A stretch of DNA of 57,277 bases. Origin: an uncultured Clostridia bacterium. GTDB taxonomy: Bacteria > Bacillota > Clostridia > Oscillospirales > Acutalibacteraceae. Position numbers and translations under genes: made by a program. The DNA lies in contig CALWIX010000106.1 of the NCBI GenBank assembly GCA_944380825.1, forward strand, positions 1 through 57,277, given 5' to 3'. Below, piece by piece: positions 1-57,277 of the stretch (position 1 is its first letter; every line of letters begins with the position of its first letter). The notes under the pieces are model-generated. The model worked only from the letters and a program-made list of their open reading frames with translations. It searched no databases and had not been told where the DNA came from.

Positions 1-1528
1 CGATAAGATCGCCCTCCTCGACCAGTGCAATGGGACCGCCTTCGGCCGCTTCGGGAGATACATGACCGATTGCCGGGCCTCTTGACGCGCCGGAAAACCG
101 GCCGTCTGTGATCAAAGCGATAGAGGACGCAAGCATGGGATCGGAAGAAATCGCTTCGGTAGTATAGAACATTTCGGGCATCCCGCTCCCTTTGGGACCC
201 TCATAGCGAATAAACACCGCGTCGCCCGGCTGTACTTTATGCTTGAGCACTGCGTCGATAGCGTCTTCTTCACAGTCGTAGGGACGCGCGCGCAGGATCG
301 TATGGAACATCTCCTTCGGCGCAGCACTGTGCTTAATCACAGCGCCTTCCGGCGCAAGGTTGCCCTTTAGAATCGCGATGGTTCCGTTTGCGCCGATAGG
401 ATGATCAAAAGTGCGGATAACATCGGTACGCGTAAGACCAACGCGGCGCAGATATTCGTCGCACTTTTCATAGTAACCGCTCTTTTTTAGATCCTCCAAA
501 TTTTCCCCCAGCGTTTTTCCCGTTACCGTCATCGCGTCAAGATGGAGCATGCCCTTAATCTCCTCCATAATGATTGGCACGCCGCCGGCATAATAGAAAT
601 ACTGCGCAGGCCAACGTCCGGACGGACGGATGTCGAGCAGATAATGGGCGTGGCGATGCATCTTGTCAAATGTTTCGGCATCTATGGCAAGCCCAAATTC
701 GTGTGCGGCTGCCGGAAGGTGCAGCAGAGAATTGGTAGAACCAGAGATTGCTGCGTGAACCATGACGGCATTCTCAAAAGATTCCTTTGTCACCATATCA
801 CGCGGCCGCAGATTCCACTGGGCAAGCTTGACGGCCTGACGACCCGCGCGGACCGACACTTCGTACAAATCTTCACAGGTAGCGGGCATTAACGCGCTGC
901 CGGGGAGCATCAGGCCCAAGGCCTCAGCCATGATCTGCATCGTAGATGCTGTTCCCATAAAGGAACAGGAACCACAGGAAGGGCACGCATGTTGTTTGTA
1001 ATAATTTAATTTTTCCTCACTAATCTCGCCGCGCTGGTACATCGCGCTATACTTCCCAATCTGCTCCAAGGTGAGTAAATCCGGGCCGGCCTCCATCACT
1101 CCGCCGGTCACCATAATAGACGGGATATTCAAACGGCCGATCGCCATTAAATGTGCTGGAACCGCTTTATCACAGCTGGAAATAAACACGCCGGCGTCAA
1201 ACGTAGTGGCGTTGGCGTGGATCTCTATGAGGCTGCAAATAATATCGCGGGAAGCAAGCGAATAGCTGATCCCGTCGTGTCCCTGCGCCATGCCGTCGCA
1301 AATATCCGTAGCAAAATACCGGGCCGCTTTGCCGCCGCTGTGATTTATCCCGTTGACGGCGCCATCTACAAAGCGATGGAGATGGGCGCTTCCGGGATGG
1401 CTGTCGCCAAAGGTGCTTTCCACCAAGATCTGGGGTTTGGAAAGATCTTCCACCGTCCAACCCATGCCCATGCGCAGGGGATCCATTTCTGGGGCAATCT
1501 TCCGAACTTCTTGACTTCTATAATCCAA
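1..1528 (-). CDS. IlvD/Edd-family dehydratase (dihydroxy-acid or sugar-acid dehydratase); C-terminus cut by window edge
   Basis: Absent from the ORF track because no stop lies inside the window. My minus-strand translation reads MDYRSQEVRKIAPEMDPLRMGMGW...CPSCGSCSFMGTAST...ITDGRFSGASRGPAIGHVSPEAAEGGPIALVEEGDLI. These are the Fe-S cysteine and C-terminal signatures of the IlvD/Edd family. TTG start at 1528 is preceded by GGAGGAAG (1533-1540). Confidence 0.85.
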   Translation of the reverse strand, partial: MDYRSQEVRKIAPEMDPLRMGMGWTVEDLSKPQILVESTFGDSHPGSAHLHRFVDGAVNGINHSGGKAARYFATDICDGMAQGHDGISYSLASRDIICSLIEIHANATTFDAGVFISSCDKAVPAHLMAIGRLNIPSIMVTGGVMEAGPDLLTLEQIGKYSAMYQRGEISEEKLNYYKQHACPSCGSCSFMGTASTMQIMAEALGLMLPGSALMPATCEDLYEVSVRAGRQAVKLAQWNLRPRDMVTKESFENAVMVHAAISGSTNSLLHLPAAAHEFGLAIDAETFDKMHRHAHYLLDIRPSGRWPAQYFYYAGGVPIIMEEIKGMLHLDAMTVTGKTLGENLEDLKKSGYYEKCDEYLRRVGLTRTDVIRTFDHPIGANGTIAILKGNLAPEGAVIKHSAAPKEMFHTILRARPYDCEEDAIDAVLKHKVQPGDAVFIRYEGPKGSGMPEMFYTTEAISSDPMLASSIALITDGRFSGASRGPAIGHVSPEAAEGGPIALVEEGDLI

Positions 1529-1827
1529 TGTGACTTCCTCCTATGCGGGCCGACAACCCATAACTGTTTTATACTCCGCCAATAATCATCAGATGATTTT
1601 TTAAAAATATATCATTTTTTTATAATAATGTCAATTTTTATCTTATAAAATAAAAAATATTAAAAAGATCATATGATAACCTTCTAAATAGATCGGATGA
1701 TTTTTTATTTTATTTCTTTTTATCAAAAAGTTAAAAAAGAGCTTCCTTTTAAATCAGACAGTATGTTATAATAAAGATAATTATGTGTTTTTTTAGCTTT
1801 CTGGCACGCAATTTGGAGGGTATTTGT

Positions 1828-3183
1828 ATGAAAAAGCATTTTGATGAAAAAAGCCGGCTGTTCTATCGATCGGTTGTAGCGCTCGTCCTGCCGATGGCGC
1901 TGCAAAACTTGATTAATGTCGCCGTGACTTCAGCGGATGTAGCGATGCTTGGCTGGGTGGGGGAAACGGTGCTTTCCGCTTCTTCTCTGGCGGGACAGGT
2001 GCAGTTCGTTATGACGATGTTTTTCTTTGGTCTGACCTCCGGCGCGTCGGTCCTTACGGCACAGTACTGGGGAAAAGGAGATACAAATACCATTGAAAAA
2101 GTAGTCGGCATCGCTATGCGCTTTTCTCTGTGCATCGGGCTTTTGTTTACGGTGGCGGCGTTGTGCATTCCGGAGATGCTGATGCGAATCTTTACCTCGG
2201 AGGACGCTGTGATCTCGGAGGGTGTCGTTTACTTACGGATTGTAGCCCCCTCTTACTTGCTCATCTCGATTACAATGATCTATCTAAATATCATGCGCAG
2301 CGTCGAGAGGGTTATTATCTCCACCGTCGTCTATTCCATCTCGCTTGTGAGTAATATATGCATCAATGGTGTACTGATTTTCGGGTTGTTCGGTTTTCCC
2401 AAAATGGGCATCGCGGGTGCAGCCATCGGCACTACAATATCCCGTGCCATCGAACTTGTTATTGTAGTAGTTTATTCGGCAAAGAATCCCGTTGTTAAAA
2501 TTCGTCCCAAACTTCTTTTCGTGCACGATAAACTTCTATTCCGTGATTTTCTTCGCTACTCCATCCCCGTTACACTCAACGAATTGATGTGGGGGGCCGG
2601 GTTCTCGATGAACTCCGTGGTAATCGGCCATCTGGGCAGCACGGTGGTCGCTCCCAACTCCGTTGCGCAGGTAGCAAGGCAGCTTGCCACGGTAGTGGCG
2701 TTTGGCATTGCGAATGCCGCCGCTATCATGATCGGCAAGGCTATCGGGGAGGATGACAACCAGCGCGCTGAGGAATACGGAAGGCGTTTTATTCGTCTGA
2801 CACTGATCGCCGGAGCAGCTGGTGGACTTGTGATTTTAGCTTTAAGGCCCTTCATCGCTTCGGCGATGAACCTTTCGGCTCAAGCTCAGGAGTACCTCTC
2901 CTTTATGCTCATCGTTATGTCCTATTACGTTATAGTCCAAGCCTACAATACCACTATGGTGGTAGGCATCTTCCGTGCAGGCGGCGATACAAAATTCGGT
3001 CTCATACTGGATGTTTCGAGCATGTGGGGGTGCTCCATTCTGTTCGGTTTTTTGTGCGCCTTTGTTTGGAAGCTGCCCGTATATGTTGTCTATCTCGTGC
3101 TGATGAGCGACGAAATCATCAAAATCCCGTTGACTACTTGGCGTTACCGTACAAAATGCTGGCTGCGCAATGTCACCCGATAG
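1828..3183 (+). CDS. MATE-family efflux transporter
   Basis: Multi-pass hydrophobic protein with MATE-type N-terminus (LPMALQNLINVAVTSADVAMLG, TAQYWGKGD). ATG 1828 follows GGAGGG (1815-1820); the upstream in-frame ATG 1783 of the track ORF has no RBS. Confidence 0.9.
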   Translation: MKKHFDEKSRLFYRSVVALVLPMALQNLINVAVTSADVAMLGWVGETVLSASSLAGQVQFVMTMFFFGLTSGASVLTAQYWGKGDTNTIEKVVGIAMRFSLCIGLLFTVAALCIPEMLMRIFTSEDAVISEGVVYLRIVAPSYLLISITMIYLNIMRSVERVIISTVVYSISLVSNICINGVLIFGLFGFPKMGIAGAAIGTTISRAIELVIVVVYSAKNPVVKIRPKLLFVHDKLLFRDFLRYSIPVTLNELMWGAGFSMNSVVIGHLGSTVVAPNSVAQVARQLATVVAFGIANAAAIMIGKAIGEDDNQRAEEYGRRFIRLTLIAGAAGGLVILALRPFIASAMNLSAQAQEYLSFMLIVMSYYVIVQAYNTTMVVGIFRAGGDTKFGLILDVSSMWGCSILFGFLCAFVWKLPVYVVYLVLMSDEIIKIPLTTWRYRTKCWLRNVTR

Positions 3184-3210
3184 TCTTGCAATCCTGTGTT
3201 GGAAAAGAGA

Positions 3211-3882
3211 ATGTATGAAATGAAAACTTCCCGAATAACCGCTTGGGACTATCTTTGGTATGCACTGTATGCTTTTGCTGGTTTGGGGATAGAGCTCCTC
3301 CTTTTGAGCGTTTTAGAGCCTGTCCTGTTTTGTGGTGTCCAAAGTGATGAATACTCCGTTTTGCAGCGCATTCTTCATTGGTCTCTCACCATGGCCTGCT
3401 GGGGCGTTATCGGCCTTGTCCTGCTGTACTTTTCTAAAAAGAAGCTGGGATTCGACGTGCTGCAAAACAATGGATTCTCTTTCAGAGGTCTGCTTGGCGG
3501 TATCTTTTGGGTGGCCGCCTGTATTGCCCTAAACGTTTGGGACTGGGGGACGTTAAAAATTATCGGCGAATTTCAGCAGAAGGAGCCTATTGTATTTATT
3601 TTTCAATACCTTTACTATGCCTTTGAAATAGGGCTGGTTTTTCTAATTGTGGCATTCGGACAAGGCTTTGGAGAAAAACTGGTGGGGCGAAAAACCCGCT
3701 TTCCTCTGGGTGGCCTAGTGTTGTGCGTCACGTGGGGAGGAATCCATATTCTTTCGCAGCAAAGCGTGTACACCGGTTTGGGCGTAATGGCTTTTGGTAT
3801 TTTATATGGCCTTATTTATGTTTCCTTTGGCCGCAACGCAAAATATTCTTATGCGGCCATGCTGCTGGCATTTATCATTTAA
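3211..3882 (+). CDS. hypothetical multi-pass membrane protein
   Basis: 228-aa track ORF with several hydrophobic helices and no catalytic motif I recognise. Start is ambiguous (GTG 3196, ATG 3211, ATG 3220). Confidence 0.6.
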   Translation: MYEMKTSRITAWDYLWYALYAFAGLGIELLLLSVLEPVLFCGVQSDEYSVLQRILHWSLTMACWGVIGLVLLYFSKKKLGFDVLQNNGFSFRGLLGGIFWVAACIALNVWDWGTLKIIGEFQQKEPIVFIFQYLYYAFEIGLVFLIVAFGQGFGEKLVGRKTRFPLGGLVLCVTWGGIHILSQQSVYTGLGVMAFGILYGLIYVSFGRNAKYSYAAMLLAFII

Positions 3883-3974
3883 AATTCCCCACTCTTTTGG
3901 CATAAAAAGAGTGGGGAATTAGATATTGCAAAAGGCCAAGAAAGTCTGTGGGGGTAAAATAAGGAGGGGATTTT

Positions 3975-4859
3975 ATGCGCTACGATTTGACGTTTTATGG
4001 GACAGGGGCAGCGGAGGGGATTCCCTGCCCGTTTTGTGACTGTTTTCTGTGCAGGAATGCAAGGGAAAAGGGAGGAAAAGAAATCCGGAAACGTACGATG
4101 TTTCGGATTAACGAGGAAGCTTGCATCGATTTGGGTGCAGATTCCTTCGTGGAATCTCAAATGTACGGCGATTTTGTCCATCTTCAGCATGTCCTTATCA
4201 CACATACCCACGAAGATCATTTTGCTTACATGATGATGAATGTCCGCAACATGGCGTACACCCGCACAAATCAACCGCTTCATATTTACCTTACGGGGGA
4301 AGCCTTCGATATTGTCGATTTCTTCCGCGCGAGCAAGCCGCTGCTCAAGGGAAAGCTTGGACAAATAGAAGATGACGGCGTGGTACAGTTTCATAAACTG
4401 GAGTTCTGGAAAACCTATCAAATAGCTGGGATGGAGGTAACGCCGCTGCGCGGCAATCACCGTGGGAATATGGATGAAAACAGCGCTCTGTATTGGATCC
4501 AGCTTCCAAACGGCAAACGTCTTTTTTATGGGCTCGACACAGGATTCTACTTTCCCGAAACGTTCCGGTGGCTGGCGGACCATGTGCCCATCGATATTTT
4601 TATCAGCGAGTGCACCTACGGCACAAGTCCCGGCCGTGGCGATCATCCGGACGGTCATTTGGATTGGAACAGCTGTCTGCATCTGTTCCGGCAGCTTCTG
4701 AAGCAAGGAACTCTGCGTCCCGAATCGCACGTTTACCTCACCCACATCAATCACTGCCATAACGCCACCCATACAGATCTCTGCCGTATGGCCGAAAGGG
4801 AATCCACCCTCCCCTTTCCCATCACCATTACCTTCGATGGAATGCAAATTCCCGGCTAA
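3975..4859 (+). CDS. MBL-fold metallo-hydrolase
   Basis: HxHxDH motif (LITHTHEDHF). AAGGAGGGG RBS at 3961-3969. The longer antisense ORF 3879-4898 has no motif or RBS. Confidence 0.85.
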   Translation: MRYDLTFYGTGAAEGIPCPFCDCFLCRNAREKGGKEIRKRTMFRINEEACIDLGADSFVESQMYGDFVHLQHVLITHTHEDHFAYMMMNVRNMAYTRTNQPLHIYLTGEAFDIVDFFRASKPLLKGKLGQIEDDGVVQFHKLEFWKTYQIAGMEVTPLRGNHRGNMDENSALYWIQLPNGKRLFYGLDTGFYFPETFRWLADHVPIDIFISECTYGTSPGRGDHPDGHLDWNSCLHLFRQLLKQGTLRPESHVYLTHINHCHNATHTDLCRMAERESTLPFPITITFDGMQIPG

Positions 4860-4866
4860 AGCCGGA

Positions 4867-5616
4867 CTATATAGGGATGGATTTTTCCAAAAATTCAAGG
4901 AAGCTTTGGAGAGTTTCTTGCCTCTCCTTGGAAAGATAGTAAAAATGATAGGAACGCGCCGCCGTCAAAGTCGTGACGTGCGGCGCATTTTTTACATATT
5001 TTACTGAACCTTTTCCCACAAACTCATCTTTTCCGGACTGCCAAACTACTACGGGACAGAGTATCTTTGCGGGAAAAGTACGAACCTCTTTCGCCATACG
5101 GAAAAGTTCGCGGTATCTGGGAATCCACTGCGGCAAAATTCGCAGCGGCACACGCTGTGCCAGACAAAATGTCCTCTGTACCGCGCAAGATAGCGGATCC
5201 TCTCCGCACCTTCCTTGCAGCACCTTCCATCCATGAAAAATACCCGAAGGCTTTACACGGATGCAAAATGGAACCGCCAAAAGGAATACTCCCGCTATTT
5301 TCTCTGAAAAGGCAGCGGCCACCTCTATGGCAAGAAGCGCACCCATGGAATGACCCACTAAAAGAATTTTTTCATGCTTTTGACCGATTTCTTCGATTTG
5401 TCCGCGCACAAAAGCGCGCCACTGCGCCGCACTGCTGCGAGCAAAACTGTTTACTGCGCTGTCATGGCCCGGCAGACACAGGTTATACACCGCATATTCT
5501 TTCGGCACCACGTTAATAAAGTCTTCAAACTGCCGAGGACTTTCTAAAATCCCATGCAAAAACACAACCGCTCCCTGCGCGCCGCTGACTTTCCTGCTCC
5601 ACTGTGCTTTACTCAT
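4867..5616 (-). CDS. alpha/beta hydrolase (esterase/lipase type)
   Basis: HG oxyanion segment VVFLHGILESP and nucleophile elbow LVGHSMGALLA. Its ATG overlaps the stop of the upstream gene (ATGA at 5613-5616). Confidence 0.85.
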   Translation of the reverse strand: MSKAQWSRKVSGAQGAVVFLHGILESPRQFEDFINVVPKEYAVYNLCLPGHDSAVNSFARSSAAQWRAFVRGQIEEIGQKHEKILLVGHSMGALLAIEVAAAFSEKIAGVFLLAVPFCIRVKPSGIFHGWKVLQGRCGEDPLSCAVQRTFCLAQRVPLRILPQWIPRYRELFRMAKEVRTFPAKILCPVVVWQSGKDEFVGKGSVKYVKNAPHVTTLTAARSYHFYYLSKERQETLQSFLEFLEKSIPI

Positions 5617-5981
5617 TTACCCAGCCGCGCCCGCAGTTCCTTCACACGCGCTTCATGCGTTTGGATCGCGCGTTTGAGCCGTTCGACCATATCTTTCTGT
5701 TCGCTGTCTTTTTCACGCTCATAAGAATCGCGCAATTTAGCGAGACGCCCTTCCACATCTTCCAGTTCAATTTCCAGCGGAACTTCTTCTCCAAGCCCCA
5801 TGCCATAAATAGCTTTCATATTCTCCCGCGCTTCCTGATAACTTACTGTATCGTTATCCCGCAGCGCTAAACATTCTATCGCCTTAAGCAACAGGCGCTC
5901 AGCAGGTTCACCGCAGGTAATGCCGTGGAAAATCTCCGCCTGCAATCCATTGGCGCGCGCCATACGTTCTTTCTCATCCAT
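5613..5981 (-). CDS. hypothetical acidic coiled-coil protein (122 aa)
   Basis: Open frame translationally coupled to the hydrolase gene. Charged helical C-terminal half (EIELEDVEGRLAKLRDSYEREKDSEQKDMVERLKRAIQ). No family recognised. Confidence 0.6.
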   Translation of the reverse strand: MDEKERMARANGLQAEIFHGITCGEPAERLLLKAIECLALRDNDTVSYQEARENMKAIYGMGLGEEVPLEIELEDVEGRLAKLRDSYEREKDSEQKDMVERLKRAIQTHEARVKELRARLGK

Positions 5982-6075
5982 ATTTTTTAACCTTCCCGTC
6001 TATCTATCATTCTGTTTGAAGTATACCTGCAAACCTGCCCTATGTCAACTGGGCATCCTCTAAACATCAAAACAC

Positions 6076-6109
6076 CTCTTCCAGTTTTATTCCTATGGGA
6101 TTGGAAGAG
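6076..6109 (-). terminator. hairpin terminator after the DapA-family gene
   Basis: CTCTTCCA ... TGGAAGAG 8-bp stem followed on the minus strand by GTGTTTTG. Confidence 0.5.
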
Positions 6110-6125
6110 TCGCATGGAACGATTT

Positions 6126-7022
6126 TCACTTTACAACCGAAAGGCCTAACTCGGAAAGGGCTTCCCGCAACACTTGCTTTTCCTCCGGCAACAGCTCACA
6201 AATGGGGTCGAAACATTTTCCAACTTCCATCCCCTGCAAAATCATACCTTCTTTAATTCCCTGTGGAAAAGTTCCCTGATTGCATGCCGCGTGCAGCGGG
6301 AAAAAGCGCATTTGAGCCTCCAGAGCACCTTCTCTGTCTCCTGCTTGGAATTTATCATAAATATCGGCCAGAAGGCGCGGCGCCACATTGGCGCACGAAG
6401 CGATGGCTCCACATGCGCCGCAGCAAAGGCCCGCGAAAATCAACGTATCCTTCCCCAAGAGGACATGAAAATCCATTCCCTTTGTCAGCCGGATATACTC
6501 GAGCGTATTCGTAAAATCACCCGTACTGTCTTTAATTCCTACAATGTTATCCAGCTGCGCGAGACGGGCAGCCGTTTCGGGAGTTACGGTAACGTTTGTC
6601 TTGGGCCTATTGTTATAAATAATAATTGGAAGAAAGGTATTCTCTGAAACGGCTTTGTAAAACCCATACAGCTCCTGCTGCGTTTGAGAGGTAAACATTG
6701 GCGTCAGGACAGAGAGCGCATCGACGCCTGTCTCCTGTGCTATTTTCACCTGGGCAAGCATTTCTCTTGTTGTAATATGGGTCGCTCCGCCGTAAACCGG
6801 AACACGCCCCTTTACTTCGTCTACCACCGTCTCCAAAATATAGCGGTACTCACCGTGGTCAAACGCATAAAATTCACCGGTTGTGCCCAGTGGAAATAGA
6901 CCATGCACACCTTGTGCAATTAAGTAGTTTACGACCTTGCGCATCATTGATTCGTTGAATTTCCCCTCTTCCGTCACAGGAGTGACAATGGGGGGAATGA
7001 TCCCATATGGTATAAATCTCAT
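6126..7022 (-). CDS. DapA/N-acetylneuraminate-lyase-family class I aldolase (dihydrodipicolinate-synthase-like)
   Basis: GLFPLGTTGEFYAF (GTTGE motif) and NIVGIKDSTGDF (Schiff-base lysine context). 298 aa. Confidence 0.85.
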   Translation of the reverse strand: MRFIPYGIIPPIVTPVTEEGKFNESMMRKVVNYLIAQGVHGLFPLGTTGEFYAFDHGEYRYILETVVDEVKGRVPVYGGATHITTREMLAQVKIAQETGVDALSVLTPMFTSQTQQELYGFYKAVSENTFLPIIIYNNRPKTNVTVTPETAARLAQLDNIVGIKDSTGDFTNTLEYIRLTKGMDFHVLLGKDTLIFAGLCCGACGAIASCANVAPRLLADIYDKFQAGDREGALEAQMRFFPLHAACNQGTFPQGIKEGMILQGMEVGKCFDPICELLPEEKQVLREALSELGLSVVK

Positions 7023-7153
7023 TCTTTACCGCCTTTCCTCCCCGCATAGCAGGGAATTAAACCATCTTGGAGACTTATTCCTTAATTTTTTATAAATAGA
7101 AAAAAGAAAGGGCAGCCCTCATGGACCGCCCCCTCTTTAAAAGCCGTTATAAT

Positions 7154-8041
7154 TTAGTCGGCAATTTTGGTGCCAGAAACTTTTTCGTAATACTTTGCAA
7201 GGGCGCTGTGATCGTTCTGACCGAAGCCGTCGTGATGCAGGGTTTGGAGCATCTCCATTACCTCGGCGGTCAGCGGCAGCGGGGAGCCCACACCGTGCGC
7301 CGTTTCGAGGGCATTGTTCAGATCCTTAATGTGCAGATCGATCTTGAAGCCCGGCTTATAGTTTTCTTCCATCATCATTGGAGCCTTGGCGTTCATAACA
7401 GTAGAACCAGCCAGACCGCCCTTAATAGCATCAAATACCAGGTGCGGATCCACACCGGCCTTCTTCGCCAGCGTAAACGCTTCGGCAACAGCCGCGATAT
7501 TCAAAGCAACGATAACCTGGTTTGCAAGCTTAGTAGTGTTGCCTGCGCCGATGTCGCCGCAGTAAACAGCACTGCTTCCCATTACAAGCAGAAGATCCTT
7601 TACGCTTTCGAACAGGGCTTTGTCACCGCCAACCATAATCGCCAGTGTGCCATCGATAGCTTTGGGTTCACCGCCGCTGACAGGAGCATCCAGCATCTTG
7701 ACGCCCTTAGCTGCACAAGCCTTTTCAATTTCTTTGGAAGCGAGCGGAGCGATGGAGCTCATATCGATGAGAATCAGGCCCTCTTTTGCACCTTCCAGAA
7801 CGCCGTTTTCACCCATAACAACACTCTTCACATGCGGGGAGTTTGGCAGCATGGTGATTACGATCTCGCTCTGGGCCGCTACCTGTGCAGCGTTGTCAGC
7901 TGCCTTTGCACCAGCCTCAACCACCTCGGCGACGGCGTCGCGGTTGAGGTCGGTGACGACAAGCTCATAACCAGCTTTGAGCAAATTCTTGCTCATGGGC
8001 TTGCCCATAATTCCCAGGCCAACGAAACCAATCTTTTTCAT
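7154..8041 (-). CDS. garR: 2-hydroxy-3-oxopropionate (tartronate semialdehyde) reductase
   Basis: MKKIGFVGLGIMGKPMSKNLLKAGY Rossmann start. Colinear along its length with E. coli GarR as I remember it (LDAPVSGGEPKAIDGTL, GAGNTTKLANQVIVALNIAA, FKIDLHIKDLNNAL, DHSALAKYYEK). I prefer ATG 8041 (MKKIG) over the track start 8065. Confidence 0.9.
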   Translation of the reverse strand: MKKIGFVGLGIMGKPMSKNLLKAGYELVVTDLNRDAVAEVVEAGAKAADNAAQVAAQSEIVITMLPNSPHVKSVVMGENGVLEGAKEGLILIDMSSIAPLASKEIEKACAAKGVKMLDAPVSGGEPKAIDGTLAIMVGGDKALFESVKDLLLVMGSSAVYCGDIGAGNTTKLANQVIVALNIAAVAEAFTLAKKAGVDPHLVFDAIKGGLAGSTVMNAKAPMMMEENYKPGFKIDLHIKDLNNALETAHGVGSPLPLTAEVMEMLQTLHHDGFGQNDHSALAKYYEKVSGTKIAD

Positions 8042-8283
8042 TGTGAATTCATCCTTTCTAAACATCAGCCGTCTGATCCGACATCCTTTTTAGCGGATCA
8101 CGGCATAATTTCTTGTCTGCTATCATTATAGCCGCCATTTACACACTTTTCAAGAGGACAATGGAGTATTTTTGCATTTTTTAGAAAATTTTTTTCAAGA
8201 TCTTCCCTTGCTATTAAAAACAAGTTGTCTGACAAATATCAAACAAAAAGTGTTTCGATTTGAAGCAACTTTTTCAAAAACGA

Positions 8284-8313
8284 TTGACGAATAAAACCAT
8301 TTTCGTTTACAAT
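8284..8313 (+). promoter_or_regulatory. candidate promoter of the AKR-ferredoxin gene
   Basis: TTGACG, an 18-nt spacer, then TACAAT. The spacer is flanked by AAACGA ... TCGTTT. Confidence 0.45.
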
Positions 8314-8409
8314 TAAGAATAAGGCTTATTGGCAAATTATAGTTTTATTTTTGCCTATCTTTAAGATTACGGCGCAAATCTCTACTTTTTGAAAAAGGGG
8401 ACTTTCAGT

Positions 8410-9540
8410 ATGTTAAAAAGGGAGTACAAAAACACCGGACTCATGATTTCGGCTCTCGGCCTCGGAATGATGCGCCTGCCGCGCGTACAGGAGGACAAGA
8501 CGGACATCGATTATGAAAAAGCGCAGGAAATCGTCGATTACGCGTATAGCCATGGGATCAATTATTTTGATACCGCTTATCCGTATCACGGCGGAACATC
8601 GGAGGAGTTCACCGGCAAGGCGCTGAGCAAGTATCCGCGCGAGAGTTATTTGCTCGCTACAAAATTCCCTATGTGGGCTGCAGAAACGCCGGATGATTTG
8701 GAACGGATCTTTAACGAGCAGCTTGCACGTACACAGGCGGGATATTTTGATTTCTACCTGCTGCATGCCCTTAACGCAGAGCGTGTGGATAAAATTCAAG
8801 AATTTCATATGTACGAGTTCTTCTCTCAGAAGAAAAAAGAGGGCAAGATCCGCCGCCTTGGATTTTCTTTCCACGACACACCGGAGGTTCTCGAACGCTT
8901 GTGTAATTTATACGCATGGGATTTTGCACAGATCCAGCTTAACTACCTTGACTGGGAAATGCAGGATGCAAAGGGACAATATGAAGTTCTAACAAAACAT
9001 GGAATTCCGGTAATCGTCATGGAGCCCGTACGCGGCGGCGCACTGGCGCATCCGTGCGATGAATCGGTGCGCATTTTTGAAGAAGCGGCTCCCGGCAAAT
9101 CAGCTGCCTCTTGGGCGCTGCGGTTTGCGGAAAGCCTGCCGAATGTTTTGGTAGTTCTCAGCGGCATGACTACGATGGATCAAATCCGCGACAATGTCGC
9201 TACCATGAGTGATTTCCATCCGCTTACCGATGACGATCGTGCGGTAATCCAAAAGGCACTGGACGCTTATAAAAAACATAAAACGATTCCTTGCACCGGA
9301 TGCCGTTACTGCATGGACTGCCCGTTTGGAGTCGATATTCCCCTCGTGTTCCAGGTATATAACCGCTATCGCCTCGACGGCAGTAAGGAAAGGTTCTATA
9401 AGGCCTACGCCCAAATTCCAGAAAGCGCCCGTGCAGAGAATTGTCAGGAATGCGGCGCATGTATGACGCAGTGCCCGCAGTCTATCGAAATTCCGGAGCG
9501 TATGAAGGAAATCAACGCGCTGTGGTCTTCCAAAGAATAA
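8410..9540 (+). CDS. aldo/keto reductase fused to a C-terminal Fe-S (ferredoxin-like) domain
   Basis: AKR N-terminus (GLGMMRLP, YFDTAYPYHGGTSEEF) plus two Cys clusters, CTGCRYCMDCP and CQECGACMTQCP. ATG 8410 lies 8 nt after AAAGGGGA; the track start 8389 is a TTG without an RBS. Confidence 0.85.
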   Translation: MLKREYKNTGLMISALGLGMMRLPRVQEDKTDIDYEKAQEIVDYAYSHGINYFDTAYPYHGGTSEEFTGKALSKYPRESYLLATKFPMWAAETPDDLERIFNEQLARTQAGYFDFYLLHALNAERVDKIQEFHMYEFFSQKKKEGKIRRLGFSFHDTPEVLERLCNLYAWDFAQIQLNYLDWEMQDAKGQYEVLTKHGIPVIVMEPVRGGALAHPCDESVRIFEEAAPGKSAASWALRFAESLPNVLVVLSGMTTMDQIRDNVATMSDFHPLTDDDRAVIQKALDAYKKHKTIPCTGCRYCMDCPFGVDIPLVFQVYNRYRLDGSKERFYKAYAQIPESARAENCQECGACMTQCPQSIEIPERMKEINALWSSKE

Positions 9541-9583
9541 TGACTCATTAAATTATCTGTCATATCTATTAAAGCGTCCCCGC

Positions 9584-9617
9584 GCAAAGTGCACGGGGAC
9601 GCTTTTTCCATTCCTCT
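9584..9617. terminator. intrinsic terminator between convergent AKR and deoB genes
   Basis: GCGTCCCCG-N11-CGGGGACGC followed by TTTTT on the plus strand. An A/T-rich flank on the other side allows weaker minus-strand use. Confidence 0.7.
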
Positions 9618-9631
9618 TTTTGGCTTTCTGC

Positions 9632-10795
9632 TTATAGAAAGCGTGAAGCGAAGGAGATTCCGTCTGTCACGCCGTTGACATGTAAAAGTTCGAGAACGGT
9701 CGCCCCCAAATCGGCGAAAGTGGACCGGGTATGCAGGTTGACACTGTGCACCTGTTTTCCCAAAATTAGAACAGGAACGTATTCGCGGGAATGATCTGTG
9801 GAAGGAGTAGACGGATCACAGCCGTGATCGGCTGTGAGAATCACAAAATCGTCATCGCGCAGAAGGGAGAGCAGGCAGCCGAGCTGGCGATCAAACTGTG
9901 TAAGGGCAGCAGCGTAGCCTTCTACATTATTCCGATGGCCATATACCATATCAAATTCCACTAAATTAACAAAACAAAGTCCGCTAAAATCTTCCTTAGC
10001 CAGCTCCAACGTCTTTTCCATTCCGTCGTCATTGCTCACCGTTTTAATCTGGCGCGTAACGCCCCGGCCGGCAAAAATATCGTAAATCTTTCCTACACCG
10101 ATGCAGTCAAGTCCTGCGGCACTCACATAATCCAGCACCGTATTCCGCGGTGGAGGAAGCGAAATATCGTGGCGGTTGGAAGTTCTCTTAAAATCCGGAT
10201 ATTCCCCCACAAACGGCCGTGCGATAACGCGGCCTACAGCATTCTCTCCCGTCAAAATAGAACGGGCAATTTCACAGCAGCGGTACAGCTCCGGCACCGG
10301 TACTATTCTTTCATGTGCTGCTACTTGAAACACACTGTCTGCAGACGTATATACAATCAAGGCGCCTGTGCGCATATGCTCGCGCCCGTAATCTTCGATA
10401 GCCTGCACCCCTGAATACGGCTGATTGCACAGCACACCGCGACCGGTCCGGCGGGAAAACTCTTCTAGGATCTCTTGGGGAAAACCATTTGGATAAGTGG
10501 GCATGGGCTTATGGGAAATGATACCGGAAAGTTCCCAGTGGCCGGTAGTGGTATCTTTGCCTCGTGATTGCTCGGCCATGCGTCCATAAGCTCCGCGAGG
10601 CTCCTTTTCCGGCGGCGCACAACTGACGCCGTCGATATTGAAAAGGCCCGCGCGCTTCATATTCGGTACATAAAACTTCGAGCTTTTTGCTACGGAGGCG
10701 AGGGTATTGCTGCCCTTATCACCAAAATCTGCCGCATCGGGAAGCTCTCCTACACCAAAGCTGTCAAGAACAATCCAAAAAATACGCCTAGCCAT
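9632..10795 (-). CDS. deoB: phosphopentomutase
   Basis: [26 protein letters not shown]-terminus typical of DeoB. 387 aa. Start shares one base with the udp stop (TGATG). Confidence 0.92.
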
Positions 10796-11580
10796 CAGCT
10801 ATTCCTCCTCTCACGATCCGCCGCAATCAGCTTTTGGATTGCGGCGACTGCCGTTTTCACGGCGCCTTCGGTATCGTGTTCCTGCACATCCTCCAATCCC
10901 TCGGCGCGGCGCGTCTGATTTCCTATCACCAGCAGCACTGTCCCCGCACGAACCCTGCGCGCTGCAGCTACCAAAAACAATGCCGCCGACTCCATCTCAG
11001 AGGCCAGCGCGCCGCAGCGCAGCCAAGCTTCCCATTTGTTTTTTAAATCATATCCTACGGGCATACTGTCAGGATCATGCTGTCCAAAAAAAGAATCCTT
11101 GCACTGCACCACACCCACATGAAACCGAATTCCCGACTCTTTCGCCGCCTGTACAAGGGCCGACGTCACCTCAAAATCCGCTACGGCTGGAAACTCTATG
11201 GGAGCATATTCGCGCCCCGTCCCTTCCATGCGGACAGCGCCTGTGGCTACTACCAGATCGCCGCCGCACACCTGCGGCTGCATCCCTCCAGAGGTTCCCA
11301 CACGCAAAAACGTATCCGCACCGCAGTGGATCAGCTCTTCCATAGCAATCGAGGCCGAGGGTCCTCCGATACCTGTGGACGTTACCGATACCTTTTCCCC
11401 GCACAGCGTTCCTGTATAAGTCGTATATTCTCGATTGGACGCAATTTTTTGGGGATTATCGAAATATTTCGCAATCTTTTCACACCGCCCGGGATCCCCC
11501 GGCAGGATTACATACCGCCCCACATCTCCCGGCTTTAAATGGGTGTGATACTCATAGCCGCTGGCATAAGGTCCAGACAT
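10795..11580 (-). CDS. udp: uridine phosphorylase (PNP/UDP family)
   Basis: [40 protein letters not shown] and EMESAALF are colinear with E. coli Udp as remembered. Confidence 0.88.
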
Positions 11581-11831
11581 CGCAGATTCCTCCTATTTAT
11601 TTGCAAAAGTTGGGTAATGTAACTAAAAATCTGTAAATTCAAGTCCGTTTTATCTCTTTACTTTCCTAAATGATACCATTTATTTTTTATTTCTGCAAGA
11701 AAGCCAAAATAAATTTATGTCGATGATTTCCACTTTCCTTCTTTTGTGCTATAATAAAATAAAATTGGCGTAAAAGGAGGAGCGGGACGCTGTTTCGGCC
11801 TTTGGGCAGGCCCCCGCGAGGAGGATGTTGT

Positions 11832-13847
11832 ATGAAACCTGTTTTTGATCATCTTTCCGGACAGGAGGAATTTGCGAAGGTCTGCCGGTTTCTGGATACC
11901 CGGTATTCCTATGAGCTCGCCAATCAGATGGAGAAATTCCGTACAAACGAAGCTTTAGGATATCGTACCGCCGGATCCCGGGCGGAATATCTAACAGGTG
12001 AGATGATCTGCCGCGAGATGCGTGAAATTGGACTAGATGTCTCAAAAGACGCTTTTACTCTTGACGGCTGGGATTTTCGCCGCGCCCGGATGTATTTCAC
12101 CGGTGCAGACGGCGCACAGCAATGGGCAGAACTGGGAGGATATCAAACGGATTTTCATACAAACGGGAAAAAGCATTACCGCCTCATCTGCGCTGGGCGC
12201 GGCTCTTCTGAAGAACTCAGCCAACTTGACGTACGAGGAAAGCTCGTCCTTGTGGAAATCGATCAGCGGGGGGAATGGTGGATCAATTATCCCACCTATC
12301 AGGCTCATTTACATGGCGCTGCGGCGCTCATTGCCGTCCAAGGCGGCGGCTATGGCCAGATCCATCCCGATTCTCTGAATGCTCAGAATATCTGCGGCCC
12401 TTCCGACGCACCTGCCTTCTCCCTGTCTATGACCGACGCTCGCCGCATGGATGCTCTCTCGTTCGGAAAAGAAATCGATGTTTTTTTCGATGCGGAGTCC
12501 TCCGTCATTCCAAAGGCCGTTTCGTATAATATCGTCGGCAAGCTGGAGGGAGAAAAAAAAGATGAGTTGATCTTGCTGTCTGCTCATTACGATTCGTATT
12601 TTGAAGGGTTTCAGGATGACAACACCGCCGTCGCTATGATGCTGTGTATTGCACGCGCTCTTGTGAAAAGCGGTTACCGTCCCCACCATACGCTGCTTTT
12701 CTGCGCTATGGCCGCGGAGGAATGGGGTGTGATTAATTCACGGTACGATTGGTCTACCGGCGCTTACAACGAGGTGTTCGGCGTTCATCCGGAATGGCAG
12801 GGCGCCGCTGTGCTGGATATCAACCTTGAGCTTCCGGCGCACGCCCACGGAAAGAGCCACGCCGTGCGCAGCGTGTGGGAATACCAGCCGTTCTTATCTT
12901 CGGTGGTCGCTAAAATTTCACCGAAAAATACGGTCTATCCGGAAAAAGCCCGCGTTGTGTGTCCCATTCAAACATGGTCCGACGATTTTTCTCTGGCTAT
13001 CGCCGGCATCCCCTCTCTTGTAAACAATTTTACGGAGGGCTCCTTTATGGAGACACACTATCATTCCCAGTTTGACTGCGGCGATTCTTACGACGAAGAT
13101 GTTTATGATTACCACCACCAGCTTTATGCCCGCATTCTTCTCGAATTTGATAAGCTTACAGCAGCCCCACTGGATTTCTCTATCCGCCTGCGCGCCATGC
13201 GCAGCTGTGTGACTTCTTCTTCCCCAGAGTCCGAAGAGTTTCTCCTTGCTGTCGATCGCGCCCTTCCTTTGGCCGAAAAGTTAGCCGGGCTTATCCGAGA
13301 GCTGAATCAATCCGGAAAAACGCCCCCGTCTCTTTCTGGACGCTGCTCTTTGAATCGTACGCTGCTAACCCTTTTTCGCTTTTGCGAGGATTGTTTTGTT
13401 CGTCTGACTTGGGAGGATATTCCTATTTTTCCTCACGAATACGCTCAAACAAATTTACGTCTGCTGGCGCAGGCCTCAAACCTTCTTGCGCAAAAGGAGG
13501 TTTCCGGCGCGATCGCTATACTGTCTCAAATTGATAACAACGCTTACGCCTGCGCGTTCGACCGAGAGGTTTTCGACTATTTCACAGACTATGTCGTCAA
13601 TCAGCCGGACGGTCGTTTGATGTGGGGCGCAGGACGCATTATGGGTCATGTAGATCTATTCTGTGTTCTGCAGTCACTGCGGCAGGCGGAAAAATCGGGC
13701 CGCACCGATTTTTCCGGAGAAATGGACGTGTTGCATCAATACTATGAGGAACAGTCACTGCTGTTGGCTGCTACTTTTCGGCGTGCGGCGGAGGATCTTT
13801 CCTCCTTTGCCGATTTGCTTTCCTCCGCTCTACTTTACTTTGCTTAA
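11832..13847 (+). CDS. M28-family metallopeptidase with long C-terminal extension
   Basis: Zinc-ligand pattern LLSAHYDSYFEGFQDDNTAVAMML ... AAEEWG ... THYHSQFD. ATG 11832 lies 6 nt after GAGGAGGA. No signal peptide. Confidence 0.75.
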   Translation: MKPVFDHLSGQEEFAKVCRFLDTRYSYELANQMEKFRTNEALGYRTAGSRAEYLTGEMICREMREIGLDVSKDAFTLDGWDFRRARMYFTGADGAQQWAELGGYQTDFHTNGKKHYRLICAGRGSSEELSQLDVRGKLVLVEIDQRGEWWINYPTYQAHLHGAAALIAVQGGGYGQIHPDSLNAQNICGPSDAPAFSLSMTDARRMDALSFGKEIDVFFDAESSVIPKAVSYNIVGKLEGEKKDELILLSAHYDSYFEGFQDDNTAVAMMLCIARALVKSGYRPHHTLLFCAMAAEEWGVINSRYDWSTGAYNEVFGVHPEWQGAAVLDINLELPAHAHGKSHAVRSVWEYQPFLSSVVAKISPKNTVYPEKARVVCPIQTWSDDFSLAIAGIPSLVNNFTEGSFMETHYHSQFDCGDSYDEDVYDYHHQLYARILLEFDKLTAAPLDFSIRLRAMRSCVTSSSPESEEFLLAVDRALPLAEKLAGLIRELNQSGKTPPSLSGRCSLNRTLLTLFRFCEDCFVRLTWEDIPIFPHEYAQTNLRLLAQASNLLAQKEVSGAIAILSQIDNNAYACAFDREVFDYFTDYVVNQPDGRLMWGAGRIMGHVDLFCVLQSLRQAEKSGRTDFSGEMDVLHQYYEEQSLLLAATFRRAAEDLSSFADLLSSALLYFA

Positions 13848-13961
13848 GTCTATGCAAGATGTTCTTGCTTTTCCTCCTGCTGCCATTGCACTGCCAAAGT
13901 TTTTGCCCTGCTGCCTTTTCGCTTGTTTACCTTAGAAAGGAAGACTTTCCAAGCACCGCAC

Positions 13962-14032
13962 AAGGGCTCCGATCGCTAATTCCAATACGCGCTTTTACGA
14001 GCGTATTGGGTTGCAAACGGAGCCCTTTTTTC
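13962..14032 (+). terminator. nested hairpin terminator after the M28 peptidase gene
   Basis: Outer stem AAGGGCTCCG/CGGAGCCCTT encloses inner stem CCAATACGC/GCGTATTGG, then TTTTTT. Confidence 0.6.
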
Positions 14033-14066
14033 TTTTACTTTTAAATTTTAATAAAGAATCGTGCGA

Positions 14067-17000
14067 TTAAAACCACACGCGCCAACTGCGGATTTCAAAC
14101 GGTTTAATACTAAAAGAAATGGCGCTGCTTTCTTGTAATTCACCTTCGACTTCTTCTAAGAGATTACAAGCAGCAAACCGCTTGATTCCATAATCCGATG
14201 TAAGTTCCGCGCTGTGGGTGCCGCCTCTGCATTCGTGTACACGTACAACAAAGCCGTCGCCGTCTTCCGCCTGCTTGACCGCGTCCAAATACAGTGCTGG
14301 ACTGCTCAGACGAACCATCGCTTTTCCACAACCGTCCGTCCTTCCCTCAAAGTACTGCAGAGGAAGATTCAGCGAAACACTCTCTTCAATCGTATCGCCC
14401 TGGATAACGTTTCCCGCGTGGGGCAGCAGCGCATAGGTAAACGTATGCATCCCCATATCGGCCGTAGGATCCGGGCGTTTCGGACTGCGCAGCAGGGAAA
14501 GCTTCATCACATTATCTTTGATGCTGTATCCATACTTGCAGTCATTAAGCAGGCTCACGCCGTAATTCGACTCTGAAAGATCGGCCCATTTATGCCCTAC
14601 CACCTCAAACCGGGCCCAATCCCAGCTTGTGTTCCAATGGGTTGGCCTTTCCACATGTCCGTACTGGATATCATAAGTAGCATGGGTGGAACGCACGTCC
14701 ACAGCAAAGGCGGCTTTAAGCAGGCGATGGCTCTCGTGCCAATCGGCCTTTGTTACAAAGTCGATGCGGCGGCTGTCGCGGTAAACGATTACATCCTGAG
14801 TAAAAGTAGAAAGATTGTAAGCAAAAGCAAAACGGAGGACCATGCGCAACGCGCCGTCTTCTACCACCTGGGGTGCGGCGGTAAGCGAGGCCGTCTCCAT
14901 TTTCTGCGTATAATAAATATCGATATCCCATGCATCATAGTTCATGGGCTTATCTTCGAAGATCTCTAATCGGTTTCCTTCACCGCACAGAACTTCCCGC
15001 GCGTTGTCTTTATCCCAAATCGAACACATACGGCCGGATTCATTCCAGCAAAGGACATAGTGCGGCGTTTCGAGTCGCCGATCCGCCTCGCTATAGGAGA
15101 ACGAGGACGGACTACGGAAGGATTCTCCCGGCACAAACTGTACTGCCGCCATGGAAGCCGCTCCCATCGGAACAGAAACGAACATTCCATCCGCCGTTTT
15201 TTGGCTGTCTAAAACGGCGCCGTCCGCCGCATAGAAGGTCCCATCCGCCGTCACGGGCAGCACAACAGCATCTTTTCTCGCAAAGCTGCCAAAGTGGAAC
15301 ACGGTGTACTCTGTGCCGATAGGCTGCGCCATGGTGCGGAAAATCTCTTGCCGGCCTGCATCGAGCGCATCATTCGCCTGACTGTACTGCTTGCGGGAAT
15401 CCTCATAGACCTCTTGAATGGAGGAGCCGGGAATTACATCGTGGAACTGATTGCGCAGAACCGTCTCCCATGCTTTATGCAGCAGCGCCTGCGGATATGT
15501 TCCGCCCGAAAAGGATCCGACGCTCGCAAGCCACTCCGTCTCTGCCAGTTTGTATTCCATTTTACGGTTCCAGCGTTTATTTTTCGCTTGGGTAGTATAG
15601 GTGCCGCGGTGGTATTCCAGATACAGCTCCCCATCCCACGTTTGAATGTAGTGATCCGTCTTTTCTACAGATTGATGCAGCTTGCGGAAGAAATTACCGG
15701 CTGTGTCTGGCAAAATATTCGGTAAGCCGGGAATTTTCTGCATAGCAAGTTCTAATTTTACCATATCCCGCGTCGCGCCGCCGCCGCCGTCTCCGTAGCC
15801 GTAACCGATGAGAACATCTTTGGAAATATCGCGGTTGCGGAATTTCTTCCAGCTTCCCAAAGCGGTACGTGGAGCCATCATACCATTATAGGTAGAAAAG
15901 CGATCGGTGATGGGGCGATCCTCCGGAGGGACTTCCATGAAATACGAAAGGACCTCGCTTCCGTCAATACCGCGCCAGAAAAACACATCGTTCGGCATGG
16001 TATTAAATTGGTTCCAACTGATTTTGGTTGTCATAAAGGTTTTAATACCGCACTGCTTGAGGATCTGCGGCAGCGCCCAGCTGTATCCAAACACATCTGG
16101 GAGCCACAAGTATTCACATGTCTTTCCAAACTCCTGCTGAAAAAACCGAATTCCATGTAAAAACTGCCGCGTCAGCGACTCGCCGGAGCTGATATTACAG
16201 TCGGCCTCCAGCCACATGCCGCCCTCCGGCTCCCACTGTCCGGCCTTCACCTTTTCCTTCACCCGCTCGTACAACTCGGGACAGTCTTCTTTCAGATATT
16301 TATAGACTTGGGGCTGTGTAAGCAGGAAAATAAACTGATCAAATTCATCCATCAACTGCAGAGCCGTCGCGCAGGAACGTTGTACCTTCTCCCTCGTGTT
16401 TTTATACCGCCATAACCATGCGACATCGATATGTGTCTGCCCTACGCAATGGATTGTAACGGAACTTTCTTTTTTATTTTCGGCCAGAATTTTTTTGAGG
16501 TATGCAAGGGCCTGCCCCACAGAATCGTAAAACTTGTCTTCATCCCAGTTGAGAAAGAGCATGCAGCGTTCCATGGCGTCGAGCAGGACGTCCCTCTCGC
16601 TGTCATCTTCCGGCAGAATTTGAGCCGTCTCCAACGCCGCACGGCAGAGATAATACAGCTCATCCGTATCCTTATGCAAGTAACCCAGATCCGCACGGGT
16701 GAACCTGTGTTCAAACACCGTTTCATATTCCTGACCGCCGCGTCCTGTCCAAAGAAGTAGCATCATTGTGACGCGCCGCCCAGCCAGCTTCTCCAAAAGT
16801 ACGTCATGGTGGTAGGTATCAACCGCTTGATAGGGATGGCCGTCAATATAAAGCATCGATTCAAAACCGCTGTTGAGGCCACCTCCTGTCTTGCCGAAAT
16901 CGAATAGACCCGTCACCTCACATCCGGGACGGCTGGGGGGAATCTGCACCGTCTTGCGTATCCATAAAAATTTATCCTTACCGCAAAAGCGATCGCCCAA

Positions 17001-17189
17001 GGAAAACGGTTTGCCGTCAAAATTTTCCGGCACGCCGGTGTATACTTCGTCATACCCATTTTTCCCTTCCATTGCTTCCAGCGGTGCGATGGTCTGCATA
17101 TCAAAATAACGCCGCTGCGCAAGTTCTTGTACGCGCCGCTCCATTTTTTCCAAAGTAAAAAACAAAACAACTCCTCCTTTATTCCGCAT
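14067..17189 (-). CDS. GH38 alpha-mannosidase
   Basis: HCVGQTHIDVAWLWRYKNTREK and RNQFHDVIPGSSI GH38 signatures. About 1040 aa with no signal peptide. True start may be TTG 17165 (6 nt after AAAGGAGGAG) or ATG 17144 rather than ATG 17189. Confidence 0.9.
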   Translation of the reverse strand: MRNKGGVVLFFTLEKMERRVQELAQRRYFDMQTIAPLEAMEGKNGYDEVYTGVPENFDGKPFSLGDRFCGKDKFLWIRKTVQIPPSRPGCEVTGLFDFGKTGGGLNSGFESMLYIDGHPYQAVDTYHHDVLLEKLAGRRVTMMLLLWTGRGGQEYETVFEHRFTRADLGYLHKDTDELYYLCRAALETAQILPEDDSERDVLLDAMERCMLFLNWDEDKFYDSVGQALAYLKKILAENKKESSVTIHCVGQTHIDVAWLWRYKNTREKVQRSCATALQLMDEFDQFIFLLTQPQVYKYLKEDCPELYERVKEKVKAGQWEPEGGMWLEADCNISSGESLTRQFLHGIRFFQQEFGKTCEYLWLPDVFGYSWALPQILKQCGIKTFMTTKISWNQFNTMPNDVFFWRGIDGSEVLSYFMEVPPEDRPITDRFSTYNGMMAPRTALGSWKKFRNRDISKDVLIGYGYGDGGGGATRDMVKLELAMQKIPGLPNILPDTAGNFFRKLHQSVEKTDHYIQTWDGELYLEYHRGTYTTQAKNKRWNRKMEYKLAETEWLASVGSFSGGTYPQALLHKAWETVLRNQFHDVIPGSSIQEVYEDSRKQYSQANDALDAGRQEIFRTMAQPIGTEYTVFHFGSFARKDAVVLPVTADGTFYAADGAVLDSQKTADGMFVSVPMGAASMAAVQFVPGESFRSPSSFSYSEADRRLETPHYVLCWNESGRMCSIWDKDNAREVLCGEGNRLEIFEDKPMNYDAWDIDIYYTQKMETASLTAAPQVVEDGALRMVLRFAFAYNLSTFTQDVIVYRDSRRIDFVTKADWHESHRLLKAAFAVDVRSTHATYDIQYGHVERPTHWNTSWDWARFEVVGHKWADLSESNYGVSLLNDCKYGYSIKDNVMKLSLLRSPKRPDPTADMGMHTFTYALLPHAGNVIQGDTIEESVSLNLPLQYFEGRTDGCGKAMVRLSSPALYLDAVKQAEDGDGFVVRVHECRGGTHSAELTSDYGIKRFAACNLLEEVEGELQESSAISFSIKPFEIRSWRVWF

Positions 17190-17200
17190 TTCTTTTCCTC

Positions 17201-17229
17201 ATTATAGCAATCCATTCTACTGGATACAA
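17201..17229 (-). promoter_or_regulatory. sigma-A-type promoter for the GH38 gene
   Basis: Minus strand reads TTGTAT (17229-17224), a 17-nt spacer, then TGcTATAAT (-10 at 17206-17201). The spacer contains the inverted repeat ATCCA-N6-TGGAT (17210-17225). Confidence 0.55.
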
Positions 17230-17288
17230 TGCATTTTTTCTGAAAAATTTCTGGATCTTTTTATGCAGAAAAACCGGCTTGTATAAAT

Positions 17289-17331
17289 AAAAATCCTCCG
17301 GAGCAAGAAAGGAATGCTCCGGAGGATTTTT
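17289..17331 (-). terminator. strong intrinsic terminator after FAD paralogue A, upstream of GH38
   Basis: 16-nt arms AAAAATCCTCCGGAGC / GCTCCGGAGGATTTTT with an 11-nt loop. T-run continues (ATTTAT) on the minus strand. Confidence 0.8.
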
Positions 17332-17346
17332 ATAAAAAGATGGAGA

Positions 17347-18726
17347 TCACGGATGTTCTTTATCAAACCAGACGTTTGCAAACACGAGCGCATCATGCAG
17401 AACACTGTACGACAAATCGCGCACATTGGAAATTCCCTGCTTTGCACACAGAGCCGCCGCCGTTCCGGCAGCCTGACCCATCGCCATACAGGATACCGTG
17501 TTGCGGGTAGACATATGGGCATTGTGATCGGAGGTGATCATCATGCCGATAGCAAACAGGTTCTCCAAATTCTTTACTTGAATCGCGCGGTACGGTACAC
17601 CATAAGTACCACCGTTTTTCACTTGGAAACGCGGCGCATAATCGTGGAATCCATAAGAATAGATCTCGTCATCAAAATGGGTAGCGTTCAAAATCTCTTC
17701 ATTAGAGATATCATATTCGCACTCGATGCAGCGCGCACGGCGGATCGTAATAGTAGGAGCGGTACGAGAAATAAAGGCATTCTCCGCACCCGGAATCGTC
17801 TTACGCAGCAGTTCCAAAGCTTCGCGCTGACGGCGGCGCAGTTCAAACTCCGCATCGGCTAAGGCATCGCGATCAGTCGGTGTTTTGGGCATCATGTAGT
17901 TGAGTTTGATAAACATGAAATAGTTATCATGCAGCGTTGTTGTAACGGTATGCATTCCCAGTTCACGAGTCTTTTGACCCAGTTCTTCGGTAATGTTCTC
18001 CCAATCGCCGTCTACACGGATGATCTGATTGCTGCGTCCGTCGCGAGGCCCGCGGGCATATTCCTTCAGAGCACCGTTGTCACGCAGGAACGAATAGTAT
18101 TTATCAATATCAATTCCTCCTACGCCCATGCTGTTAGCAACAGCGTAATCGTTTGGCTCCGTATAGGAAGCTCCCGCCCTTGCAGACAGATCGCCAAAAC
18201 CAGTGGCATCGATAAACACCTTACCCATCACAGCTTCGCAGCCCTGATGACTCTCTGTAATAACGCCCTGAATTCTGCCGCCGGAGACAAGTGCATCGAC
18301 CGCCATGGTATTAAGCATCACATGCACGCCTGCTTCGCGGAGCATTTCGAGCGCTACAAACTTATAAACCTCTACATCTACGCACAGCGTATCGGAATCA
18401 TATTCATAGCGCAGAACGGTATCGTTATGTCCCGAAGCACCGCGCTGCTGTGTCAGCCGCTGGATCATTTCTTCGGGAATACCGCGTACTACCATTCTTT
18501 TTTCTACCCCTGGAAAAGCCTTCCAGAGATTAAAGAAACTGTGCAGGCCGCAACCACCCTCGGCAGCAATGCCTCCCACATATCCCTTGCTCTCAATCAG
18601 GGCTGTTTTGGCACCGGCACGCGCCGCCGCTATTGCTGCAAACACACCGCCTGTACCACCGCCACAGATTACGACGTCATAGTGTCTCGCTGTGATTTTG
18701 CTTTCCGGACGGATAACATACTCCAT
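17347..18726 (-). CDS. FAD-dependent oxidoreductase (FAD_oxidored-type), paralogue A
   Basis: YDVVICGGGTGGVFAAIAAARAGAKTALIE dinucleotide fold. C-terminal AHMSTRNTVSCMAMGQAAGTAAALCAK. RBS GGGAGGAA upstream. Confidence 0.85.
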   Translation of the reverse strand: MEYVIRPESKITARHYDVVICGGGTGGVFAAIAAARAGAKTALIESKGYVGGIAAEGGCGLHSFFNLWKAFPGVEKRMVVRGIPEEMIQRLTQQRGASGHNDTVLRYEYDSDTLCVDVEVYKFVALEMLREAGVHVMLNTMAVDALVSGGRIQGVITESHQGCEAVMGKVFIDATGFGDLSARAGASYTEPNDYAVANSMGVGGIDIDKYYSFLRDNGALKEYARGPRDGRSNQIIRVDGDWENITEELGQKTRELGMHTVTTTLHDNYFMFIKLNYMMPKTPTDRDALADAEFELRRRQREALELLRKTIPGAENAFISRTAPTITIRRARCIECEYDISNEEILNATHFDDEIYSYGFHDYAPRFQVKNGGTYGVPYRAIQVKNLENLFAIGMMITSDHNAHMSTRNTVSCMAMGQAAGTAAALCAKQGISNVRDLSYSVLHDALVFANVWFDKEHP

Positions 18727-19004
18727 AATACAAATTCCTCCCGTTTTATAGGAGCCGGCGTCCGGCTAGAGCTCTTCCCTAGCCGGAACGAGAGCCCCGC
18801 CGCCTTTAAAAATGGCGGTCAGTCCATCTAAAGCGTTCAGCTCCCCTCCGGCACACTGGGAGCGTCTCCCGCATAAAACCGGATGGGAGTGGGAACCTTA
18901 CACCGTTCCCTGACAATAGCAGGGCTGGAACCTCTGCTGGATACGGAACAAGATTCCGTATTAAAGGGTGCAGGATGACAAAACCTTTCTACCGCAGCCC
19001 TTTA
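18727..19004 (-). other. 278-nt GC-rich, hairpin-dense intercistronic spacer (candidate structured RNA element)
   Basis: At least six stem-loops are readable on the minus strand, for example TACGGAA-TCTTG-TTCCGTA, GGGAAC-GGTGTAAG-GTTCCC, CCGCC-ATTTTTAAA-GGCGG and CCGGCTAG-N9-CTAGCCGG. No RBS-preceded ORF. Other spacers in the window are AT-rich. Confidence 0.35.
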
Positions 19005-20378
19005 TTAACCAAGAAATACGTTCTGAGAACGGAGCGTTTCACGCAGCTGCTGGATGTCTACATCACGCGGAAGGACACCAGCTTTTGCACACAACGCTGC
19101 CGCTGTGCCGACCGCCTGCCCCTGGGCCATACAAGAGGCGGTATTACGGGTAGACATATGGGCACTCCAATCGCTGGTAATTAGACGTCCCGCTACCAGA
19201 AGGCCCTCCACGTCTTTTGGTAAGAAGGCACGATATGGAATGCCATAATACTTTGCATCTTTAATCATGATACGCGGTGCGCAATCATGGAAACCATAAA
19301 GCATCACTTCATCATCAAAGCGCTGCGCATTGACGATCTCATCGAGCGTCATATCGTGCTCGCACTCCACCACACGGGTGTAGCGCACACCTACTGCCAC
19401 CGGAGTCCAGCTGACATATGCTTTCTCAAATCCGGGCAGGTATTTTACCATTCTATCAGCAAGAGCCATCGCGCGGTGACGCAGAATAATCTCTGCCTGC
19501 GAAAGCGCTTCGGTACTCGTTGCATCTACACAGGAAAGGTTGACGCCATTGATGTATGTATAGCTGTTTTCATGCAGGGAAGCGCCGAGCGGTCCCCACA
19601 TCTGATTCTCTTCCATGAACTCCTTAAATTCGGGCATCTTCTTAAGCTCAAATCCAAGGCGGATTACATGGTCGGTTTCACTGCCTTTATCTCCACGGAT
19701 AATCTGGTTGACCATATCATGTTCTTCCAAAAACTTCACCAGACGCTCCATGTCCACATTTGTCATGCCAAACGGATAACCAACAGAGGTAGTATCATGC
19801 TTCTTGATGAAATGAGCGCCCGAAAACGCTGCCACATCGGCGTCACCCGTCGTATCAATAACAGCCTTCGCGCTGATGGCCTCGCGGCCCGACTTACCCT
19901 CGATGATCAGCCCTTTGACAGTGTTTCCTTCTTTCATGACGCCAACAACCATTGTATGCAGTAAAATCTTGACGCCCGCTTCCTCCATCATCTCAAAGAT
20001 AACTTCTTTGAAAGCCTCCCAATCGATAAGGGTGATGACGGAATCATAGTTGCCGCCCTTTTCCTGTTCCAAATGTCCGGGAGAAGCACCGCGTTCTTGC
20101 ATACGGTGCACGATCTCATCCGGAATACCACGGATAACCTGCACTTTTTCCGCACCCGGGAACGCTTTATACAAATTGAAGAAACTGTGCAGCGGTCCCG
20201 CGCCGTTGATCATAGAGCCGCCAAGGAACCCATAACGATCAATCAAAATCGTTTTTGCACCGTTGCGTGCAGCAGCCAAAGCCGCCACAACACCGGCCGT
20301 GCCTCCTCCGGCGACAGCGACGTCGTATTCATAATTGATAGGAGTCTGAAGAGATTCGGTAATAAACTGAGTGCTCAT
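19005..20378 (-). CDS. FAD-dependent oxidoreductase (FAD_oxidored-type), paralogue B
   Basis: YDVAVAGGGTAGVVAALAAARNGAKTILID. C-terminal AHMSTRNTASCMAQGQAVGTAAALCAK. Alignable end to end with paralogue A. Ends in tandem TAA TAA stops. Confidence 0.85.
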   Translation of the reverse strand: MSTQFITESLQTPINYEYDVAVAGGGTAGVVAALAAARNGAKTILIDRYGFLGGSMINGAGPLHSFFNLYKAFPGAEKVQVIRGIPDEIVHRMQERGASPGHLEQEKGGNYDSVITLIDWEAFKEVIFEMMEEAGVKILLHTMVVGVMKEGNTVKGLIIEGKSGREAISAKAVIDTTGDADVAAFSGAHFIKKHDTTSVGYPFGMTNVDMERLVKFLEEHDMVNQIIRGDKGSETDHVIRLGFELKKMPEFKEFMEENQMWGPLGASLHENSYTYINGVNLSCVDATSTEALSQAEIILRHRAMALADRMVKYLPGFEKAYVSWTPVAVGVRYTRVVECEHDMTLDEIVNAQRFDDEVMLYGFHDCAPRIMIKDAKYYGIPYRAFLPKDVEGLLVAGRLITSDWSAHMSTRNTASCMAQGQAVGTAAALCAKAGVLPRDVDIQQLRETLRSQNVFLG

Positions 20379-20396
20379 GAGACGATTTCCTTTCTT

Positions 20397-22958
20397 TTAC
20401 TTTACAGTGATAACATGATAGGGATACGGATAAACCGAATGGTAAACACCCGGGAACATTCCACATGTACCAGACTTATCCTGTACCGTTACATACACCA
20501 TCAGATCCCAATCGGAAGTGATGTACTCTGCCGGAACAGATGCGCAGTAAGCCGTTCCATTCCATTGCATCGGAATCGTATGGAATAACCCTTCTGTTTG
20601 ATTCACATGACGGTAATGAAGTACCGGCACCGTTTCGGATTCTTGAATTCCCTGAAGGTACGCTGTAACGACAAGCTCTTTTCCCGCTTGTACGCAATCG
20701 GGAAGATCCGCTGTAACGACAGAAGCCTCCTCGGGCTCATATTCTGCATAAAGTTTTTCTGCACGAGTGACACCGTTTTCTGACAGCAATGCGCTCAGTG
20801 TCTTCTCGTCCGCCTCCAACTCACAGGTACGATCCGCCCATGTGCCGCGTCTTGTCTTCGATCCGGCAGAACTGAAATCGAGATCTTTATAATACTTTTC
20901 AAGGCCAAGGGACGACAGAGCGTTCCACTGTCCCACCGCTTCGTCCAGAAGCAGTGCGCAGTCGGAGAGCCATTTTCCATCCTTCGTGAGATCCCATTTG
21001 GCCAAAGCAAGTGCTGCACGCATTTTATAGGCGTGGTAGCGAGCCATATAGACTAGCATCGTCAAATCCGTGCACATCGCAAGATATTCCGGAGACTTCG
21101 GATCGGAGACGTCCGCAGCGCTGTTCTTCAGGCCGTTTTCCGTCTCATCCGCGAGATCTAAAAGCCAGCGCGAGGTTTGCAGCGGAGAATATTTGCCGGC
21201 AAATTCCTGCTTTGCGCCGTCTTTGGCGTACTCATCAATTCCATAGAACAGCCCCTGATCGCTCGGTTCAGTAGAACCATAAGTAACACGCTTGAAAAGA
21301 TCATAGTCTTGTGGTTTATCGAGGTTATTTTCAAAGAAAAGCGCCCATCCGGTACTGAGCTCCGTCCAATAACGCAGGGACGGATGCACAGGCATATGGA
21401 TGGTTGTAATCAGCGGAATGATTCGGCTAGCCACAGAGAGCGTCTTCTCTAAAGCAGGACCAGCTTTGCCAAAACGGGCGGCAAACTCGCTCTGCCAAAT
21501 CTCCGGGTCTGCCTTGCGGTTGTATCCGAGTCTACCGAACACTATGTACCACATCCAGAAGCGTTCATCTTCCCATTTTCCACTGCGCAGGGCCGGATCT
21601 GCAAAAGTATCCCAGTGTTCCTTATGAGAAAGCTCATGGCCATATTTCAAAGAAAGCGGCGCATTTACTTCGTAGCCTGTGGAATCAGAAAGTCCACAGC
21701 TTTCTCCGAAACGGCGTGCATAATCCGCATCGCCCCACAAGAACAGGTTTGTAGAACCGTAATTCCACAAACGGTAAAATACATCAAAATATTTCGGTTT
21801 GCGCAGCATATCCGCATAGGAATAACGGCGCGAATGGTTGAAGTTATCGAGCTGGGCAATTTCTTCGCTGCGCATAACGGAAAGGTGATACGGAAGGGCA
21901 GCGTGTTCGCACCAATATTTGGTGGGAACCTCTACCTGCAGACCCTTTGAGAACGCATGCACAATCATCGAATCGGTTAAGCCCTTGGCTCGTAGATCCA
22001 AAATAAGAGGACGACCCGTTTCCTGTGCGACCTCGGCCACGGCATCAGTGCAGGAATTCCAGAAATCTTCTGCGGAAACCTGTGTTCCTACGCCGGATTC
22101 ATGGTTGACACGGAACTGTACGATATCGATCTCCGGAACAGCTTTCACCAATGCCTTTAATCCTGCATGACAATAGTCACTCAGCTCTTTTTCGCCATCC
22201 GGCAATCCCTCTACAAGGCGATCCTGCGCGGTTGTCCATGGGCGCTGCTGCCACGTTGCAAACGTAAAGAGAATACCACGATCGTGGCACATTTGCCCGA
22301 TGTGGCGCAAAGCGGCGAGGTTCTCGGCACACTGCTGCGGTGTAAGCTTAGAAGACTTTACCTGCTCATATCCCTCTACTGTAAGGAAGAACGGATACGG
22401 CGGGGCCATATAGGCCGTGTCGAAGCCTACAATCAGACAGAAACGGTTAAAGCGGTTATACGCCAGTCTTTCCAGATAATACTCCCAAAATTCTTCCGAA
22501 AGAAACCACTCGTTATCAAGGTGGCCTAGAAGATACCGATCCATGCAGCGGACACGGTTATCGGGCTTTTCCGTATAGCTCTCTAGATTTTGTAAAGCAC
22601 TCAGACCATCTCTGCGTACTTTTCTAGCTACATCCAGAAGCAGATACATTAAACCTGTATCGTCCGAACCGGCCAATACTAACACTTTTCCCTTCTGCGT
22701 TTCACACCACTGGCAGAAAATGCTCTCGGGACCTGTATGATAGTCAACATCATTATCTTCTAATAAAACCTGTATTCTACGATCCCCGCTTGTGCCTACT
22801 GCAACTGCAAAGGGATCCATATTTTCCAGTGCTGCCCAATGGGGTGTTTCACAAAACTTACCCCCACAGGCATTCACTGCCTTTTCCAACTCCTTTTTGC
22901 CATACAGCGCGCTGTTTTTTACATCAAACCAGCTTACTGCAAACGTTACATTTTCCAT
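20397..22958 (-). CDS. large uncharacterised cytoplasmic protein, putative carbohydrate-active enzyme (853 aa)
   Basis: Uninterrupted 853-codon frame 18 nt upstream of FAD paralogue B. No signal peptide or TM segment. Trp/Tyr-rich. No catalytic signature of a family I can name. Confidence 0.8.
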   Translation of the reverse strand: MENVTFAVSWFDVKNSALYGKKELEKAVNACGGKFCETPHWAALENMDPFAVAVGTSGDRRIQVLLEDNDVDYHTGPESIFCQWCETQKGKVLVLAGSDDTGLMYLLLDVARKVRRDGLSALQNLESYTEKPDNRVRCMDRYLLGHLDNEWFLSEEFWEYYLERLAYNRFNRFCLIVGFDTAYMAPPYPFFLTVEGYEQVKSSKLTPQQCAENLAALRHIGQMCHDRGILFTFATWQQRPWTTAQDRLVEGLPDGEKELSDYCHAGLKALVKAVPEIDIVQFRVNHESGVGTQVSAEDFWNSCTDAVAEVAQETGRPLILDLRAKGLTDSMIVHAFSKGLQVEVPTKYWCEHAALPYHLSVMRSEEIAQLDNFNHSRRYSYADMLRKPKYFDVFYRLWNYGSTNLFLWGDADYARRFGESCGLSDSTGYEVNAPLSLKYGHELSHKEHWDTFADPALRSGKWEDERFWMWYIVFGRLGYNRKADPEIWQSEFAARFGKAGPALEKTLSVASRIIPLITTIHMPVHPSLRYWTELSTGWALFFENNLDKPQDYDLFKRVTYGSTEPSDQGLFYGIDEYAKDGAKQEFAGKYSPLQTSRWLLDLADETENGLKNSAADVSDPKSPEYLAMCTDLTMLVYMARYHAYKMRAALALAKWDLTKDGKWLSDCALLLDEAVGQWNALSSLGLEKYYKDLDFSSAGSKTRRGTWADRTCELEADEKTLSALLSENGVTRAEKLYAEYEPEEASVVTADLPDCVQAGKELVVTAYLQGIQESETVPVLHYRHVNQTEGLFHTIPMQWNGTAYCASVPAEYITSDWDLMVYVTVQDKSGTCGMFPGVYHSVYPYPYHVITVK

Positions 22959-23122
22959 TCACAATTCCTCCCACAAAGCGGCAAAGCAGATACTTTTTCT
23001 AAAAAGCATCCAGATGCTCTGCCATTAGAACGCGTAGGCTTTCCAATAAACCTATGCAATTACACTCTTGTCACTAGGCGGCCTGCGGACCGCAGCTGCG
23101 CATTACACGCAGGCCAGCCTTA

Positions 23123-23968
23123 TTACTCTTTCATGCCGGAGGTAGCAATACCTGCAACAAACTGCTTCTGGAACGCAAGGAACACGATAAAAATCGGGAT
23201 CAAAGAACATACGGAAGCTGCCATGATGGCGCCATAGCTGGTCGAGTTTTCATCTTTAAAGTAGTTCAGTCCGAGAGGAATAGTCGCCAGTTCCATGCTA
23301 CGCAAATATACCAGAGGACCTTCGTACTCGTTCCACGATCCAACAAACTGGAAGATAATCAGTGCACTGAACGCCGAAATAGAAAGCGGCACCACAATGC
23401 GAGAGAAGATAACAAAATGGTTTGCACCATCAATTTTTGCGGATTCACTAAGTTCTTCCGGAATGGTCTCAAAGAACTGTTTGAGCATAAAGGTACCAAA
23501 CGCCGTAAACATACCGGGAAGAATCAGAGCCCAGTGTGTGTTGTAAAGACCCATCTGAGAGAACAACACAAAGCGCGGAATCAGCATCATCTGGTTTGGA
23601 AAGACAAGTGTAGAAAGGTATGTCAAAAAGATGATATTAGAACCTCTAAACTTAATTTTTGCAAACGCATAGCCTGCCAGCGCACTTGTGAATACTTCAC
23701 CTAGCACCGAAATAACCGTAATCTTTATGGAATTGAGGAAAAAGGTAGTAAACGGAATGTCAGAATTCCAAACACGGTCGTAATTCGCAAAGGTGATTTC
23801 CCGCGGAATCCATTCGATAGGGAAATTAAAGATTTGGTTATCCGGCTTGAAGGAAGCGGAAAGCATCCACGCAAAGGGCATGAGCATAATAATGGAAACG
23901 ATCGCCATGATAATGGTGGCGACAATTTTAAAAATAAGCTTTCTTCGTGAATATCCCATCCTGCGCAC
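23123..23968 (-). CDS. carbohydrate ABC transporter permease (MalG-like)
   Basis: Six hydrophobic segments and EAA loop LSESAKIDGANHFVIFSRIVVPLS. Confidence 0.9.
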   Translation of the reverse strand: MRRMGYSRRKLIFKIVATIIMAIVSIIMLMPFAWMLSASFKPDNQIFNFPIEWIPREITFANYDRVWNSDIPFTTFFLNSIKITVISVLGEVFTSALAGYAFAKIKFRGSNIIFLTYLSTLVFPNQMMLIPRFVLFSQMGLYNTHWALILPGMFTAFGTFMLKQFFETIPEELSESAKIDGANHFVIFSRIVVPLSISAFSALIIFQFVGSWNEYEGPLVYLRSMELATIPLGLNYFKDENSTSYGAIMAASVCSLIPIFIVFLAFQKQFVAGIATSGMKE

Positions 23969-23971
23969 CTC

Positions 23972-24880
23972 CTACTTATTTTTCCGCTCGTAAATCATCC
24001 GGGCTGCCGCAAAGATAAAGACCAAAACAAACAGCACCCAAGACATAGCGCTCGCATAACCTATATCGCTGTGCTTAAACGCCGTGGTGTATATGTAGTA
24101 CACCAGAACCGAGGAAGAGTTGCCCGGCCCGCCGGAGGTCATAACCTGTACAGGCGTGAATACCTGGAAGGAGCGGATAATTGAAATCATTGTCAAGAAG
24201 AACATCGTGCTGGAAAGAGACGGGATTGTAATGTAAAAGAATTTTTGCACGGCGTTGGCGCCATCGATTTCAGCAGATTCATACAGAGATTTAGAAATGC
24301 CCTGCAAACCAGCGAGCACGATAATAATATTATAACCAATGCTCTGCCATACGCCGACGATGATAATGGAAAGCAGCGATGTATCGCTGCCGTTGAGCCA
24401 ACGGGGCGGATTTTCGATGCCAATGCTCTGGAGAACCTGATTGATAGGACCATAGCTCGGCAGGAAGAGAACCATCCACACAATAGAAACTGCCACCATG
24501 GAGGATACGTTCGGCAGATAGTACGCTAACCGCAGGATGCCCTTTCCATAAACGTTATCATTGAGGATAACCGCAAAAACAAGAGCGATAAAAATAGAAA
24601 CAGGCACCAGAACGATTGCATAAATAATTGTATTAATTAGAGAATCTACGAAAATAGGATCCTTGGGGAGAGCTAGATAGTTGTCTATTCCGGCAAACTT
24701 AATATTCTCAACACCGGAAATAAAGTTCCAATCCGCAAAACTCAGAATGAGCGCGAGAATAAGAGGAATCAGCTTGAACGCTACGTACCCAATGAAGTTT
24801 AGGGAAATGAACGCATAGCCCGCCAAATTTTCACGCCTCTGAAGCGCGGAAGTTTTCCTTTTTTTCGTTACAGCGGCCAC
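23972..24880 (-). CDS. carbohydrate ABC transporter permease (MalF-like)
   Basis: EAA loop LYESAEIDGANAVQKFFYITIPSLS. GTG start at 24880. 3-nt gap to the next permease. Confidence 0.9.
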   Translation of the reverse strand: MAAVTKKRKTSALQRRENLAGYAFISLNFIGYVAFKLIPLILALILSFADWNFISGVENIKFAGIDNYLALPKDPIFVDSLINTIIYAIVLVPVSIFIALVFAVILNDNVYGKGILRLAYYLPNVSSMVAVSIVWMVLFLPSYGPINQVLQSIGIENPPRWLNGSDTSLLSIIIVGVWQSIGYNIIIVLAGLQGISKSLYESAEIDGANAVQKFFYITIPSLSSTMFFLTMISIIRSFQVFTPVQVMTSGGPGNSSSVLVYYIYTTAFKHSDIGYASAMSWVLFVLVFIFAAARMIYERKNK

Positions 24881-24908
24881 AAAATCACATCCAATCCATA
24901 AATAAGAC

Positions 24909-24943
24909 GGCCCGCCAAATAGTGCAACCGTATTCGGCGGGCC
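24909..24943 (-). terminator. intra-operon hairpin/partial terminator after the binding-protein gene
   Basis: Minus strand reads GGCCCGCCGAATA-N9-TATTTGGCGGGCC followed by GTCTTATTTAT. Confidence 0.5.
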
Positions 24944-24991
24944 TTAAACCTTTAACTTATTTCTTATTCAGAAACACACTGACAAATCGGC

Positions 24992-26437
24992 TTAGCCTGC
25001 CATGTCTTCCTGAATGTACTGATCGCCCTTCGTCTTAAGATCTGCAAGAGCTTCGTCTACACTCATTTCGCCATTGAACACGAGAGCCATATCAGCCTGG
25101 ATCAGATCGTTGATTTTTACCTGACCTTCCTTATGGGTATTATCCTTGGTAATGAGGGTGCGCGGCTGCTCCATAACAGCGATCGCATCGTCCGCATTGA
25201 GTCCCGGATGACCATCAAAGATAATTTCGTTCATCGCATGAGTAGATTCTTCATCCTCAAACTGAACGCCGGGGTGCATCGCCTTCGGGCCAGCAAAGTA
25301 TTCCGGATGCTCGATGCAGATGAACTTCAGCAGTGCCCAAGAAGCATCGGGGTTCGGAGCGTTGGCCGGGATACTAGCAGTAGAAGTATAGGTGATAGAG
25401 CTGTTCTCTGTTGCGCCAACAGGACGCGGCAGGTTGGCCATGCCAATATTGGTGCCTTCCGGAACTTCACCGTAGCTCTCGTTGAGATACAGGCAAGCAT
25501 AAACCGGCGCTACAAACATCGCATACTTGTTGTTGTACAGACCGATCATACCGTTCGTGTCGTTGTTGTACTTCAGAGTGGTGTACTCAGAAATCGGAAC
25601 GACGGACTGGTCAACCATAGCGAGATCATAGAAGAACTGCAGACTCTCCTTATACTCGGGAGCGTCAAAGCGAGTAGCTGTAAAATCGGGGGTATAGTAC
25701 GAAAATGCACCCAACTTCTGCTGTGCAATCAGCTGCCAGTACTGATCGCCGCCGCCGCCTTCGCTCGGTCCGCCGTAGTCAAGCATCGCACCGTAAATCT
25801 TGTTCGCGCCTTCACCAGAGGTCATCTGCTTCGCGATATCACGGAAATCATCCCAAGTCCAATCATCTGCCGGATAATCAACGCCAGCCTCGTCAAACAT
25901 ATTCTTGTTGTACCAAACCATGTTGATGTTGGTGCAGTACGGAACGGCATAGTAATCGCCGTCAAAGTTATATGCCTGCTCCATCGAATCACTGAAGAGT
26001 GTAGCATAGTCCATACCTTCAGCATCCAGATACTGTTTGAGGCCCAGATAGGTACCGCTGTCAGCACGCGTACGAACGTCAATAGCGCTCGCTTGTGTCA
26101 TAACATCAATCTGCTCGCCGGAAGCAAGAGCCGTGTTGATCGTCATGGTAGCTGCGTCATTGAGCTTCTGATATACCAGATTGTACTGACCCTCATACTG
26201 CTCATTAAATGCATCCACTAATTCGACAACGTTATCGGGGTTTGTCCAAGCATAGAAATACACATTGTACTCTTCGCCAGATTCATTACCCGTTGCGGAA
26301 GAACCTGCATCACTGGTAGAACTTCCACCATCAGAGCTTGCGCCGGAAGACGTTTGGCCACTGCTGCATCCAGTCGCGGCTGCGGATACCATTAAAGCCG
26401 CCATCAGGACTGCTGCAATTTTCCTGAACTTTTTCAT
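24992..26437 (-). CDS. ABC transporter extracellular sugar-binding lipoprotein
   Basis: Signal peptide plus lipobox MKKFRKIAAVLMAALMVSAAATGCSS, followed by a Ser/Gly/Asp-rich linker. 481 aa. RBS GGGAGG. Confidence 0.9.
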   Translation of the reverse strand: MKKFRKIAAVLMAALMVSAAATGCSSGQTSSGASSDGGSSTSDAGSSATGNESGEEYNVYFYAWTNPDNVVELVDAFNEQYEGQYNLVYQKLNDAATMTINTALASGEQIDVMTQASAIDVRTRADSGTYLGLKQYLDAEGMDYATLFSDSMEQAYNFDGDYYAVPYCTNINMVWYNKNMFDEAGVDYPADDWTWDDFRDIAKQMTSGEGANKIYGAMLDYGGPSEGGGGDQYWQLIAQQKLGAFSYYTPDFTATRFDAPEYKESLQFFYDLAMVDQSVVPISEYTTLKYNNDTNGMIGLYNNKYAMFVAPVYACLYLNESYGEVPEGTNIGMANLPRPVGATENSSITYTSTASIPANAPNPDASWALLKFICIEHPEYFAGPKAMHPGVQFEDEESTHAMNEIIFDGHPGLNADDAIAVMEQPRTLITKDNTHKEGQVKINDLIQADMALVFNGEMSVDEALADLKTKGDQYIQEDMAG

Positions 26438-26755
26438 GTAAGAAACCTCCCTTAGTAAAAATATAAATACTTTTTTTGAAACGGCTGTTTGTTTCTCCAG
26501 AAAAACTAATCAGCCTTTTCGACCATCATTATTCACGCTTTTTACTTAAAAAACGTATTTCGCGGACAAACAACAAACCCTAAACCGACCTTCAAAGACT
26601 GTCTGCCTAACAACCATACGTCCAAGCGTTTTTAAAACCTTTTTCATGCGCCGGCGCACGCCTGCCGCAAGAAATATCTATACGGTATAACTCAAAACTC
26701 CCCAAAGTAAGCAGACATCCTATCACGTCTGCCGTGTGCAGCCTGAAACTATTTC

Positions 26756-28423
26756 TCAGTGCTCCACAACTTTATCAATCGAGTTACCCATCGAACAGTC
26801 AGCCTGTTCCTGTACCACGACATCAATGATATACGGTTTCAAAGATGCCTGTGCACGTTTCATGGCCGGGATAAGATCCTCCGGCTTGAACACACGCTCA
26901 CCAGCACAGCCAAGGCCCTCTGCCACTTTAACATAATCAACAAAGCCATGATCTTCTTTCATCTCTACAGCGTACTCATATCCGTAAGCATACTTCTGAT
27001 TTTGACGGATTAGGCCGAGATATGCGTTGTTGACAATAACCACGATAACCGGACGATTATATTTTGCACAGGTAGCCAGCTCCTGCACATGGAAGGTGAA
27101 ACCGAAGTCACCCATCACAGCAACTGCACGCTTTCCGGGCTGGGCTGTCATAGCGCCAAACGCCGCCGGAATATCGTAACCGAGGGTACCAGCACCGCCG
27201 GACGGCAGATAGTGACGAGGCTTATCAGCCTCCTGAAGCTGACCAGACCAAATTTGCGTAATGCCACAGCCGGTAGTAAACATTGTATCCGAATCAAATG
27301 CCTCATTAATGGCACCAAATACGCGGTGCGGATGAATCGGAATGCAATCCATATCGGTCTTTCTCTTCAGTGCGGGACGCAGCTGTGCGAGTTTTTCAGC
27401 GGTGCCTTCTCTCTTGGCAATGTTCTGTTTCTTAACTTCTTCAATCAAGGCTTTGATGGCAAGACCTGCATCGGAGACGATTCCAAGATCGGCCGGGAAG
27501 ATCTTGTTGATTTCCTTCGGCTCTATATTAATATGTATAAACTTGCGATCGCCGCGATACTCTTTGATAGAACCAGTGTGACGGTCAGTAAAGCGACAGC
27601 CAATACCGAGGACCATATCCGAATCAAGCAGGACACGGTTGCCAAGAGGCTGACCAACCTGAATGCCCGCATGACCAGCGTTAAGCGGATGATTGATCGG
27701 GATGCCTCCCTTAGCCATATAAGTGGTGATGACCGGAATGTTGAGCATCTCGGCAAGTTCTACACACTCTTCACAAGCGTTCGCTTCTACAACGCCGCCA
27801 CCCATGATGATGACCGGATTCTTGGCGCCCTTAAGCATCTCGACAGCCTGCTGAATTTTTTCAACCTCTGGACCTTTCTTTTCGATCGAATATGGCACAT
27901 AAGAATCGGGATCAAATTCGATCTCTGCATTCTGAATATCAAGCGGCAGATCAATAAGAACCGGACCGGGTTTCCCTTCCCGAGCAATACGGAATGCTTC
28001 ATGGAACACTTCTACAATCTGATCCTTATCTCTTACACACCAAGACTTCTTTGTAACAGGTGCTACAATAGTAGCAATATCGATGCATTGGAACGCATCT
28101 TTAAAGAGCTGGCCGGTAACAGCCTGACCGGTGATCGCGATCAGCGGAATAGAATCAACATGAGCAGTGTAAAGACCAGTGGTAAAATTCGTGGCGCCGG
28201 GGCCGGATGTGCACAGAGCCGCTGCCATTTTTCCGCTTGCACGGTAGTACCCTCCCGCTGCATGTACAGCGGCTTCTTCGTGGCGCACCGTATAATGCTT
28301 AATTTTGCTCTGAGCCTTATCCATATACTTGTAAAGCCCATTGATGCTTGCCCCAGGAATTCCGAAAGCATCGGTGATGCCTTCCTTCTCGAGAATCCTG
28401 ACAATAGCTTCACTTACAACCAT
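26756..28423 (-). CDS. thiamine-diphosphate enzyme, glyoxylate-carboligase-like (acetolactate-synthase superfamily)
   Basis: ThDP motif MGDFGFTFHVQELATCAKYNRPVIVVIVNNAYLG. Long colinear matches to E. coli Gcl as remembered (IDLPLDIQNAEIEFDPDSY, SDMVLGIGCRFTDRHTGSIKEY, VNNAYLGLIRQNQ, VKVAEGLGCAGERVFKPEDL). Confidence 0.88.
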   Translation of the reverse strand: MVVSEAIVRILEKEGITDAFGIPGASINGLYKYMDKAQSKIKHYTVRHEEAAVHAAGGYYRASGKMAAALCTSGPGATNFTTGLYTAHVDSIPLIAITGQAVTGQLFKDAFQCIDIATIVAPVTKKSWCVRDKDQIVEVFHEAFRIAREGKPGPVLIDLPLDIQNAEIEFDPDSYVPYSIEKKGPEVEKIQQAVEMLKGAKNPVIIMGGGVVEANACEECVELAEMLNIPVITTYMAKGGIPINHPLNAGHAGIQVGQPLGNRVLLDSDMVLGIGCRFTDRHTGSIKEYRGDRKFIHINIEPKEINKIFPADLGIVSDAGLAIKALIEEVKKQNIAKREGTAEKLAQLRPALKRKTDMDCIPIHPHRVFGAINEAFDSDTMFTTGCGITQIWSGQLQEADKPRHYLPSGGAGTLGYDIPAAFGAMTAQPGKRAVAVMGDFGFTFHVQELATCAKYNRPVIVVIVNNAYLGLIRQNQKYAYGYEYAVEMKEDHGFVDYVKVAEGLGCAGERVFKPEDLIPAMKRAQASLKPYIIDVVVQEQADCSMGNSIDKVVEH

Positions 28424-28632
28424 GACTCTCTATACTCCTTTTCTTTTTAATTTTGGGATTCCTAAATTTTATTTTTTGAAATCTCATTTCATCTTGTCAT
28501 AAGCTTATCACATTTTTCACTATAAATCAAGACTTTTTTTAAAAAAAATTATTACTTAAATGATTTACTAAAATATAATTTTTAAATATAAAATTAAATT
28601 TCATTTTAAATAAGAGAATAATAAAATATTTG

Positions 28633-28675
28633 TTGATTTTGAATATTGAAATCAATTGCTATTAACTAGTATAAT
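28633..28675 (+). promoter_or_regulatory. candidate iclR promoter overlapped by an inverted repeat (possible IclR operator)
   Basis: TTGATTT-N9-AAATCAA (28633-28655) overlaps -35 TTGAAA (28646-28651). An 18-nt spacer leads to -10 TATAAT (28670-28675). Confidence 0.4.
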
Positions 28676-28815
28676 AAATATACACATCGTTTTTTATTAA
28701 TGATTCGTTGCACAGTTTTGTATAGCAAAAGGTTTGTAAAAATTGAATAATGCTGTACTTGTCAATATTTTATCCGGCTAAATAGAACAAATTTATTACT
28801 AGGAGGTCTTACACT

Positions 28816-29622
28816 ATGAGCCCCAGACCCTACTCATCGAATCAATCTTCCGCCAAAATGCTTGACATTATTGAATTTTTAGCCGATCACAATAATGAAC
28901 CTATGCGTTTAAAAGATATTGCTGACGGTTTATCTATGAGTCCCAGCACGGTGCTTCGCTTTTTAAGCTCTCTCATGGAACGCGATTATCTATGGCAGGA
29001 TCCCAACTCTTTGCAGTATTCGCTTACCCTTAAGCTATGTTCTGTTGCAAACAAAGTCAGTTCTAACCTTCAATTATACGATCTTGCTCTGCCAATTATG
29101 AAACAGATCTGTGCACGGTTTGGGGAATCCGTCTGCCTTGCAGAGGAACAAGATATGGAGGCCGTATACATAGGTGTCGTTCGTACCCCGGATCAGATGC
29201 TTCAAACCATGCAGCGCATCGGCAACCGTGCTCCCTTGCATTCTACAGGCGTAGGTAAATTGCTGCTTCTCAATTATAGCGAGGCAAAAATCGATCGCTT
29301 AATCTCTACAAAAGGCTTACCTGCCTTAACTAAAAATACAATTACCACAAAAACTGGTCTGATAGAAAAAATCGCTCAAATCCGCCGCCAAGGCTATGCT
29401 TACGATGATGAGGAATGCGAAATCGGCGCACGCTGTATTGCTGTTCCTGTATACAACTATACGGGAAAGGTCATCGCTGGATTAAGTGTAACGGGTCCCG
29501 TTTCACGTATGTCCTACCAAAAAATTGACGAATATAAAGATTTTCTTTTAAATCAAGGGGATAAACTCTCCCATCTTCTGGGGTATTTAGGAAATAAAGG
29601 ACACTTTACCGAATTACATTAA
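28816..29622 (+). CDS. IclR-family transcriptional regulator
   Basis: N-terminal wHTH MRLKDIADGLSMSPSTVLRFLSSLMERDYL and C-terminal effector domain (GVGKLLL, YAYDDEECEIGARCIAVPV). GGAGG RBS. Confidence 0.88.
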   Translation: MSPRPYSSNQSSAKMLDIIEFLADHNNEPMRLKDIADGLSMSPSTVLRFLSSLMERDYLWQDPNSLQYSLTLKLCSVANKVSSNLQLYDLALPIMKQICARFGESVCLAEEQDMEAVYIGVVRTPDQMLQTMQRIGNRAPLHSTGVGKLLLLNYSEAKIDRLISTKGLPALTKNTITTKTGLIEKIAQIRRQGYAYDDEECEIGARCIAVPVYNYTGKVIAGLSVTGPVSRMSYQKIDEYKDFLLNQGDKLSHLLGYLGNKGHFTELH

Positions 29623-29657
29623 AGTTAAAACACAAAACAGAAGAGGAGTGAACGGCG

Positions 29658-30929
29658 ATGAAAGTTTCCCTTCCCTACGGGGATGGTTTTTTAAAGGGTG
29701 ATTTGCCCGATTCCCGTATTGCAGGTGTTGTACATAGTCATTTGGATGAGTACCATCCGGAAATTCCGCAGCAACAGTTGGTCGAACAGGCACTTCGCAA
29801 CCCTATTGGCTCCCCTGCCCTACGGGATCTCGCTAAGGGAGCAAAAAATGTTGTGATCATCGCAAGCGATCACACACGTCCGGTGCCAAGTAAATTTTTG
29901 ATTCCGCCAATGCTGCGGGAGATCCGTACTGGGAATCCTCACGCAAAGATTACTATTTTGATTGCAACCGGGTGCCACCGCGGAACAACCCCCGAGGAGC
30001 TGCGCAAAAAGTTCGGAAATGAAATATACGAGCAGGAACATATTGTGGTTCATGATTGCGACGACTCCGAAAACCTTGTTTCTCTCGGCATTTTGCCCAG
30101 CGGGGGCGAGCTTATCATCAACCGCCTTGCGGCCGAAGCCGATCTTCTCGTTTCGGAAGGTTTTATCGAACCTCACTTTTTTGCCGGATTTTCGGGAGGA
30201 CGAAAAAGCATTCTGCCTGGAATTGCCGCACGAAAAACGGTTTATGCCAATCACTGCTCTAAATTTATTGCCGATAAACACGCTTGTTATGGAAGCTTAA
30301 AAGAAAACCCCATCCATCGCGACATGATTTTTGCTGCCCGTAAGGCAAATCTTCGATTTATTTTGAATGTAGTAATCAACTCGAACCATGAGATTATCGG
30401 CGCTTTTGCTGGGGACTGTGACGAGGCCCATCTGGCGGGAACCCAGTTTTTATCCTCTTTGTGCAGTGCTTCTGCGATTCCCTCCGATATCGTTATCACA
30501 AGCAACAACGGCTATCCGCTGGATCAAAATATTTATCAAGCCGTTAAAAGTATGGCTACAGCCTATATGACTTGCCGCGAAAATGGTGTGATTATTACAG
30601 CTGCTCGCTGTGAAGACGGCCACGGCGGCCAAGGATTTTTCGATACATTTCGAAACGATCCATCCTCCAAAGCAATCCTCGATCGTATTTTATGCGTCCC
30701 CCAAGATGCCACCGAAGCAGATCAATGGCAGTCCCAAATTTTTGCCCAGATTCTCTGCCGCAATACTGTTATTCTTATCAGTGAGGCAGATGACTCTGTT
30801 GTTCGAGCACTTCATATGCTTCCTGCACACTCTCTGGAAGAAGCAGTGCAGATTGCAGATTCCGTTCTTGGCAATTCTTCTGGCATGATTACTGTCGTTC
30901 CAGAGGGGATGTCCTGCCTTTTTCAGTAG
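29658..30929 (+). CDS. LarA-family nickel-pincer-dependent 2-hydroxyacid racemase/epimerase homologue
   Basis: SDHTRP, ATGCHRG, EPHFFAGFSGGRKSILPG and YANH place Arg74, His107, His173, Lys183 and His199. This is exactly one residue off L. plantarum LarA Arg75/His108/His174/Lys184/His200. Confidence 0.85.
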   Translation: MKVSLPYGDGFLKGDLPDSRIAGVVHSHLDEYHPEIPQQQLVEQALRNPIGSPALRDLAKGAKNVVIIASDHTRPVPSKFLIPPMLREIRTGNPHAKITILIATGCHRGTTPEELRKKFGNEIYEQEHIVVHDCDDSENLVSLGILPSGGELIINRLAAEADLLVSEGFIEPHFFAGFSGGRKSILPGIAARKTVYANHCSKFIADKHACYGSLKENPIHRDMIFAARKANLRFILNVVINSNHEIIGAFAGDCDEAHLAGTQFLSSLCSASAIPSDIVITSNNGYPLDQNIYQAVKSMATAYMTCRENGVIITAARCEDGHGGQGFFDTFRNDPSSKAILDRILCVPQDATEADQWQSQIFAQILCRNTVILISEADDSVVRALHMLPAHSLEEAVQIADSVLGNSSGMITVVPEGMSCLFQ

Positions 30930-31056
30930 AAACTCTTTCCTGTCACATCCTTGAGCGGAGAGGTGCGTGCTATCTAGACTAGACTAAATGCAGCGCTTCA
31001 CTTTCCAGATAAGGGCAGATTTTACAAAGAATTCATAATCATTAAAGGATATTAGA

Positions 31057-31085
31057 TTGTAAATTCGTGAATATTGTGCTATAAT
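31057..31085 (+). promoter_or_regulatory. sigma-A-type promoter of the membrane-protein/acpS/nnr operon
   Basis: TTGTAA, a 17-nt spacer, then TGcTATAAT. Confidence 0.6.
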
Positions 31086-31167
31086 CAACAAAGATTCCAG
31101 CACAACTTTCCTGAGAAATTCTCCTCAAGATTACATTTTTATTGAGAGGATATTGGAGGCTCTTTAC

Positions 31168-31680
31168 ATGGACGTTTTTGTGGAACAAATTATTAAAAAG
31201 AAACCCAGTGGGATTGACTTTCTGATTTATTTAGGAATTATTTTAGCAGGATTCATTCTTATTGTGGCTGCAATGCTCTTTCTACCTTCGCTGGCTTTGA
31301 TGGTTCTTGTGGGCGTTATTTTCGGCGTTTACTACGTCATCACGATGCGCGACCTTGAATATGAATACAGCTTTACCAACGGCGATTTAACCGTAGATAA
31401 AATTATCCATCGCCGCAGCCGTAAACGCTTGATTTCTTTCGATGTACATAACGTGGAGGAAATGGGAAAATACGATCCCCAGAAACATGCTGCTCGCGAT
31501 TACAATAAACGGCTGATCGTTTCTCAATATCCCGATGGACGTGACGCATGGTATATGACGTTCCGCCATTCCAAATTTGGAAACACGCTTTTCGTTTTTA
31601 CTCCGGACGAGAAGGTTCTCAATTCTGTAAAGCCTTTTCTTCCCAGACAGGTGGCGGTCGATGCTTTCCGTGGGAATTGA
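31168..31680 (+). CDS. hypothetical membrane protein (two TM helices plus soluble domain)
   Basis: ATG 31168 lies 8 nt after GGAGG. Hydrophobic pair FLIYLGIILAGFILIVAAMLFLPSLALMVLVGVIFGVYYV. Overlaps the acpS start. Confidence 0.65.
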   Translation: MDVFVEQIIKKKPSGIDFLIYLGIILAGFILIVAAMLFLPSLALMVLVGVIFGVYYVITMRDLEYEYSFTNGDLTVDKIIHRRSRKRLISFDVHNVEEMGKYDPQKHAARDYNKRLIVSQYPDGRDAWYMTFRHSKFGNTLFVFTPDEKVLNSVKPFLPRQVAVDAFRGN

Positions 31681-32032
31681 TTTAGTCGAAATTAAAAGAA
31701 TAAAAAACTCTATCCGGAATCCGCGCTTTTGCAGCAGGGTGCTCGGCAAGTCCGAGTATGCCCAGCTTGCATCGCGCGGATTTCCTGTACAGAGCATTGC
31801 GGCAAGTTTCTGCGCAAAAGAGGCTTTTTCGAAGGCACTAGGAACTGGGATCCGTGGATTTAAGCTTTATGAGGTAGAACTTTTACGTGAGGAAAATGGG
31901 AAGCCTTATCTCCATTTAACTGGCAACGCTGCACAGATCGCCTCACAACAGAACAAACTATTTTCCGTGAGTGTAACTCATACCAAAGAATATGCTGCCG
32001 CAGTTGTAATAGGAGAGGAGAAAAGTTCATGA
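31661..32032 (+). CDS. acpS: holo-[acyl-carrier-protein] synthase
   Basis: MLSVGIDLVEIKRI start. 123 aa. FCAKEAFSKA motif. Confidence 0.88.
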   Translation: MLSVGIDLVEIKRIKNSIRNPRFCSRVLGKSEYAQLASRGFPVQSIAASFCAKEAFSKALGTGIRGFKLYEVELLREENGKPYLHLTGNAAQIASQQNKLFSVSVTHTKEYAAAVVIGEEKSS

Positions 32033-33561
32033 AAGTTTTAGACAGCGCCCAAATGCGGTCTTTAGAGCAAACTGCCGTTGAGCAAGGCGGCAGTTATCTT
32101 GAATTGATGGAAAACGCTGGAAAGTCGGCTGCAAGCTTTCTTTTAAAAATGACGCCTGCCGAGGGAAAAAGGATTGCAGTCCTGTGCGGAAAAGGAAACA
32201 ACGGCGGGGATGGCTATGTTGTTGCCCGCCATTTGGCAGCGCGCGGCGCACGTGTAGCCGTTATCTTGGCGCAAGGAGAACCTGCTACTGACATCTCGCG
32301 CGAAATGTTTCAAAAGCTTTCCGGCAGTTCGGTATGCGTCCTATCCTGCGATAAAGATTGGGAGCGTATCGAGAAACTGATTGCCTCTGCTGATTATCTT
32401 TATGATGGCATTTATGGCATCGGTTTTCGTGGATCCGTTTCTGAACAGCTTATCCGTCTGTTTGAAGCAGCAGAAGCTTCTCCTGCCCAAAAAATTGCTT
32501 TGGATCTTCCTAGTGGCGTCCAATGCGACACAGGTTCAGTGGAAGGAGCCTGCATTCATGCCGATTATACAGTCACTTTTACTGCGCTCAAGCCAGCTCA
32601 TCTTCTTCGGCCTGCACTTGAATACTGCGGCGAAGTAACTTGCATGGAAGTGGGGATCCCCTCTTCACTTTTAGAGGAAAGCGACTGTGCCATGGATGTG
32701 ATTGATCGCAAGATCACTGCACCCTTGTTCGTCCCTCGCAGCGATGATACAAATAAGGGCAGCTACGGCACGCTGCTGTGCATCTGCGGCTGTGAAGGAA
32801 TGGCTGGAGCCGCCATTCTTTCTGCCGGAGCCGCGCTGCGATGCGGAGCCGGTTTGGTCAATTTGGCGCTTCCGGAAGAGATATATCCTATTGTGGCATC
32901 GTGTCTGCCGGAATGTATCTACACTCTTCTAAAAGAAGCAGAAGGATGTCTAACGGATACTTCCCGACAAAGGCTGGAAAGCGGATTAAAAAAGGCTTCC
33001 GCCTGTCTTATTGGCTGTGGTCTGGGACAAAGCGGTACAGCCGAAAGCCTGACCTATGATCTTATTCAAAACTCCAAAGTTCCTCTTGTGGTGGATGCGG
33101 ATGGCATAAATGCAGTAGCACACAACATAGATATATTAAAAACAGCGCGGGCTCCTTTAATCCTAACACCACATCCGGGGGAGATGGCACGCCTTTTGGG
33201 CGTAACCGTATCAGAAGTGCAGTCGAACCGGCTGACATACGCTAAAATTTTTGCCGAAGAATACGGTGTAATCCTCGTTTTAAAGGGAACAGGTACCATT
33301 GTAGCCTCGCCTGACGGTAAGGCTTTTTGGAACCCAACCGGAAATCCCGGTATGGCTAAGGGGGGCAGCGGTGACGTCCTTGCCGGCATGATTGGCTCTT
33401 TTTTGGCACAGGGAATCGATCCTTTGTGCGCTGCCGCTTCCGGCGTCTACCTGCACGGTCTGGCAGGCGATGAATGTGCCCGAAAGCTCTCCGAACGTGG
33501 AATGCTCCCCTCCGATATCATCAATGCACTGCCTGTACTGTTTTCAAAATTTGAACAATAA
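32029..33561 (+). CDS. nnr: bifunctional NAD(P)H-hydrate repair enzyme (epimerase/ADP-dependent dehydratase)
   Basis: YjeF_N segment GKGNNGGDGYVVARHL and C-terminal kinase-fold GGSGDVLAGMIGSFLAQG. ATGA overlap with acpS. Confidence 0.9.
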   Translation: MKVLDSAQMRSLEQTAVEQGGSYLELMENAGKSAASFLLKMTPAEGKRIAVLCGKGNNGGDGYVVARHLAARGARVAVILAQGEPATDISREMFQKLSGSSVCVLSCDKDWERIEKLIASADYLYDGIYGIGFRGSVSEQLIRLFEAAEASPAQKIALDLPSGVQCDTGSVEGACIHADYTVTFTALKPAHLLRPALEYCGEVTCMEVGIPSSLLEESDCAMDVIDRKITAPLFVPRSDDTNKGSYGTLLCICGCEGMAGAAILSAGAALRCGAGLVNLALPEEIYPIVASCLPECIYTLLKEAEGCLTDTSRQRLESGLKKASACLIGCGLGQSGTAESLTYDLIQNSKVPLVVDADGINAVAHNIDILKTARAPLILTPHPGEMARLLGVTVSEVQSNRLTYAKIFAEEYGVILVLKGTGTIVASPDGKAFWNPTGNPGMAKGGSGDVLAGMIGSFLAQGIDPLCAAASGVYLHGLAGDECARKLSERGMLPSDIINALPVLFSKFEQ

Positions 33562-33572
33562 CAGGTGATACC

Positions 33573-34127
33573 ATGTTCCACCTCTCTCCTCTTCCCTTTG
33601 GGAAGATTCGAACAGCAGCACGGCGAAAAGGCATTTACTTTATCTCTTCCTTCCTTTTTTTGGGGATGGTTTTACTCTGCGGCTGTTCTGTGCAGGAAAC
33701 GCTGTCTCCCCCCGCACCACCGGCGGAATCTTTTCAGTGCCGGGTTCAGGCAAAATACCATGGAGAGGAGATCCTTTGTACTCTTTCCCGCACACTGCAA
33801 AAAAAGACTTCGATTGCGGTGCAGTCCCCCCAACAAGCGCAAGGCCTGTGTTTTTCATGGAATGGAGACGGGTTTTCGATGGAATATGCTGGGCTCTCTG
33901 TATCAGATGATACGTGTCCTCTGCCGGAAGGGGCCTTTCCTGTGGTACTCCATAATGCCGTAGAAGCCATCCTCTCTCAAGAAAATCTGACAGAAACAGA
34001 AGAAGGGTGGCAGGCTTTCTTGGGTACGACCCGTCTATACGCAGATTTGGAGCACAGTACGGGTGAAATCTTGCGCATTTCTATTCCTGCTCTTTCTCTG
34101 GAGGCTTCATTTCTTTATGATGTATAA
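33573..34127 (+). CDS. hypothetical lipoprotein
   Basis: Hydrophobic N-terminus ending in VLLCGCS (lipobox-like). AGGTGA RBS. No family recognised. Confidence 0.6.
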   Translation: MFHLSPLPFGKIRTAARRKGIYFISSFLFLGMVLLCGCSVQETLSPPAPPAESFQCRVQAKYHGEEILCTLSRTLQKKTSIAVQSPQQAQGLCFSWNGDGFSMEYAGLSVSDDTCPLPEGAFPVVLHNAVEAILSQENLTETEEGWQAFLGTTRLYADLEHSTGEILRISIPALSLEASFLYDV

Positions 34128-34143
34128 AATGGAGGATTTTTAT

Positions 34144-34647
34144 ATGCCAAATGATATGTTAGTAAAACTTTATAACTTAAAGATGGATCCCGAACTTCTA
34201 GATCGTCTCGCCAAAGAAGGAGTCTCTATACATCGCGCTCTTTCACCCGATCGTCGGGAAATTTTGCATCAGATCGAAAATGCTTTTCTGGAAAACTGGG
34301 GCGATTCTGAAAGCAGACAGCGCTGGCTCAGTGAATGTGAGGTAGCGTTTTCTCATACTCCTGTAACATGTTACATTGCATCCCGTGGCAGTGAGATCCT
34401 CGGCTTCGCATGTTATAACACAACAGCAAAGGATTATTTCGGTCCTACTGGCGTGCTAAAAAAAGAACGAGGCAAAGGAATTGGCAAGGCACTATTGCTT
34501 TCATGTTTAAACTCGCTGCGCGAAGAAGGTTATGCCTATGCCATTATCGGCGCTGCCGCTCCGACAGCTGTGGGATTTTACCAAAAAAATGTTGGCGCGG
34601 AGATGATCGAAAACTCGGCACCGGGCGTTTATCGCAATATGTTATAA
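34144..34647 (+). CDS. GNAT-family N-acetyltransferase
   Basis: Acetyl-CoA loop KKERGKGIGKALLLSCL. ATG 34144 follows GGAGGA by 8 nt; the longer track ORF (34063) overlaps the preceding gene. Confidence 0.75.
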   Translation: MPNDMLVKLYNLKMDPELLDRLAKEGVSIHRALSPDRREILHQIENAFLENWGDSESRQRWLSECEVAFSHTPVTCYIASRGSEILGFACYNTTAKDYFGPTGVLKKERGKGIGKALLLSCLNSLREEGYAYAIIGAAAPTAVGFYQKNVGAEMIENSAPGVYRNML

Positions 34648-34710
34648 TAGGCTCACTCTTTACTATTCTTTTATGTGCTGTGAATTTCACAGTTCCTTTC
34701 TGCTAAACTT

Positions 34711-34747
34711 AAATCCGCAGACAGATAAACTGTCTGCGGATTTTTAC
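34711..34747. terminator. bidirectional intrinsic terminator
   Basis: AAATCCGCAGACA-N7-TGTCTGCGGATTT flanked by an A-run and a T-run. Lies between the convergent GNAT and 93-aa genes. Confidence 0.75.
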
Positions 34748-34777
34748 AATGAACTTTTTATTTAAATAATAAATTTA

Positions 34778-35059
34778 TTACTTCTTGTCTACAGAGTGCA
34801 AAAGGATTTCTTTCATTTCAGAAGCGCTTTTAAAACCTAATGCACAAGCCATTTCTTCGTCAGAAATCTTATTATCCATTAAAATACGTTTTAACCCTTT
34901 GGATCTTCCTGAGGACTTTTTCGGATTATTGATGGCATCTAATTTTTTCTCTAATTTCTCAATACAATCCTTATGATATTGAAGCTTTTTTTCTAACTCT
35001 ATTTTTCGTTCTTCCTTACTGCGGATCGTTCTTTTTTCTACCATTTCACCCCACACCAT
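34778..35059 (-). CDS. hypothetical small Lys-rich coiled-coil protein (93 aa)
   Basis: Only open frame between two terminators. Visibly AT-richer than its neighbours. No family recognised. Confidence 0.5.
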   Translation of the reverse strand: MVWGEMVEKRTIRSKEERKIELEKKLQYHKDCIEKLEKKLDAINNPKKSSGRSKGLKRILMDNKISDEEMACALGFKSASEMKEILLHSVDKK

Positions 35060-35144
35060 CCTTTTTTAATTATTATTTATATTATATAAAAGTAAATAAA
35101 AAAATAAACCGAAAAAATGTAACCTTTCAAAATATTTTTATTAC

Positions 35145-35190
35145 AAAAAAGTCCCCGTCTAAATGTGCAAAAACACATTTAGACGGGGAT
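35145..35190 (-). terminator. intrinsic terminator after the zinc-ribbon gene
   Basis: 17-bp stem GTCCCCGTCTAAATGTG / CACATTTAGACGGGGA(T), followed on the minus strand by TTTTTTGT. Confidence 0.8.
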
Positions 35191-35210
35191 ATTTCTATGT
35201 TTTTCCCTTT

Positions 35211-35726
35211 TTAGATCTCTGTTTTTGTTTCTTCTTCAGAAGGAGCAGCCTCTTGCGTGCATTCACAACAAGCTTTTTCTTCTTTTTCAGCTTCGCAAGG
35301 AGTCTCTTCACAACAGCATTTTTCTGCTTCTACATTCTCTACCTCTACGGGTTCTTTATCTTTAGCTTCTTTTAAACGTGTACCACAGTAGCTGCAGAAA
35401 AATGCATCCTGCGGGTTCTCTCTGCCACAACTTTTGCAAATCACTTTATTGCGGAACTCCAAAAGCTGACTGTTGATCAAATCAAGCTGATCGTACAGTT
35501 CGTCGATAACAGCGACATTTTCCTCAATCAGTTCCTGCACGGAATTTCCCGTCTTTTGGGAATCATAAACGATGCTTCCCAGCGTCTGATAGCGCTCGGC
35601 AATCTCACGGTTCAAATCTGCCGCGCTAATACGCAGCTTAGAAATATCCACCATGATCCCCGCTTTTTTCCCAACGGCATTGACTGCAGATTTTGCATTG
35701 ACAACTACATCTTCAAAAATTCCCAT
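35211..35726 (-). CDS. zinc-ribbon domain protein with Cys/Glu-rich tail
   Basis: CKSCGRENPQDAFFCSYCG zinc ribbon. Followed by a strong terminator. Confidence 0.7.
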   Translation of the reverse strand: MGIFEDVVVNAKSAVNAVGKKAGIMVDISKLRISAADLNREIAERYQTLGSIVYDSQKTGNSVQELIEENVAVIDELYDQLDLINSQLLEFRNKVICKSCGRENPQDAFFCSYCGTRLKEAKDKEPVEVENVEAEKCCCEETPCEAEKEEKACCECTQEAAPSEEETKTEI

Positions 35727-35896
35727 ACTACGGCACCCCTCTTTTTCTCAAATATTATATCACTGTGCTTTTGCTGAAGGATTTTACAATTTTATTATAG
35801 TCTAAAGTTACGGAATAATTGTGAACAGTTTATAAAAAATATTACAACTTTTCTACAAGATTTAACGTACATTTTCTGCCATTTATACACAGCTTG

Positions 35897-36856
35897 TTAA
35901 TACAGGCCGCCTCCAATAAATTCACGGATAATCGATTCCTGCGGCACGATCTCCTCTGGCAACGGTACAAATCGCTCAAGCGCTTCCAGATACCGGCGCA
36001 TATCCGTATTTTCACCGGGATGATCCGCAAGATAGCGCTCGATAAGGGGAATTGCGTGTGCTCGTATAACGCATGGTTCGTAGATGTGAATGGAATTTAT
36101 TGTGACATCACTGCTCTTTTTAAACGGCTGGATATAATGTTGTTCGCCGCGCAAAACATCCGGCCACATCGATACGGTACGCTCTGCGCCGGTTTTACGG
36201 AAGTGGTAATCACGTACAAGACGCCGTAAAAAGCGCAGCTCCCTCGCTTCGAGCACCATACCGTTTTGATCTTTAATTCCTTGCTTAACGCTTACATATA
36301 CCCGGAAAAGTTGGTTCTTCGGCAGATGGCTGCTGATAAGCGGATTAAGGGCATGCAGCCCTTCTACCACCGCGATTCCATGCTCTCCCACAGCAATATG
36401 GCGCATTTTTTCGTCCGGACAGCGGCGGGCAAAATTATATTGTGGTACATCGCACTCCCCCGTATGGGCTAAATCTAAAAAAGACTTTTCTATCTGCTGT
36501 AAATTCAGCGCCTCTACGGCTTCATAATCATATTTTCCTTCTTTGGTAAGGGGAGCTTTATTTTCTCCTCGGTAAAAATCATCGAGAGAAATAAGCTGCG
36601 CAGGAAGACCTTGCGACTGGATCGCCTCTACAAGCCGGTGCGCTGTAGTGGTTTTTCCACTACCGGAAGGACCGGCCAAAAGCAGAATCCGACAACCACG
36701 GCGCTCATACAACAGCCGTTTTACAACACCCATAATCTGGTGACGGTAAGAAAGCTCTACCTGCTCCACCATCTGTACCGGATTTTCCTGAGCGGCCTCG
36801 TTGATCTGTTCCATATGATTGACATATTTGAGGTAACTATTTCCAAAATTCATCAT
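35897..36856 (-). CDS. uridine-kinase/phosphoribulokinase-family P-loop nucleoside kinase-like protein
   Basis: Walker A LLLAGPSGSGKTTTAHRL. 319 aa. Overlaps the hemZ 3' end by 20 nt. Confidence 0.75.
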   Translation of the reverse strand: MMNFGNSYLKYVNHMEQINEAAQENPVQMVEQVELSYRHQIMGVVKRLLYERRGCRILLLAGPSGSGKTTTAHRLVEAIQSQGLPAQLISLDDFYRGENKAPLTKEGKYDYEAVEALNLQQIEKSFLDLAHTGECDVPQYNFARRCPDEKMRHIAVGEHGIAVVEGLHALNPLISSHLPKNQLFRVYVSVKQGIKDQNGMVLEARELRFLRRLVRDYHFRKTGAERTVSMWPDVLRGEQHYIQPFKKSSDVTINSIHIYEPCVIRAHAIPLIERYLADHPGENTDMRRYLEALERFVPLPEEIVPQESIIREFIGGGLY

Positions 36857-38309
36857 AAATTTCTTTCACCCGATCCTTTCTTACTATCATTTCGGGATAA
36901 CGGCTGATATATTCATACGGGAACTTAAAATTAAAAATACGTTCCAGGTTATCGGTTCCCGGTTCTTTCACTTTGGAAACAGCCCCCGCGCCGCAGGCGA
37001 GGACAGTGTGGGTTTCATCCATTACATAGACATTGTAATAGCTTTCGCAGCCCGGCTTCGACCATCCGGTATTTTCCAGATTACCCACCATACGGCTTTG
37101 ACGGTAGAGATAATAGGGAAAATACCCTGACTGCGCGAGACGGCTGTCGCCGTAATCGAGCATTCGGCCGGCCGTTTCGGCATCGTTTTCAAAATGGACG
37201 CCCGTCTGATTAATCCGAGAAGATCGTTTTAGCGAGAGGGCATGGATCGTAATACTCTCGGGATCAAGCTGTATAATTTGCTCTAGAGTACTTTCAAATC
37301 CTTCCACTGTGTCTTTCGGAAGGCCCACAATCAGATCCATATTGATATTAGAGAATCCCGCGCGGCGAGCTTCTTCAAAGGCTTTAAACGTCTGCATCGA
37401 CGTATGACGGCGCCCAATTTCACGGAGCACCTCGTCCCTGAGCGTCTGCGGATTGACGCTCAAGCGCGCCACGCCGCTTTTTTGCAGAGCAGTAAGCTTT
37501 TCAGGAGTAATGGTATCAGGCCGTCCGGCCTCTACCGTAAACTCCCGGCAAACGGACAAATCGAAATTCTCCGTCACCGACTGGCACACCCGCGAAAGCT
37601 GCGGCGCTGTAAGCGTCGTGGGCGTTCCGCCGCCTATGTATACAGATTCAAGACGCAATCCCAAATCTCGGGCCACTTGCGCCGTTTTTTTTACTTCGCC
37701 GCAGAGAAGATCGACATATTCGGGAATCAGACGCGCTGCCCGCTCCACCGACTGTGACACAAAGGAACAGTACGCACACCGTGTGGGACAAAACGGGATG
37801 GAAAGGTATAGGCTGAAGGATTCCGGGCGGGAAAGCGACAGGATCCTCTGCTCATTTTCCATGGTATGCAGACTCTTTTCCGTTTTCTGCGGGGAGACGA
37901 GCAATCCATTTTGAAAATAATCCAGCGCGCTTTCCAGCCCCATTTCTTCCGACAAACGGCGCAACAGTTTGATGGGCCGCACTCCCGTTAAAATTCCCCA
38001 CTTTGGTGTATACTGGCACAGCTGAGTAAACAAATGGTATAGAAGTACCGCCAGAAGACGCTCGCACTCTTTTTCTTTGTGAGCCTGCACCGTAGGTACA
38101 GTCTGTTCGGCTTCCCGGCGCCAATCTCCCATCTGCAGCCATACACGCACAAGCGTTGTATCCCCTTGCTCAAACACGCCTGTATAGGCAGCAAGATCGC
38201 CGGGATCTGCTAGTTCGTACACCGTTTTTATTTTTTCATAAGGAAAAAAAATCCGGCACAAATTTTCCATCTCATAGTGAAAATTGTGCCCTTCAATCAT
38301 CAAAACCAT
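36837..38309 (-). CDS. hemZ: radical-SAM coproporphyrinogen-dehydrogenase-like protein HemZ
   Basis: LYLSIPFCPTRCAYCSF (CxxxCxxC). 490 aa. HemN/HemZ-type length and layout. Confidence 0.85.
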   Translation of the reverse strand: MVLMIEGHNFHYEMENLCRIFFPYEKIKTVYELADPGDLAAYTGVFEQGDTTLVRVWLQMGDWRREAEQTVPTVQAHKEKECERLLAVLLYHLFTQLCQYTPKWGILTGVRPIKLLRRLSEEMGLESALDYFQNGLLVSPQKTEKSLHTMENEQRILSLSRPESFSLYLSIPFCPTRCAYCSFVSQSVERAARLIPEYVDLLCGEVKKTAQVARDLGLRLESVYIGGGTPTTLTAPQLSRVCQSVTENFDLSVCREFTVEAGRPDTITPEKLTALQKSGVARLSVNPQTLRDEVLREIGRRHTSMQTFKAFEEARRAGFSNINMDLIVGLPKDTVEGFESTLEQIIQLDPESITIHALSLKRSSRINQTGVHFENDAETAGRMLDYGDSRLAQSGYFPYYLYRQSRMVGNLENTGWSKPGCESYYNVYVMDETHTVLACGAGAVSKVKEPGTDNLERIFNFKFPYEYISRYPEMIVRKDRVKEIYDEFWK

Positions 38310-38937
38310 AAAGTCTGTCCTTCTGTAAAAAATATAGATTTTCCCGCCGCTGGGCTTCTAGGGTAGTCGTTTCGCCGTGGCCGGGGAACAAATAAAAGTC
38401 GCCTTCCAGCGCGGCCAGTTTTTTGACGGAAGAGAGAATGTCCGCCGTGTTTCCCGTAGGGAAATCAGTGCGCCCGACCGATCCGCAAAACACGGTATCT
38501 CCGGTAAAGATCGCATCCTGTACAAGATAACAACAGCTCCCCGCCGTATGGCCCGGTGTAGCTAGTACAGAAATGTTCAGACTGCCCAGCGGGATTTCAT
38601 CCCCATCTTCCAACAGCACATCTGCCTTTACACAAGGCAGCGCCGCGCCCATGCTTTCGGAAAGATTTAGGGCGGGATTTTCCAGAAACGGTGCCTCCTG
38701 ACGCATTATATAAAGCTTGGCTCCCGTTTCACGACGCAAAGAATCAGCTGCAGTAATGTGATCAAAATGGCCGTGTGTTAAAAGAATTTTTTCTATAAAA
38801 CCGAACTTTTTAACCATCTCATACAGGCGATCAGAAAGAAAGCCGGGATCGATCACCGCCGTTTTTCCGGAATTCTCATCCGTTAAAAACCAGCAGTTCG
38901 TTTCCATCATGCCTCCTCTAATTCCGGTAATCTTCAT
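38293..38937 (-). CDS. MBL-fold metallo-hydrolase (hydroxyacylglutathione-hydrolase-like)
   Basis: ILLTHGHFDHITA. ATG 38937 (MKITGIRGG) lies 6 nt after GGAGGA; the track start 38988 has no RBS. Confidence 0.85.
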   Translation of the reverse strand: MKITGIRGGMMETNCWFLTDENSGKTAVIDPGFLSDRLYEMVKKFGFIEKILLTHGHFDHITAADSLRRETGAKLYIMRQEAPFLENPALNLSESMGAALPCVKADVLLEDGDEIPLGSLNISVLATPGHTAGSCCYLVQDAIFTGDTVFCGSVGRTDFPTGNTADILSSVKKLAALEGDFYLFPGHGETTTLEAQRRENLYFLQKDRLYGFDD

Positions 38938-38990
38938 TTTCCGTCCTCCTTTTCGGCTGTCCCTTGTAAAGGAACCCGAAACCGGCACTT

Positions 38991-39809
38991 TTAAAAGCCG
39001 CGCCGTTTTAAATCGGCTACAATATCTTTATAAAAATCGGTAATATCTGAAACGCGGTCCTGTACCCGCTTTTTGGTAAACGGCCTGCGCCTTAAATCCA
39101 CCTCGTCACAGTGGGAAATTCCTCGATTTGATGCTGAATGCACAACCCCGCGGAAATTTGCCCAGCTTGCCGAATGCGGCGTAATTAAGCCATCGTTTTC
39201 ACCTTCAAGTATCCTTACCACCAGATAGGAGAAAAACAGCAGAAAATCACTTCGAAAACTGCTCATCACAAACGCAAAGCTTTGACAATAGACTTTAGGG
39301 GAATTCTTAACTTCTCGATTAAATTTTTCCGCATATTTTTGCGAAAATGTGTGATATACGGAAAAAGAGTCTGGACACTCATCTCCTAAAAAACGATACC
39401 ATACATCAGAAAAAAAGGCGCAGCCTTTTACAAGAAACTTGGGAAGTGACAACAGCAGATCGACCGTTTTGGAACCGTGGTGGGGCGTGGAAATAGTCGT
39501 CAGTGAGGCGATCTGATCTTCCATTCCTAATTTGGAAATGAGAAAACGAGCATCAAGACCGCCTTTTGAGTGGGCAATCAGATTTACCTTTTCACAGCCT
39601 CTTTTCTCCAGAATTTCCAGCAAGTGCCGTTTCAACTGGGCCGCGTTGCTCTCTACACTGCCATGGCTGTCCTGTCCGCCATATTCCACAACGGCTCCGC
39701 ACGATTCCAGTACACGAGGAATCCTACCCCAATAGTTGAGATGCTTTCTGTCGCGAAATCCCAATCCATGGATTAAAACAATCGGATAATGTGTCTTACA
39801 TTCATCCAT
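38991..39809 (-). CDS. lipase-type alpha/beta hydrolase
   Basis: YPIVLIHGLGF and nucleophile elbow LIAHSKGGLDA. ATG 39809 (MDECK) follows AGGGGAG by 6 nt. Confidence 0.8.
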   Translation of the reverse strand: MDECKTHYPIVLIHGLGFRDRKHLNYWGRIPRVLESCGAVVEYGGQDSHGSVESNAAQLKRHLLEILEKRGCEKVNLIAHSKGGLDARFLISKLGMEDQIASLTTISTPHHGSKTVDLLLSLPKFLVKGCAFFSDVWYRFLGDECPDSFSVYHTFSQKYAEKFNREVKNSPKVYCQSFAFVMSSFRSDFLLFFSYLVVRILEGENDGLITPHSASWANFRGVVHSASNRGISHCDEVDLRRRPFTKKRVQDRVSDITDFYKDIVADLKRRGF

Positions 39810-39876
39810 CCTTTTCTCCCCTTTTAGCAAGGCCATCCTACAGTCTCACTGGGGGCACCATGGGCCGGCATCTATT

Positions 39877-42063
39877 TCAGCTGCGTTTGACGGAGATAAT
39901 ACCTTCGATATTTTTCAGCTTTCCGATGACGGTGGTAATATGCTCAATTCCGTTGACGGTAATGGTAGCATGGATTACAGCATGGCCGTCTTTTGTTACC
40001 CGAGAATTGAGTGACTGGATAAACAGCCTCATATTGAAAAATTGCTGCGTTACATCTGCCAAAAGTCCTGATCTATCTTCTGCCACGATTTCCAGGGTAG
40101 ATTCAAATGTCTCCTTCACTTCACCTGCCCAGTGCGCCTTCACCCAGCGCTCGGGCTCGGGGGCCTTCGAGATGTCTTGCGGCACATTCGAGCAGCTCCG
40201 TTTATGAATTGATACGCCAAAACCTCGCGTAATAAAGCCGATGATCTCATCTCCAGGCAGCGGATTGCAGCAGCGCGAGAGCTTAATCAGGCAGTTGTCC
40301 ATTCCTTCTACCAACACTCCGCCCATCGCCTTTTTATTTGTGGTGAGCGGTGTTTTCTTCTCCTGTTGGGCCTGCGCTTCCGGCAGCTGCTGCTTTTTCT
40401 TCATATATTCCTCACGGATGCGAGGCATCAGCTTCCACAGCTGAATACCTCCGTATCCGATAGCGGAATAGACATCGTCCACTGTAGAGCAGTTCTGCTT
40501 GCGCCCGATGGATTCGAGCAGATCCTTAAGCTCCTGATCGCTCATCACAATTCCGTTGCGTTTAAACTCGCGCTCCACTTCCGCGCGTCCCTCTACAATA
40601 TTCTCCTCGCGGCGCTCTTTTTTGAACCATTGGCGGATTTTGTTTCTAGCTTCGCTTGTTTTCACGATATTCAGCCAGTCGCGGCTCGGACCGTGATCGG
40701 GCTCTTTCGTTGTCAGAATCTCAACAATCTCTCCTGTTTTTACTTTATAATCGATGGGGACAATTCTCTTATCCACCTTGGCTCCGATCATACGATTGCC
40801 AACAGCACTGTGGATAGCATAGGCAAAATCAATCACAGTAGACCCAGACGGCAGGCTGATGACCTCCCCTTTCGGAGTGAATACAAACACCTCTTCGGGC
40901 GCTAAATCCGATTTGATGGTACGAACCAGATCCGTGGCGTCTTCATTATCCTTTTGGTTTTCCAGCATTTGACGAATCCAAACGAGACGGTTTTCCAGGG
41001 TGTCACCTTTTGTCAATCCAAGTTTATATTTCCAATGGGCAGCAATACCATATTCTGCCGTGTGGTGCATCTCCCATGTGCGGATCTGCACCTCAAATGG
41101 GATCCCCTCAGCGCTGAGCACCGTAGTGTGCAGCGACTGATACATATTCGGTTTTGGGGTAGAGATATAATCTTTAAACCGGTTTGGCAGAGGCTGGAAC
41201 ATATCGTGGATAACACCGAGAACATTGTAACAGTCGTTGACAGTATCTACAATTACGCGCACGGCATAAATATCGTAAATACTTTCGATATTTTTCCCCT
41301 GAATGAACATTTTCCGATAAATCCCGTTAATGCTCTTGACGCGTCCTTCCAAATATACATTGGGAATCATGGCAGAAAGGCGATCATAAATTTTCTTCTT
41401 TGTACGCTCAATAAAGGCCGCACGCTCGTTTTTATGCAGGGTAAGGGTATTTTCAATTTCTTGATATGCTACAGGATCCAAATAGCGAAGGGAGAGATCC
41501 TCTAGCTCCTCCTTTACTGCACGGATACCAAGACGGTGCGCGATGGGAGCATAAACTTCCATACATTCCAGCGCCTTGTCACGCTGCTTCTGCGGCGTTT
41601 GATATTCCATGGTACGCATATTATGCAGGCGGTCGGCCAGCTTAATGATGATAACCCGGATATCGTCCGCCATGGCGATAAGCATTTTGCGAATATTCTC
41701 TGCCTGCTGCTCTTCACGCGTGGAATAAGGAATCCTTCCTATTTTTGTCACACCGTCGATGAGGTTGGCAATATCGCGGCTAAACATTTTTTCGATCTGT
41801 TCAAGGGTGATAGGAGTGTCCTCTACTACATCGTGCAAAAGCCCAGCCGCAATCGATTCCGAATCCATACCTAAATCCACTAAAATAGAGGCTACAGAAA
41901 GCGGATGGACGATATAAGGCTCGCCGGAAAGCCTTTTTTGGCTGCCGTGAAGATCATCGGCAAGCTTATAAGCACGCCCAATTAGATCCATGTCAAACTC
42001 GCGGTCGCTCTCTTTTATTATCTCGAGCAATTCTTCATACGTTGAAATTTTTCCCACGGGCAT
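39877..42063 (-). CDS. relA: bifunctional (p)ppGpp synthetase/hydrolase
   Basis: HD hydrolase motif LLHDVVEDT, RelA_SpoT synthetase core, TGS and C-terminal ACT region. 728 aa. Confidence 0.93.
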   Translation of the reverse strand: MPVGKISTYEELLEIIKESDREFDMDLIGRAYKLADDLHGSQKRLSGEPYIVHPLSVASILVDLGMDSESIAAGLLHDVVEDTPITLEQIEKMFSRDIANLIDGVTKIGRIPYSTREEQQAENIRKMLIAMADDIRVIIIKLADRLHNMRTMEYQTPQKQRDKALECMEVYAPIAHRLGIRAVKEELEDLSLRYLDPVAYQEIENTLTLHKNERAAFIERTKKKIYDRLSAMIPNVYLEGRVKSINGIYRKMFIQGKNIESIYDIYAVRVIVDTVNDCYNVLGVIHDMFQPLPNRFKDYISTPKPNMYQSLHTTVLSAEGIPFEVQIRTWEMHHTAEYGIAAHWKYKLGLTKGDTLENRLVWIRQMLENQKDNEDATDLVRTIKSDLAPEEVFVFTPKGEVISLPSGSTVIDFAYAIHSAVGNRMIGAKVDKRIVPIDYKVKTGEIVEILTTKEPDHGPSRDWLNIVKTSEARNKIRQWFKKERREENIVEGRAEVEREFKRNGIVMSDQELKDLLESIGRKQNCSTVDDVYSAIGYGGIQLWKLMPRIREEYMKKKQQLPEAQAQQEKKTPLTTNKKAMGGVLVEGMDNCLIKLSRCCNPLPGDEIIGFITRGFGVSIHKRSCSNVPQDISKAPEPERWVKAHWAGEVKETFESTLEIVAEDRSGLLADVTQQFFNMRLFIQSLNSRVTKDGHAVIHATITVNGIEHITTVIGKLKNIEGIISVKRS

Positions 42064-44123
42064 TACACTGCCACCTCCAAAGATTTAATTCGGCGCAGCA
42101 AGGGGGACGCCGTCAAATCCACTTTCCCTTCCACTTCTTTTAACTGAATATGTGCCCTTTCTCCATCCTTTTCCAGTGAAATAAGGCCGCGTTCTTCTAA
42201 AATATCTAAAATAATCAAAAGTCTTGCCAAATCCATTTTATCTTCCATACGTCCTAGCAGCACCAAAAGGCTTTGGTCCCAGCCTCTCTTTTCCCGCAGA
42301 AAACGATATACGAGAGCAAACGCATCGCGGTCCGGTGTAAGATGTTTTGCCTGTTCTGGTGTCAGGCGTTCTCCCCGGCAATACCTCTCGTAGAGCTCCT
42401 GTCCCGCAATAAGCTTCTCTGGTTCCTGCTGTGAGAGTTTCATATCCCGCACAAAAATAGAGAGCGTCAACTCTCCGCGGAAAGGCTTTGCGTCAAGCGT
42501 CACTGCCAGATCCAGTATGTCACCCAACTCATAGGGAAACTCTTCCAGCGTCATATGAAATTTCATACAACGTACATATGCCCCTCCACGTGAAAAATTC
42601 AGACGCAGGTGCTTTCCACCACCTACCGGAATAATCTCTTCAAGCTTCATGTGGAATAAACCGAACAAGGGCTCCGGATTTCCTGTACCGAAAGGCTCCA
42701 TTCTCTCTAATGACTGTACCATCCCTACATTGAGCACATCCGGCCGAAGTTTACAGTCAAGCGTCAGGGTAGGGGCCGGCACGCCACCTGGCAGCAAGGC
42801 AGCGTAACGATTGATACGGCGGCGGAATTCTTCGATTCGATCCGCCGGCATTGTCAGCCCAGCCGCCATTGGATGACCACCAAATTTTGTCATCAAATCA
42901 GAGCACGAACTGATGGCATCGAACAGCGAAAATCCTTCTACGCTGCGGCCAGATCCCTTTGCTTCTCCGCCACTGCGGGAAATGATAATACAAGGTTTTC
43001 CGAACTTTTCCGTCAGTCGGGAAGCTACAATCCCGATTACACCATGATGCCAATCTTCTCCATCCACCACAAGCACACGATCGCAGGCTCGTAAGGGCTC
43101 CTGCCGAAGTGACTCCAACACACTTTCATAAATCTCGCTTTCAATTTCCCGACGAAAATTATTGTCTTCACAAATATTGCAGGCAAGCTGTTCAGCCTCT
43201 TCGGGATCTTCGCTGATCAGCAAGCGGACGGCCCTGTCCGGAGAACCAATGCGTCCTGTAGCGTTAATCCGCGGCACTATGGTAAAGGCGACGCTACCAG
43301 CAGTAAGCGGCCGATCTGCAGCTCCCGCATGCTCCAGCAGCGCGTGCAAACCCAGTCGATCCGATTGGGCGATAAGTTTGAGCCCCTTTTTGACAAGAAG
43401 CCTATTTTCCCCTTCCAAAGGGACGACATCGCCAATGGTACCGATTGTTACAAGGTCGGCATAGTTCTCCACAAGAGCCTGCATGTCACAATCCGGCCCT
43501 TCCAACGCCGTAATCAGTTTGAACGCCACGCCTACGCCAGAAAAATATTTATACGGCAGATCGCAGTCCTTTCGAAAAGGATCAATGACTGCTACCGCCT
43601 TCGGAAGCTCTTCCTGCGGACGGTGGTGATCTGTGATGACCACATCGATTCCTAACGATTTGGCATACTCTACCTCGCGTGTCGACGCGATACCATTATC
43701 TACAGTAACAATTAAACGAACACCCCGCTCGTGCAGAACATCGATAGCTCCCGTATTCAGGCCATATCCTTCGCCTTCCCGCTCTGGAATATAGAACAAC
43801 ACGTCTGCCCCACACGCTCCCAAATACGAACAAAGAATAGCAGTAGAGGTCACGCCGTCAGCATCATAATCACCGTAAACAGCGATCCGCTCCATGTTGT
43901 CCACCGCACGCCGGATCCTCTCCACGGCTTTCTCCATATCCGGAAGCAGCAGCGGATCGAAAAACTCCGCATCTTCCTGTAAAAGGGCTTCTATTTGCTC
44001 GCGTGTACGAATTCCCCGGATCTCCAACATCATTGCCAGAAAGGAGGGAAGATCATATTCCTTAGAAATTTCGGCTGCACGATCCTTATTCAATGGCAAT
44101 ATCGCCCACTTTTTGATATTCAC
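42063..44123 (-). CDS. recJ: single-stranded-DNA-specific exonuclease RecJ
   Basis: DHH motifs IAVYGDYDADGVTS, TVDNG and VVITDHHRP, plus DHHA1 FGGHPMAAGLT. I prefer GTG 44123 (VNIKKWAILP, 5 nt after AGGTGGG) to the track start 44207. Confidence 0.9.
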   Translation of the reverse strand: MNIKKWAILPLNKDRAAEISKEYDLPSFLAMMLEIRGIRTREQIEALLQEDAEFFDPLLLPDMEKAVERIRRAVDNMERIAVYGDYDADGVTSTAILCSYLGACGADVLFYIPEREGEGYGLNTGAIDVLHERGVRLIVTVDNGIASTREVEYAKSLGIDVVITDHHRPQEELPKAVAVIDPFRKDCDLPYKYFSGVGVAFKLITALEGPDCDMQALVENYADLVTIGTIGDVVPLEGENRLLVKKGLKLIAQSDRLGLHALLEHAGAADRPLTAGSVAFTIVPRINATGRIGSPDRAVRLLISEDPEEAEQLACNICEDNNFRREIESEIYESVLESLRQEPLRACDRVLVVDGEDWHHGVIGIVASRLTEKFGKPCIIISRSGGEAKGSGRSVEGFSLFDAISSCSDLMTKFGGHPMAAGLTMPADRIEEFRRRINRYAALLPGGVPAPTLTLDCKLRPDVLNVGMVQSLERMEPFGTGNPEPLFGLFHMKLEEIIPVGGGKHLRLNFSRGGAYVRCMKFHMTLEEFPYELGDILDLAVTLDAKPFRGELTLSIFVRDMKLSQQEPEKLIAGQELYERYCRGERLTPEQAKHLTPDRDAFALVYRFLREKRGWDQSLLVLLGRMEDKMDLARLLIILDILEERGLISLEKDGERAHIQLKEVEGKVDLTASPLLRRIKSLEVAV

Positions 44124-44258
44124 ACCATCCCACCTGCCTCCATAATACTTAATTGTACCATTTTCTCCCGTTTTATTCAATATTTTTATTTGCCATATTC
44201 CTGCCAAAAACCACCTGTGTTCCTACTTTTCCCGTTTTCTTTTTTCCCGCTACACAAC

Positions 44259-44287
44259 TTGACGAAAAAGTGGGTTTTTGCTATATT
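44259..44287 (+). promoter_or_regulatory. candidate promoter of the beta-helix gene
   Basis: TTGACG, a 17-nt spacer, then TATATT. This leaves a leader of about 120 nt. Confidence 0.5.
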
Positions 44288-44412
44288 TAATGATATGGAT
44301 GAAAAAGTAATTTCTGGAAATTTTACTAGAAATTATTCGTTTTTATTTTAGGATACCGTTTTGGGGCGAATAGCGTTCCAACAGGTTTTCTTATCCAAAA
44401 GGAGGAGTTTTT

Positions 44413-46407
44413 ATGAAGTACTATGTGTCCGTAAAAGGGCCCAGAGACGGGGACGGCTCGAAAGAACGTCCTTACCGCCGTATTCAGCAGGCGGCGCAGC
44501 AGGCTCGCCCTGGCGACGAGGTGATTGTTGGCCCGGGTATTTACCGCGAATGGGTCAACCCGATCCACGCCGGTGAGGAAGACGCGCGCATTGTTTACCG
44601 TTCGGAGAAACCAGGCGAGGCTGTGATTACCGGCTCGGAGCCTGTAAAGAACTGGGAACCGTATCAGGGTGATGTATGGCTTTCACGCATTCCTAACGGT
44701 TTGTTCGGATCGTATAACCCCTACACCACGGTGCTTATGGGCGATTGGTATTACAGCGAGGGGACGCTGCACACCGGCGAAATCTATTTAAACGGTAAAT
44801 CTATGTATGAGGCCCAGACGTTGGAAGATGTGCTCGAGGGAAAACGCTGCGAAAACTCGTGGTATCCTGAAGACTCCGTTTACCGCTGGTATACTGTTCA
44901 AAACGACGGTGAAACGCTGCTATATGCGAATTTTCAAGGTGTTAATCCCAACTTAGAAAATGTAGAGATCAATGTGCGTCGCAACTGCTTTTATCCGGAA
45001 AAAACGGGGATAAATTATATTACCCTTTCCGGTTTCACAATTCGTCAGGCGGCCACCACATGGGCTCCTCCTACTGCATATCAAGAGGGCATGGTGGGGC
45101 CTCACTGGTCGAAGGGATGGATCATCGAAGACTGCGAAATTTCTGATTCTAAATGCTGTGGCATCAGCCTTGGTAAATATTTGCAGCCATACAACGAAAA
45201 TAAATGGTCCCTTAACCGCGTGAAAAATGGCACGCAAACCGAACGCGACGCCATCTGTCAGGCACAGATCGACGGCTGGAGCAAAAAGAACATCGGCTCG
45301 CACATTGTGCGGCGCTGTCATATCCATGACTGTGAACAGACTGGTATTGTGGGACACCTTGGTGGCGTATTCTCTATTATTGAAGATAACCACATCCATC
45401 ACATCAACACAAAGCAGCAGCTCTCCGGCGCCGAGATTGGCGGCATCAAGATGCATGCGGCCATTGACACTATCATCCGCCGCAATCATATCCATCACTG
45501 CACCCGCGGTATTTGGCTCGACTGGCAGGCTCAGGGAACGAGAGTCTCTCAGAATCTTCTGCATGATAATATTCCGCCGCAGTCCACTCAATTCAGCCCA
45601 CGCTTTTCTATTGCGGAGGATCTGTTTATTGAGGTGAGCCACGGCCCCACTTTAGTGGATAACAACATCGTGCTTTCTCCCTACGCCAGCCGTATCTGCG
45701 CACAGGGTATCGCTTTTGTACATAACCTTATCTGCGGGCCATTTACTATGGTGGGCGCTGGCACAAACAACGGAGGCGGTACCAATCCCCGTTACACTCC
45801 CTACCATGTACCGCATCAGACGGAAGTTGTAGGCTTTATGACCTTTTTGCACGGCGATGCGAGATTTTACAACAACATCTTTGTCAACCGAGAAATCCCG
45901 AAAGAGTACACGGAGGCTATCGCTGCACGCGGCTCACAGCTGAATGAAACAGCTGGTACAAAACCATACGACGGTTATCCTACTGCAAAGCAGTACTTTG
46001 CTCAGTTCTTCCAAGAGGGCGACGTGCGCGGTCATGAGAACCGCGAGAAGTATTATACGAAGATGCCCGTTTATACTGGCGGCAACGTCTTCTTTAACGG
46101 CGCACAGCCTTGCGATACGGAAGAAGACTTCGCTGTCGATACGGAACATGAGGTCTTTGTACAGCTCGAAGAAAAGGACGGCGCTTATCGTCTGCATACA
46201 AACCTATACGATTATCTGCCAAAGATGAAGACACCCTTTATTTCCACCGAGGTTTTGGGCGAAGCCTTCGAGCCGGAACAGCGATTCGAAAATCCGGACG
46301 GCTCCGAGATCTTCTTTGAAGAGGATTATTTTGGAGAGCATCGTGCAATCAATCCTACTCCTGGTCCGTTTGAGACGGCTTCGGAACTGGCCGATCCGCT
46401 TTTTTAA
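44413..46407 (+). CDS. right-handed parallel beta-helix repeat protein (putative glycan lyase/hydrolase), cytoplasmic
   Basis: N-terminal cap YYVSVKGPRDGDGSKERPYRRIQQAAQQARPGDEVIVGPGIY typical of pectin-lyase-fold proteins. Repeated coil motifs CHIHDC / NHIHHI / NHIHHC. GGAGGAG RBS. No signal peptide. Confidence 0.8.
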   Translation: MKYYVSVKGPRDGDGSKERPYRRIQQAAQQARPGDEVIVGPGIYREWVNPIHAGEEDARIVYRSEKPGEAVITGSEPVKNWEPYQGDVWLSRIPNGLFGSYNPYTTVLMGDWYYSEGTLHTGEIYLNGKSMYEAQTLEDVLEGKRCENSWYPEDSVYRWYTVQNDGETLLYANFQGVNPNLENVEINVRRNCFYPEKTGINYITLSGFTIRQAATTWAPPTAYQEGMVGPHWSKGWIIEDCEISDSKCCGISLGKYLQPYNENKWSLNRVKNGTQTERDAICQAQIDGWSKKNIGSHIVRRCHIHDCEQTGIVGHLGGVFSIIEDNHIHHINTKQQLSGAEIGGIKMHAAIDTIIRRNHIHHCTRGIWLDWQAQGTRVSQNLLHDNIPPQSTQFSPRFSIAEDLFIEVSHGPTLVDNNIVLSPYASRICAQGIAFVHNLICGPFTMVGAGTNNGGGTNPRYTPYHVPHQTEVVGFMTFLHGDARFYNNIFVNREIPKEYTEAIAARGSQLNETAGTKPYDGYPTAKQYFAQFFQEGDVRGHENREKYYTKMPVYTGGNVFFNGAQPCDTEEDFAVDTEHEVFVQLEEKDGAYRLHTNLYDYLPKMKTPFISTEVLGEAFEPEQRFENPDGSEIFFEEDYFGEHRAINPTPGPFETASELADPLF

Positions 46408-46431
46408 GTAGATAATAAAAGTTAAACCATT

Positions 46432-46470
46432 CCTCCCATCGTGGCTTTGTTCACGGTGGGAGGCTTTTTA
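46432..46470 (+). terminator. intrinsic terminator after the beta-helix gene
   Basis: CCTCCCATCGTG-N8-CACGGTGGGAGG followed by CTTTTTATT. Confidence 0.8.
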
Positions 46471-46762
46471 TTAACTTATAATGATAGCTCAAGACAAGCG
46501 AAACTATATCTAAGTCATTAGATTTGTCTGTTTTGTTTCGCTGGTATTCATTTACTCAGAGATTTAAAATAAAAATAGGAGGCGATACCGTTTAAAATTT
46601 TTATATGAGTAAAAATACGAAAACAAAAATTTTGGTATGAAATAAAATTTATATTTTGATCTATTTCATTTTTAATCAAAGATCGTGTCAGAAATGCTAT
46701 TTTCTGGTATAATAAAAAGGCATCATTGAAAATCTTTCGATTATCTCAGAAAGGAGATTCTT

Positions 46763-47404
46763 ATGAAAAAGAAAATTGTTTGCTTTGGAGATTCTAACAC
46801 ATACGGCTACATACCAGTAACGGCGCTGCGCTTTCCACCGGACGTGCGCTGGACTGGGGTGCTTGCCAAAGAGTTAGGAGAAGACTACGAAATCGGTGAA
46901 GAAGGAATGTGCGGACGTACCATTGCTATCCATGATCCCGGCGACGTGAACAATGTCTGTGGCATGGATCTGCTGGAGGAGTCTCTCTCGCGCCATCAGC
47001 CGGTGGATCTCGTTACCATCATGCTGGGAACAAATGATGTAAAACAGCGGTTTCATGCTTCAGCGGAACAGATTGGAAAATCACTGGAGGAAATGATTGA
47101 GGCTGCCAAAAATCTTCCTATCTGGCGAGAGGAAAGTGAGCCCAAAATTCTCGTCATCGCACCGCCTACTGTTCGCGATACATATAAAAATGGCGCTTTT
47201 TCAGAGTCTATGGGTCCTGACTGCCTCAAAAAGTTTGCTGACATTCCCAGAATCTACGCCGAGACGGCTCAGCGTCAAGGCTGTTCGTTCTTTGACGCTG
47301 GAAAAGTTGTGCAGGGCTGCGACGAAGACGGCATCCATATTACAGCAGAAAGCCATATCCGCCTTGGCAAAGCTCTTGTACCTGTGATCCGCACTCTTGT
47401 GTAA
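46763..47404 (+). CDS. SGNH/GDSL hydrolase (esterase/deacetylase)
   Basis: Blocks IVCFGDSNTYGY, IMLGTNDV and DEDGIHIT. AAAGGAG RBS. Confidence 0.85.
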   Translation: MKKKIVCFGDSNTYGYIPVTALRFPPDVRWTGVLAKELGEDYEIGEEGMCGRTIAIHDPGDVNNVCGMDLLEESLSRHQPVDLVTIMLGTNDVKQRFHASAEQIGKSLEEMIEAAKNLPIWREESEPKILVIAPPTVRDTYKNGAFSESMGPDCLKKFADIPRIYAETAQRQGCSFFDAGKVVQGCDEDGIHITAESHIRLGKALVPVIRTLV

Positions 47405-47548
47405 ATCCAGCTGCTTTGCTGTAGGAATACAGCAGGTACCCTCTGTTTTTCATCCCCGTTAGAAAAAGCAGTATATGTCCTGTCAGCTATGCTCTTCTAA
47501 AATTATGCTGCATTATTGGATAAACCGTTTTACAATGGGCAAATCATG

Positions 47549-47600
47549 AAAATGCTCCAAAAGTTATTCCATTAGGATGCTTTGGGAGCATTTTTGTTTT
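47549..47600 (+). terminator. hairpin + T-run about 145 nt downstream of the SGNH gene
   Basis: AAAATGCTCCAAAAG-N16-CTTTGGGAGCATTTT followed by TGTTTT. Confidence 0.6.
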
Positions 47601-47980
47601 AATTTCTTTTAGGAAATCTTCTATACTTTCTAAAAACATTATTTATAAATAATCCAACCAAGATTTTATATAACAACTACCACTAATTTCCGTTTCCATT
47701 TTCTCAAACTACGAAATAATATGCAAAGAATAATGGATACGTTTTTCTTTTTAAATAAAGCTTGTACCAAATATATTTAAAAAATTTACACTGCATTTTT
47801 GATACCATTCTAAACTAATAGCTGTATCGTAAAGGAATCGATATATGCTTTTACAGAAATATCATTTTTCTTTATGGCAAATCCTTAAAAAATTTTAATA
47901 AATTAAAGATCATACTAACTTCTTTGAAATCATACAAAATAAATGTTAGTAAATCGTTTAAAAAGTTAAATCAATAAAAA

Positions 47981-48009
47981 TTGTCGATTTTTAAAATATA
48001 TGGTATAAT
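47981..48009 (+). promoter_or_regulatory. sigma-A-type promoter of the 245-aa membrane-protein gene
   Basis: TTGTCG, a 17-nt spacer, then TGgTATAAT. Confidence 0.6.
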
Positions 48010-48060
48010 AAAATAACAAACAATTCCTTCTCTGCTTTTCCAAAACAAAGGGGGCTATGT

Positions 48061-48798
48061 ATGAAAAAACATTTTAATCATGAACGACTTAGTAAAATTT
48101 TAACCATTCTTGTATTTCTTTCCATGGCTGGTTCCGCCGCTTTTTTGATTGTGCGTATCATCATTGCACCTTTGATTGTTGGCGAAGAAAGTCTCAATTC
48201 CCTTACACGTACAAAAGGTGAATATATATTGATGTTAGTACAGTGCCTTCTGGGAATCGTAGCAATGATTCTTCCCGGCAAGTTGACGCAAAAATCTAAA
48301 ATTGTAATTCCACAGGGGATGTATATCTTATATATCATCTTTTTATATTGCGCCATTTATTTGGGGGAAGTCCGCAGTTTTTACTACTCTATTCCCCATT
48401 GGGATGACATCTTACACTGCTTCAGTGGCGCAATGTTGGGAGCATTGGGATTTTCCTTTGTTGCACTGCTAAACAATTCAGAGCGTGTTCCTGTAAATTT
48501 AAGTCCTATCTTTGTGGCTATATTCTCTCTGTGCTTTGCTGTTTCCCTTGGTGTAGTATGGGAAATTTACGAGTTTACCTTTGATGGACTCCTCGATCTC
48601 AATATGCAAAAATTTGCACAAGAGGTTGACGGAAAACTGGTTGCGCTTGTGGGGCACGACGCCCTGAAAGACACCATGAAGGATCTTGTGGTTGATATGG
48701 TGGGGGCTGGAATCACGTCGATTATTGGCTATATTTCACTTAAATATAAAAAAGGCTGGATTGAAAAGCTTCAGCTTCGCAGAGCCAAAACGAACTGA
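48061..48798 (+). CDS. hypothetical multi-pass membrane protein
   Basis: 245 aa with at least 5 hydrophobic helices and a conserved-looking WDDILHCFSGAMLGALGF / VWEIYEFTFDG pair. Good promoter and AAAGGGGG RBS upstream. Confidence 0.7.
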   Translation: MKKHFNHERLSKILTILVFLSMAGSAAFLIVRIIIAPLIVGEESLNSLTRTKGEYILMLVQCLLGIVAMILPGKLTQKSKIVIPQGMYILYIIFLYCAIYLGEVRSFYYSIPHWDDILHCFSGAMLGALGFSFVALLNNSERVPVNLSPIFVAIFSLCFAVSLGVVWEIYEFTFDGLLDLNMQKFAQEVDGKLVALVGHDALKDTMKDLVVDMVGAGITSIIGYISLKYKKGWIEKLQLRRAKTN

Positions 48799-48828
48799 AT
48801 CTTCTCACCTGTTTTTATAGATACACTA

Positions 48829-49317
48829 TCAATCCATTGTTAAATGCGCAGTGGAAGCACTAATTAGTTTTAACAGTGCAGACGGCTCCACTTCCACCTG
48901 TGTTCCGATTTTTCCGCCGCTGAAAATAATACGCTCTTGCGCTAGGCACGATTCATCCACAACAGTAACGTACTGCTTCTTCATTCCAATGGGAGAACAA
49001 CCGCCGCGGATGTATCCTGTGGTCTTATTGATTTCATTGACATGGATCATTTCTACCGACTTTTCTCCCACAGATCGGGCGGCTGCCTTGAGATTGAGCT
49101 CTTTTGCGACAGGAATGACAAACACATAAAATTCCTTACTGGCTCCGCGTGTGACAAGTGTTTTGAACACCTGATCGACTGGTTGCCCCAGTTGTTTTGC
49201 TACACTAACGCCGTCGATCGCTTCACCGCTGTGTTCATAAAAATATGGATGGTAAGGAATTTTTTCCTTCTCTAAAATTCGCATTACGTTTGTTTTATTA
49301 TCTTTGTCTTTTGCCAT
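48829..49317 (-). CDS. ybaK: Cys-tRNA(Pro)/Cys-tRNA(Cys) deacylase
   Basis: KTNVMRILEKEKIPY N-terminus and YbaK-size (162 aa) editing-domain layout (GGCSPIG). Confidence 0.88.
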   Translation of the reverse strand: MAKDKDNKTNVMRILEKEKIPYHPYFYEHSGEAIDGVSVAKQLGQPVDQVFKTLVTRGASKEFYVFVIPVAKELNLKAAARSVGEKSVEMIHVNEINKTTGYIRGGCSPIGMKKQYVTVVDESCLAQERIIFSGGKIGTQVEVEPSALLKLISASTAHLTMD

Positions 49318-49370
49318 CGTAAAAAAATACCTCCTTACAAATATGATATTTCTTTTCTCGTTATGGCAAC

Positions 49371-49401
49371 AAATCCCTTATCCTTTTTGGATAAGGGATT
49401 T
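49371..49401 (-). terminator. 13-bp hairpin after the secreted repeat-protein gene
   Basis: AAATCCCTTATCC-TTTTT-GGATAAGGGATTT. Only a weak U-tract on the minus strand. Confidence 0.5.
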
Positions 49402-49418
49402 GTTCTCTTACAGCAAAT

Positions 49419-50522
49419 TTACGGCCGGTAGGGGGAAACCTCTAAAGCGTTTGCTTGCGCCGGCAAGCTTAGAGTCATTGTGCCCCGATGGTAAATACTA
49501 AGTTGATCACCAGGTTGTAAGCTTTCCACTTCCTGCGCAAATTTTGTATAGGCGTCGTAATGGAAAATTACTGTATCACCGGCAGACAGTCCTTTTACTA
49601 CAAGAGAGCCCTCCGTGCTGCCTGATTCTCCATAAATTTTTTCTTCTAGTGTACAGTTATACACACACGATTCCCATGGAAGTAAGAGCTTTACCGAATA
49701 TGCATAATGGCTGCCGTCATTATTACAGAGGACTTCGGCATATTCTCCCACAGAAAGGCTTCCATCTTGAAGGGTAGAATCGTTAATCGTAACCGTGATA
49801 GAATCGGAAAAGTCGGTACCCGGAGCACGCTGAAGCGTTAAAGTGCGTTCCCCTTGGCTTGCGGATATGGAAGCTATTGTCCCACGATAAATCTGTATAT
49901 CTGCATATCTGCGAATCTCCAGAGCATTTCCCTGCGGCGGAAGGCTTCGCGTAAGCGCACCGCTGTGGTAAATATTTATTTTATCTCCTTGTTTCAAAGA
50001 ATCAAAATCGAAATACATCTGCGTACTATCTGTATAATGGAATAATGTTTCACTACTGCTCTCCCAATCACGACACAGAATAACACTATTCTGACGGTCA
50101 ATAGAAATCACTTCTCCATTATAGTTGGACAGCGCAGCATCAGTAAGCTTTTTTAAAGAAAGTGCCTGTGCTATTTGAGGATCTGCTTGTGAAAATGTAT
50201 AGGAAATTTCTATATAATCGCCCACTTTAATCCCATCCGTACGAGAAATCGGTGCCTGCACCAAAATTTCAGCTATACCGAAATTTGTTCCTTGCTCTTG
50301 ACGTAGAGTAAAGAAAGCCATCTCTCCATCTTGGAAAATATCTACTACTGTACCACGGTATACTGGACAATCTGCTGCATGCTCTTGAAAAGATTGTGTT
50401 GGATAAAAAGACGTCTCAACCGGATTTCCTGATAGTTGTACCGCTTCTACCCCCAAACTCATTCCTCCCAAAGCAGCTGTCAAGCATAACGCTAATACTG
50501 TTTTTACAAACTTTTTTTTCAT
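49419..50522 (-). CDS. secreted protein with internally duplicated A-B-A-B module architecture
   Basis: Signal peptide MKKKFVKTVLALCLTAALGGMSLGVEA. Four modules of about 75-80 aa start YRGTVVDI / YNGEVISI / YRGTIASI / YNCTLEEK. The B modules end in IYHSGALTRSLPPQGNALEI and IYHRGTMTLSLPAQANALEV. Confidence 0.7.
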   Translation of the reverse strand: MKKKFVKTVLALCLTAALGGMSLGVEAVQLSGNPVETSFYPTQSFQEHAADCPVYRGTVVDIFQDGEMAFFTLRQEQGTNFGIAEILVQAPISRTDGIKVGDYIEISYTFSQADPQIAQALSLKKLTDAALSNYNGEVISIDRQNSVILCRDWESSSETLFHYTDSTQMYFDFDSLKQGDKINIYHSGALTRSLPPQGNALEIRRYADIQIYRGTIASISASQGERTLTLQRAPGTDFSDSITVTINDSTLQDGSLSVGEYAEVLCNNDGSHYAYSVKLLLPWESCVYNCTLEEKIYGESGSTEGSLVVKGLSAGDTVIFHYDAYTKFAQEVESLQPGDQLSIYHRGTMTLSLPAQANALEVSPYRP

Positions 50523-50596
50523 AAACTTTCATCCTTTCAGATGCACATATACAAAAAACTTCACTTTAATAATATAAAGTAAAAATGTTTTTGTCA

Positions 50597-50633
50597 ACAA
50601 AAAAGGTCCGAACTCTAAACAGAGCCGGACCTT
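50597..50633 (-). terminator. intrinsic terminator after the HU gene
   Basis: Minus strand reads AAGGTCCG-N15-CGGACCTT followed by TTTTTTG. Confidence 0.75.
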
Positions 50634-50656
50634 GATTGTGCTGGGGATGCAGATTC

Positions 50657-50932
50657 TTATTTATTCACCGCATCTTTCAGGGCCTTACCAGCTTTAAACG
50701 CCGGAGACTTCGAAGCTGGAATTACCATGTCCTGCTTTGTAGCGGGATTTTTCCCCATACGTTCGGCTCTCTCCTTGACCTCAAAGGTTCCAAAGCCAAC
50801 GATCTGAACCTTCTCTCCCTTTACGAGTTCTTTTTCGACAACATTGAAAAAAGCGTTCAGAACAGCTTCGCAATCTTTCTTCGCCAGACCGGTTTCTTCC
50901 TTGAGTGCATCAATCAAACCTGTTTTATTCAC
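50657..50932 (-). CDS. hup: HU-family DNA-binding protein
   Basis: MNKTGLIDAL...GFGTFEVKERAERMGKNPATKQDMVIPASKSPAFKAGKALKDAV. 91 aa. Confidence 0.93.
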   Translation of the reverse strand: MNKTGLIDALKEETGLAKKDCEAVLNAFFNVVEKELVKGEKVQIVGFGTFEVKERAERMGKNPATKQDMVIPASKSPAFKAGKALKDAVNK

Positions 50933-51274
50933 TTCTTGTCACCTCCATCACAAACCTGATTTCCCATTTTACAACTGTTTATAAAAAGGGTTCTTGAGGA
51001 ATTTTACACCTTTCTGCTAAAAAAAACAACTGTTTCTTAAAAAGTAATCCATCTTTTTTCACAAATTAGGAAAAAAAACATTTTTTATTTAATTTTCAAG
51101 TCTACTTCCGGCTTTTTGACGATATTTTCTGAATTCCTTTACGGATAATACTATCTGATCCGCAGAACTATTATCCCCGAAAAACTTGATTTATTTCATA
51201 CCTTTTTCCAAATTAAAAGGGTTGCAACTCTCCATTTTGAGAACGGCAGCCCTTTAATTTTTAATTCTTCTAAA

Positions 51275-52327
51275 TTAGTCTTTGATAATCTTCACAACCG
51301 ACTTGACAATATCAGCCTTATTGTTCACACTCATATCCATAGCATTCTGGATATCGTCAAAATCAAAAACATTTGAGACAATGCCCTTAAGATTCACACG
51401 GCCCGCAGCGACAGCCTCAATAGCCATCGGATAAATATGACGATAACGGAAAATCGTCTTAAAGGTAAGCTCTTTATCGAGAGCCATATTCAGCGGAAGG
51501 CTGGTAAGATCATTTTTGCCATAGCCAACAAAAACAATCGTTGACCCTTTCTTCGCAATCTTTATTGCCTGCTGGCAGGTAATCTCGGTGCCAGCCGTTT
51601 CGATACATAAATCACAGCCCCGACCCTCTGTCAAATCCATAATAGCCTGCACTGTATCCTGCTCTTTGCCGTTAATCACGCCTGTTGCGCCAAGTTCAAG
51701 CGCCTTGTCAAGACGTTTCTGGATGACATCCACCACATAAACGGTAGAAATACCCTCCGCTTTGAGGGCCATCATGGTGACTAGGCCAATACAACCCGCC
51801 CCCATCACTACAGCCGTCTGGCCAGCATGTGCGCCGCCCTGATTCGCTGCATGGAAACCAACAGCCAGCGGCTCGATCAAAGCGCCTTCCATCGTGCTTA
51901 CATTATCGGGAAGCTTAAAGCACAGATCCGCTTCATGTGCCACATATTCCTGAAAAACGCCGTCTACCGGCGGAGTAGCAAAGAAAATGACATCTGGGCA
52001 GAGGTTGTAACGGCCTGTCTTACAAAACTCACAATGTCCGCAAGTTTTGCCGGGCTCCAATGCAACACGATCGCCCACCTTCAGGTGCTTAACGTTCTTG
52101 CCAACCTCAACAACCGTTCCGCCCGGCTCATGGCCCAGCACAAACGGTGTTTTTACAATGAAGTTACCAATACGGCCCGTCTCGTAATAATGAAGATCCG
52201 ACCCACAAATTCCAACATACTCCAGCTTTACAAGAACTTCGTCATCCTTGGGCGTCGGAATATCCCTCTCCACAAAGCCCATCTTTCCAATATCCGTCAT
52301 AACGGCGACTTTCATTTTTCCATTCAT
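51275..52327 (-). CDS. zinc-dependent medium-chain dehydrogenase (sorbitol/threonine-dehydrogenase-like)
   Basis: YVGICGSDLHYY, LGHEPGGTVVEVG and structural-zinc cysteines CGHCEFCKTGRYNLC. GGAGG RBS. Confidence 0.88.
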   Translation of the reverse strand: MNGKMKVAVMTDIGKMGFVERDIPTPKDDEVLVKLEYVGICGSDLHYYETGRIGNFIVKTPFVLGHEPGGTVVEVGKNVKHLKVGDRVALEPGKTCGHCEFCKTGRYNLCPDVIFFATPPVDGVFQEYVAHEADLCFKLPDNVSTMEGALIEPLAVGFHAANQGGAHAGQTAVVMGAGCIGLVTMMALKAEGISTVYVVDVIQKRLDKALELGATGVINGKEQDTVQAIMDLTEGRGCDLCIETAGTEITCQQAIKIAKKGSTIVFVGYGKNDLTSLPLNMALDKELTFKTIFRYRHIYPMAIEAVAAGRVNLKGIVSNVFDFDDIQNAMDMSVNNKADIVKSVVKIIKD

Positions 52328-52406
52328 CGTAATTCAACCTCCTATTATCGTGCAATTTATCAAAATACTCCAAAGAGTATTTTAATCAAACAAAATCACT
52401 GATTGT

Positions 52407-53690
52407 TTAATCTACTTTTTCCTGAATATTTACATTTGCGAGATATTCTCCATAAGCCCACACACTCGAAGCACCCTGAACCGAAAATTTCACTGGCATT
52501 TCAATATGTCCAGTAAACGTTTCTCGCCCCGTCATATCGATCTCTACAACGATATCTTCCGGCTCGATAGCATTAATTTGTTCTTGCGGGCCGATAAGCG
52601 TTACATCCATACTCTGCGTATAAACATCCGATGTTTTATTCGCAGCAAGATTTACTACCTTAAAGTTATCCTTCGCCACAGTAAATCGACGGGAAATAAA
52701 CCCATCCAAATCCAACGTCACTTTTGCTTCATATACCATACTAATATTACTGCACCCCGGTGGCAAAGAGATTGATACATCGAACGAATTATTGGAAGGA
52801 CTGACCTTCGTAAAATCAATAGGTGCAAGACTAATTGTTGTTAAATTACTTAGTGCATCCTCCGGGCCCGCAATCTGGATATTTTCGGGTTCTACGTTAA
52901 CAATTCCCTCAAGATTTAGGCCAGAAGGTTTATTTTGGAATGTTGGTTCCAATGTGAGCGTTTGTCGGCTGCGTACACTGATCGTTACCTCTACCTCGTC
53001 GTTGCTAATGAGCAAATTATCCTTAGCAAGCTCATTACCATATCTATCATAAAGTACGAGACTAGTAGTAAACGTTTGTGTTGAGATCAAAGGGGTATCA
53101 ATTTCATATTCTAAACAGACACGGCTAATACGATCGATTTCCTTTTGCGGCCCTGAAATTGTCACCTCATTGACAGAAAGAGATGGCTCGCTGACTACAT
53201 AGGAATCATCTGCTTTATATTTTATACCATCTGTATTAATTTCAAAAGTTGCCTCCTGATAGTAATCAACATCAACAAATACATATTCAGGACTAATCTC
53301 CACCTCGTAATCGCCAAATACCTGAGACGGCTGTTCTAACCGCAGCCGTAACTGCACACTGGTAGGCTGCGTAATAGAAGATGCCTGCTCCGCCACGACG
53401 ACAAGCTGCGTAGGATCGATACTGTGTACAGCCATACTGTCTCCTGTAATATAAACAGTAGCACTTTTAACGCTTTGGCTGAATACACGTAGATTCATTT
53501 CCTTGGTAGCTTCTTCTGAAAGCGTCACCTCTACCGGAACATCTGAAATCTCCCGCGGGCGTTCCTGTGTATTGACTGATGACGCAATAAACCACAATAT
53601 GATGGAAATGAAAACAGAAAAAATTAACACAAAACGATCGTTGTAAAAAAGATCTCCCAGATTAAATTTCTTTTCTTTCATTTTTTCCAA
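52407..53690 (-). CDS. cdaR: YbbR-domain protein, c-di-AMP cyclase regulator
   Basis: N-terminal TM helix followed by repeated YbbR-like beta modules. Overlaps the cdaA 3' end by 13 nt. Confidence 0.85.
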   Translation of the reverse strand: MEKMKEKKFNLGDLFYNDRFVLIFSVFISIILWFIASSVNTQERPREISDVPVEVTLSEEATKEMNLRVFSQSVKSATVYITGDSMAVHSIDPTQLVVVAEQASSITQPTSVQLRLRLEQPSQVFGDYEVEISPEYVFVDVDYYQEATFEINTDGIKYKADDSYVVSEPSLSVNEVTISGPQKEIDRISRVCLEYEIDTPLISTQTFTTSLVLYDRYGNELAKDNLLISNDEVEVTISVRSRQTLTLEPTFQNKPSGLNLEGIVNVEPENIQIAGPEDALSNLTTISLAPIDFTKVSPSNNSFDVSISLPPGCSNISMVYEAKVTLDLDGFISRRFTVAKDNFKVVNLAANKTSDVYTQSMDVTLIGPQEQINAIEPEDIVVEIDMTGRETFTGHIEMPVKFSVQGASSVWAYGEYLANVNIQEKVD

Positions 53691-54607
53691 ACCCTCCTTA
53701 TGGAGGGAATTTTACTCGAGCGGTGTTCGCCGGCTTCCGGCTCTTCTGGAATCAGTAGGTTTTCCAGTTCGCTTCTCAGGGTTTCCCTCGTATAATCCCG
53801 TGTAAGAAGCCCATTGACTGCCATAGAAATCTGGCCGGTCTCCTCTGAAACCACTACGATAACAGCATCGGAAACCTCGCTTAAACCAATGGCGGCGCGA
53901 TGACGTGTTCCAAGCTCAATGCTTACGCTGTCGTTTTTCGTCAGCGGCAGAATACATCCTGCCGCATATACCTTTCCAGCACGGATCACCATTGCCCCAT
54001 CATGCAGTGGAGCTTTATTCCAAAAAATATTTCCAAGAATCGGAGGTGATGGTTCCGCGTCCACTACGGTTCCGGTATCGATAATCTCACCGAGCTTTGT
54101 CTGACGCTCAAACACAATAAGCGCCCCTGTTTTAGATTTCTGAAAGCTCCCAGCTACATCTACCACTGCGTTGATCGCCTTGCGCACCTGCTGACGAAGA
54201 AGCTCCTCCTCATTCTTAGCCGAACTCATAAACCAGCTCTTTGTAGCCAGACCCTTTCCAATTTCTGTACGGCCGATCTGTTCCAAAGCACGCCGAATCT
54301 CTGGCTGAAATACAACCAAAAGAGCGATCATACTGAACTGGAAGAAATAATTGAATAAACTCTTGAGCATATAAAGCTGCAGATAGGATGACAAAATCCA
54401 CGCAAGTAAAATGATCAAAAGTCCCTTCACAAGCTGACCGGCACGTGTTTCACGCAAAAGCTTAATCGCGCTGTAGATAATGAAGGATATGATAATAACA
54501 TCAATCGCGTCTGTTATTTTAAACGACTCGATCAACTCCATGATAATATTCCATGTGCTGTAAAGCCATTCTTCAAAGGTCTCCCAGCTCGTTGAAATCC
54601 ACTCCAT
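53678..54607 (-). CDS. cdaA: diadenylate cyclase
   Basis: Three N-terminal TM helices, then the DisA_N core LHDGAMVIRAG and LGTRHRAAIGLSE. ATG 54607 (MEWIST) is preferred over track start 54637. Confidence 0.9.
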   Translation of the reverse strand: MEWISTSWETFEEWLYSTWNIIMELIESFKITDAIDVIIISFIIYSAIKLLRETRAGQLVKGLLIILLAWILSSYLQLYMLKSLFNYFFQFSMIALLVVFQPEIRRALEQIGRTEIGKGLATKSWFMSSAKNEEELLRQQVRKAINAVVDVAGSFQKSKTGALIVFERQTKLGEIIDTGTVVDAEPSPPILGNIFWNKAPLHDGAMVIRAGKVYAAGCILPLTKNDSVSIELGTRHRAAIGLSEVSDAVIVVVSEETGQISMAVNGLLTRDYTRETLRSELENLLIPEEPEAGEHRSSKIPSIRRVWKK

Positions 54608-54861
54608 AAATCTTTCCTTCCCCAAGGCCGACCCCAATCGTACGCTTTAAGCCCACAAAGCCGCCCGGCTGTTGATTAAAAATCATATACATCCATACTT
54701 ACCGCTTTTCCCCTTCTTTTTGTATACTTTCTAATGCAAAAACACATTGTATGCGGTCAAAATATGGAGTTTACGACCTGCTACACCTGCAGCAGTACAT
54801 AGAGTCCAACTTCACTTCTGTAAATATTTTACCATAATTTAAAGGATATGCAATGCCTTTT

Positions 54862-56010
54862 TTAAGATTTTGCGGAAATATTGGCCACCGCTCTGGAAAA
54901 GGCAGTTATCTCATTGGGGGTAGTAAACGCCGAAGGACAAACGCGCACAGCTCCCTGCTCTATGGTGCCCATAAACTCATGAGCTGCCGGTGCACAATGC
55001 AGCCCTGGACGTACTGCAAATCCTCTCTGATCCAAAAGTTGGCCTACTTCTTCGCTGGCCATTGTGCGAATGTTGAACGACAGCACAGGGGCATAATAAG
55101 GAGCACGGGGACGTTCCGTATACAAAATTACACCTTTCGTCTGCGACAAACGGTCATAGAGCTGATCCAAAAGCCCTAATTCATGCTGATAAATTCGCTG
55201 CGGCCCTTTCTTTTCTACAAATTCAATCCCGGCACGCAATCCAGCAATTCCGGGCAGATTCGGCGTGCCAGATTCCATCCGCTCCGGCCATGATTCCGGC
55301 TGGTGCATCTGCCTAGATTCCGTACCCGTTCCGCCCTCGATAAGTGTATCTAAACCAGAGGGCTCTGCCGCTACAAGAATTCCCGTCCCCATAGGACCGT
55401 ACAGACCTTTATGGCCCGCAGCGCATAGCCACGAGATCCCGCTGTCTTGCAAATCAAGTGGAAGAACCCCTGCACTTTGCGCACAATCTACTGCCATAGG
55501 GATTCCATATTCTCGTGCGAGAGCCGCAATACGCTCTATGGGGAGACGGATTCCCCAAACGTTAGAGGCATGGGTACAGAAAATGAGCGTCGTATTCGCC
55601 CGCAAAGCTTTACGGAATGCGTCGAGTGTGGCGTCATTATCACCCGGTACCACTTTAGCCTGGGTAAAAGTTACACCACGCTCCTGTGAAAGCTTTTGAA
55701 GTGGGCGCATAACGGCATTGTGTTCCATGCAGGAGACCACTACATGATCTCCTTGCTTGAGATGCCCTTTGAGCACCATATTTACCGCCTGTGTACAACT
55801 GGGTGTAAATACAACACACTCTGGTCCCGGCGCTCCAAAAAGCCGCGCGGCCGCCTCTCGACAATGATAGATCTCTGCAGCCGCTGTTGTAGACATTGCG
55901 TGGCCGCTCCTGCCCGGATTGGCACCATACACGCGCATGGCACGGTTTACTGCTTCATATACCCTGGGCGGTTTCGGCCATGTCGTTGCGGCATTGTCCA
56001 GATAGATCAT
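54862..56010 (-). CDS. class-V aminotransferase-fold PLP enzyme (cysteine desulfurase / selenocysteine lyase family)
   Basis: MIYLDNAATTWPKP start and PLP-lysine context LCAAGHKGLYGPMGTGIL. Confidence 0.88.
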   Translation of the reverse strand: MIYLDNAATTWPKPPRVYEAVNRAMRVYGANPGRSGHAMSTTAAAEIYHCREAAARLFGAPGPECVVFTPSCTQAVNMVLKGHLKQGDHVVVSCMEHNAVMRPLQKLSQERGVTFTQAKVVPGDNDATLDAFRKALRANTTLIFCTHASNVWGIRLPIERIAALAREYGIPMAVDCAQSAGVLPLDLQDSGISWLCAAGHKGLYGPMGTGILVAAEPSGLDTLIEGGTGTESRQMHQPESWPERMESGTPNLPGIAGLRAGIEFVEKKGPQRIYQHELGLLDQLYDRLSQTKGVILYTERPRAPYYAPVLSFNIRTMASEEVGQLLDQRGFAVRPGLHCAPAAHEFMGTIEQGAVRVCPSAFTTPNEITAFSRAVANISAKS

Positions 56011-56231
56011 CCCCGGCGCCTCCTCTCGAGCCTGCCGAGCACCCGAAACCCCCGCTCTCGTAAAAGAGCTTCCGCCTCATCTGTATGCTCCGGCACATAG
56101 ACGCCGTAGCCACAGCCCGTCTCCGAATGGATCTTCTCTATCGAACATCGAAAGCCGCGGCTTTTAAGCAGGTCACGGCCCTTCATGGCATACGTGATGG
56201 AAGTCAGCCAGAGAATCGGTCTGTCGTCCAT
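56007..56231 (-). CDS. DUF3343-like small protein (putative S/Se carrier)
   Basis: 74 aa. TSITYAMKGRDLLKSRGF ... ETGCGYGVYV matches the DUF3343 pattern as I recall it. ATGA overlap with the downstream PLP enzyme. Confidence 0.65.
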   Translation of the reverse strand: MDDRPILWLTSITYAMKGRDLLKSRGFRCSIEKIHSETGCGYGVYVPEHTDEAEALLRERGFRVLGRLERRRRG

Positions 56232-56355
56232 CCAAAATCACTCCTCTATGAAATAATTTAAGGCTCCTTTCTCCGTCTGCCAGAATTCCAAATTTTTCCG
56301 ACAGGGTATGGAGCCCCTATCCACAGAGTATGCAGCAGATGGGCCTTTTGCTTGT

Positions 56356-56844
56356 CTAAGAAAGTGACGCGACAGACTCGATTAGGCACACGGAATGCGC
56401 TGAAATTCCCTCTCCGGCACCAGTAAACCCCAAATGTTCTTCTGTTGTCGCTTTAACACTCACATTATTTACAGGAATACCACAACACACGGCGAGCTTC
56501 TCCCGCATGACTGGAATATAGGGAGCAAGTTTAGGAGCCTGGGCGATAACCGTAGCATCGATATTTCCAATACAGTAACCGTTTTCGCGGAGCAGCGCCA
56601 CAACTCGTCTGAGTAGGATCATACTGTCAGCATTTAAAAATTCCGCGGATGAATCGGGAAACAGCTTTCCCAGATCACCAAGCGCCGCCGCACCCAGAAG
56701 TGAATCCATCACGGCATGGACAAGCACATCTGCATCCGAGTGGCCCAGAAGACCTTTTTCGTATGGAATTTCCACGCCACCCAAGATTAGCCGACGTCCT
56801 TGAACCAGCTGGTGGACGTCATACCCGTGACCGATCCTCATCAT
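56356..56844 (-). CDS. ispF: 2-C-methyl-D-erythritol 2,4-cyclodiphosphate synthase
   Basis: [12 protein letters not shown] and [13 protein letters not shown]. Confidence 0.92.
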
Positions 56845-57277
56845 AACGTATTCCTTCCTTTCAAAGCGGCTTCCGCTGCGGGAAGATCTTCTCTTGTTGT
56901 CAATTTTAAATTAGAATAGCTTCCCATACATAGATGAACTGCCTGTCCGGCGGCTTCTATAAGCTGGCAGTCATCCGTATAGTCTTTTCCCTGCTCGCAT
57001 GCAAGCTGCACAGCCCGACGATACAAATTACTTTCAAATACTTGAGGCGTCTGTACGGCCCACAAAGAAGCTCTCTCCGGAGTGGATATGACCATTCTCT
57101 CTTTATCTACTACTTTGATGGTATCTTTCACCGGCACAGCCAAGGCACTTGCGCCAAACAGTTGCGCGTCACGTACCACTCTGTCGATTTCTTCCGGCAG
57201 GATTAGTGGACGCGCACCGTCATGTATAGCGAAATAAGCGGCGTCTTCCAACTGCTCTACGCCGTTAATCACCGACT
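56841..57277 (-). CDS. ispD: 2-C-methyl-D-erythritol 4-phosphate cytidylyltransferase; N-terminus cut by window edge
   Basis: [10 protein letters not shown] and VPVKDTIK motifs. The frame stays open to the window end. ATGA-type overlap with ispF. Confidence 0.88.

Follow-up and report, generated by a model that had tools for sequence, protein, structure and literature searches.

Several described systems share parts with the locus analysed here. By fold, the nearest is the GH138 alpha-D-galacturonidase (BT0997/BPa0997) of the Bacteroides rhamnogalacturonan-II system. In aldouronate utilisation by Geobacillus and Paenibacillus, acidic xylo-oligosaccharides are imported by an ABC transporter and then processed by a cytoplasmic GH67 alpha-glucuronidase, with glucuronate entering the isomerase pathway. 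Escherichia coli has a gcl-hyi-glxR-glxK route from glyoxylate to glycerate and a CdaR-controlled garLRK route via tartronate semialdehyde. Oxidative glycoside cleavage (3-keto-glycoside elimination, C-glycoside deglycosylation) makes a glycosidic or ether bond labile with the help of a redox cofactor and pairs an oxidoreductase, of Gfo/Idh/MocA or GMC type and not PF12831, with a xylose-isomerase-like lyase; we know of no link between these pathways and a GH138-like hydrolase or 2-hydroxyacid salvage. Finally, in xanthan loci of Microbacterium and Paenarthrobacter an ABC importer adjoins an unassigned FAD-dependent oxidoreductase, 42-60 times more abundant on xanthan, and the same loci hold GH38 and a hydroxyacid dehydrogenase, with a glycerate kinase in Microbacterium; Paenarthrobacter and Microbacterium XT11 were reported to be without GH88 (bioRxiv 10.64898/2026.04.20.719765; PMC12772297).

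The locus described here lies in a 57,277-nt window (the whole stretch of DNA analysed) from an uncultured Clostridia bacterium. A system combining an importer, a GH138-like protein and flavoproteins was not found described in the literature, in agreement with the sequence-only reading, which knew of no characterised system of such composition.

A conserved importer, 853-residue protein and flavoprotein unit

The seven minus-strand genes previously placed from 26437 down to 14067 were all located as open reading frames at exactly these coordinates. They start with the lipoprotein solute-binding protein of a CUT1-type sugar ABC importer (24992..26437, minus strand; SBP_bac_1), whose N-terminus is MKKFRKIAAVLMAALMVSAAATG followed by C, a lipoprotein signal with the lipobox ATG followed by C, and whose PDB relatives are generic sugar-binding proteins only. 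Two permeases with BPD_transp_1 domains come next, one MalF/UgpA-like (23972..24880, minus strand) and the other MalG/UgpE-like (23123..23968, minus strand). Firmicutes CUT1 importers usually have their ATPase encoded elsewhere in the genome. Judging from inspection of all N-termini by eye, rather than with a predictor, a signal peptide is visible on the binding protein alone; the enzymes appear to be located in the cytoplasm, as the sequence-only reading had proposed on both counts.

We defined related loci as those with a homologue of the 853-residue protein at ≥53% identity (n = 34, of which 32 were assessable). A flavoprotein gene adjoins this homologue in 32 of the 32 assessable loci, the same binding-protein and permease genes lie upstream in nearly all of them, and both permease genes are collinear in 25 related loci. 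The hosts belong to Bacillota, Spirochaetota and Chloroflexota, and include Lachnospiraceae, Oscillospiraceae, Anaerocolumna, Mahella, termite-gut Treponema and Anaerolineae. The importer, 853-residue protein and flavoprotein set is therefore a tightly conserved unit in about 30 anaerobe genomes. The wider FAD-FAD-853aa-GH38-ABC neighbourhood singled out earlier is conserved in these parts but not in GH38 (1 of 34 loci), and the second flavoprotein is kept in about two thirds.

The 853-residue protein (20397..22958, minus strand) gave no match in a Pfam search and a weak partial match to the NCBIfam alpha-D-galacturonidase model (5e-12; 44.6 bits against a cut-off of 1300). Its AF2 model is confident (pLDDT 90.5), and the best Foldseek matches, covering all domains, are the GH138 structures 6hzf and 6hzg (E 5e-31, TM 0.63-0.77), followed by GH20, GH67 and GH84. 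Sequence identity to GH138 is just 13%; a profile of the family matches 6hzf with E 5e-13, the similarity falling in the N-terminal and helical domains. Two glutamates are invariant in the family, E287 (RVNHESG) after barrel strand 4 and E351 (KYWCEH) after barrel strand 6, with a spacing similar to that of the GH138 catalytic pair, and an attempt to map the catalytic residues onto GH138 was unsuccessful. A galactose-binding-like domain is present in part of the family, and more distant members adjoin GH88 and IclR genes as well as genes of the mandelate-racemase/enolase superfamily, which includes acid-sugar dehydratases. From its modelled fold, the protein most probably acts as a glycosidase on an acid sugar. 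It had been taken for a protein of no recognisable family, one of the unknowns standing in for glycosidases; neither description survives the finding that it has a GH138/GH67-type glycosidase fold itself. Unlike the periplasmic GH138 enzymes of Bacteroides PULs, it is predicted to be cytoplasmic, occurs in Gram-positives and spirochaetes, and is genetically tied to flavoproteins. The aldouronate systems resemble the locus in pairing a CUT1 importer with a uronidase-fold enzyme that takes off an acid sugar inside the cell, but they are without flavoproteins, a thiamine-diphosphate (ThDP) enzyme and LarA.

Flavoproteins A (19005..20378, minus strand) and B (17347..18726, minus strand) are 40% identical FAD-dependent oxidoreductases of the PF12831 family (299 and 277 bits, respectively). 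Flavoprotein A has a single N-terminal GxGxxG motif, its orthologues are 65-87% identical across phyla, and structural comparison returned only generic two-domain FAD folds. The orthologues of B form a second group, present in about two thirds of the related loci and missing from several, including that of the closest relative, L061. Five arginines (R240, R300, R332, R335 and R411) are invariant in both paralogues, and homologues at about 30% identity directly adjoin CUT1 sugar importers and a KDPG-type aldolase; at a 32%-identical homologue the gene order is LacI, permease, permease, binding protein, FAD protein. These arginines and neighbours suggest that the flavoproteins may act on a small sugar-derived acid. 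No characterised close relative of either was found, in line with the sequence-only reading. Since strict anaerobes offer no evident electron acceptor that two soluble FAD dehydrogenases could use, and neither an ETF nor a ferredoxin gene lies near the module, the role of the flavoproteins is more likely to be redox-neutral or reductive. The two genes are separated by a structured, GC-rich spacer of 278 nt (18727..19004, minus strand) that folds at -119.7 kcal/mol (z = -4.7), has no second copy in the window or the related loci and gave no match in an Rfam search.

Upstream acid-metabolism genes and the GH38 boundary

Just upstream of the importer lie three further genes. The ThDP enzyme (26756..28423, minus strand) resembles glyoxylate carboligase without qualifying as a canonical Gcl. 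Its score against NF008431 is 646 bits, under the cut-off of 791, and it matches the PDB Gcl entries 8beo and 2pan (E 1e-150), while its motif RHEEAAVH, compared to RHVEGASH in E. coli Gcl, indicates that it retains the canonical Glu which true Gcl lacks. Divergent from it is a gene for an IclR-family regulator (28816..29622, plus strand; HTH_IclR and IclR_C domains), whose best NCBIfam matches, BhcR, KdgR, IclR and AllR, are each under cut-off. LarA (29658..30929, plus strand) exceeds the cut-off of the NCBIfam equivalog NF033504 (602 against 460 bits), matches PDB 2yjg (E 1e-148) and keeps the equivalents of His108, His174, Lys184 and His200, all of which identifies it, at the level of sequence, as a genuine nickel-pincer lactate racemase.

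Accessory genes were counted among 29 related loci. The ThDP enzyme and the IclR regulator each occur in 15, a 2-hydroxyacid dehydrogenase in 12 (closest model PRK06487, which we take to be a glycerate-dehydrogenase model), LarA in 11, a xylose-isomerase-like barrel protein (AP_endonuc_2) in 9, and CdaR with glycerate 2-kinase in 3. Often the ThDP gene follows directly after the flavoprotein genes in collinear order (e.g. L009, L012 and L049). Where present, AP_endonuc_2 always accompanies the 2-hydroxyacid dehydrogenase and usually lies behind the ThDP gene; it is missing from the window and two thirds of the loci. The IclR, lactate racemase and ThDP-enzyme genes thus belong to the conserved set. 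The absence of a regulator noted earlier holds inside 14067-26437 but not beyond it, where the IclR gene recurs.

These partners recall the E. coli glyoxylate and gar routes, with a Gcl-like ThDP enzyme, a xylose-isomerase-like barrel, a glycerate-forming dehydrogenase, a glycerate kinase and IclR/CdaR regulators. Given that the ThDP enzyme is under the Gcl cut-offs and that AP_endonuc_2 is not detectably a hydroxypyruvate isomerase (Hyi) by sequence, the analogy to gcl-hyi-glxR is an architectural one; moreover, in family terms the reductase is a D-2-hydroxyacid dehydrogenase and not a GlxR/GarR enzyme, and the module has neither aldolase nor dehydratase.

At its other end, the transcription unit that runs from the importer through the 853-residue protein to the flavoproteins is closed by an intrinsic terminator (17278..17333, minus strand), which separates flavoprotein B from GH38 and consists of a 19-bp stem and a T-run (-31.1 kcal/mol, z = -7.8; none of 200 shuffles folds as well). 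Behind it lies the Ams1/MAN2C1-type GH38 alpha-mannosidase (14067..17189, minus strand), which matches all four GH38 domains (E 7e-86 to 4e-16) and PDB 6lz1 (Ams1; E 1e-140). An extended -10 box, TGCTATAAT, precedes it at 17209-17201 and is conserved in L061, so that both the strong terminator and the separate promoter seen by the sequence-only reading stand. An in-frame TTG at 17165 follows AAAGGAGGAG in the same arrangement as in L061 and is probably the start codon, giving 1032 rather than 1040 residues. L061 is the only one of the 34 related loci with GH38, which is a separate transcription unit and a lineage-specific neighbour outside the conserved module.

Candidate readings of the locus

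The sequence-only reading saw a cytoplasmic mannoside/N-glycan locus built around GH38, with flavoproteins and the 853-residue protein replacing extra glycosidases, kinases and isomerases. The genes are adjacent on one strand, and Ams1/MAN2C1-type GH38 enzymes act on free oligomannosides. However, the conservation analysis largely refutes this reading: GH38 is missing from all but one of the 34 related loci, the gene sits behind a -31 kcal/mol terminator with its own promoter, the conserved partners are genes of acid rather than mannose metabolism, and the 853-residue protein is uronidase-like. We regard it as very improbable. GH38 would instead be a working member if the lineage consumed fragments of an acidic mannose-containing exopolysaccharide (xanthan, for instance) left by primary degraders, such as glucuronosyl-mannosyl oligosaccharides or pyruvylated mannose, with the 853-residue protein removing uronic acid and the flavoproteins processing the modified or acid sugar. 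Consistent with this are the GH38 adjacency and promoter kept in L061, the gene order at the 32%-identical flavoprotein homologue, and the xanthan loci of Microbacterium xanthanicum and Paenarthrobacter ilicis, with their importer beside an FAD-dependent oxidoreductase, GH38 and hydroxyacid dehydrogenase. Those loci differ in having PL8, GH9 and GH3 genes, in having no reported GH138-like gene and in belonging to aerobic Actinobacteria, and their FAD protein (534 aa) is at most a putative homologue of the PF12831 flavoproteins. In addition, PL8, GH5, GH9, GH88, GH3 and GH94 genes are all missing from the window, GH38 is restricted as above, many hosts are termite-gut spirochaetes, and the beta linkage of the glucuronic acid in xanthan differs from the alpha linkages cleaved by GH138 and GH67 uronidases, leaving this reading decidedly doubtful.

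Oxidation-assisted cleavage, which we consider unlikely, would have the flavoproteins make a keto-sugar at a ring hydroxyl, so that the aglycone or a 4-O substituent leaves by beta-elimination with AP_endonuc_2 as the lyase; the dehydrogenase or a second flavoprotein would restore the sugar, and the 853-residue protein would be one of two cleavage routes. The strict adjacency of flavoprotein, glycosidase and importer argues for it, as do the AP_endonuc_2 protein in nine loci, which parallels the lyase of the described oxidative pathways, and the two paralogues, which could provide one oxidation and one reduction, fitting anaerobes without an external acceptor. On the other hand, domain, NCBIfam and structure comparisons gave no Gfo/Idh/MocA or GMC similarity in the flavoproteins, AP_endonuc_2 has the patchy distribution given above and usually follows the ThDP gene rather than lying beside the flavoproteins, and LarA, the ThDP enzyme and glycerate kinase are left unexplained.

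Our preferred reading, held tentatively and at somewhat less than an even chance, is that 17347-30929 forms a conserved module, spread by lateral transfer, for the catabolism of an imported glycoside or oligosaccharide that bears a carboxylate. The binding protein and two permeases would import the compound with an ATPase from elsewhere in the genome; in the cytoplasm, the 853-residue enzyme, as a very distant GH138/GH67-like TIM-barrel glycosidase, would release an acidic or acid-substituted sugar by hydrolysis. One or two flavoproteins may then oxidise the acidic product beside its carboxylate, yielding a neutral sugar and 2-oxo-acid fragments, or a keto-acid sugar. The acids would be salvaged by the Gcl-like thiamine enzyme and LarA, and in other genomes by the glycerate-dehydrogenase-like enzyme, the xylose-isomerase-like barrel protein and glycerate 2-kinase, to glycerate or 2-phosphoglycerate and lactate or pyruvate, with an acid intermediate sensed by IclR or, in some genomes, CdaR. 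The acidity of the substrate is suggested by family analogy and gene context, and the catalytic steps and their order are likewise putative. The gene content, the conservation pattern, the end of the transcription unit and the fold of the 853-residue protein are results of the analysis itself. No characterised orthologue was found for any module enzyme, which counts against the five-step model, as do the several genomes with one flavoprotein only, the unsuccessful mapping of catalytic residues, the distance of the ThDP enzyme from Gcl and of AP_endonuc_2 from Hyi, and the want of an evident electron acceptor. A redox step in glycan breakdown is plausible, whether at the glycosidic bond or on the released acid product. 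The GH38 of the second unit (14067-17189), with its own promoter, would have been acquired in this lineage and may at most trim mannose from the imported oligosaccharide or from a related one.

Gene content and conservation of the module

All seven minus-strand open reading frames of the sequence-only reading were present, with coordinates exactly as it had given them. Pfam assigned a GH38 alpha-mannosidase with all four domains (14067-17189 (-); N-terminal catalytic 288, middle 97, C-terminal 224 and beta-sandwich 59 bits, all above cut-offs) and two FAD-dependent oxidoreductases of family PF12831 (flavoprotein B, 17347-18726 (-), 277 bits; flavoprotein A, 19005-20378 (-), 299 bits). The 853-aa protein (20397-22958 (-)) matched no Pfam family, and the three genes after it, on the same strand, encode two BPD_transp_1 permeases and an SBP_bac_1 binding protein. 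As had been proposed, only the binding protein carries a signal peptide, a lipoprotein signal (…AAATG|C), and inspection by eye found none at the other N-termini. Further upstream lie genes for a glyoxylate-carboligase-like ThDP enzyme (26756-28423 (-)), an IclR regulator (28816-29622) and LarA (29658-30929). The remainder of the window consists of housekeeping genes. Among these (recJ, relA) sits a 664-aa putative glycoside hydrolase with a GH120 insertion domain and a beta-helix (44413-46407 (+)), which appears unrelated to the locus studied here; an aldo/keto reductase of uncommon architecture, its C-terminus being fused to a 4Fe-4S dicluster domain, is encoded at 8389-9540 (+).

Scanning one genome per species yielded 54 loci, to which contig look-ups added the closest relatives. 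An 853-aa homologue at least 53% identical was carried by 34 loci. A flavoprotein gene lay next door in every one of the 32 loci with enough downstream sequence to judge, usually as both paralogues, and the same binding-protein and permease genes nearly always lay upstream. Hosts were Lachnospiraceae, Oscillospiraceae, Anaerocolumna, Mahella, termite-gut Treponema and one Anaerolineae metagenome-assembled genome. Below 53% identity, a flavoprotein neighbour was found in 1 of 30 loci and GH38 in none. The association of importer, large protein and flavoproteins noticed from the sequence is thus real, strongly conserved and uncharacterised, and our literature search for this gene combination likewise returned no described system. 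The framing of the locus around GH38 and mannosides fared differently: GH38 was not kept with this set, occurring in just 1 of the 34 related loci, the closest relative L061 (85% identical), where it again has its own promoter. Because it was found there alone, and never below 53% identity, we regard GH38 as a lineage-specific neighbour outside the conserved unit.

The module is also wider than first drawn. Gene order in Massiliimalia timonensis (75% identity) runs LarA, IclR (divergent), ThDP enzyme, binding protein, two permeases, an 862-aa protein, two FAD proteins, an AP_endonuc_2 protein and a 2-hydroxyacid dehydrogenase, and the window carries the same upstream part (ThDP enzyme, IclR and LarA). 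The earlier statement that no regulator is present therefore falls away, as IclR and the acid-salvage genes belong to the unit upstream. When the open reading frames of 29 loci were clustered, the ThDP enzyme and IclR each recurred in 15, the 2-hydroxyacid dehydrogenase in 12, LarA in 11, AP_endonuc_2 in 9, and CdaR with glycerate 2-kinase in 3. ThDP, AP_endonuc_2 and dehydrogenase genes directly follow the flavoprotein genes in many genomes; most additional neighbours of the related loci either belong to no family or are unrelated.

The boundary of GH38 was as described from the sequence: a 19-bp hairpin with a T-run (-31.1 kcal/mol, z = -7.8) separates it from the second flavoprotein gene, and the predicted promoter has an extended -10 box that is kept in the closest relative. 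The GH38 protein matches the Ams1 structure 6lz1 at E 1e-140 (residues 239-1038). Its longest reading frame in the window opens with an ATG at 17189. Comparison of 17163-17189 (-) with L061 (8150-8190), in which GH38 starts at a TTG behind a AAAGGAGGAG ribosome-binding site, suggests that translation probably begins at 17165 instead (1032 aa), because AAAGGAGGAG and the TTG start are conserved in this closest relative. A search of the intergenic regions for a motif in common with GH38, as a shared IclR regulon might leave, gave AT-rich chance matches only.

The 853-aa protein and the flavoproteins

The view that the 853-aa protein has no recognisable family stood as far as Pfam is concerned, but its predicted fold is glycosidase-like, with GH138 as the best structural match. 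An AlphaFold (AF2) model built with 51 homologues (pLDDT 90.5, pTM 0.92) showed the GH138 architecture, that is, an N-terminal alpha/beta domain, a (beta/alpha)8 barrel, a helical domain and a C-terminal beta-sandwich, with secondary structures in the same order. The top five Foldseek matches were all GH138 (BPa0997; E 5e-31, TM 0.63-0.77, 13% identity), followed by GH20, GH67 alpha-glucuronidases and GH84, and the family profile matched GH138 chains at E 5e-13. Against the alpha-D-galacturonidase model NF049878, the protein scored 44.6 bits versus a cut-off of 1300, in a partial match spanning residues 449-690 only (E 5e-12). Two glutamates, E287 (RVNHESG) and E351 (KYWCEH), are invariant and lie behind barrel strands 4 and 6 of the model. 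They are spaced much like the catalytic pair of GH138 and fall within the windows expected from flanking alignments, with hhalign covering the helical domain alone. In that pair, we take E294 to be the partner of E361. E361 itself is named in PDB entry 6hzg. A search for full-length GH138 with a reconstructed BPa0997 fragment retrieved truncated proteins only.

Given the fold and profile matches together with a score far below the NCBIfam cut-off, the 853-aa protein does not belong in GH138 itself and is best described as a putative glycosidase with a distant likeness to that family. Its family is large and without a Pfam model, comprising 664 representatives (50%-identity clusters) at E ≤1e-30 and 1747 at 1e-10, and it probably represents a GH138-related family of glycoside hydrolases that is new. 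The only extra domain fused to longer members is a galactose-binding-like module.

The predicted flavoproteins A and B are 40% identical to each other, and both match PF12831 over its full profile (positions 1-416 of 416), at scores far exceeding the cut-off of 27 bits. Each has a single N-terminal dinucleotide-binding motif (GGGTAG at residue 24 in one, GGGTGG at residue 22 in the other). Beyond this, sequence and structure searches returned only a generic two-domain FAD fold (TM ~0.4-0.5), with matches to geranylgeranyl reductase, flavocytochrome c3 fumarate reductase, MnmG, the sarcosine oxidase beta subunit and L-amino-acid deaminase. Orthology to geranylgeranyl reductase, TcuA, GlpB or GidA was rejected, since just the N-terminal FAD motif matched and scores were far under the cut-offs. 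No source consulted gives these proteins a function, and the literature on PF12831/FAD_oxidored biochemistry yielded flavoproteome lists only. Few genes of the module are as well conserved as those of the flavoproteins, flavoprotein A being 65-87% identical in hosts across phyla. Five arginines invariant in both paralogues would suit a carboxylate substrate.

More distant PF12831-type homologues on plasmids (~30% identity to those of the window) directly adjoin CUT1 sugar importers. On Microvirga pMVF16-4 (L068), the order LacI, permease, permease, binding protein and FAD protein forms a minimal CUT1 cassette, and on Deinococcus aetherius pDAETH-1 (L069) the FAD gene occurs with a sugar kinase, an SDR, a KDPG-type aldolase and a sugar isomerase; published xanthan loci contain an unassigned cassette whose order is the same as in these plasmids. 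In the window, the genes of flavoproteins A and B are separated by a GC-rich spacer of 278 nt (18727-19004 (-); -119.7 kcal/mol, z = -4.7), where related loci have 20-120 nt. No copy of it was detected in the window or the related loci, and an Rfam search of the window gave no regulatory RNA match; the spacer might serve in mRNA processing or stability, or be what is left of an insertion.

Accessory enzymes and substrate

The best-scoring family for the ThDP enzyme was Gcl (2pan match, E 1e-150), although its 646 and 548 bits stayed below the equivalog cut-offs of 791 and 711. IolD, Xsc and acetolactate synthase were rejected as identities because Gcl scored ~150 bits higher. In E. coli Gcl, Val51 replaces the canonical ThDP-activating glutamate; the alignment of RHEEAAVH in the ThDP enzyme with RHVEGASH in E. 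coli Gcl indicates that the former retains this residue. As it keeps the glutamate and falls below both cut-offs, the enzyme's reaction may be some other carboligation or decarboxylation. LarA scored 602 bits against a cut-off of 460, and its CHRGTT, EPHFF, GGRKS and ANHCS motifs align with 2yjg, preserving the catalytic histidines, the cofactor-tethering lysine and the Ni-binding histidine; judging from these features, it is a genuine LarA, a predicted lactate racemase. The dehydrogenase partner is closest to 2-hydroxyacid dehydrogenase models, which we take to be of glycerate-dehydrogenase type. In related loci, the AP_endonuc_2 partner matched PF01261 only, had no NCBIfam match at 1e-5 and found its best PDB match in D-psicose 3-epimerase (E 0.2), so by sequence it is not recognisably a hydroxypyruvate isomerase.

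Taken together, the uronidase-like fold, the acid-sensing regulator types, the 2-oxo- and 2-hydroxy-acid genes and the neighbour contexts point to some carboxylate-bearing glycoside as the probable substrate of the module. PDB relatives of the binding protein were generic and gave no ligand hint.

Neighbours of other homologues were as follows. In L062 (7131-10441; 68% identity), two flavoprotein genes are directly followed by galK, galT, galE and a MalT-type regulator, a gene order that hints at galactose as one product in that organism. A distant 853-aa homologue on Rhizobium leguminosarum pSK01 (L066) lies by a mandelate-racemase-family gene, a peptide-type ABC importer and IclR. Several 853-aa paralogues on the Haladaptatus sp. 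DYSN1 plasmid NZ_CP120471.1 (L067) lie by three mandelate-racemase-family genes, with a sugar ABC importer and a GH88 nearby. The distant homologues in L066 and L067 are all annotated as hypothetical. On a Poribacteria contig, another is encoded beside a mandelate-racemase/enolase-superfamily gene. This superfamily includes acid-sugar dehydratases.

Candidate mechanisms and significance

The best-supported mechanism, which we hold tentatively and at somewhat under an even chance, is one in which an acidic glycoside would be imported and hydrolysed in the cytoplasm by the GH138-like enzyme, whereupon the acid product would be oxidised in a flavin-dependent step and the resulting C2/C3 acids salvaged. 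One main rival is that the flavoproteins assist cleavage by oxidising the glycoside itself, which we consider unlikely. The other, that this lineage consumes xanthan-like fragments, draws on the nearest situation described so far. In xanthan loci of Microbacterium and Paenarthrobacter, an importer lies beside an unassigned FAD-dependent oxidoreductase that is 42-60x more abundant on xanthan, along with GH38, a hydroxyacid dehydrogenase and, in Microbacterium, glycerate kinase, and the authors point out that the glucuronic acid removal step and the fate of pyruvylated mannose lack an explanation (bioRxiv 10.64898/2026.04.20.719765; PMC12772297). Every other xanthan enzyme is absent from the window, however, so that a link to its flavoproteins is a lead only, and we judge xanthan consumption distinctly improbable; the gut Ruminococcaceae xanthan locus, for its part, has no such flavoprotein. 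Our literature search on pyruvylated-mannose catabolism found nothing new.

Going beyond import, hydrolysis and acid salvage, the PF12831 flavoproteins might constitute a new class of sugar-acting flavoenzymes that dehydrogenate beside a sugar carboxylate in strict anaerobes, working with a glycoside hydrolase family, likewise new, of which the 853-aa protein would be the founder, a proposal that we regard as doubtful but serious. These flavoproteins could act on the C4-C5 bond of a uronate, or on an O-(1-carboxyalkyl) ether or ketal substituent at its alpha-carbon; examples of such substituents are the lactyl and pyruvyl groups of bacterial exopolysaccharides. The substituent would then leave as a 2-oxo acid, or cleavage would be opened up, in an oxygen analogue of opine oxidase chemistry. 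If true, this would supply a pathway for modified acid sugars that have no known catabolism so far.

The locus resembles familiar sugar-utilisation operons, with a fair chance that it conceals enzyme chemistry and a glycoside hydrolase family that are both new. Relatives of its flavoproteins adjoin sugar importers on many plasmids, and xanthan loci may show the same arrangement. Because the module has cultured hosts (Anaerocolumna sp. MB42-C2, A. sedimenticola CBA3638 and Massiliimalia timonensis), the question is directly testable. Solving the substrate would give a function to thousands of genes from gut, rumen and termite microbiomes, might show how anaerobes dispose of acid-modified sugars, and might fill the uronate-removal or modified-mannose step missing from recent xanthan studies.

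Follow-up and report, generated by a model that had tools for sequence, protein, structure and literature searches.

Gene Organization of the Locus

The window, i.e., the whole 57,277-nt stretch of DNA analyzed here, contains a ThDP enzyme gene and an IclR-family regulator gene that are divergently transcribed, and a LarA gene located 35 nt after the regulator gene (Table 1). These three open reading frames and their domain matches agreed with a first-pass annotation, which had named a regulator of this type, a Gcl-like enzyme, and a LarA homologue. That annotation had also suggested an examination of co-occurrence across genomes, and the trio was recovered in three more lineages (L012, L093, and L095), whose LarA proteins are 84%, 80%, and 74% identical to that of the window, respectively. 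The flank outside LarA is unlike among the window, L093, and L095, which together with this retention indicates that the arrangement exceeds what chance would give. The same three genes travel as a group in related gut anaerobes.

Table 1. Positions of the genes and control elements in the window.
Feature	Position	Strand	Description
GarR-type tartronate semialdehyde reductase gene	7154–8065	−	19 kb away from the trio; passes both TSR equivalogs
GH38 alpha-mannosidase family protein gene	14067–17189	−	domain match
Two PF12831 FAD-dependent oxidoreductase genes	17347–20378	−	domain match
853-aa protein gene	20397–22958	−	glycoside-hydrolase-like; weak alpha-galacturonidase match; 64% identity to L137 orthologue
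Two ABC permease genes	23123–24880	−	BPD_transp_1; 74–77% identity to L137 orthologues
CUT1-type ABC solute-binding protein gene	24992–26437	−	SBP_bac_1; downstream of ThDP gene
ThDP enzyme gene	26756–28423	−	555 aa; Glu-type, glyoxylate-carboligase-like
Shared divergent control region	28424–28815		392 nt, AT-rich
Candidate IclR operator TGAAATCTCATTTCA	28477–28491		perfect palindrome TGAAAT-N3-ATTTCA; starts 54 nt upstream of ThDP start codon
Second palindrome copy	28589–28603		one mismatch; same intergenic region
Promoter-like site for IclR–LarA transcript	28646–28675	+	TTGAAA, 18 nt, TATAAT; 11/12 consensus matches
IclR-family regulator gene	28816–29622	+	268 aa; HTH_IclR and IclR_C
LarA gene	29658–30929	+	423 aa; Lar_N and LarA_C

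The trio is one end of a larger locus (about 14067–30929) and is no self-contained module. The order ThDP–solute-binding protein–permease–permease is retained in L013, L093, and L095, and the core composed of the ABC transporter, the 853-aa protein, and the flavoproteins is kept in L013, L071, L095, and L137. A Pfam search with the 853-aa protein gave zero matches; its Atlas neighbors include a cluster titled ‘alpha glucuronidase N-terminal domain’. The PF12831 family adjoins the ThDP gene in 18 loci, and in L137 the LarA gene lies directly after such oxidoreductases. The GH38 gene may close this run of genes on one strand, and it is likewise present in L012, where it comes after the ThDP gene and one FAD oxidoreductase gene. 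From its gene content, the larger locus looks like an uncharacterized pathway ending in glycerate, of which the trio forms one part.

ThDP Enzyme

All domains of the three-domain ThDP fold (TPP_enzyme_N, M, and C) were detected in the enzyme. Its top NCBIfam match was glyoxylate carboligase (EC 4.1.1.47), yet it scored under both equivalog cut-offs, giving 646.3 bits versus 791 for NF008431 and 548.1 bits versus 711.2 for TIGR01504. The same models gave 1209–1283 for E. coli Gcl and 611–652 for four further members of the Glu-type family. Glu49 of the window enzyme aligns with Val51 of Gcl, and a Glu at this position is invariant in the family (71/71 members). Val51 of E. coli Gcl reportedly replaces the canonical ThDP-activating Glu, as described by Kaplun et al. 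in 2008. The enzyme is hence classified, on its sequence, as Gcl-like but not as a curated Gcl.

The parallel with E. coli AllR and gcl–hyi–glxR drawn in the first-pass annotation held at the family level. Hyi and GarR-type genes come directly after the Glu-type ThDP gene in five loci (L038–40, L049, and L063), genes of a TIM-barrel isomerase (TIM) and a D-2-hydroxyacid dehydrogenase (D-2-HADH) follow it in ~20 loci, and an IclR gene adjoins it in 36–38 of 80 loci. In the window, no isomerase or reductase gene adjoins the ThDP gene, and the ABC transporter and LarA loci are found there instead. LarA does not, however, take the place of hyi/glxR as had been supposed, since it is the ABC transporter that follows the ThDP gene, while LarA follows the IclR gene.

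The position of the ThDP gene at the head of a same-strand run (ABC transporter, hydrolase-like protein, two flavoproteins, and GH38), whose core is conserved as described above, is consistent with a different substrate. The enzyme would then be no glyoxylate carboligase, and would use another 2-oxo acid, e.g., hydroxypyruvate, whose precursor would be a glycoside taken up through the ABC transporter and acted on by the 853-aa protein together with the two PF12831 flavoproteins, with LarA racemizing the matching 2-hydroxy acid. The sub-cut-off scores of the family, its retained canonical Glu, and the failure to find a known glyoxylate source in the genome (see below) point in the same direction. 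Gcl is nevertheless by far the closest characterized relative, at roughly 500 bits (~505 for its structures) versus ~315 for the best acetolactate synthase, and the bona fide Hyi and GarR that come after the gene in five loci are consumers of tartronate semialdehyde. We consequently regard another 2-oxo acid as a rather improbable substrate.

IclR Regulator and Shared Control Region

The regulator has an N-terminal HTH_IclR domain and a C-terminal IclR effector domain, and a candidate palindromic operator is present near the promoter. Its best NCBIfam matches were BhcR, KdgR, PcaR, IclR, and AllR, all of which were below cut-off; the scores for the glyoxylate-sensing models were 104.9 versus 406 for AllR (NF007548) and 177.3 versus 350 for BhcR (NF045644). 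The protein is best described from these profiles as a generic member of the IclR family.

The window, L012, L093, and L095 share long conserved blocks in the control region. The perfect palindrome occurs as a single copy in the whole 2.14-Mb genome and is kept in these three lineages. The regions upstream of ThDP genes are enriched in its motif (14 matches in 12 kb) relative to other intergenic gaps (9 matches in 91 kb), and ThDP genes of other lineages have it upstream too. When up to one mismatch was allowed, the genome contained nine matches, two of which fall in the control region. The genome-wide search found no copy upstream of the partner genes on contigs C50 and C177 or of garR, which weighs against the pathway proposed below. 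The promoter-like site lies within a block conserved in four lineages, and the 35-nt gap between the IclR and LarA genes contains a ribosome-binding site and no terminator. LarA is hence predicted to be co-transcribed with the IclR gene, whose control region is also that of the ThDP gene.

LarA

The LarA protein, the only one encoded in the genome, scored 601.9 bits on Ni_dep_LarA (NF033504) against a cut-off of 460. Its His107, His173, Lys183, and His199 align with His108, His174, Lys184, and His200 of L. plantarum LarA, and its DHTRP and IYQAVK motifs align with Arg75 and Tyr294/Gln295/Lys298, so that the two catalytic His, the NPN-tethering Lys, the Ni-binding His, and the Arg/Tyr/Gln/Lys residues for substrate and cofactor are all kept. 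The genes for NPN synthesis, larE–larB–larC, are located together on contig C124, each scoring above cut-off. The malate/tartrate racemase models gave far lower values (360 versus a 500-bit cut-off), leaving the tartrate chemistry suggested in the first-pass annotation unsupported.

Gln358, which lies in a DQWQSQI motif, occupies the position of T359 in LarA1 and Q359 in LarAH43. The latter, from Enterocloster asparagiformis, is a lactate/glycerate racemase with kcat/KM values of ~1.1 × 10^5 for glycerate and ~0.8 × 10^5 for lactate, and its physiological role was stated as unknown (PMC11770544). A glycerate role is plausible for the window LarA because of this shared Gln and because the orthologous cluster of L137 contains LarA, an MOFRL glycerate kinase, and CdaR. 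Against the pathway proposed below, the Gln is common (114 of the 127 nearest LarA relatives, in varied contexts), and the likely LarAH43 orthologue of an Enterocloster-like genome is not beside the ThDP gene of that genome.

The equivalog match could also be read as that of an ordinary lactate racemase, which would act on the cell's own L-lactate, stand behind IclR by historical accident, and be metabolically unlinked to the ThDP enzyme. The closest solved structure is indeed the Thermoanaerobacterium lactate racemase, LarAH43-type enzymes racemize lactate well, LarAs of the Gln type are found in many unrelated contexts, and lactate is a real metabolite here because the genome has two L-lactate dehydrogenase genes. 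However, a search of the genome found no LctD/GlcD-type lactate-oxidizing enzyme, the predicted transcript ties LarA to a regulator that has a control region in common with the ThDP gene, and the L137 LarA is clustered with the glycerate kinase and CdaR. The same gene system has, moreover, recruited LarA in three architectures from two LarA clades (see below). An unlinked lactate racemase is thus judged unlikely.

Recruitment of LarA to the Carboligase-like System

Three different gene orders were observed in which LarA joins the system. The first is that of the window, L012, L093, and L095. The second, the Anaerocolumna type, consists of IclR / TIM–HADH–CdaR–MOFRL glycerate kinase–SBP–permease–permease–856 aa–FAD–FAD–LarA, in which all genes except those of CdaR and the kinase are orthologous to genes of the window's genome; L137 carries the orthologous cluster mentioned above, and in Anaerocolumna sedimenticola a truncated LarA is located ~17 kb away from the ThDP gene. 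The third, the spirochaete type, is ThDP–FeADH–LarA, as found in L037, L078, and L085. The Firmicute and spirochaete copies are placed in separate clades of the LarA tree, indicating that LarA was recruited at least twice. The Anaerotruncus LarA adjoins CdaR and sugar-acid genes. A LarA of the lactate-racemase group scoring above cut-off is present in 44 of 80 ThDP-bearing genomes; adjacency of LarA to the ThDP gene is limited to about 7 of 81 loci, which again weighs against the proposed pathway.

Candidate Partners Elsewhere in the Genome

The GarR-like gene was found to encode a genuine TSR-type reductase, scoring 494.1 versus 397 on NF008592 and 437.9 versus 340.75 on TIGR01505. Its extent had been given as 7154–8041, which probably reflects an internal start. 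According to the first-pass annotation, LarA replaces hyi/glxR and works with this garR, interconverting glycerate/tartrate-type stereoisomers in a variant glyoxylate route. The reductase is 61–66% identical to those located after ThDP–Hyi in L038–40, L049, and L063, which belong to other phyla, and the AKR-Fer4 gene beside garR is 53% identical to the one beside the Anaerotruncus LarA; both are in line with such a partnership. However, a garR-like gene was not found in L012, L093, and L095 over the extent of the contigs covered, and the garR of the window adjoins a DHDPS-family gene of its own. In addition to the poor scores of LarA on the malate/tartrate models, the usual pair of TIM and D-2-HADH is kept elsewhere in the genome, on contig C50, as orthologues of the ThDP-linked pair (66–81% and 68–77% identity, respectively). 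The link of the trio to garR is weak, and we consider this version of the route highly improbable; its connection with glycerate is plausible. The pair on C50 provides closer candidate partners than garR, which may possibly act as a downstream enzyme, though it is not syntenic.

The genome contains one glycerate kinase, which is of the GarK type and located on contig C177. Searches for glyoxylate sources (isocitrate lyase, GlcD-type oxidase, and ureidoglycolate lyase) found none in this 89%-complete genome.

Proposed Pathway

We propose, with a probability of about 0.5, that the locus is an accessory catabolic one, probably acquired horizontally, which has the trio as its regulatory end and would channel C2/C3 hydroxy/oxo acids into D-glycerate. 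The IclR protein would bind TGAAAT-N3-ATTTCA in the shared intergenic region, and would control both the divergent ThDP gene and its own IclR–LarA transcript. The ThDP enzyme, as a Glu-type relative of Gcl, would most likely turn glyoxylate into tartronate semialdehyde, which may be converted into D-glycerate by the TIM-barrel isomerase and D-2-hydroxyacid dehydrogenase on C50 or by GarR, and the GarK-type kinase on C177 would phosphorylate the product. LarA, charged with the nickel-pincer cofactor from larE–larB–larC, would act as a glycerate (and lactate) racemase that converts L-glycerate into the D form used by the kinase. The gene identities, synteny, conserved palindrome, and active-site residues are observations, whereas we infer all substrates, the regulator's effector, and the sequence of these steps. 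A racemase is not obviously needed in this scheme, because the known reductases already make D-glycerate. The scores of the ThDP enzyme under the Gcl cut-offs, its Glu in place of Val, the missing glyoxylate source, and the two L-lactate dehydrogenases also weigh against it.

A bolder version, which we advance only tentatively, is that an undescribed multi-gene pathway of anaerobes shows one of its ends in the trio and uses LarA as a physiological glycerate racemase. Such a pathway would comprise the ABC importer, the 853-aa protein, the two PF12831 flavoproteins, the Glu-type carboligase, TIM, D-2-HADH, the glycerate kinase, and LarA. Less likely, LarA could act on tartronate semialdehyde, returning the hydride to C3 and thereby replacing hydroxypyruvate isomerase. 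If either variant is true, the glycerate-racemase (or tartronate semialdehyde) activity of a LarA would gain its first biological role, and the Glu-type enzyme would be a functionally distinct sister of Gcl. The glycerate-racemase activity that was recently reported for LarA enzymes would find a biological setting in a pathway ending in glycerate.

Comparison with Known Systems

As in the AllR/gcl–hyi–glxR system of E. coli, an IclR-family regulator adjoins a Gcl-type ThDP enzyme, and elsewhere in the family the genes that come next encode an isomerase and a reductase, which would yield D-glycerate from tartronate semialdehyde. Unlike E. coli Gcl, the window enzyme is ~40 residues shorter (45% identity), carries Glu for Val51, and is under both cut-offs; the regulator likewise differs from AllR (28% identity, under the AllR cut-off). 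The window LarA resembles LarAH43 in belonging to the lactate-racemase group and in having the same Gln at the T359 position within the same DQWQSQIF motif, and it shares 54.5% identity with the probable orthologue of LarAH43 from the Enterocloster-like genome. That orthologue, in contrast, adjoins a GntR/FCD regulator and an alpha/beta-hydrolase, with no carboligase. Compared with L. plantarum larABCDE, all catalytic and cofactor residues of LarA are shared, and the genome likewise contains larB, larC, and larE. The window LarA is, however, apart from larEBC, which lies on another contig, and is placed with an IclR gene rather than under LarR control, and its gene setting points to glycerate, not lactate.

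Gene Organization of the Locus

The three genes named in the first-pass annotation, encoding a ThDP enzyme, an IclR-family regulator and a LarA protein, were confirmed as real genes at the expected place (see the table). The window corresponds to contig C106 of a genome (2.14 Mb, 89% complete) that has Candidatus Gallacutalibacter pullicola as its closest named relative, as judged from locus L012, whose ThDP enzyme is 94% identical. An AT-rich divergent promoter region of 392 nt separates the ThDP and IclR genes. LarA begins 35 nt after IclR, behind a good ribosome-binding site, and no terminator intervenes; these two genes are therefore probably read as a single transcript. The long open frame antisense to the ThDP gene lacked independent support, and a mirror-frame artefact is its likeliest explanation.

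On the strand of the ThDP gene, it is followed in order by a CUT1 ABC transporter, an 853-aa protein, two PF12831 flavoproteins and a GH38 protein. Because four other loci (L013, L071, L095 and L137) have the transporter/853-aa/flavoprotein block together with the ThDP gene or LarA, gene order places the trio at one end of a locus of approximately 14067-30929. Homologs of the 853-aa protein, 60-80% identical, adjoin the ABC transporter in the same four loci. Searches of the literature, PDB and ESM Atlas yielded only weak uronidase-like leads to its function; for the PF12831 flavoproteins and the TIM-barrel protein described below they gave no specific lead.

Features of the window and of related contigs and loci
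Feature	Contig or locus	Position	Strand	Remark
DHDPS-family gene	window	6126-7022	-	208 against dapA cut-off of 206, barely passing
garR	window	7154-8065		tartronate semialdehyde reductase by model score
AKR-Fer4 gene	window	8389-9540	+	aldo-keto reductase fused to 4Fe-4S dicluster domain; divergent from garR
853-aa protein	window	20397-22958	-	no Pfam domain; weak alpha-galacturonidase match; ESM Atlas neighbors include "alpha glucuronidase N-terminal domain" proteins
ThDP enzyme, 555 aa	window	26756-28423	-	three ThDP domains
Antisense frame, 453 aa	window	27089-28450	+	
Candidate operator TGAAATCTCATTTCA	window	28477-28491		perfect palindrome; starts 54 nt upstream of ThDP start codon
Palindrome copy	window	28589-28603		one mismatch
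IclR-family regulator, 268 aa	window	28816-29622	+	domain match
LarA, 423 aa	window	29658-30929	+	domain and equivalog match
TIM-barrel and dehydrogenase pair	C50, same genome	585-2541		
larE, larB, larC	C124, same genome (L001, L002, L005)	~6098-8466		
LarA paralogues	L141; L142 (VE202-15, G479)	8677-9996; 8625-9995		lactate-racemase group
LarA, 252-aa open frame	C1 of Anaerocolumna sedimenticola (G472)	346758-347510		covers model positions 171-421

A Glu-Type Relative of Glyoxylate Carboligase

The nearest characterized relative of the ThDP enzyme is glyoxylate carboligase (Gcl), whose structures matched at approximately 505 bits against approximately 315 for the best acetolactate synthase. 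The enzyme nevertheless fell short of the two curated Gcl cut-offs (646 vs 791 and 548 vs 711). Compared with E. coli Gcl, it is 45% identical and approximately 40 residues shorter, and Val51 of the E. coli enzyme is aligned with Glu49. Kaplun et al. are said to have described in 2008 that E. coli Gcl is unusual in having this Val in place of the Glu that normally activates the cofactor of ThDP enzymes. Glu was found at this position in all 71 relatives (71/71) of the window's enzyme. Since four further Glu-type members, some of which are followed by hyi and garR, also scored 611-652 bits with the Gcl model, the family is a coherent sister group outside the curated Gcl definition. Its members share 58-94% identity and occur in Bacillota, Synergistota, Spirochaetota, Acidobacteriota and Chloroflexota. 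The family is rare among genomes sampled from the order to which the window belongs (3/401), which makes co-occurrence in that order uninformative. Such a patchy distribution suggests horizontal spread and, together with the G+C content of 0.41-0.44 at positions 28001-32000 around IclR-LarA (~0.48-0.50 on both sides), is consistent with horizontal acquisition.

No characterized Glu-type Gcl was found in a literature search. This large and well-conserved family is named glyoxylate carboligase by some pipelines, though it lacks the Val-for-Glu change of Gcl. If it is a true carboligase, the reaction does not need that substitution; otherwise, annotations are wrong in many genomes.

The neighbors of the ThDP gene were clustered for 80 fetched loci. 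An IclR gene adjoins it in 36-38 of the 80, PF12831 FAD oxidoreductases in 18, and in approximately 20 the next genes encode a TIM-barrel protein resembling xylose isomerase and a D-2-hydroxyacid dehydrogenase (TIM-HADH). In L038-40, L049 and L063, the genes that follow instead encode a true hydroxypyruvate isomerase, sharing 49-55% identity with E. coli Hyi, and a reductase of the GarR type. Such enzymes are expected consumers of tartronate semialdehyde, which we regard as the best argument that the family would perform the Gcl reaction or a very close one. The window's genome has its own TIM-HADH pair on contig C50, 66-81% and 68-77% identical to the pairs of other loci, and one GarK-type glycerate kinase on contig C177, so that a complete route from glyoxylate to phosphoglycerate can be drawn, on gene content, from scattered genes. 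On the supply side, isocitrate lyase, a GlcD-type oxidase and ureidoglycolate lyase were not found in the 89%-complete genome. With none of these usual sources of glyoxylate found, the enzyme may instead act on another 2-oxo acid.

A link between the trio and the distant garR had also been proposed, and it is weak. The garR product scores as a genuine tartronate semialdehyde reductase and shares 61-66% identity with the reductases found after ThDP-Hyi genes elsewhere. Against the link, the gene lies 19 kb from the trio beyond unrelated genes, and adjoins a DHDPS-family gene of its own, and no garR-like gene was found in the available parts of the loci most like the window's (L012, L093 and L095). 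The DHDPS-family gene also matches models of 5-dehydro-4-deoxyglucarate dehydratase and KDG aldolase, and its product may be an aldolase or dehydratase of sugar acids instead of DapA. The AKR-Fer4 product is 53% identical to that of the gene immediately preceding LarA in Anaerotruncus (L097), a small connection between garR and LarA.

A Candidate IclR Operator

The four window-type loci (the window, L012, L093 and L095) show strong conservation of the ThDP/IclR intergenic region, and all keep a palindromic motif. The perfect palindrome is unique in the 2.14-Mb genome, and two of the nine genome-wide sites with at most one mismatch lie in this region. The motif also precedes ThDP genes of unrelated lineages (e.g., L015, L021, L069, L077 and L090). 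The gaps upstream of ThDP genes gave 14 hits over 12 kb, and the other intergenic gaps gave 9 over 91 kb; because the loci are mutually related and differ in AT content, the nominal P value is too strong. The motif resembles the half-sites (GAAAT/ATTTC type) of IclR-family operators. It is a good candidate for the IclR operator and a ready target for regulator studies. Because no copy was detected near garR, the glycerate kinase gene on C177 or the TIM-HADH pair on C50, the regulon looks local. Among the residues of the AllR pocket, Cys217 and Ser234 are kept and Ser236 is replaced by Thr; such motifs are widespread in the family, and they were given little weight.

LarA as a Putative Glycerate/Lactate Racemase

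The window's LarA, the only one in its genome, passed the lactate-racemase equivalog (602 vs 460). When aligned to L. plantarum LarA, it possesses the two catalytic histidines, the cofactor-tethering lysine, the nickel-binding histidine and the substrate-binding residues. The larE, larB and larC genes lie together on contig C124 and serve this single LarA, encoded elsewhere behind the IclR gene. A 2024 study reported that lactate-racemase-group enzymes vary at the residue that corresponds to LarA1 T359, that LarAH43 with Gln at this position has a glycerate efficiency at least equal to that for lactate, and that the physiological meaning of glycerate racemization by LarA homologs is unknown (PMC11770544). 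The window's LarA has Gln358 here, within the motif DQWQSQI, and Gln is also present in all lactate-racemase-group LarAs found adjoining ThDP genes. Since Gln is common among the nearest relatives (114/127), it would permit a glycerate role rather than prove one. Clostridiales bacterium VE202-15, presumably close to E. asparagiformis, has two LarA paralogues of this group, one with Gln (DQWQSQIF) and the other with Cys (EQWCAQIY), which fit the published description of LarAH43 and LarAH42 and are likely their orthologues. The term "glycerate racemase" was not found in a literature search. The genome encodes two L-lactate dehydrogenases, which keeps alive the reading that LarA may be a plain lactate racemase. 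Lactate dehydrogenase also reduces hydroxypyruvate to L-glycerate, which would give a glycerate racemase a rationale.

LarA adjoins the ThDP gene in only ~7/81 loci, yet in three different architectures. In the first, ThDP diverges from IclR-LarA and precedes the ABC transporter. L012, L093 and L095 share this order with the window, and their LarAs are 84%, 80% and 74% identical to the window's; the outer flank past LarA varies between the window, L093 and L095. The Anaerocolumna type (L137 and L138) has the order IclR / TIM-HADH-CdaR-MOFRL glycerate kinase-SBP-permease-permease-856 aa-FAD-FAD-LarA-Gfo, of which all except CdaR, the kinase and Gfo have orthologues of 50-79% identity in the window's genome. 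Its glycerate kinase and sugar-diacid (CdaR-type) regulator are, in our analysis, the strongest indication that glycerate is the hub; CdaR adjoins LarA in Anaerotruncus as well. In Anaerocolumna sedimenticola, IclR-ThDP stands opposite TIM-HADH and transporter genes, and LarA lies approximately 17 kb from the ThDP gene. That LarA frame closes the same supercluster and is apparently truncated. The spirochaete type is ThDP-FeADH-LarA (L037, L078 and L085). Because Firmicute and spirochaete copies form separate, well-supported clades in the LarA tree, LarA was recruited to the ThDP system more than once. A lactate-racemase-group LarA was found in 44 of 80 ThDP-bearing genomes, and any LarA homologue is reported for 16% of bacterial species (PMC11770544), a comparison of unmatched taxa that is only suggestive of LarA being commoner with the ThDP gene.

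Comparison with Known Systems

The interpretation originally proposed, an AllR/gcl-hyi-glxR-like divergon with LarA in the hyi/glxR place, is supported in part. LarA is plausible as a glycerate/lactate racemase, LarA follows the IclR gene and not the ThDP gene, and the trio belongs to a larger locus. We infer that an IclR-controlled Glu-type carboligase module would serve an accessory, glycerate-directed pathway with LarA as the glycerate/lactate racemase, a reading to which we assign a probability of about one half. The locus and its relatives offer a concrete setting for glycerate racemization by LarA. Compared with the gcl-hyi-glxR module and with the LarA racemases, the window locus would be a variant of both.
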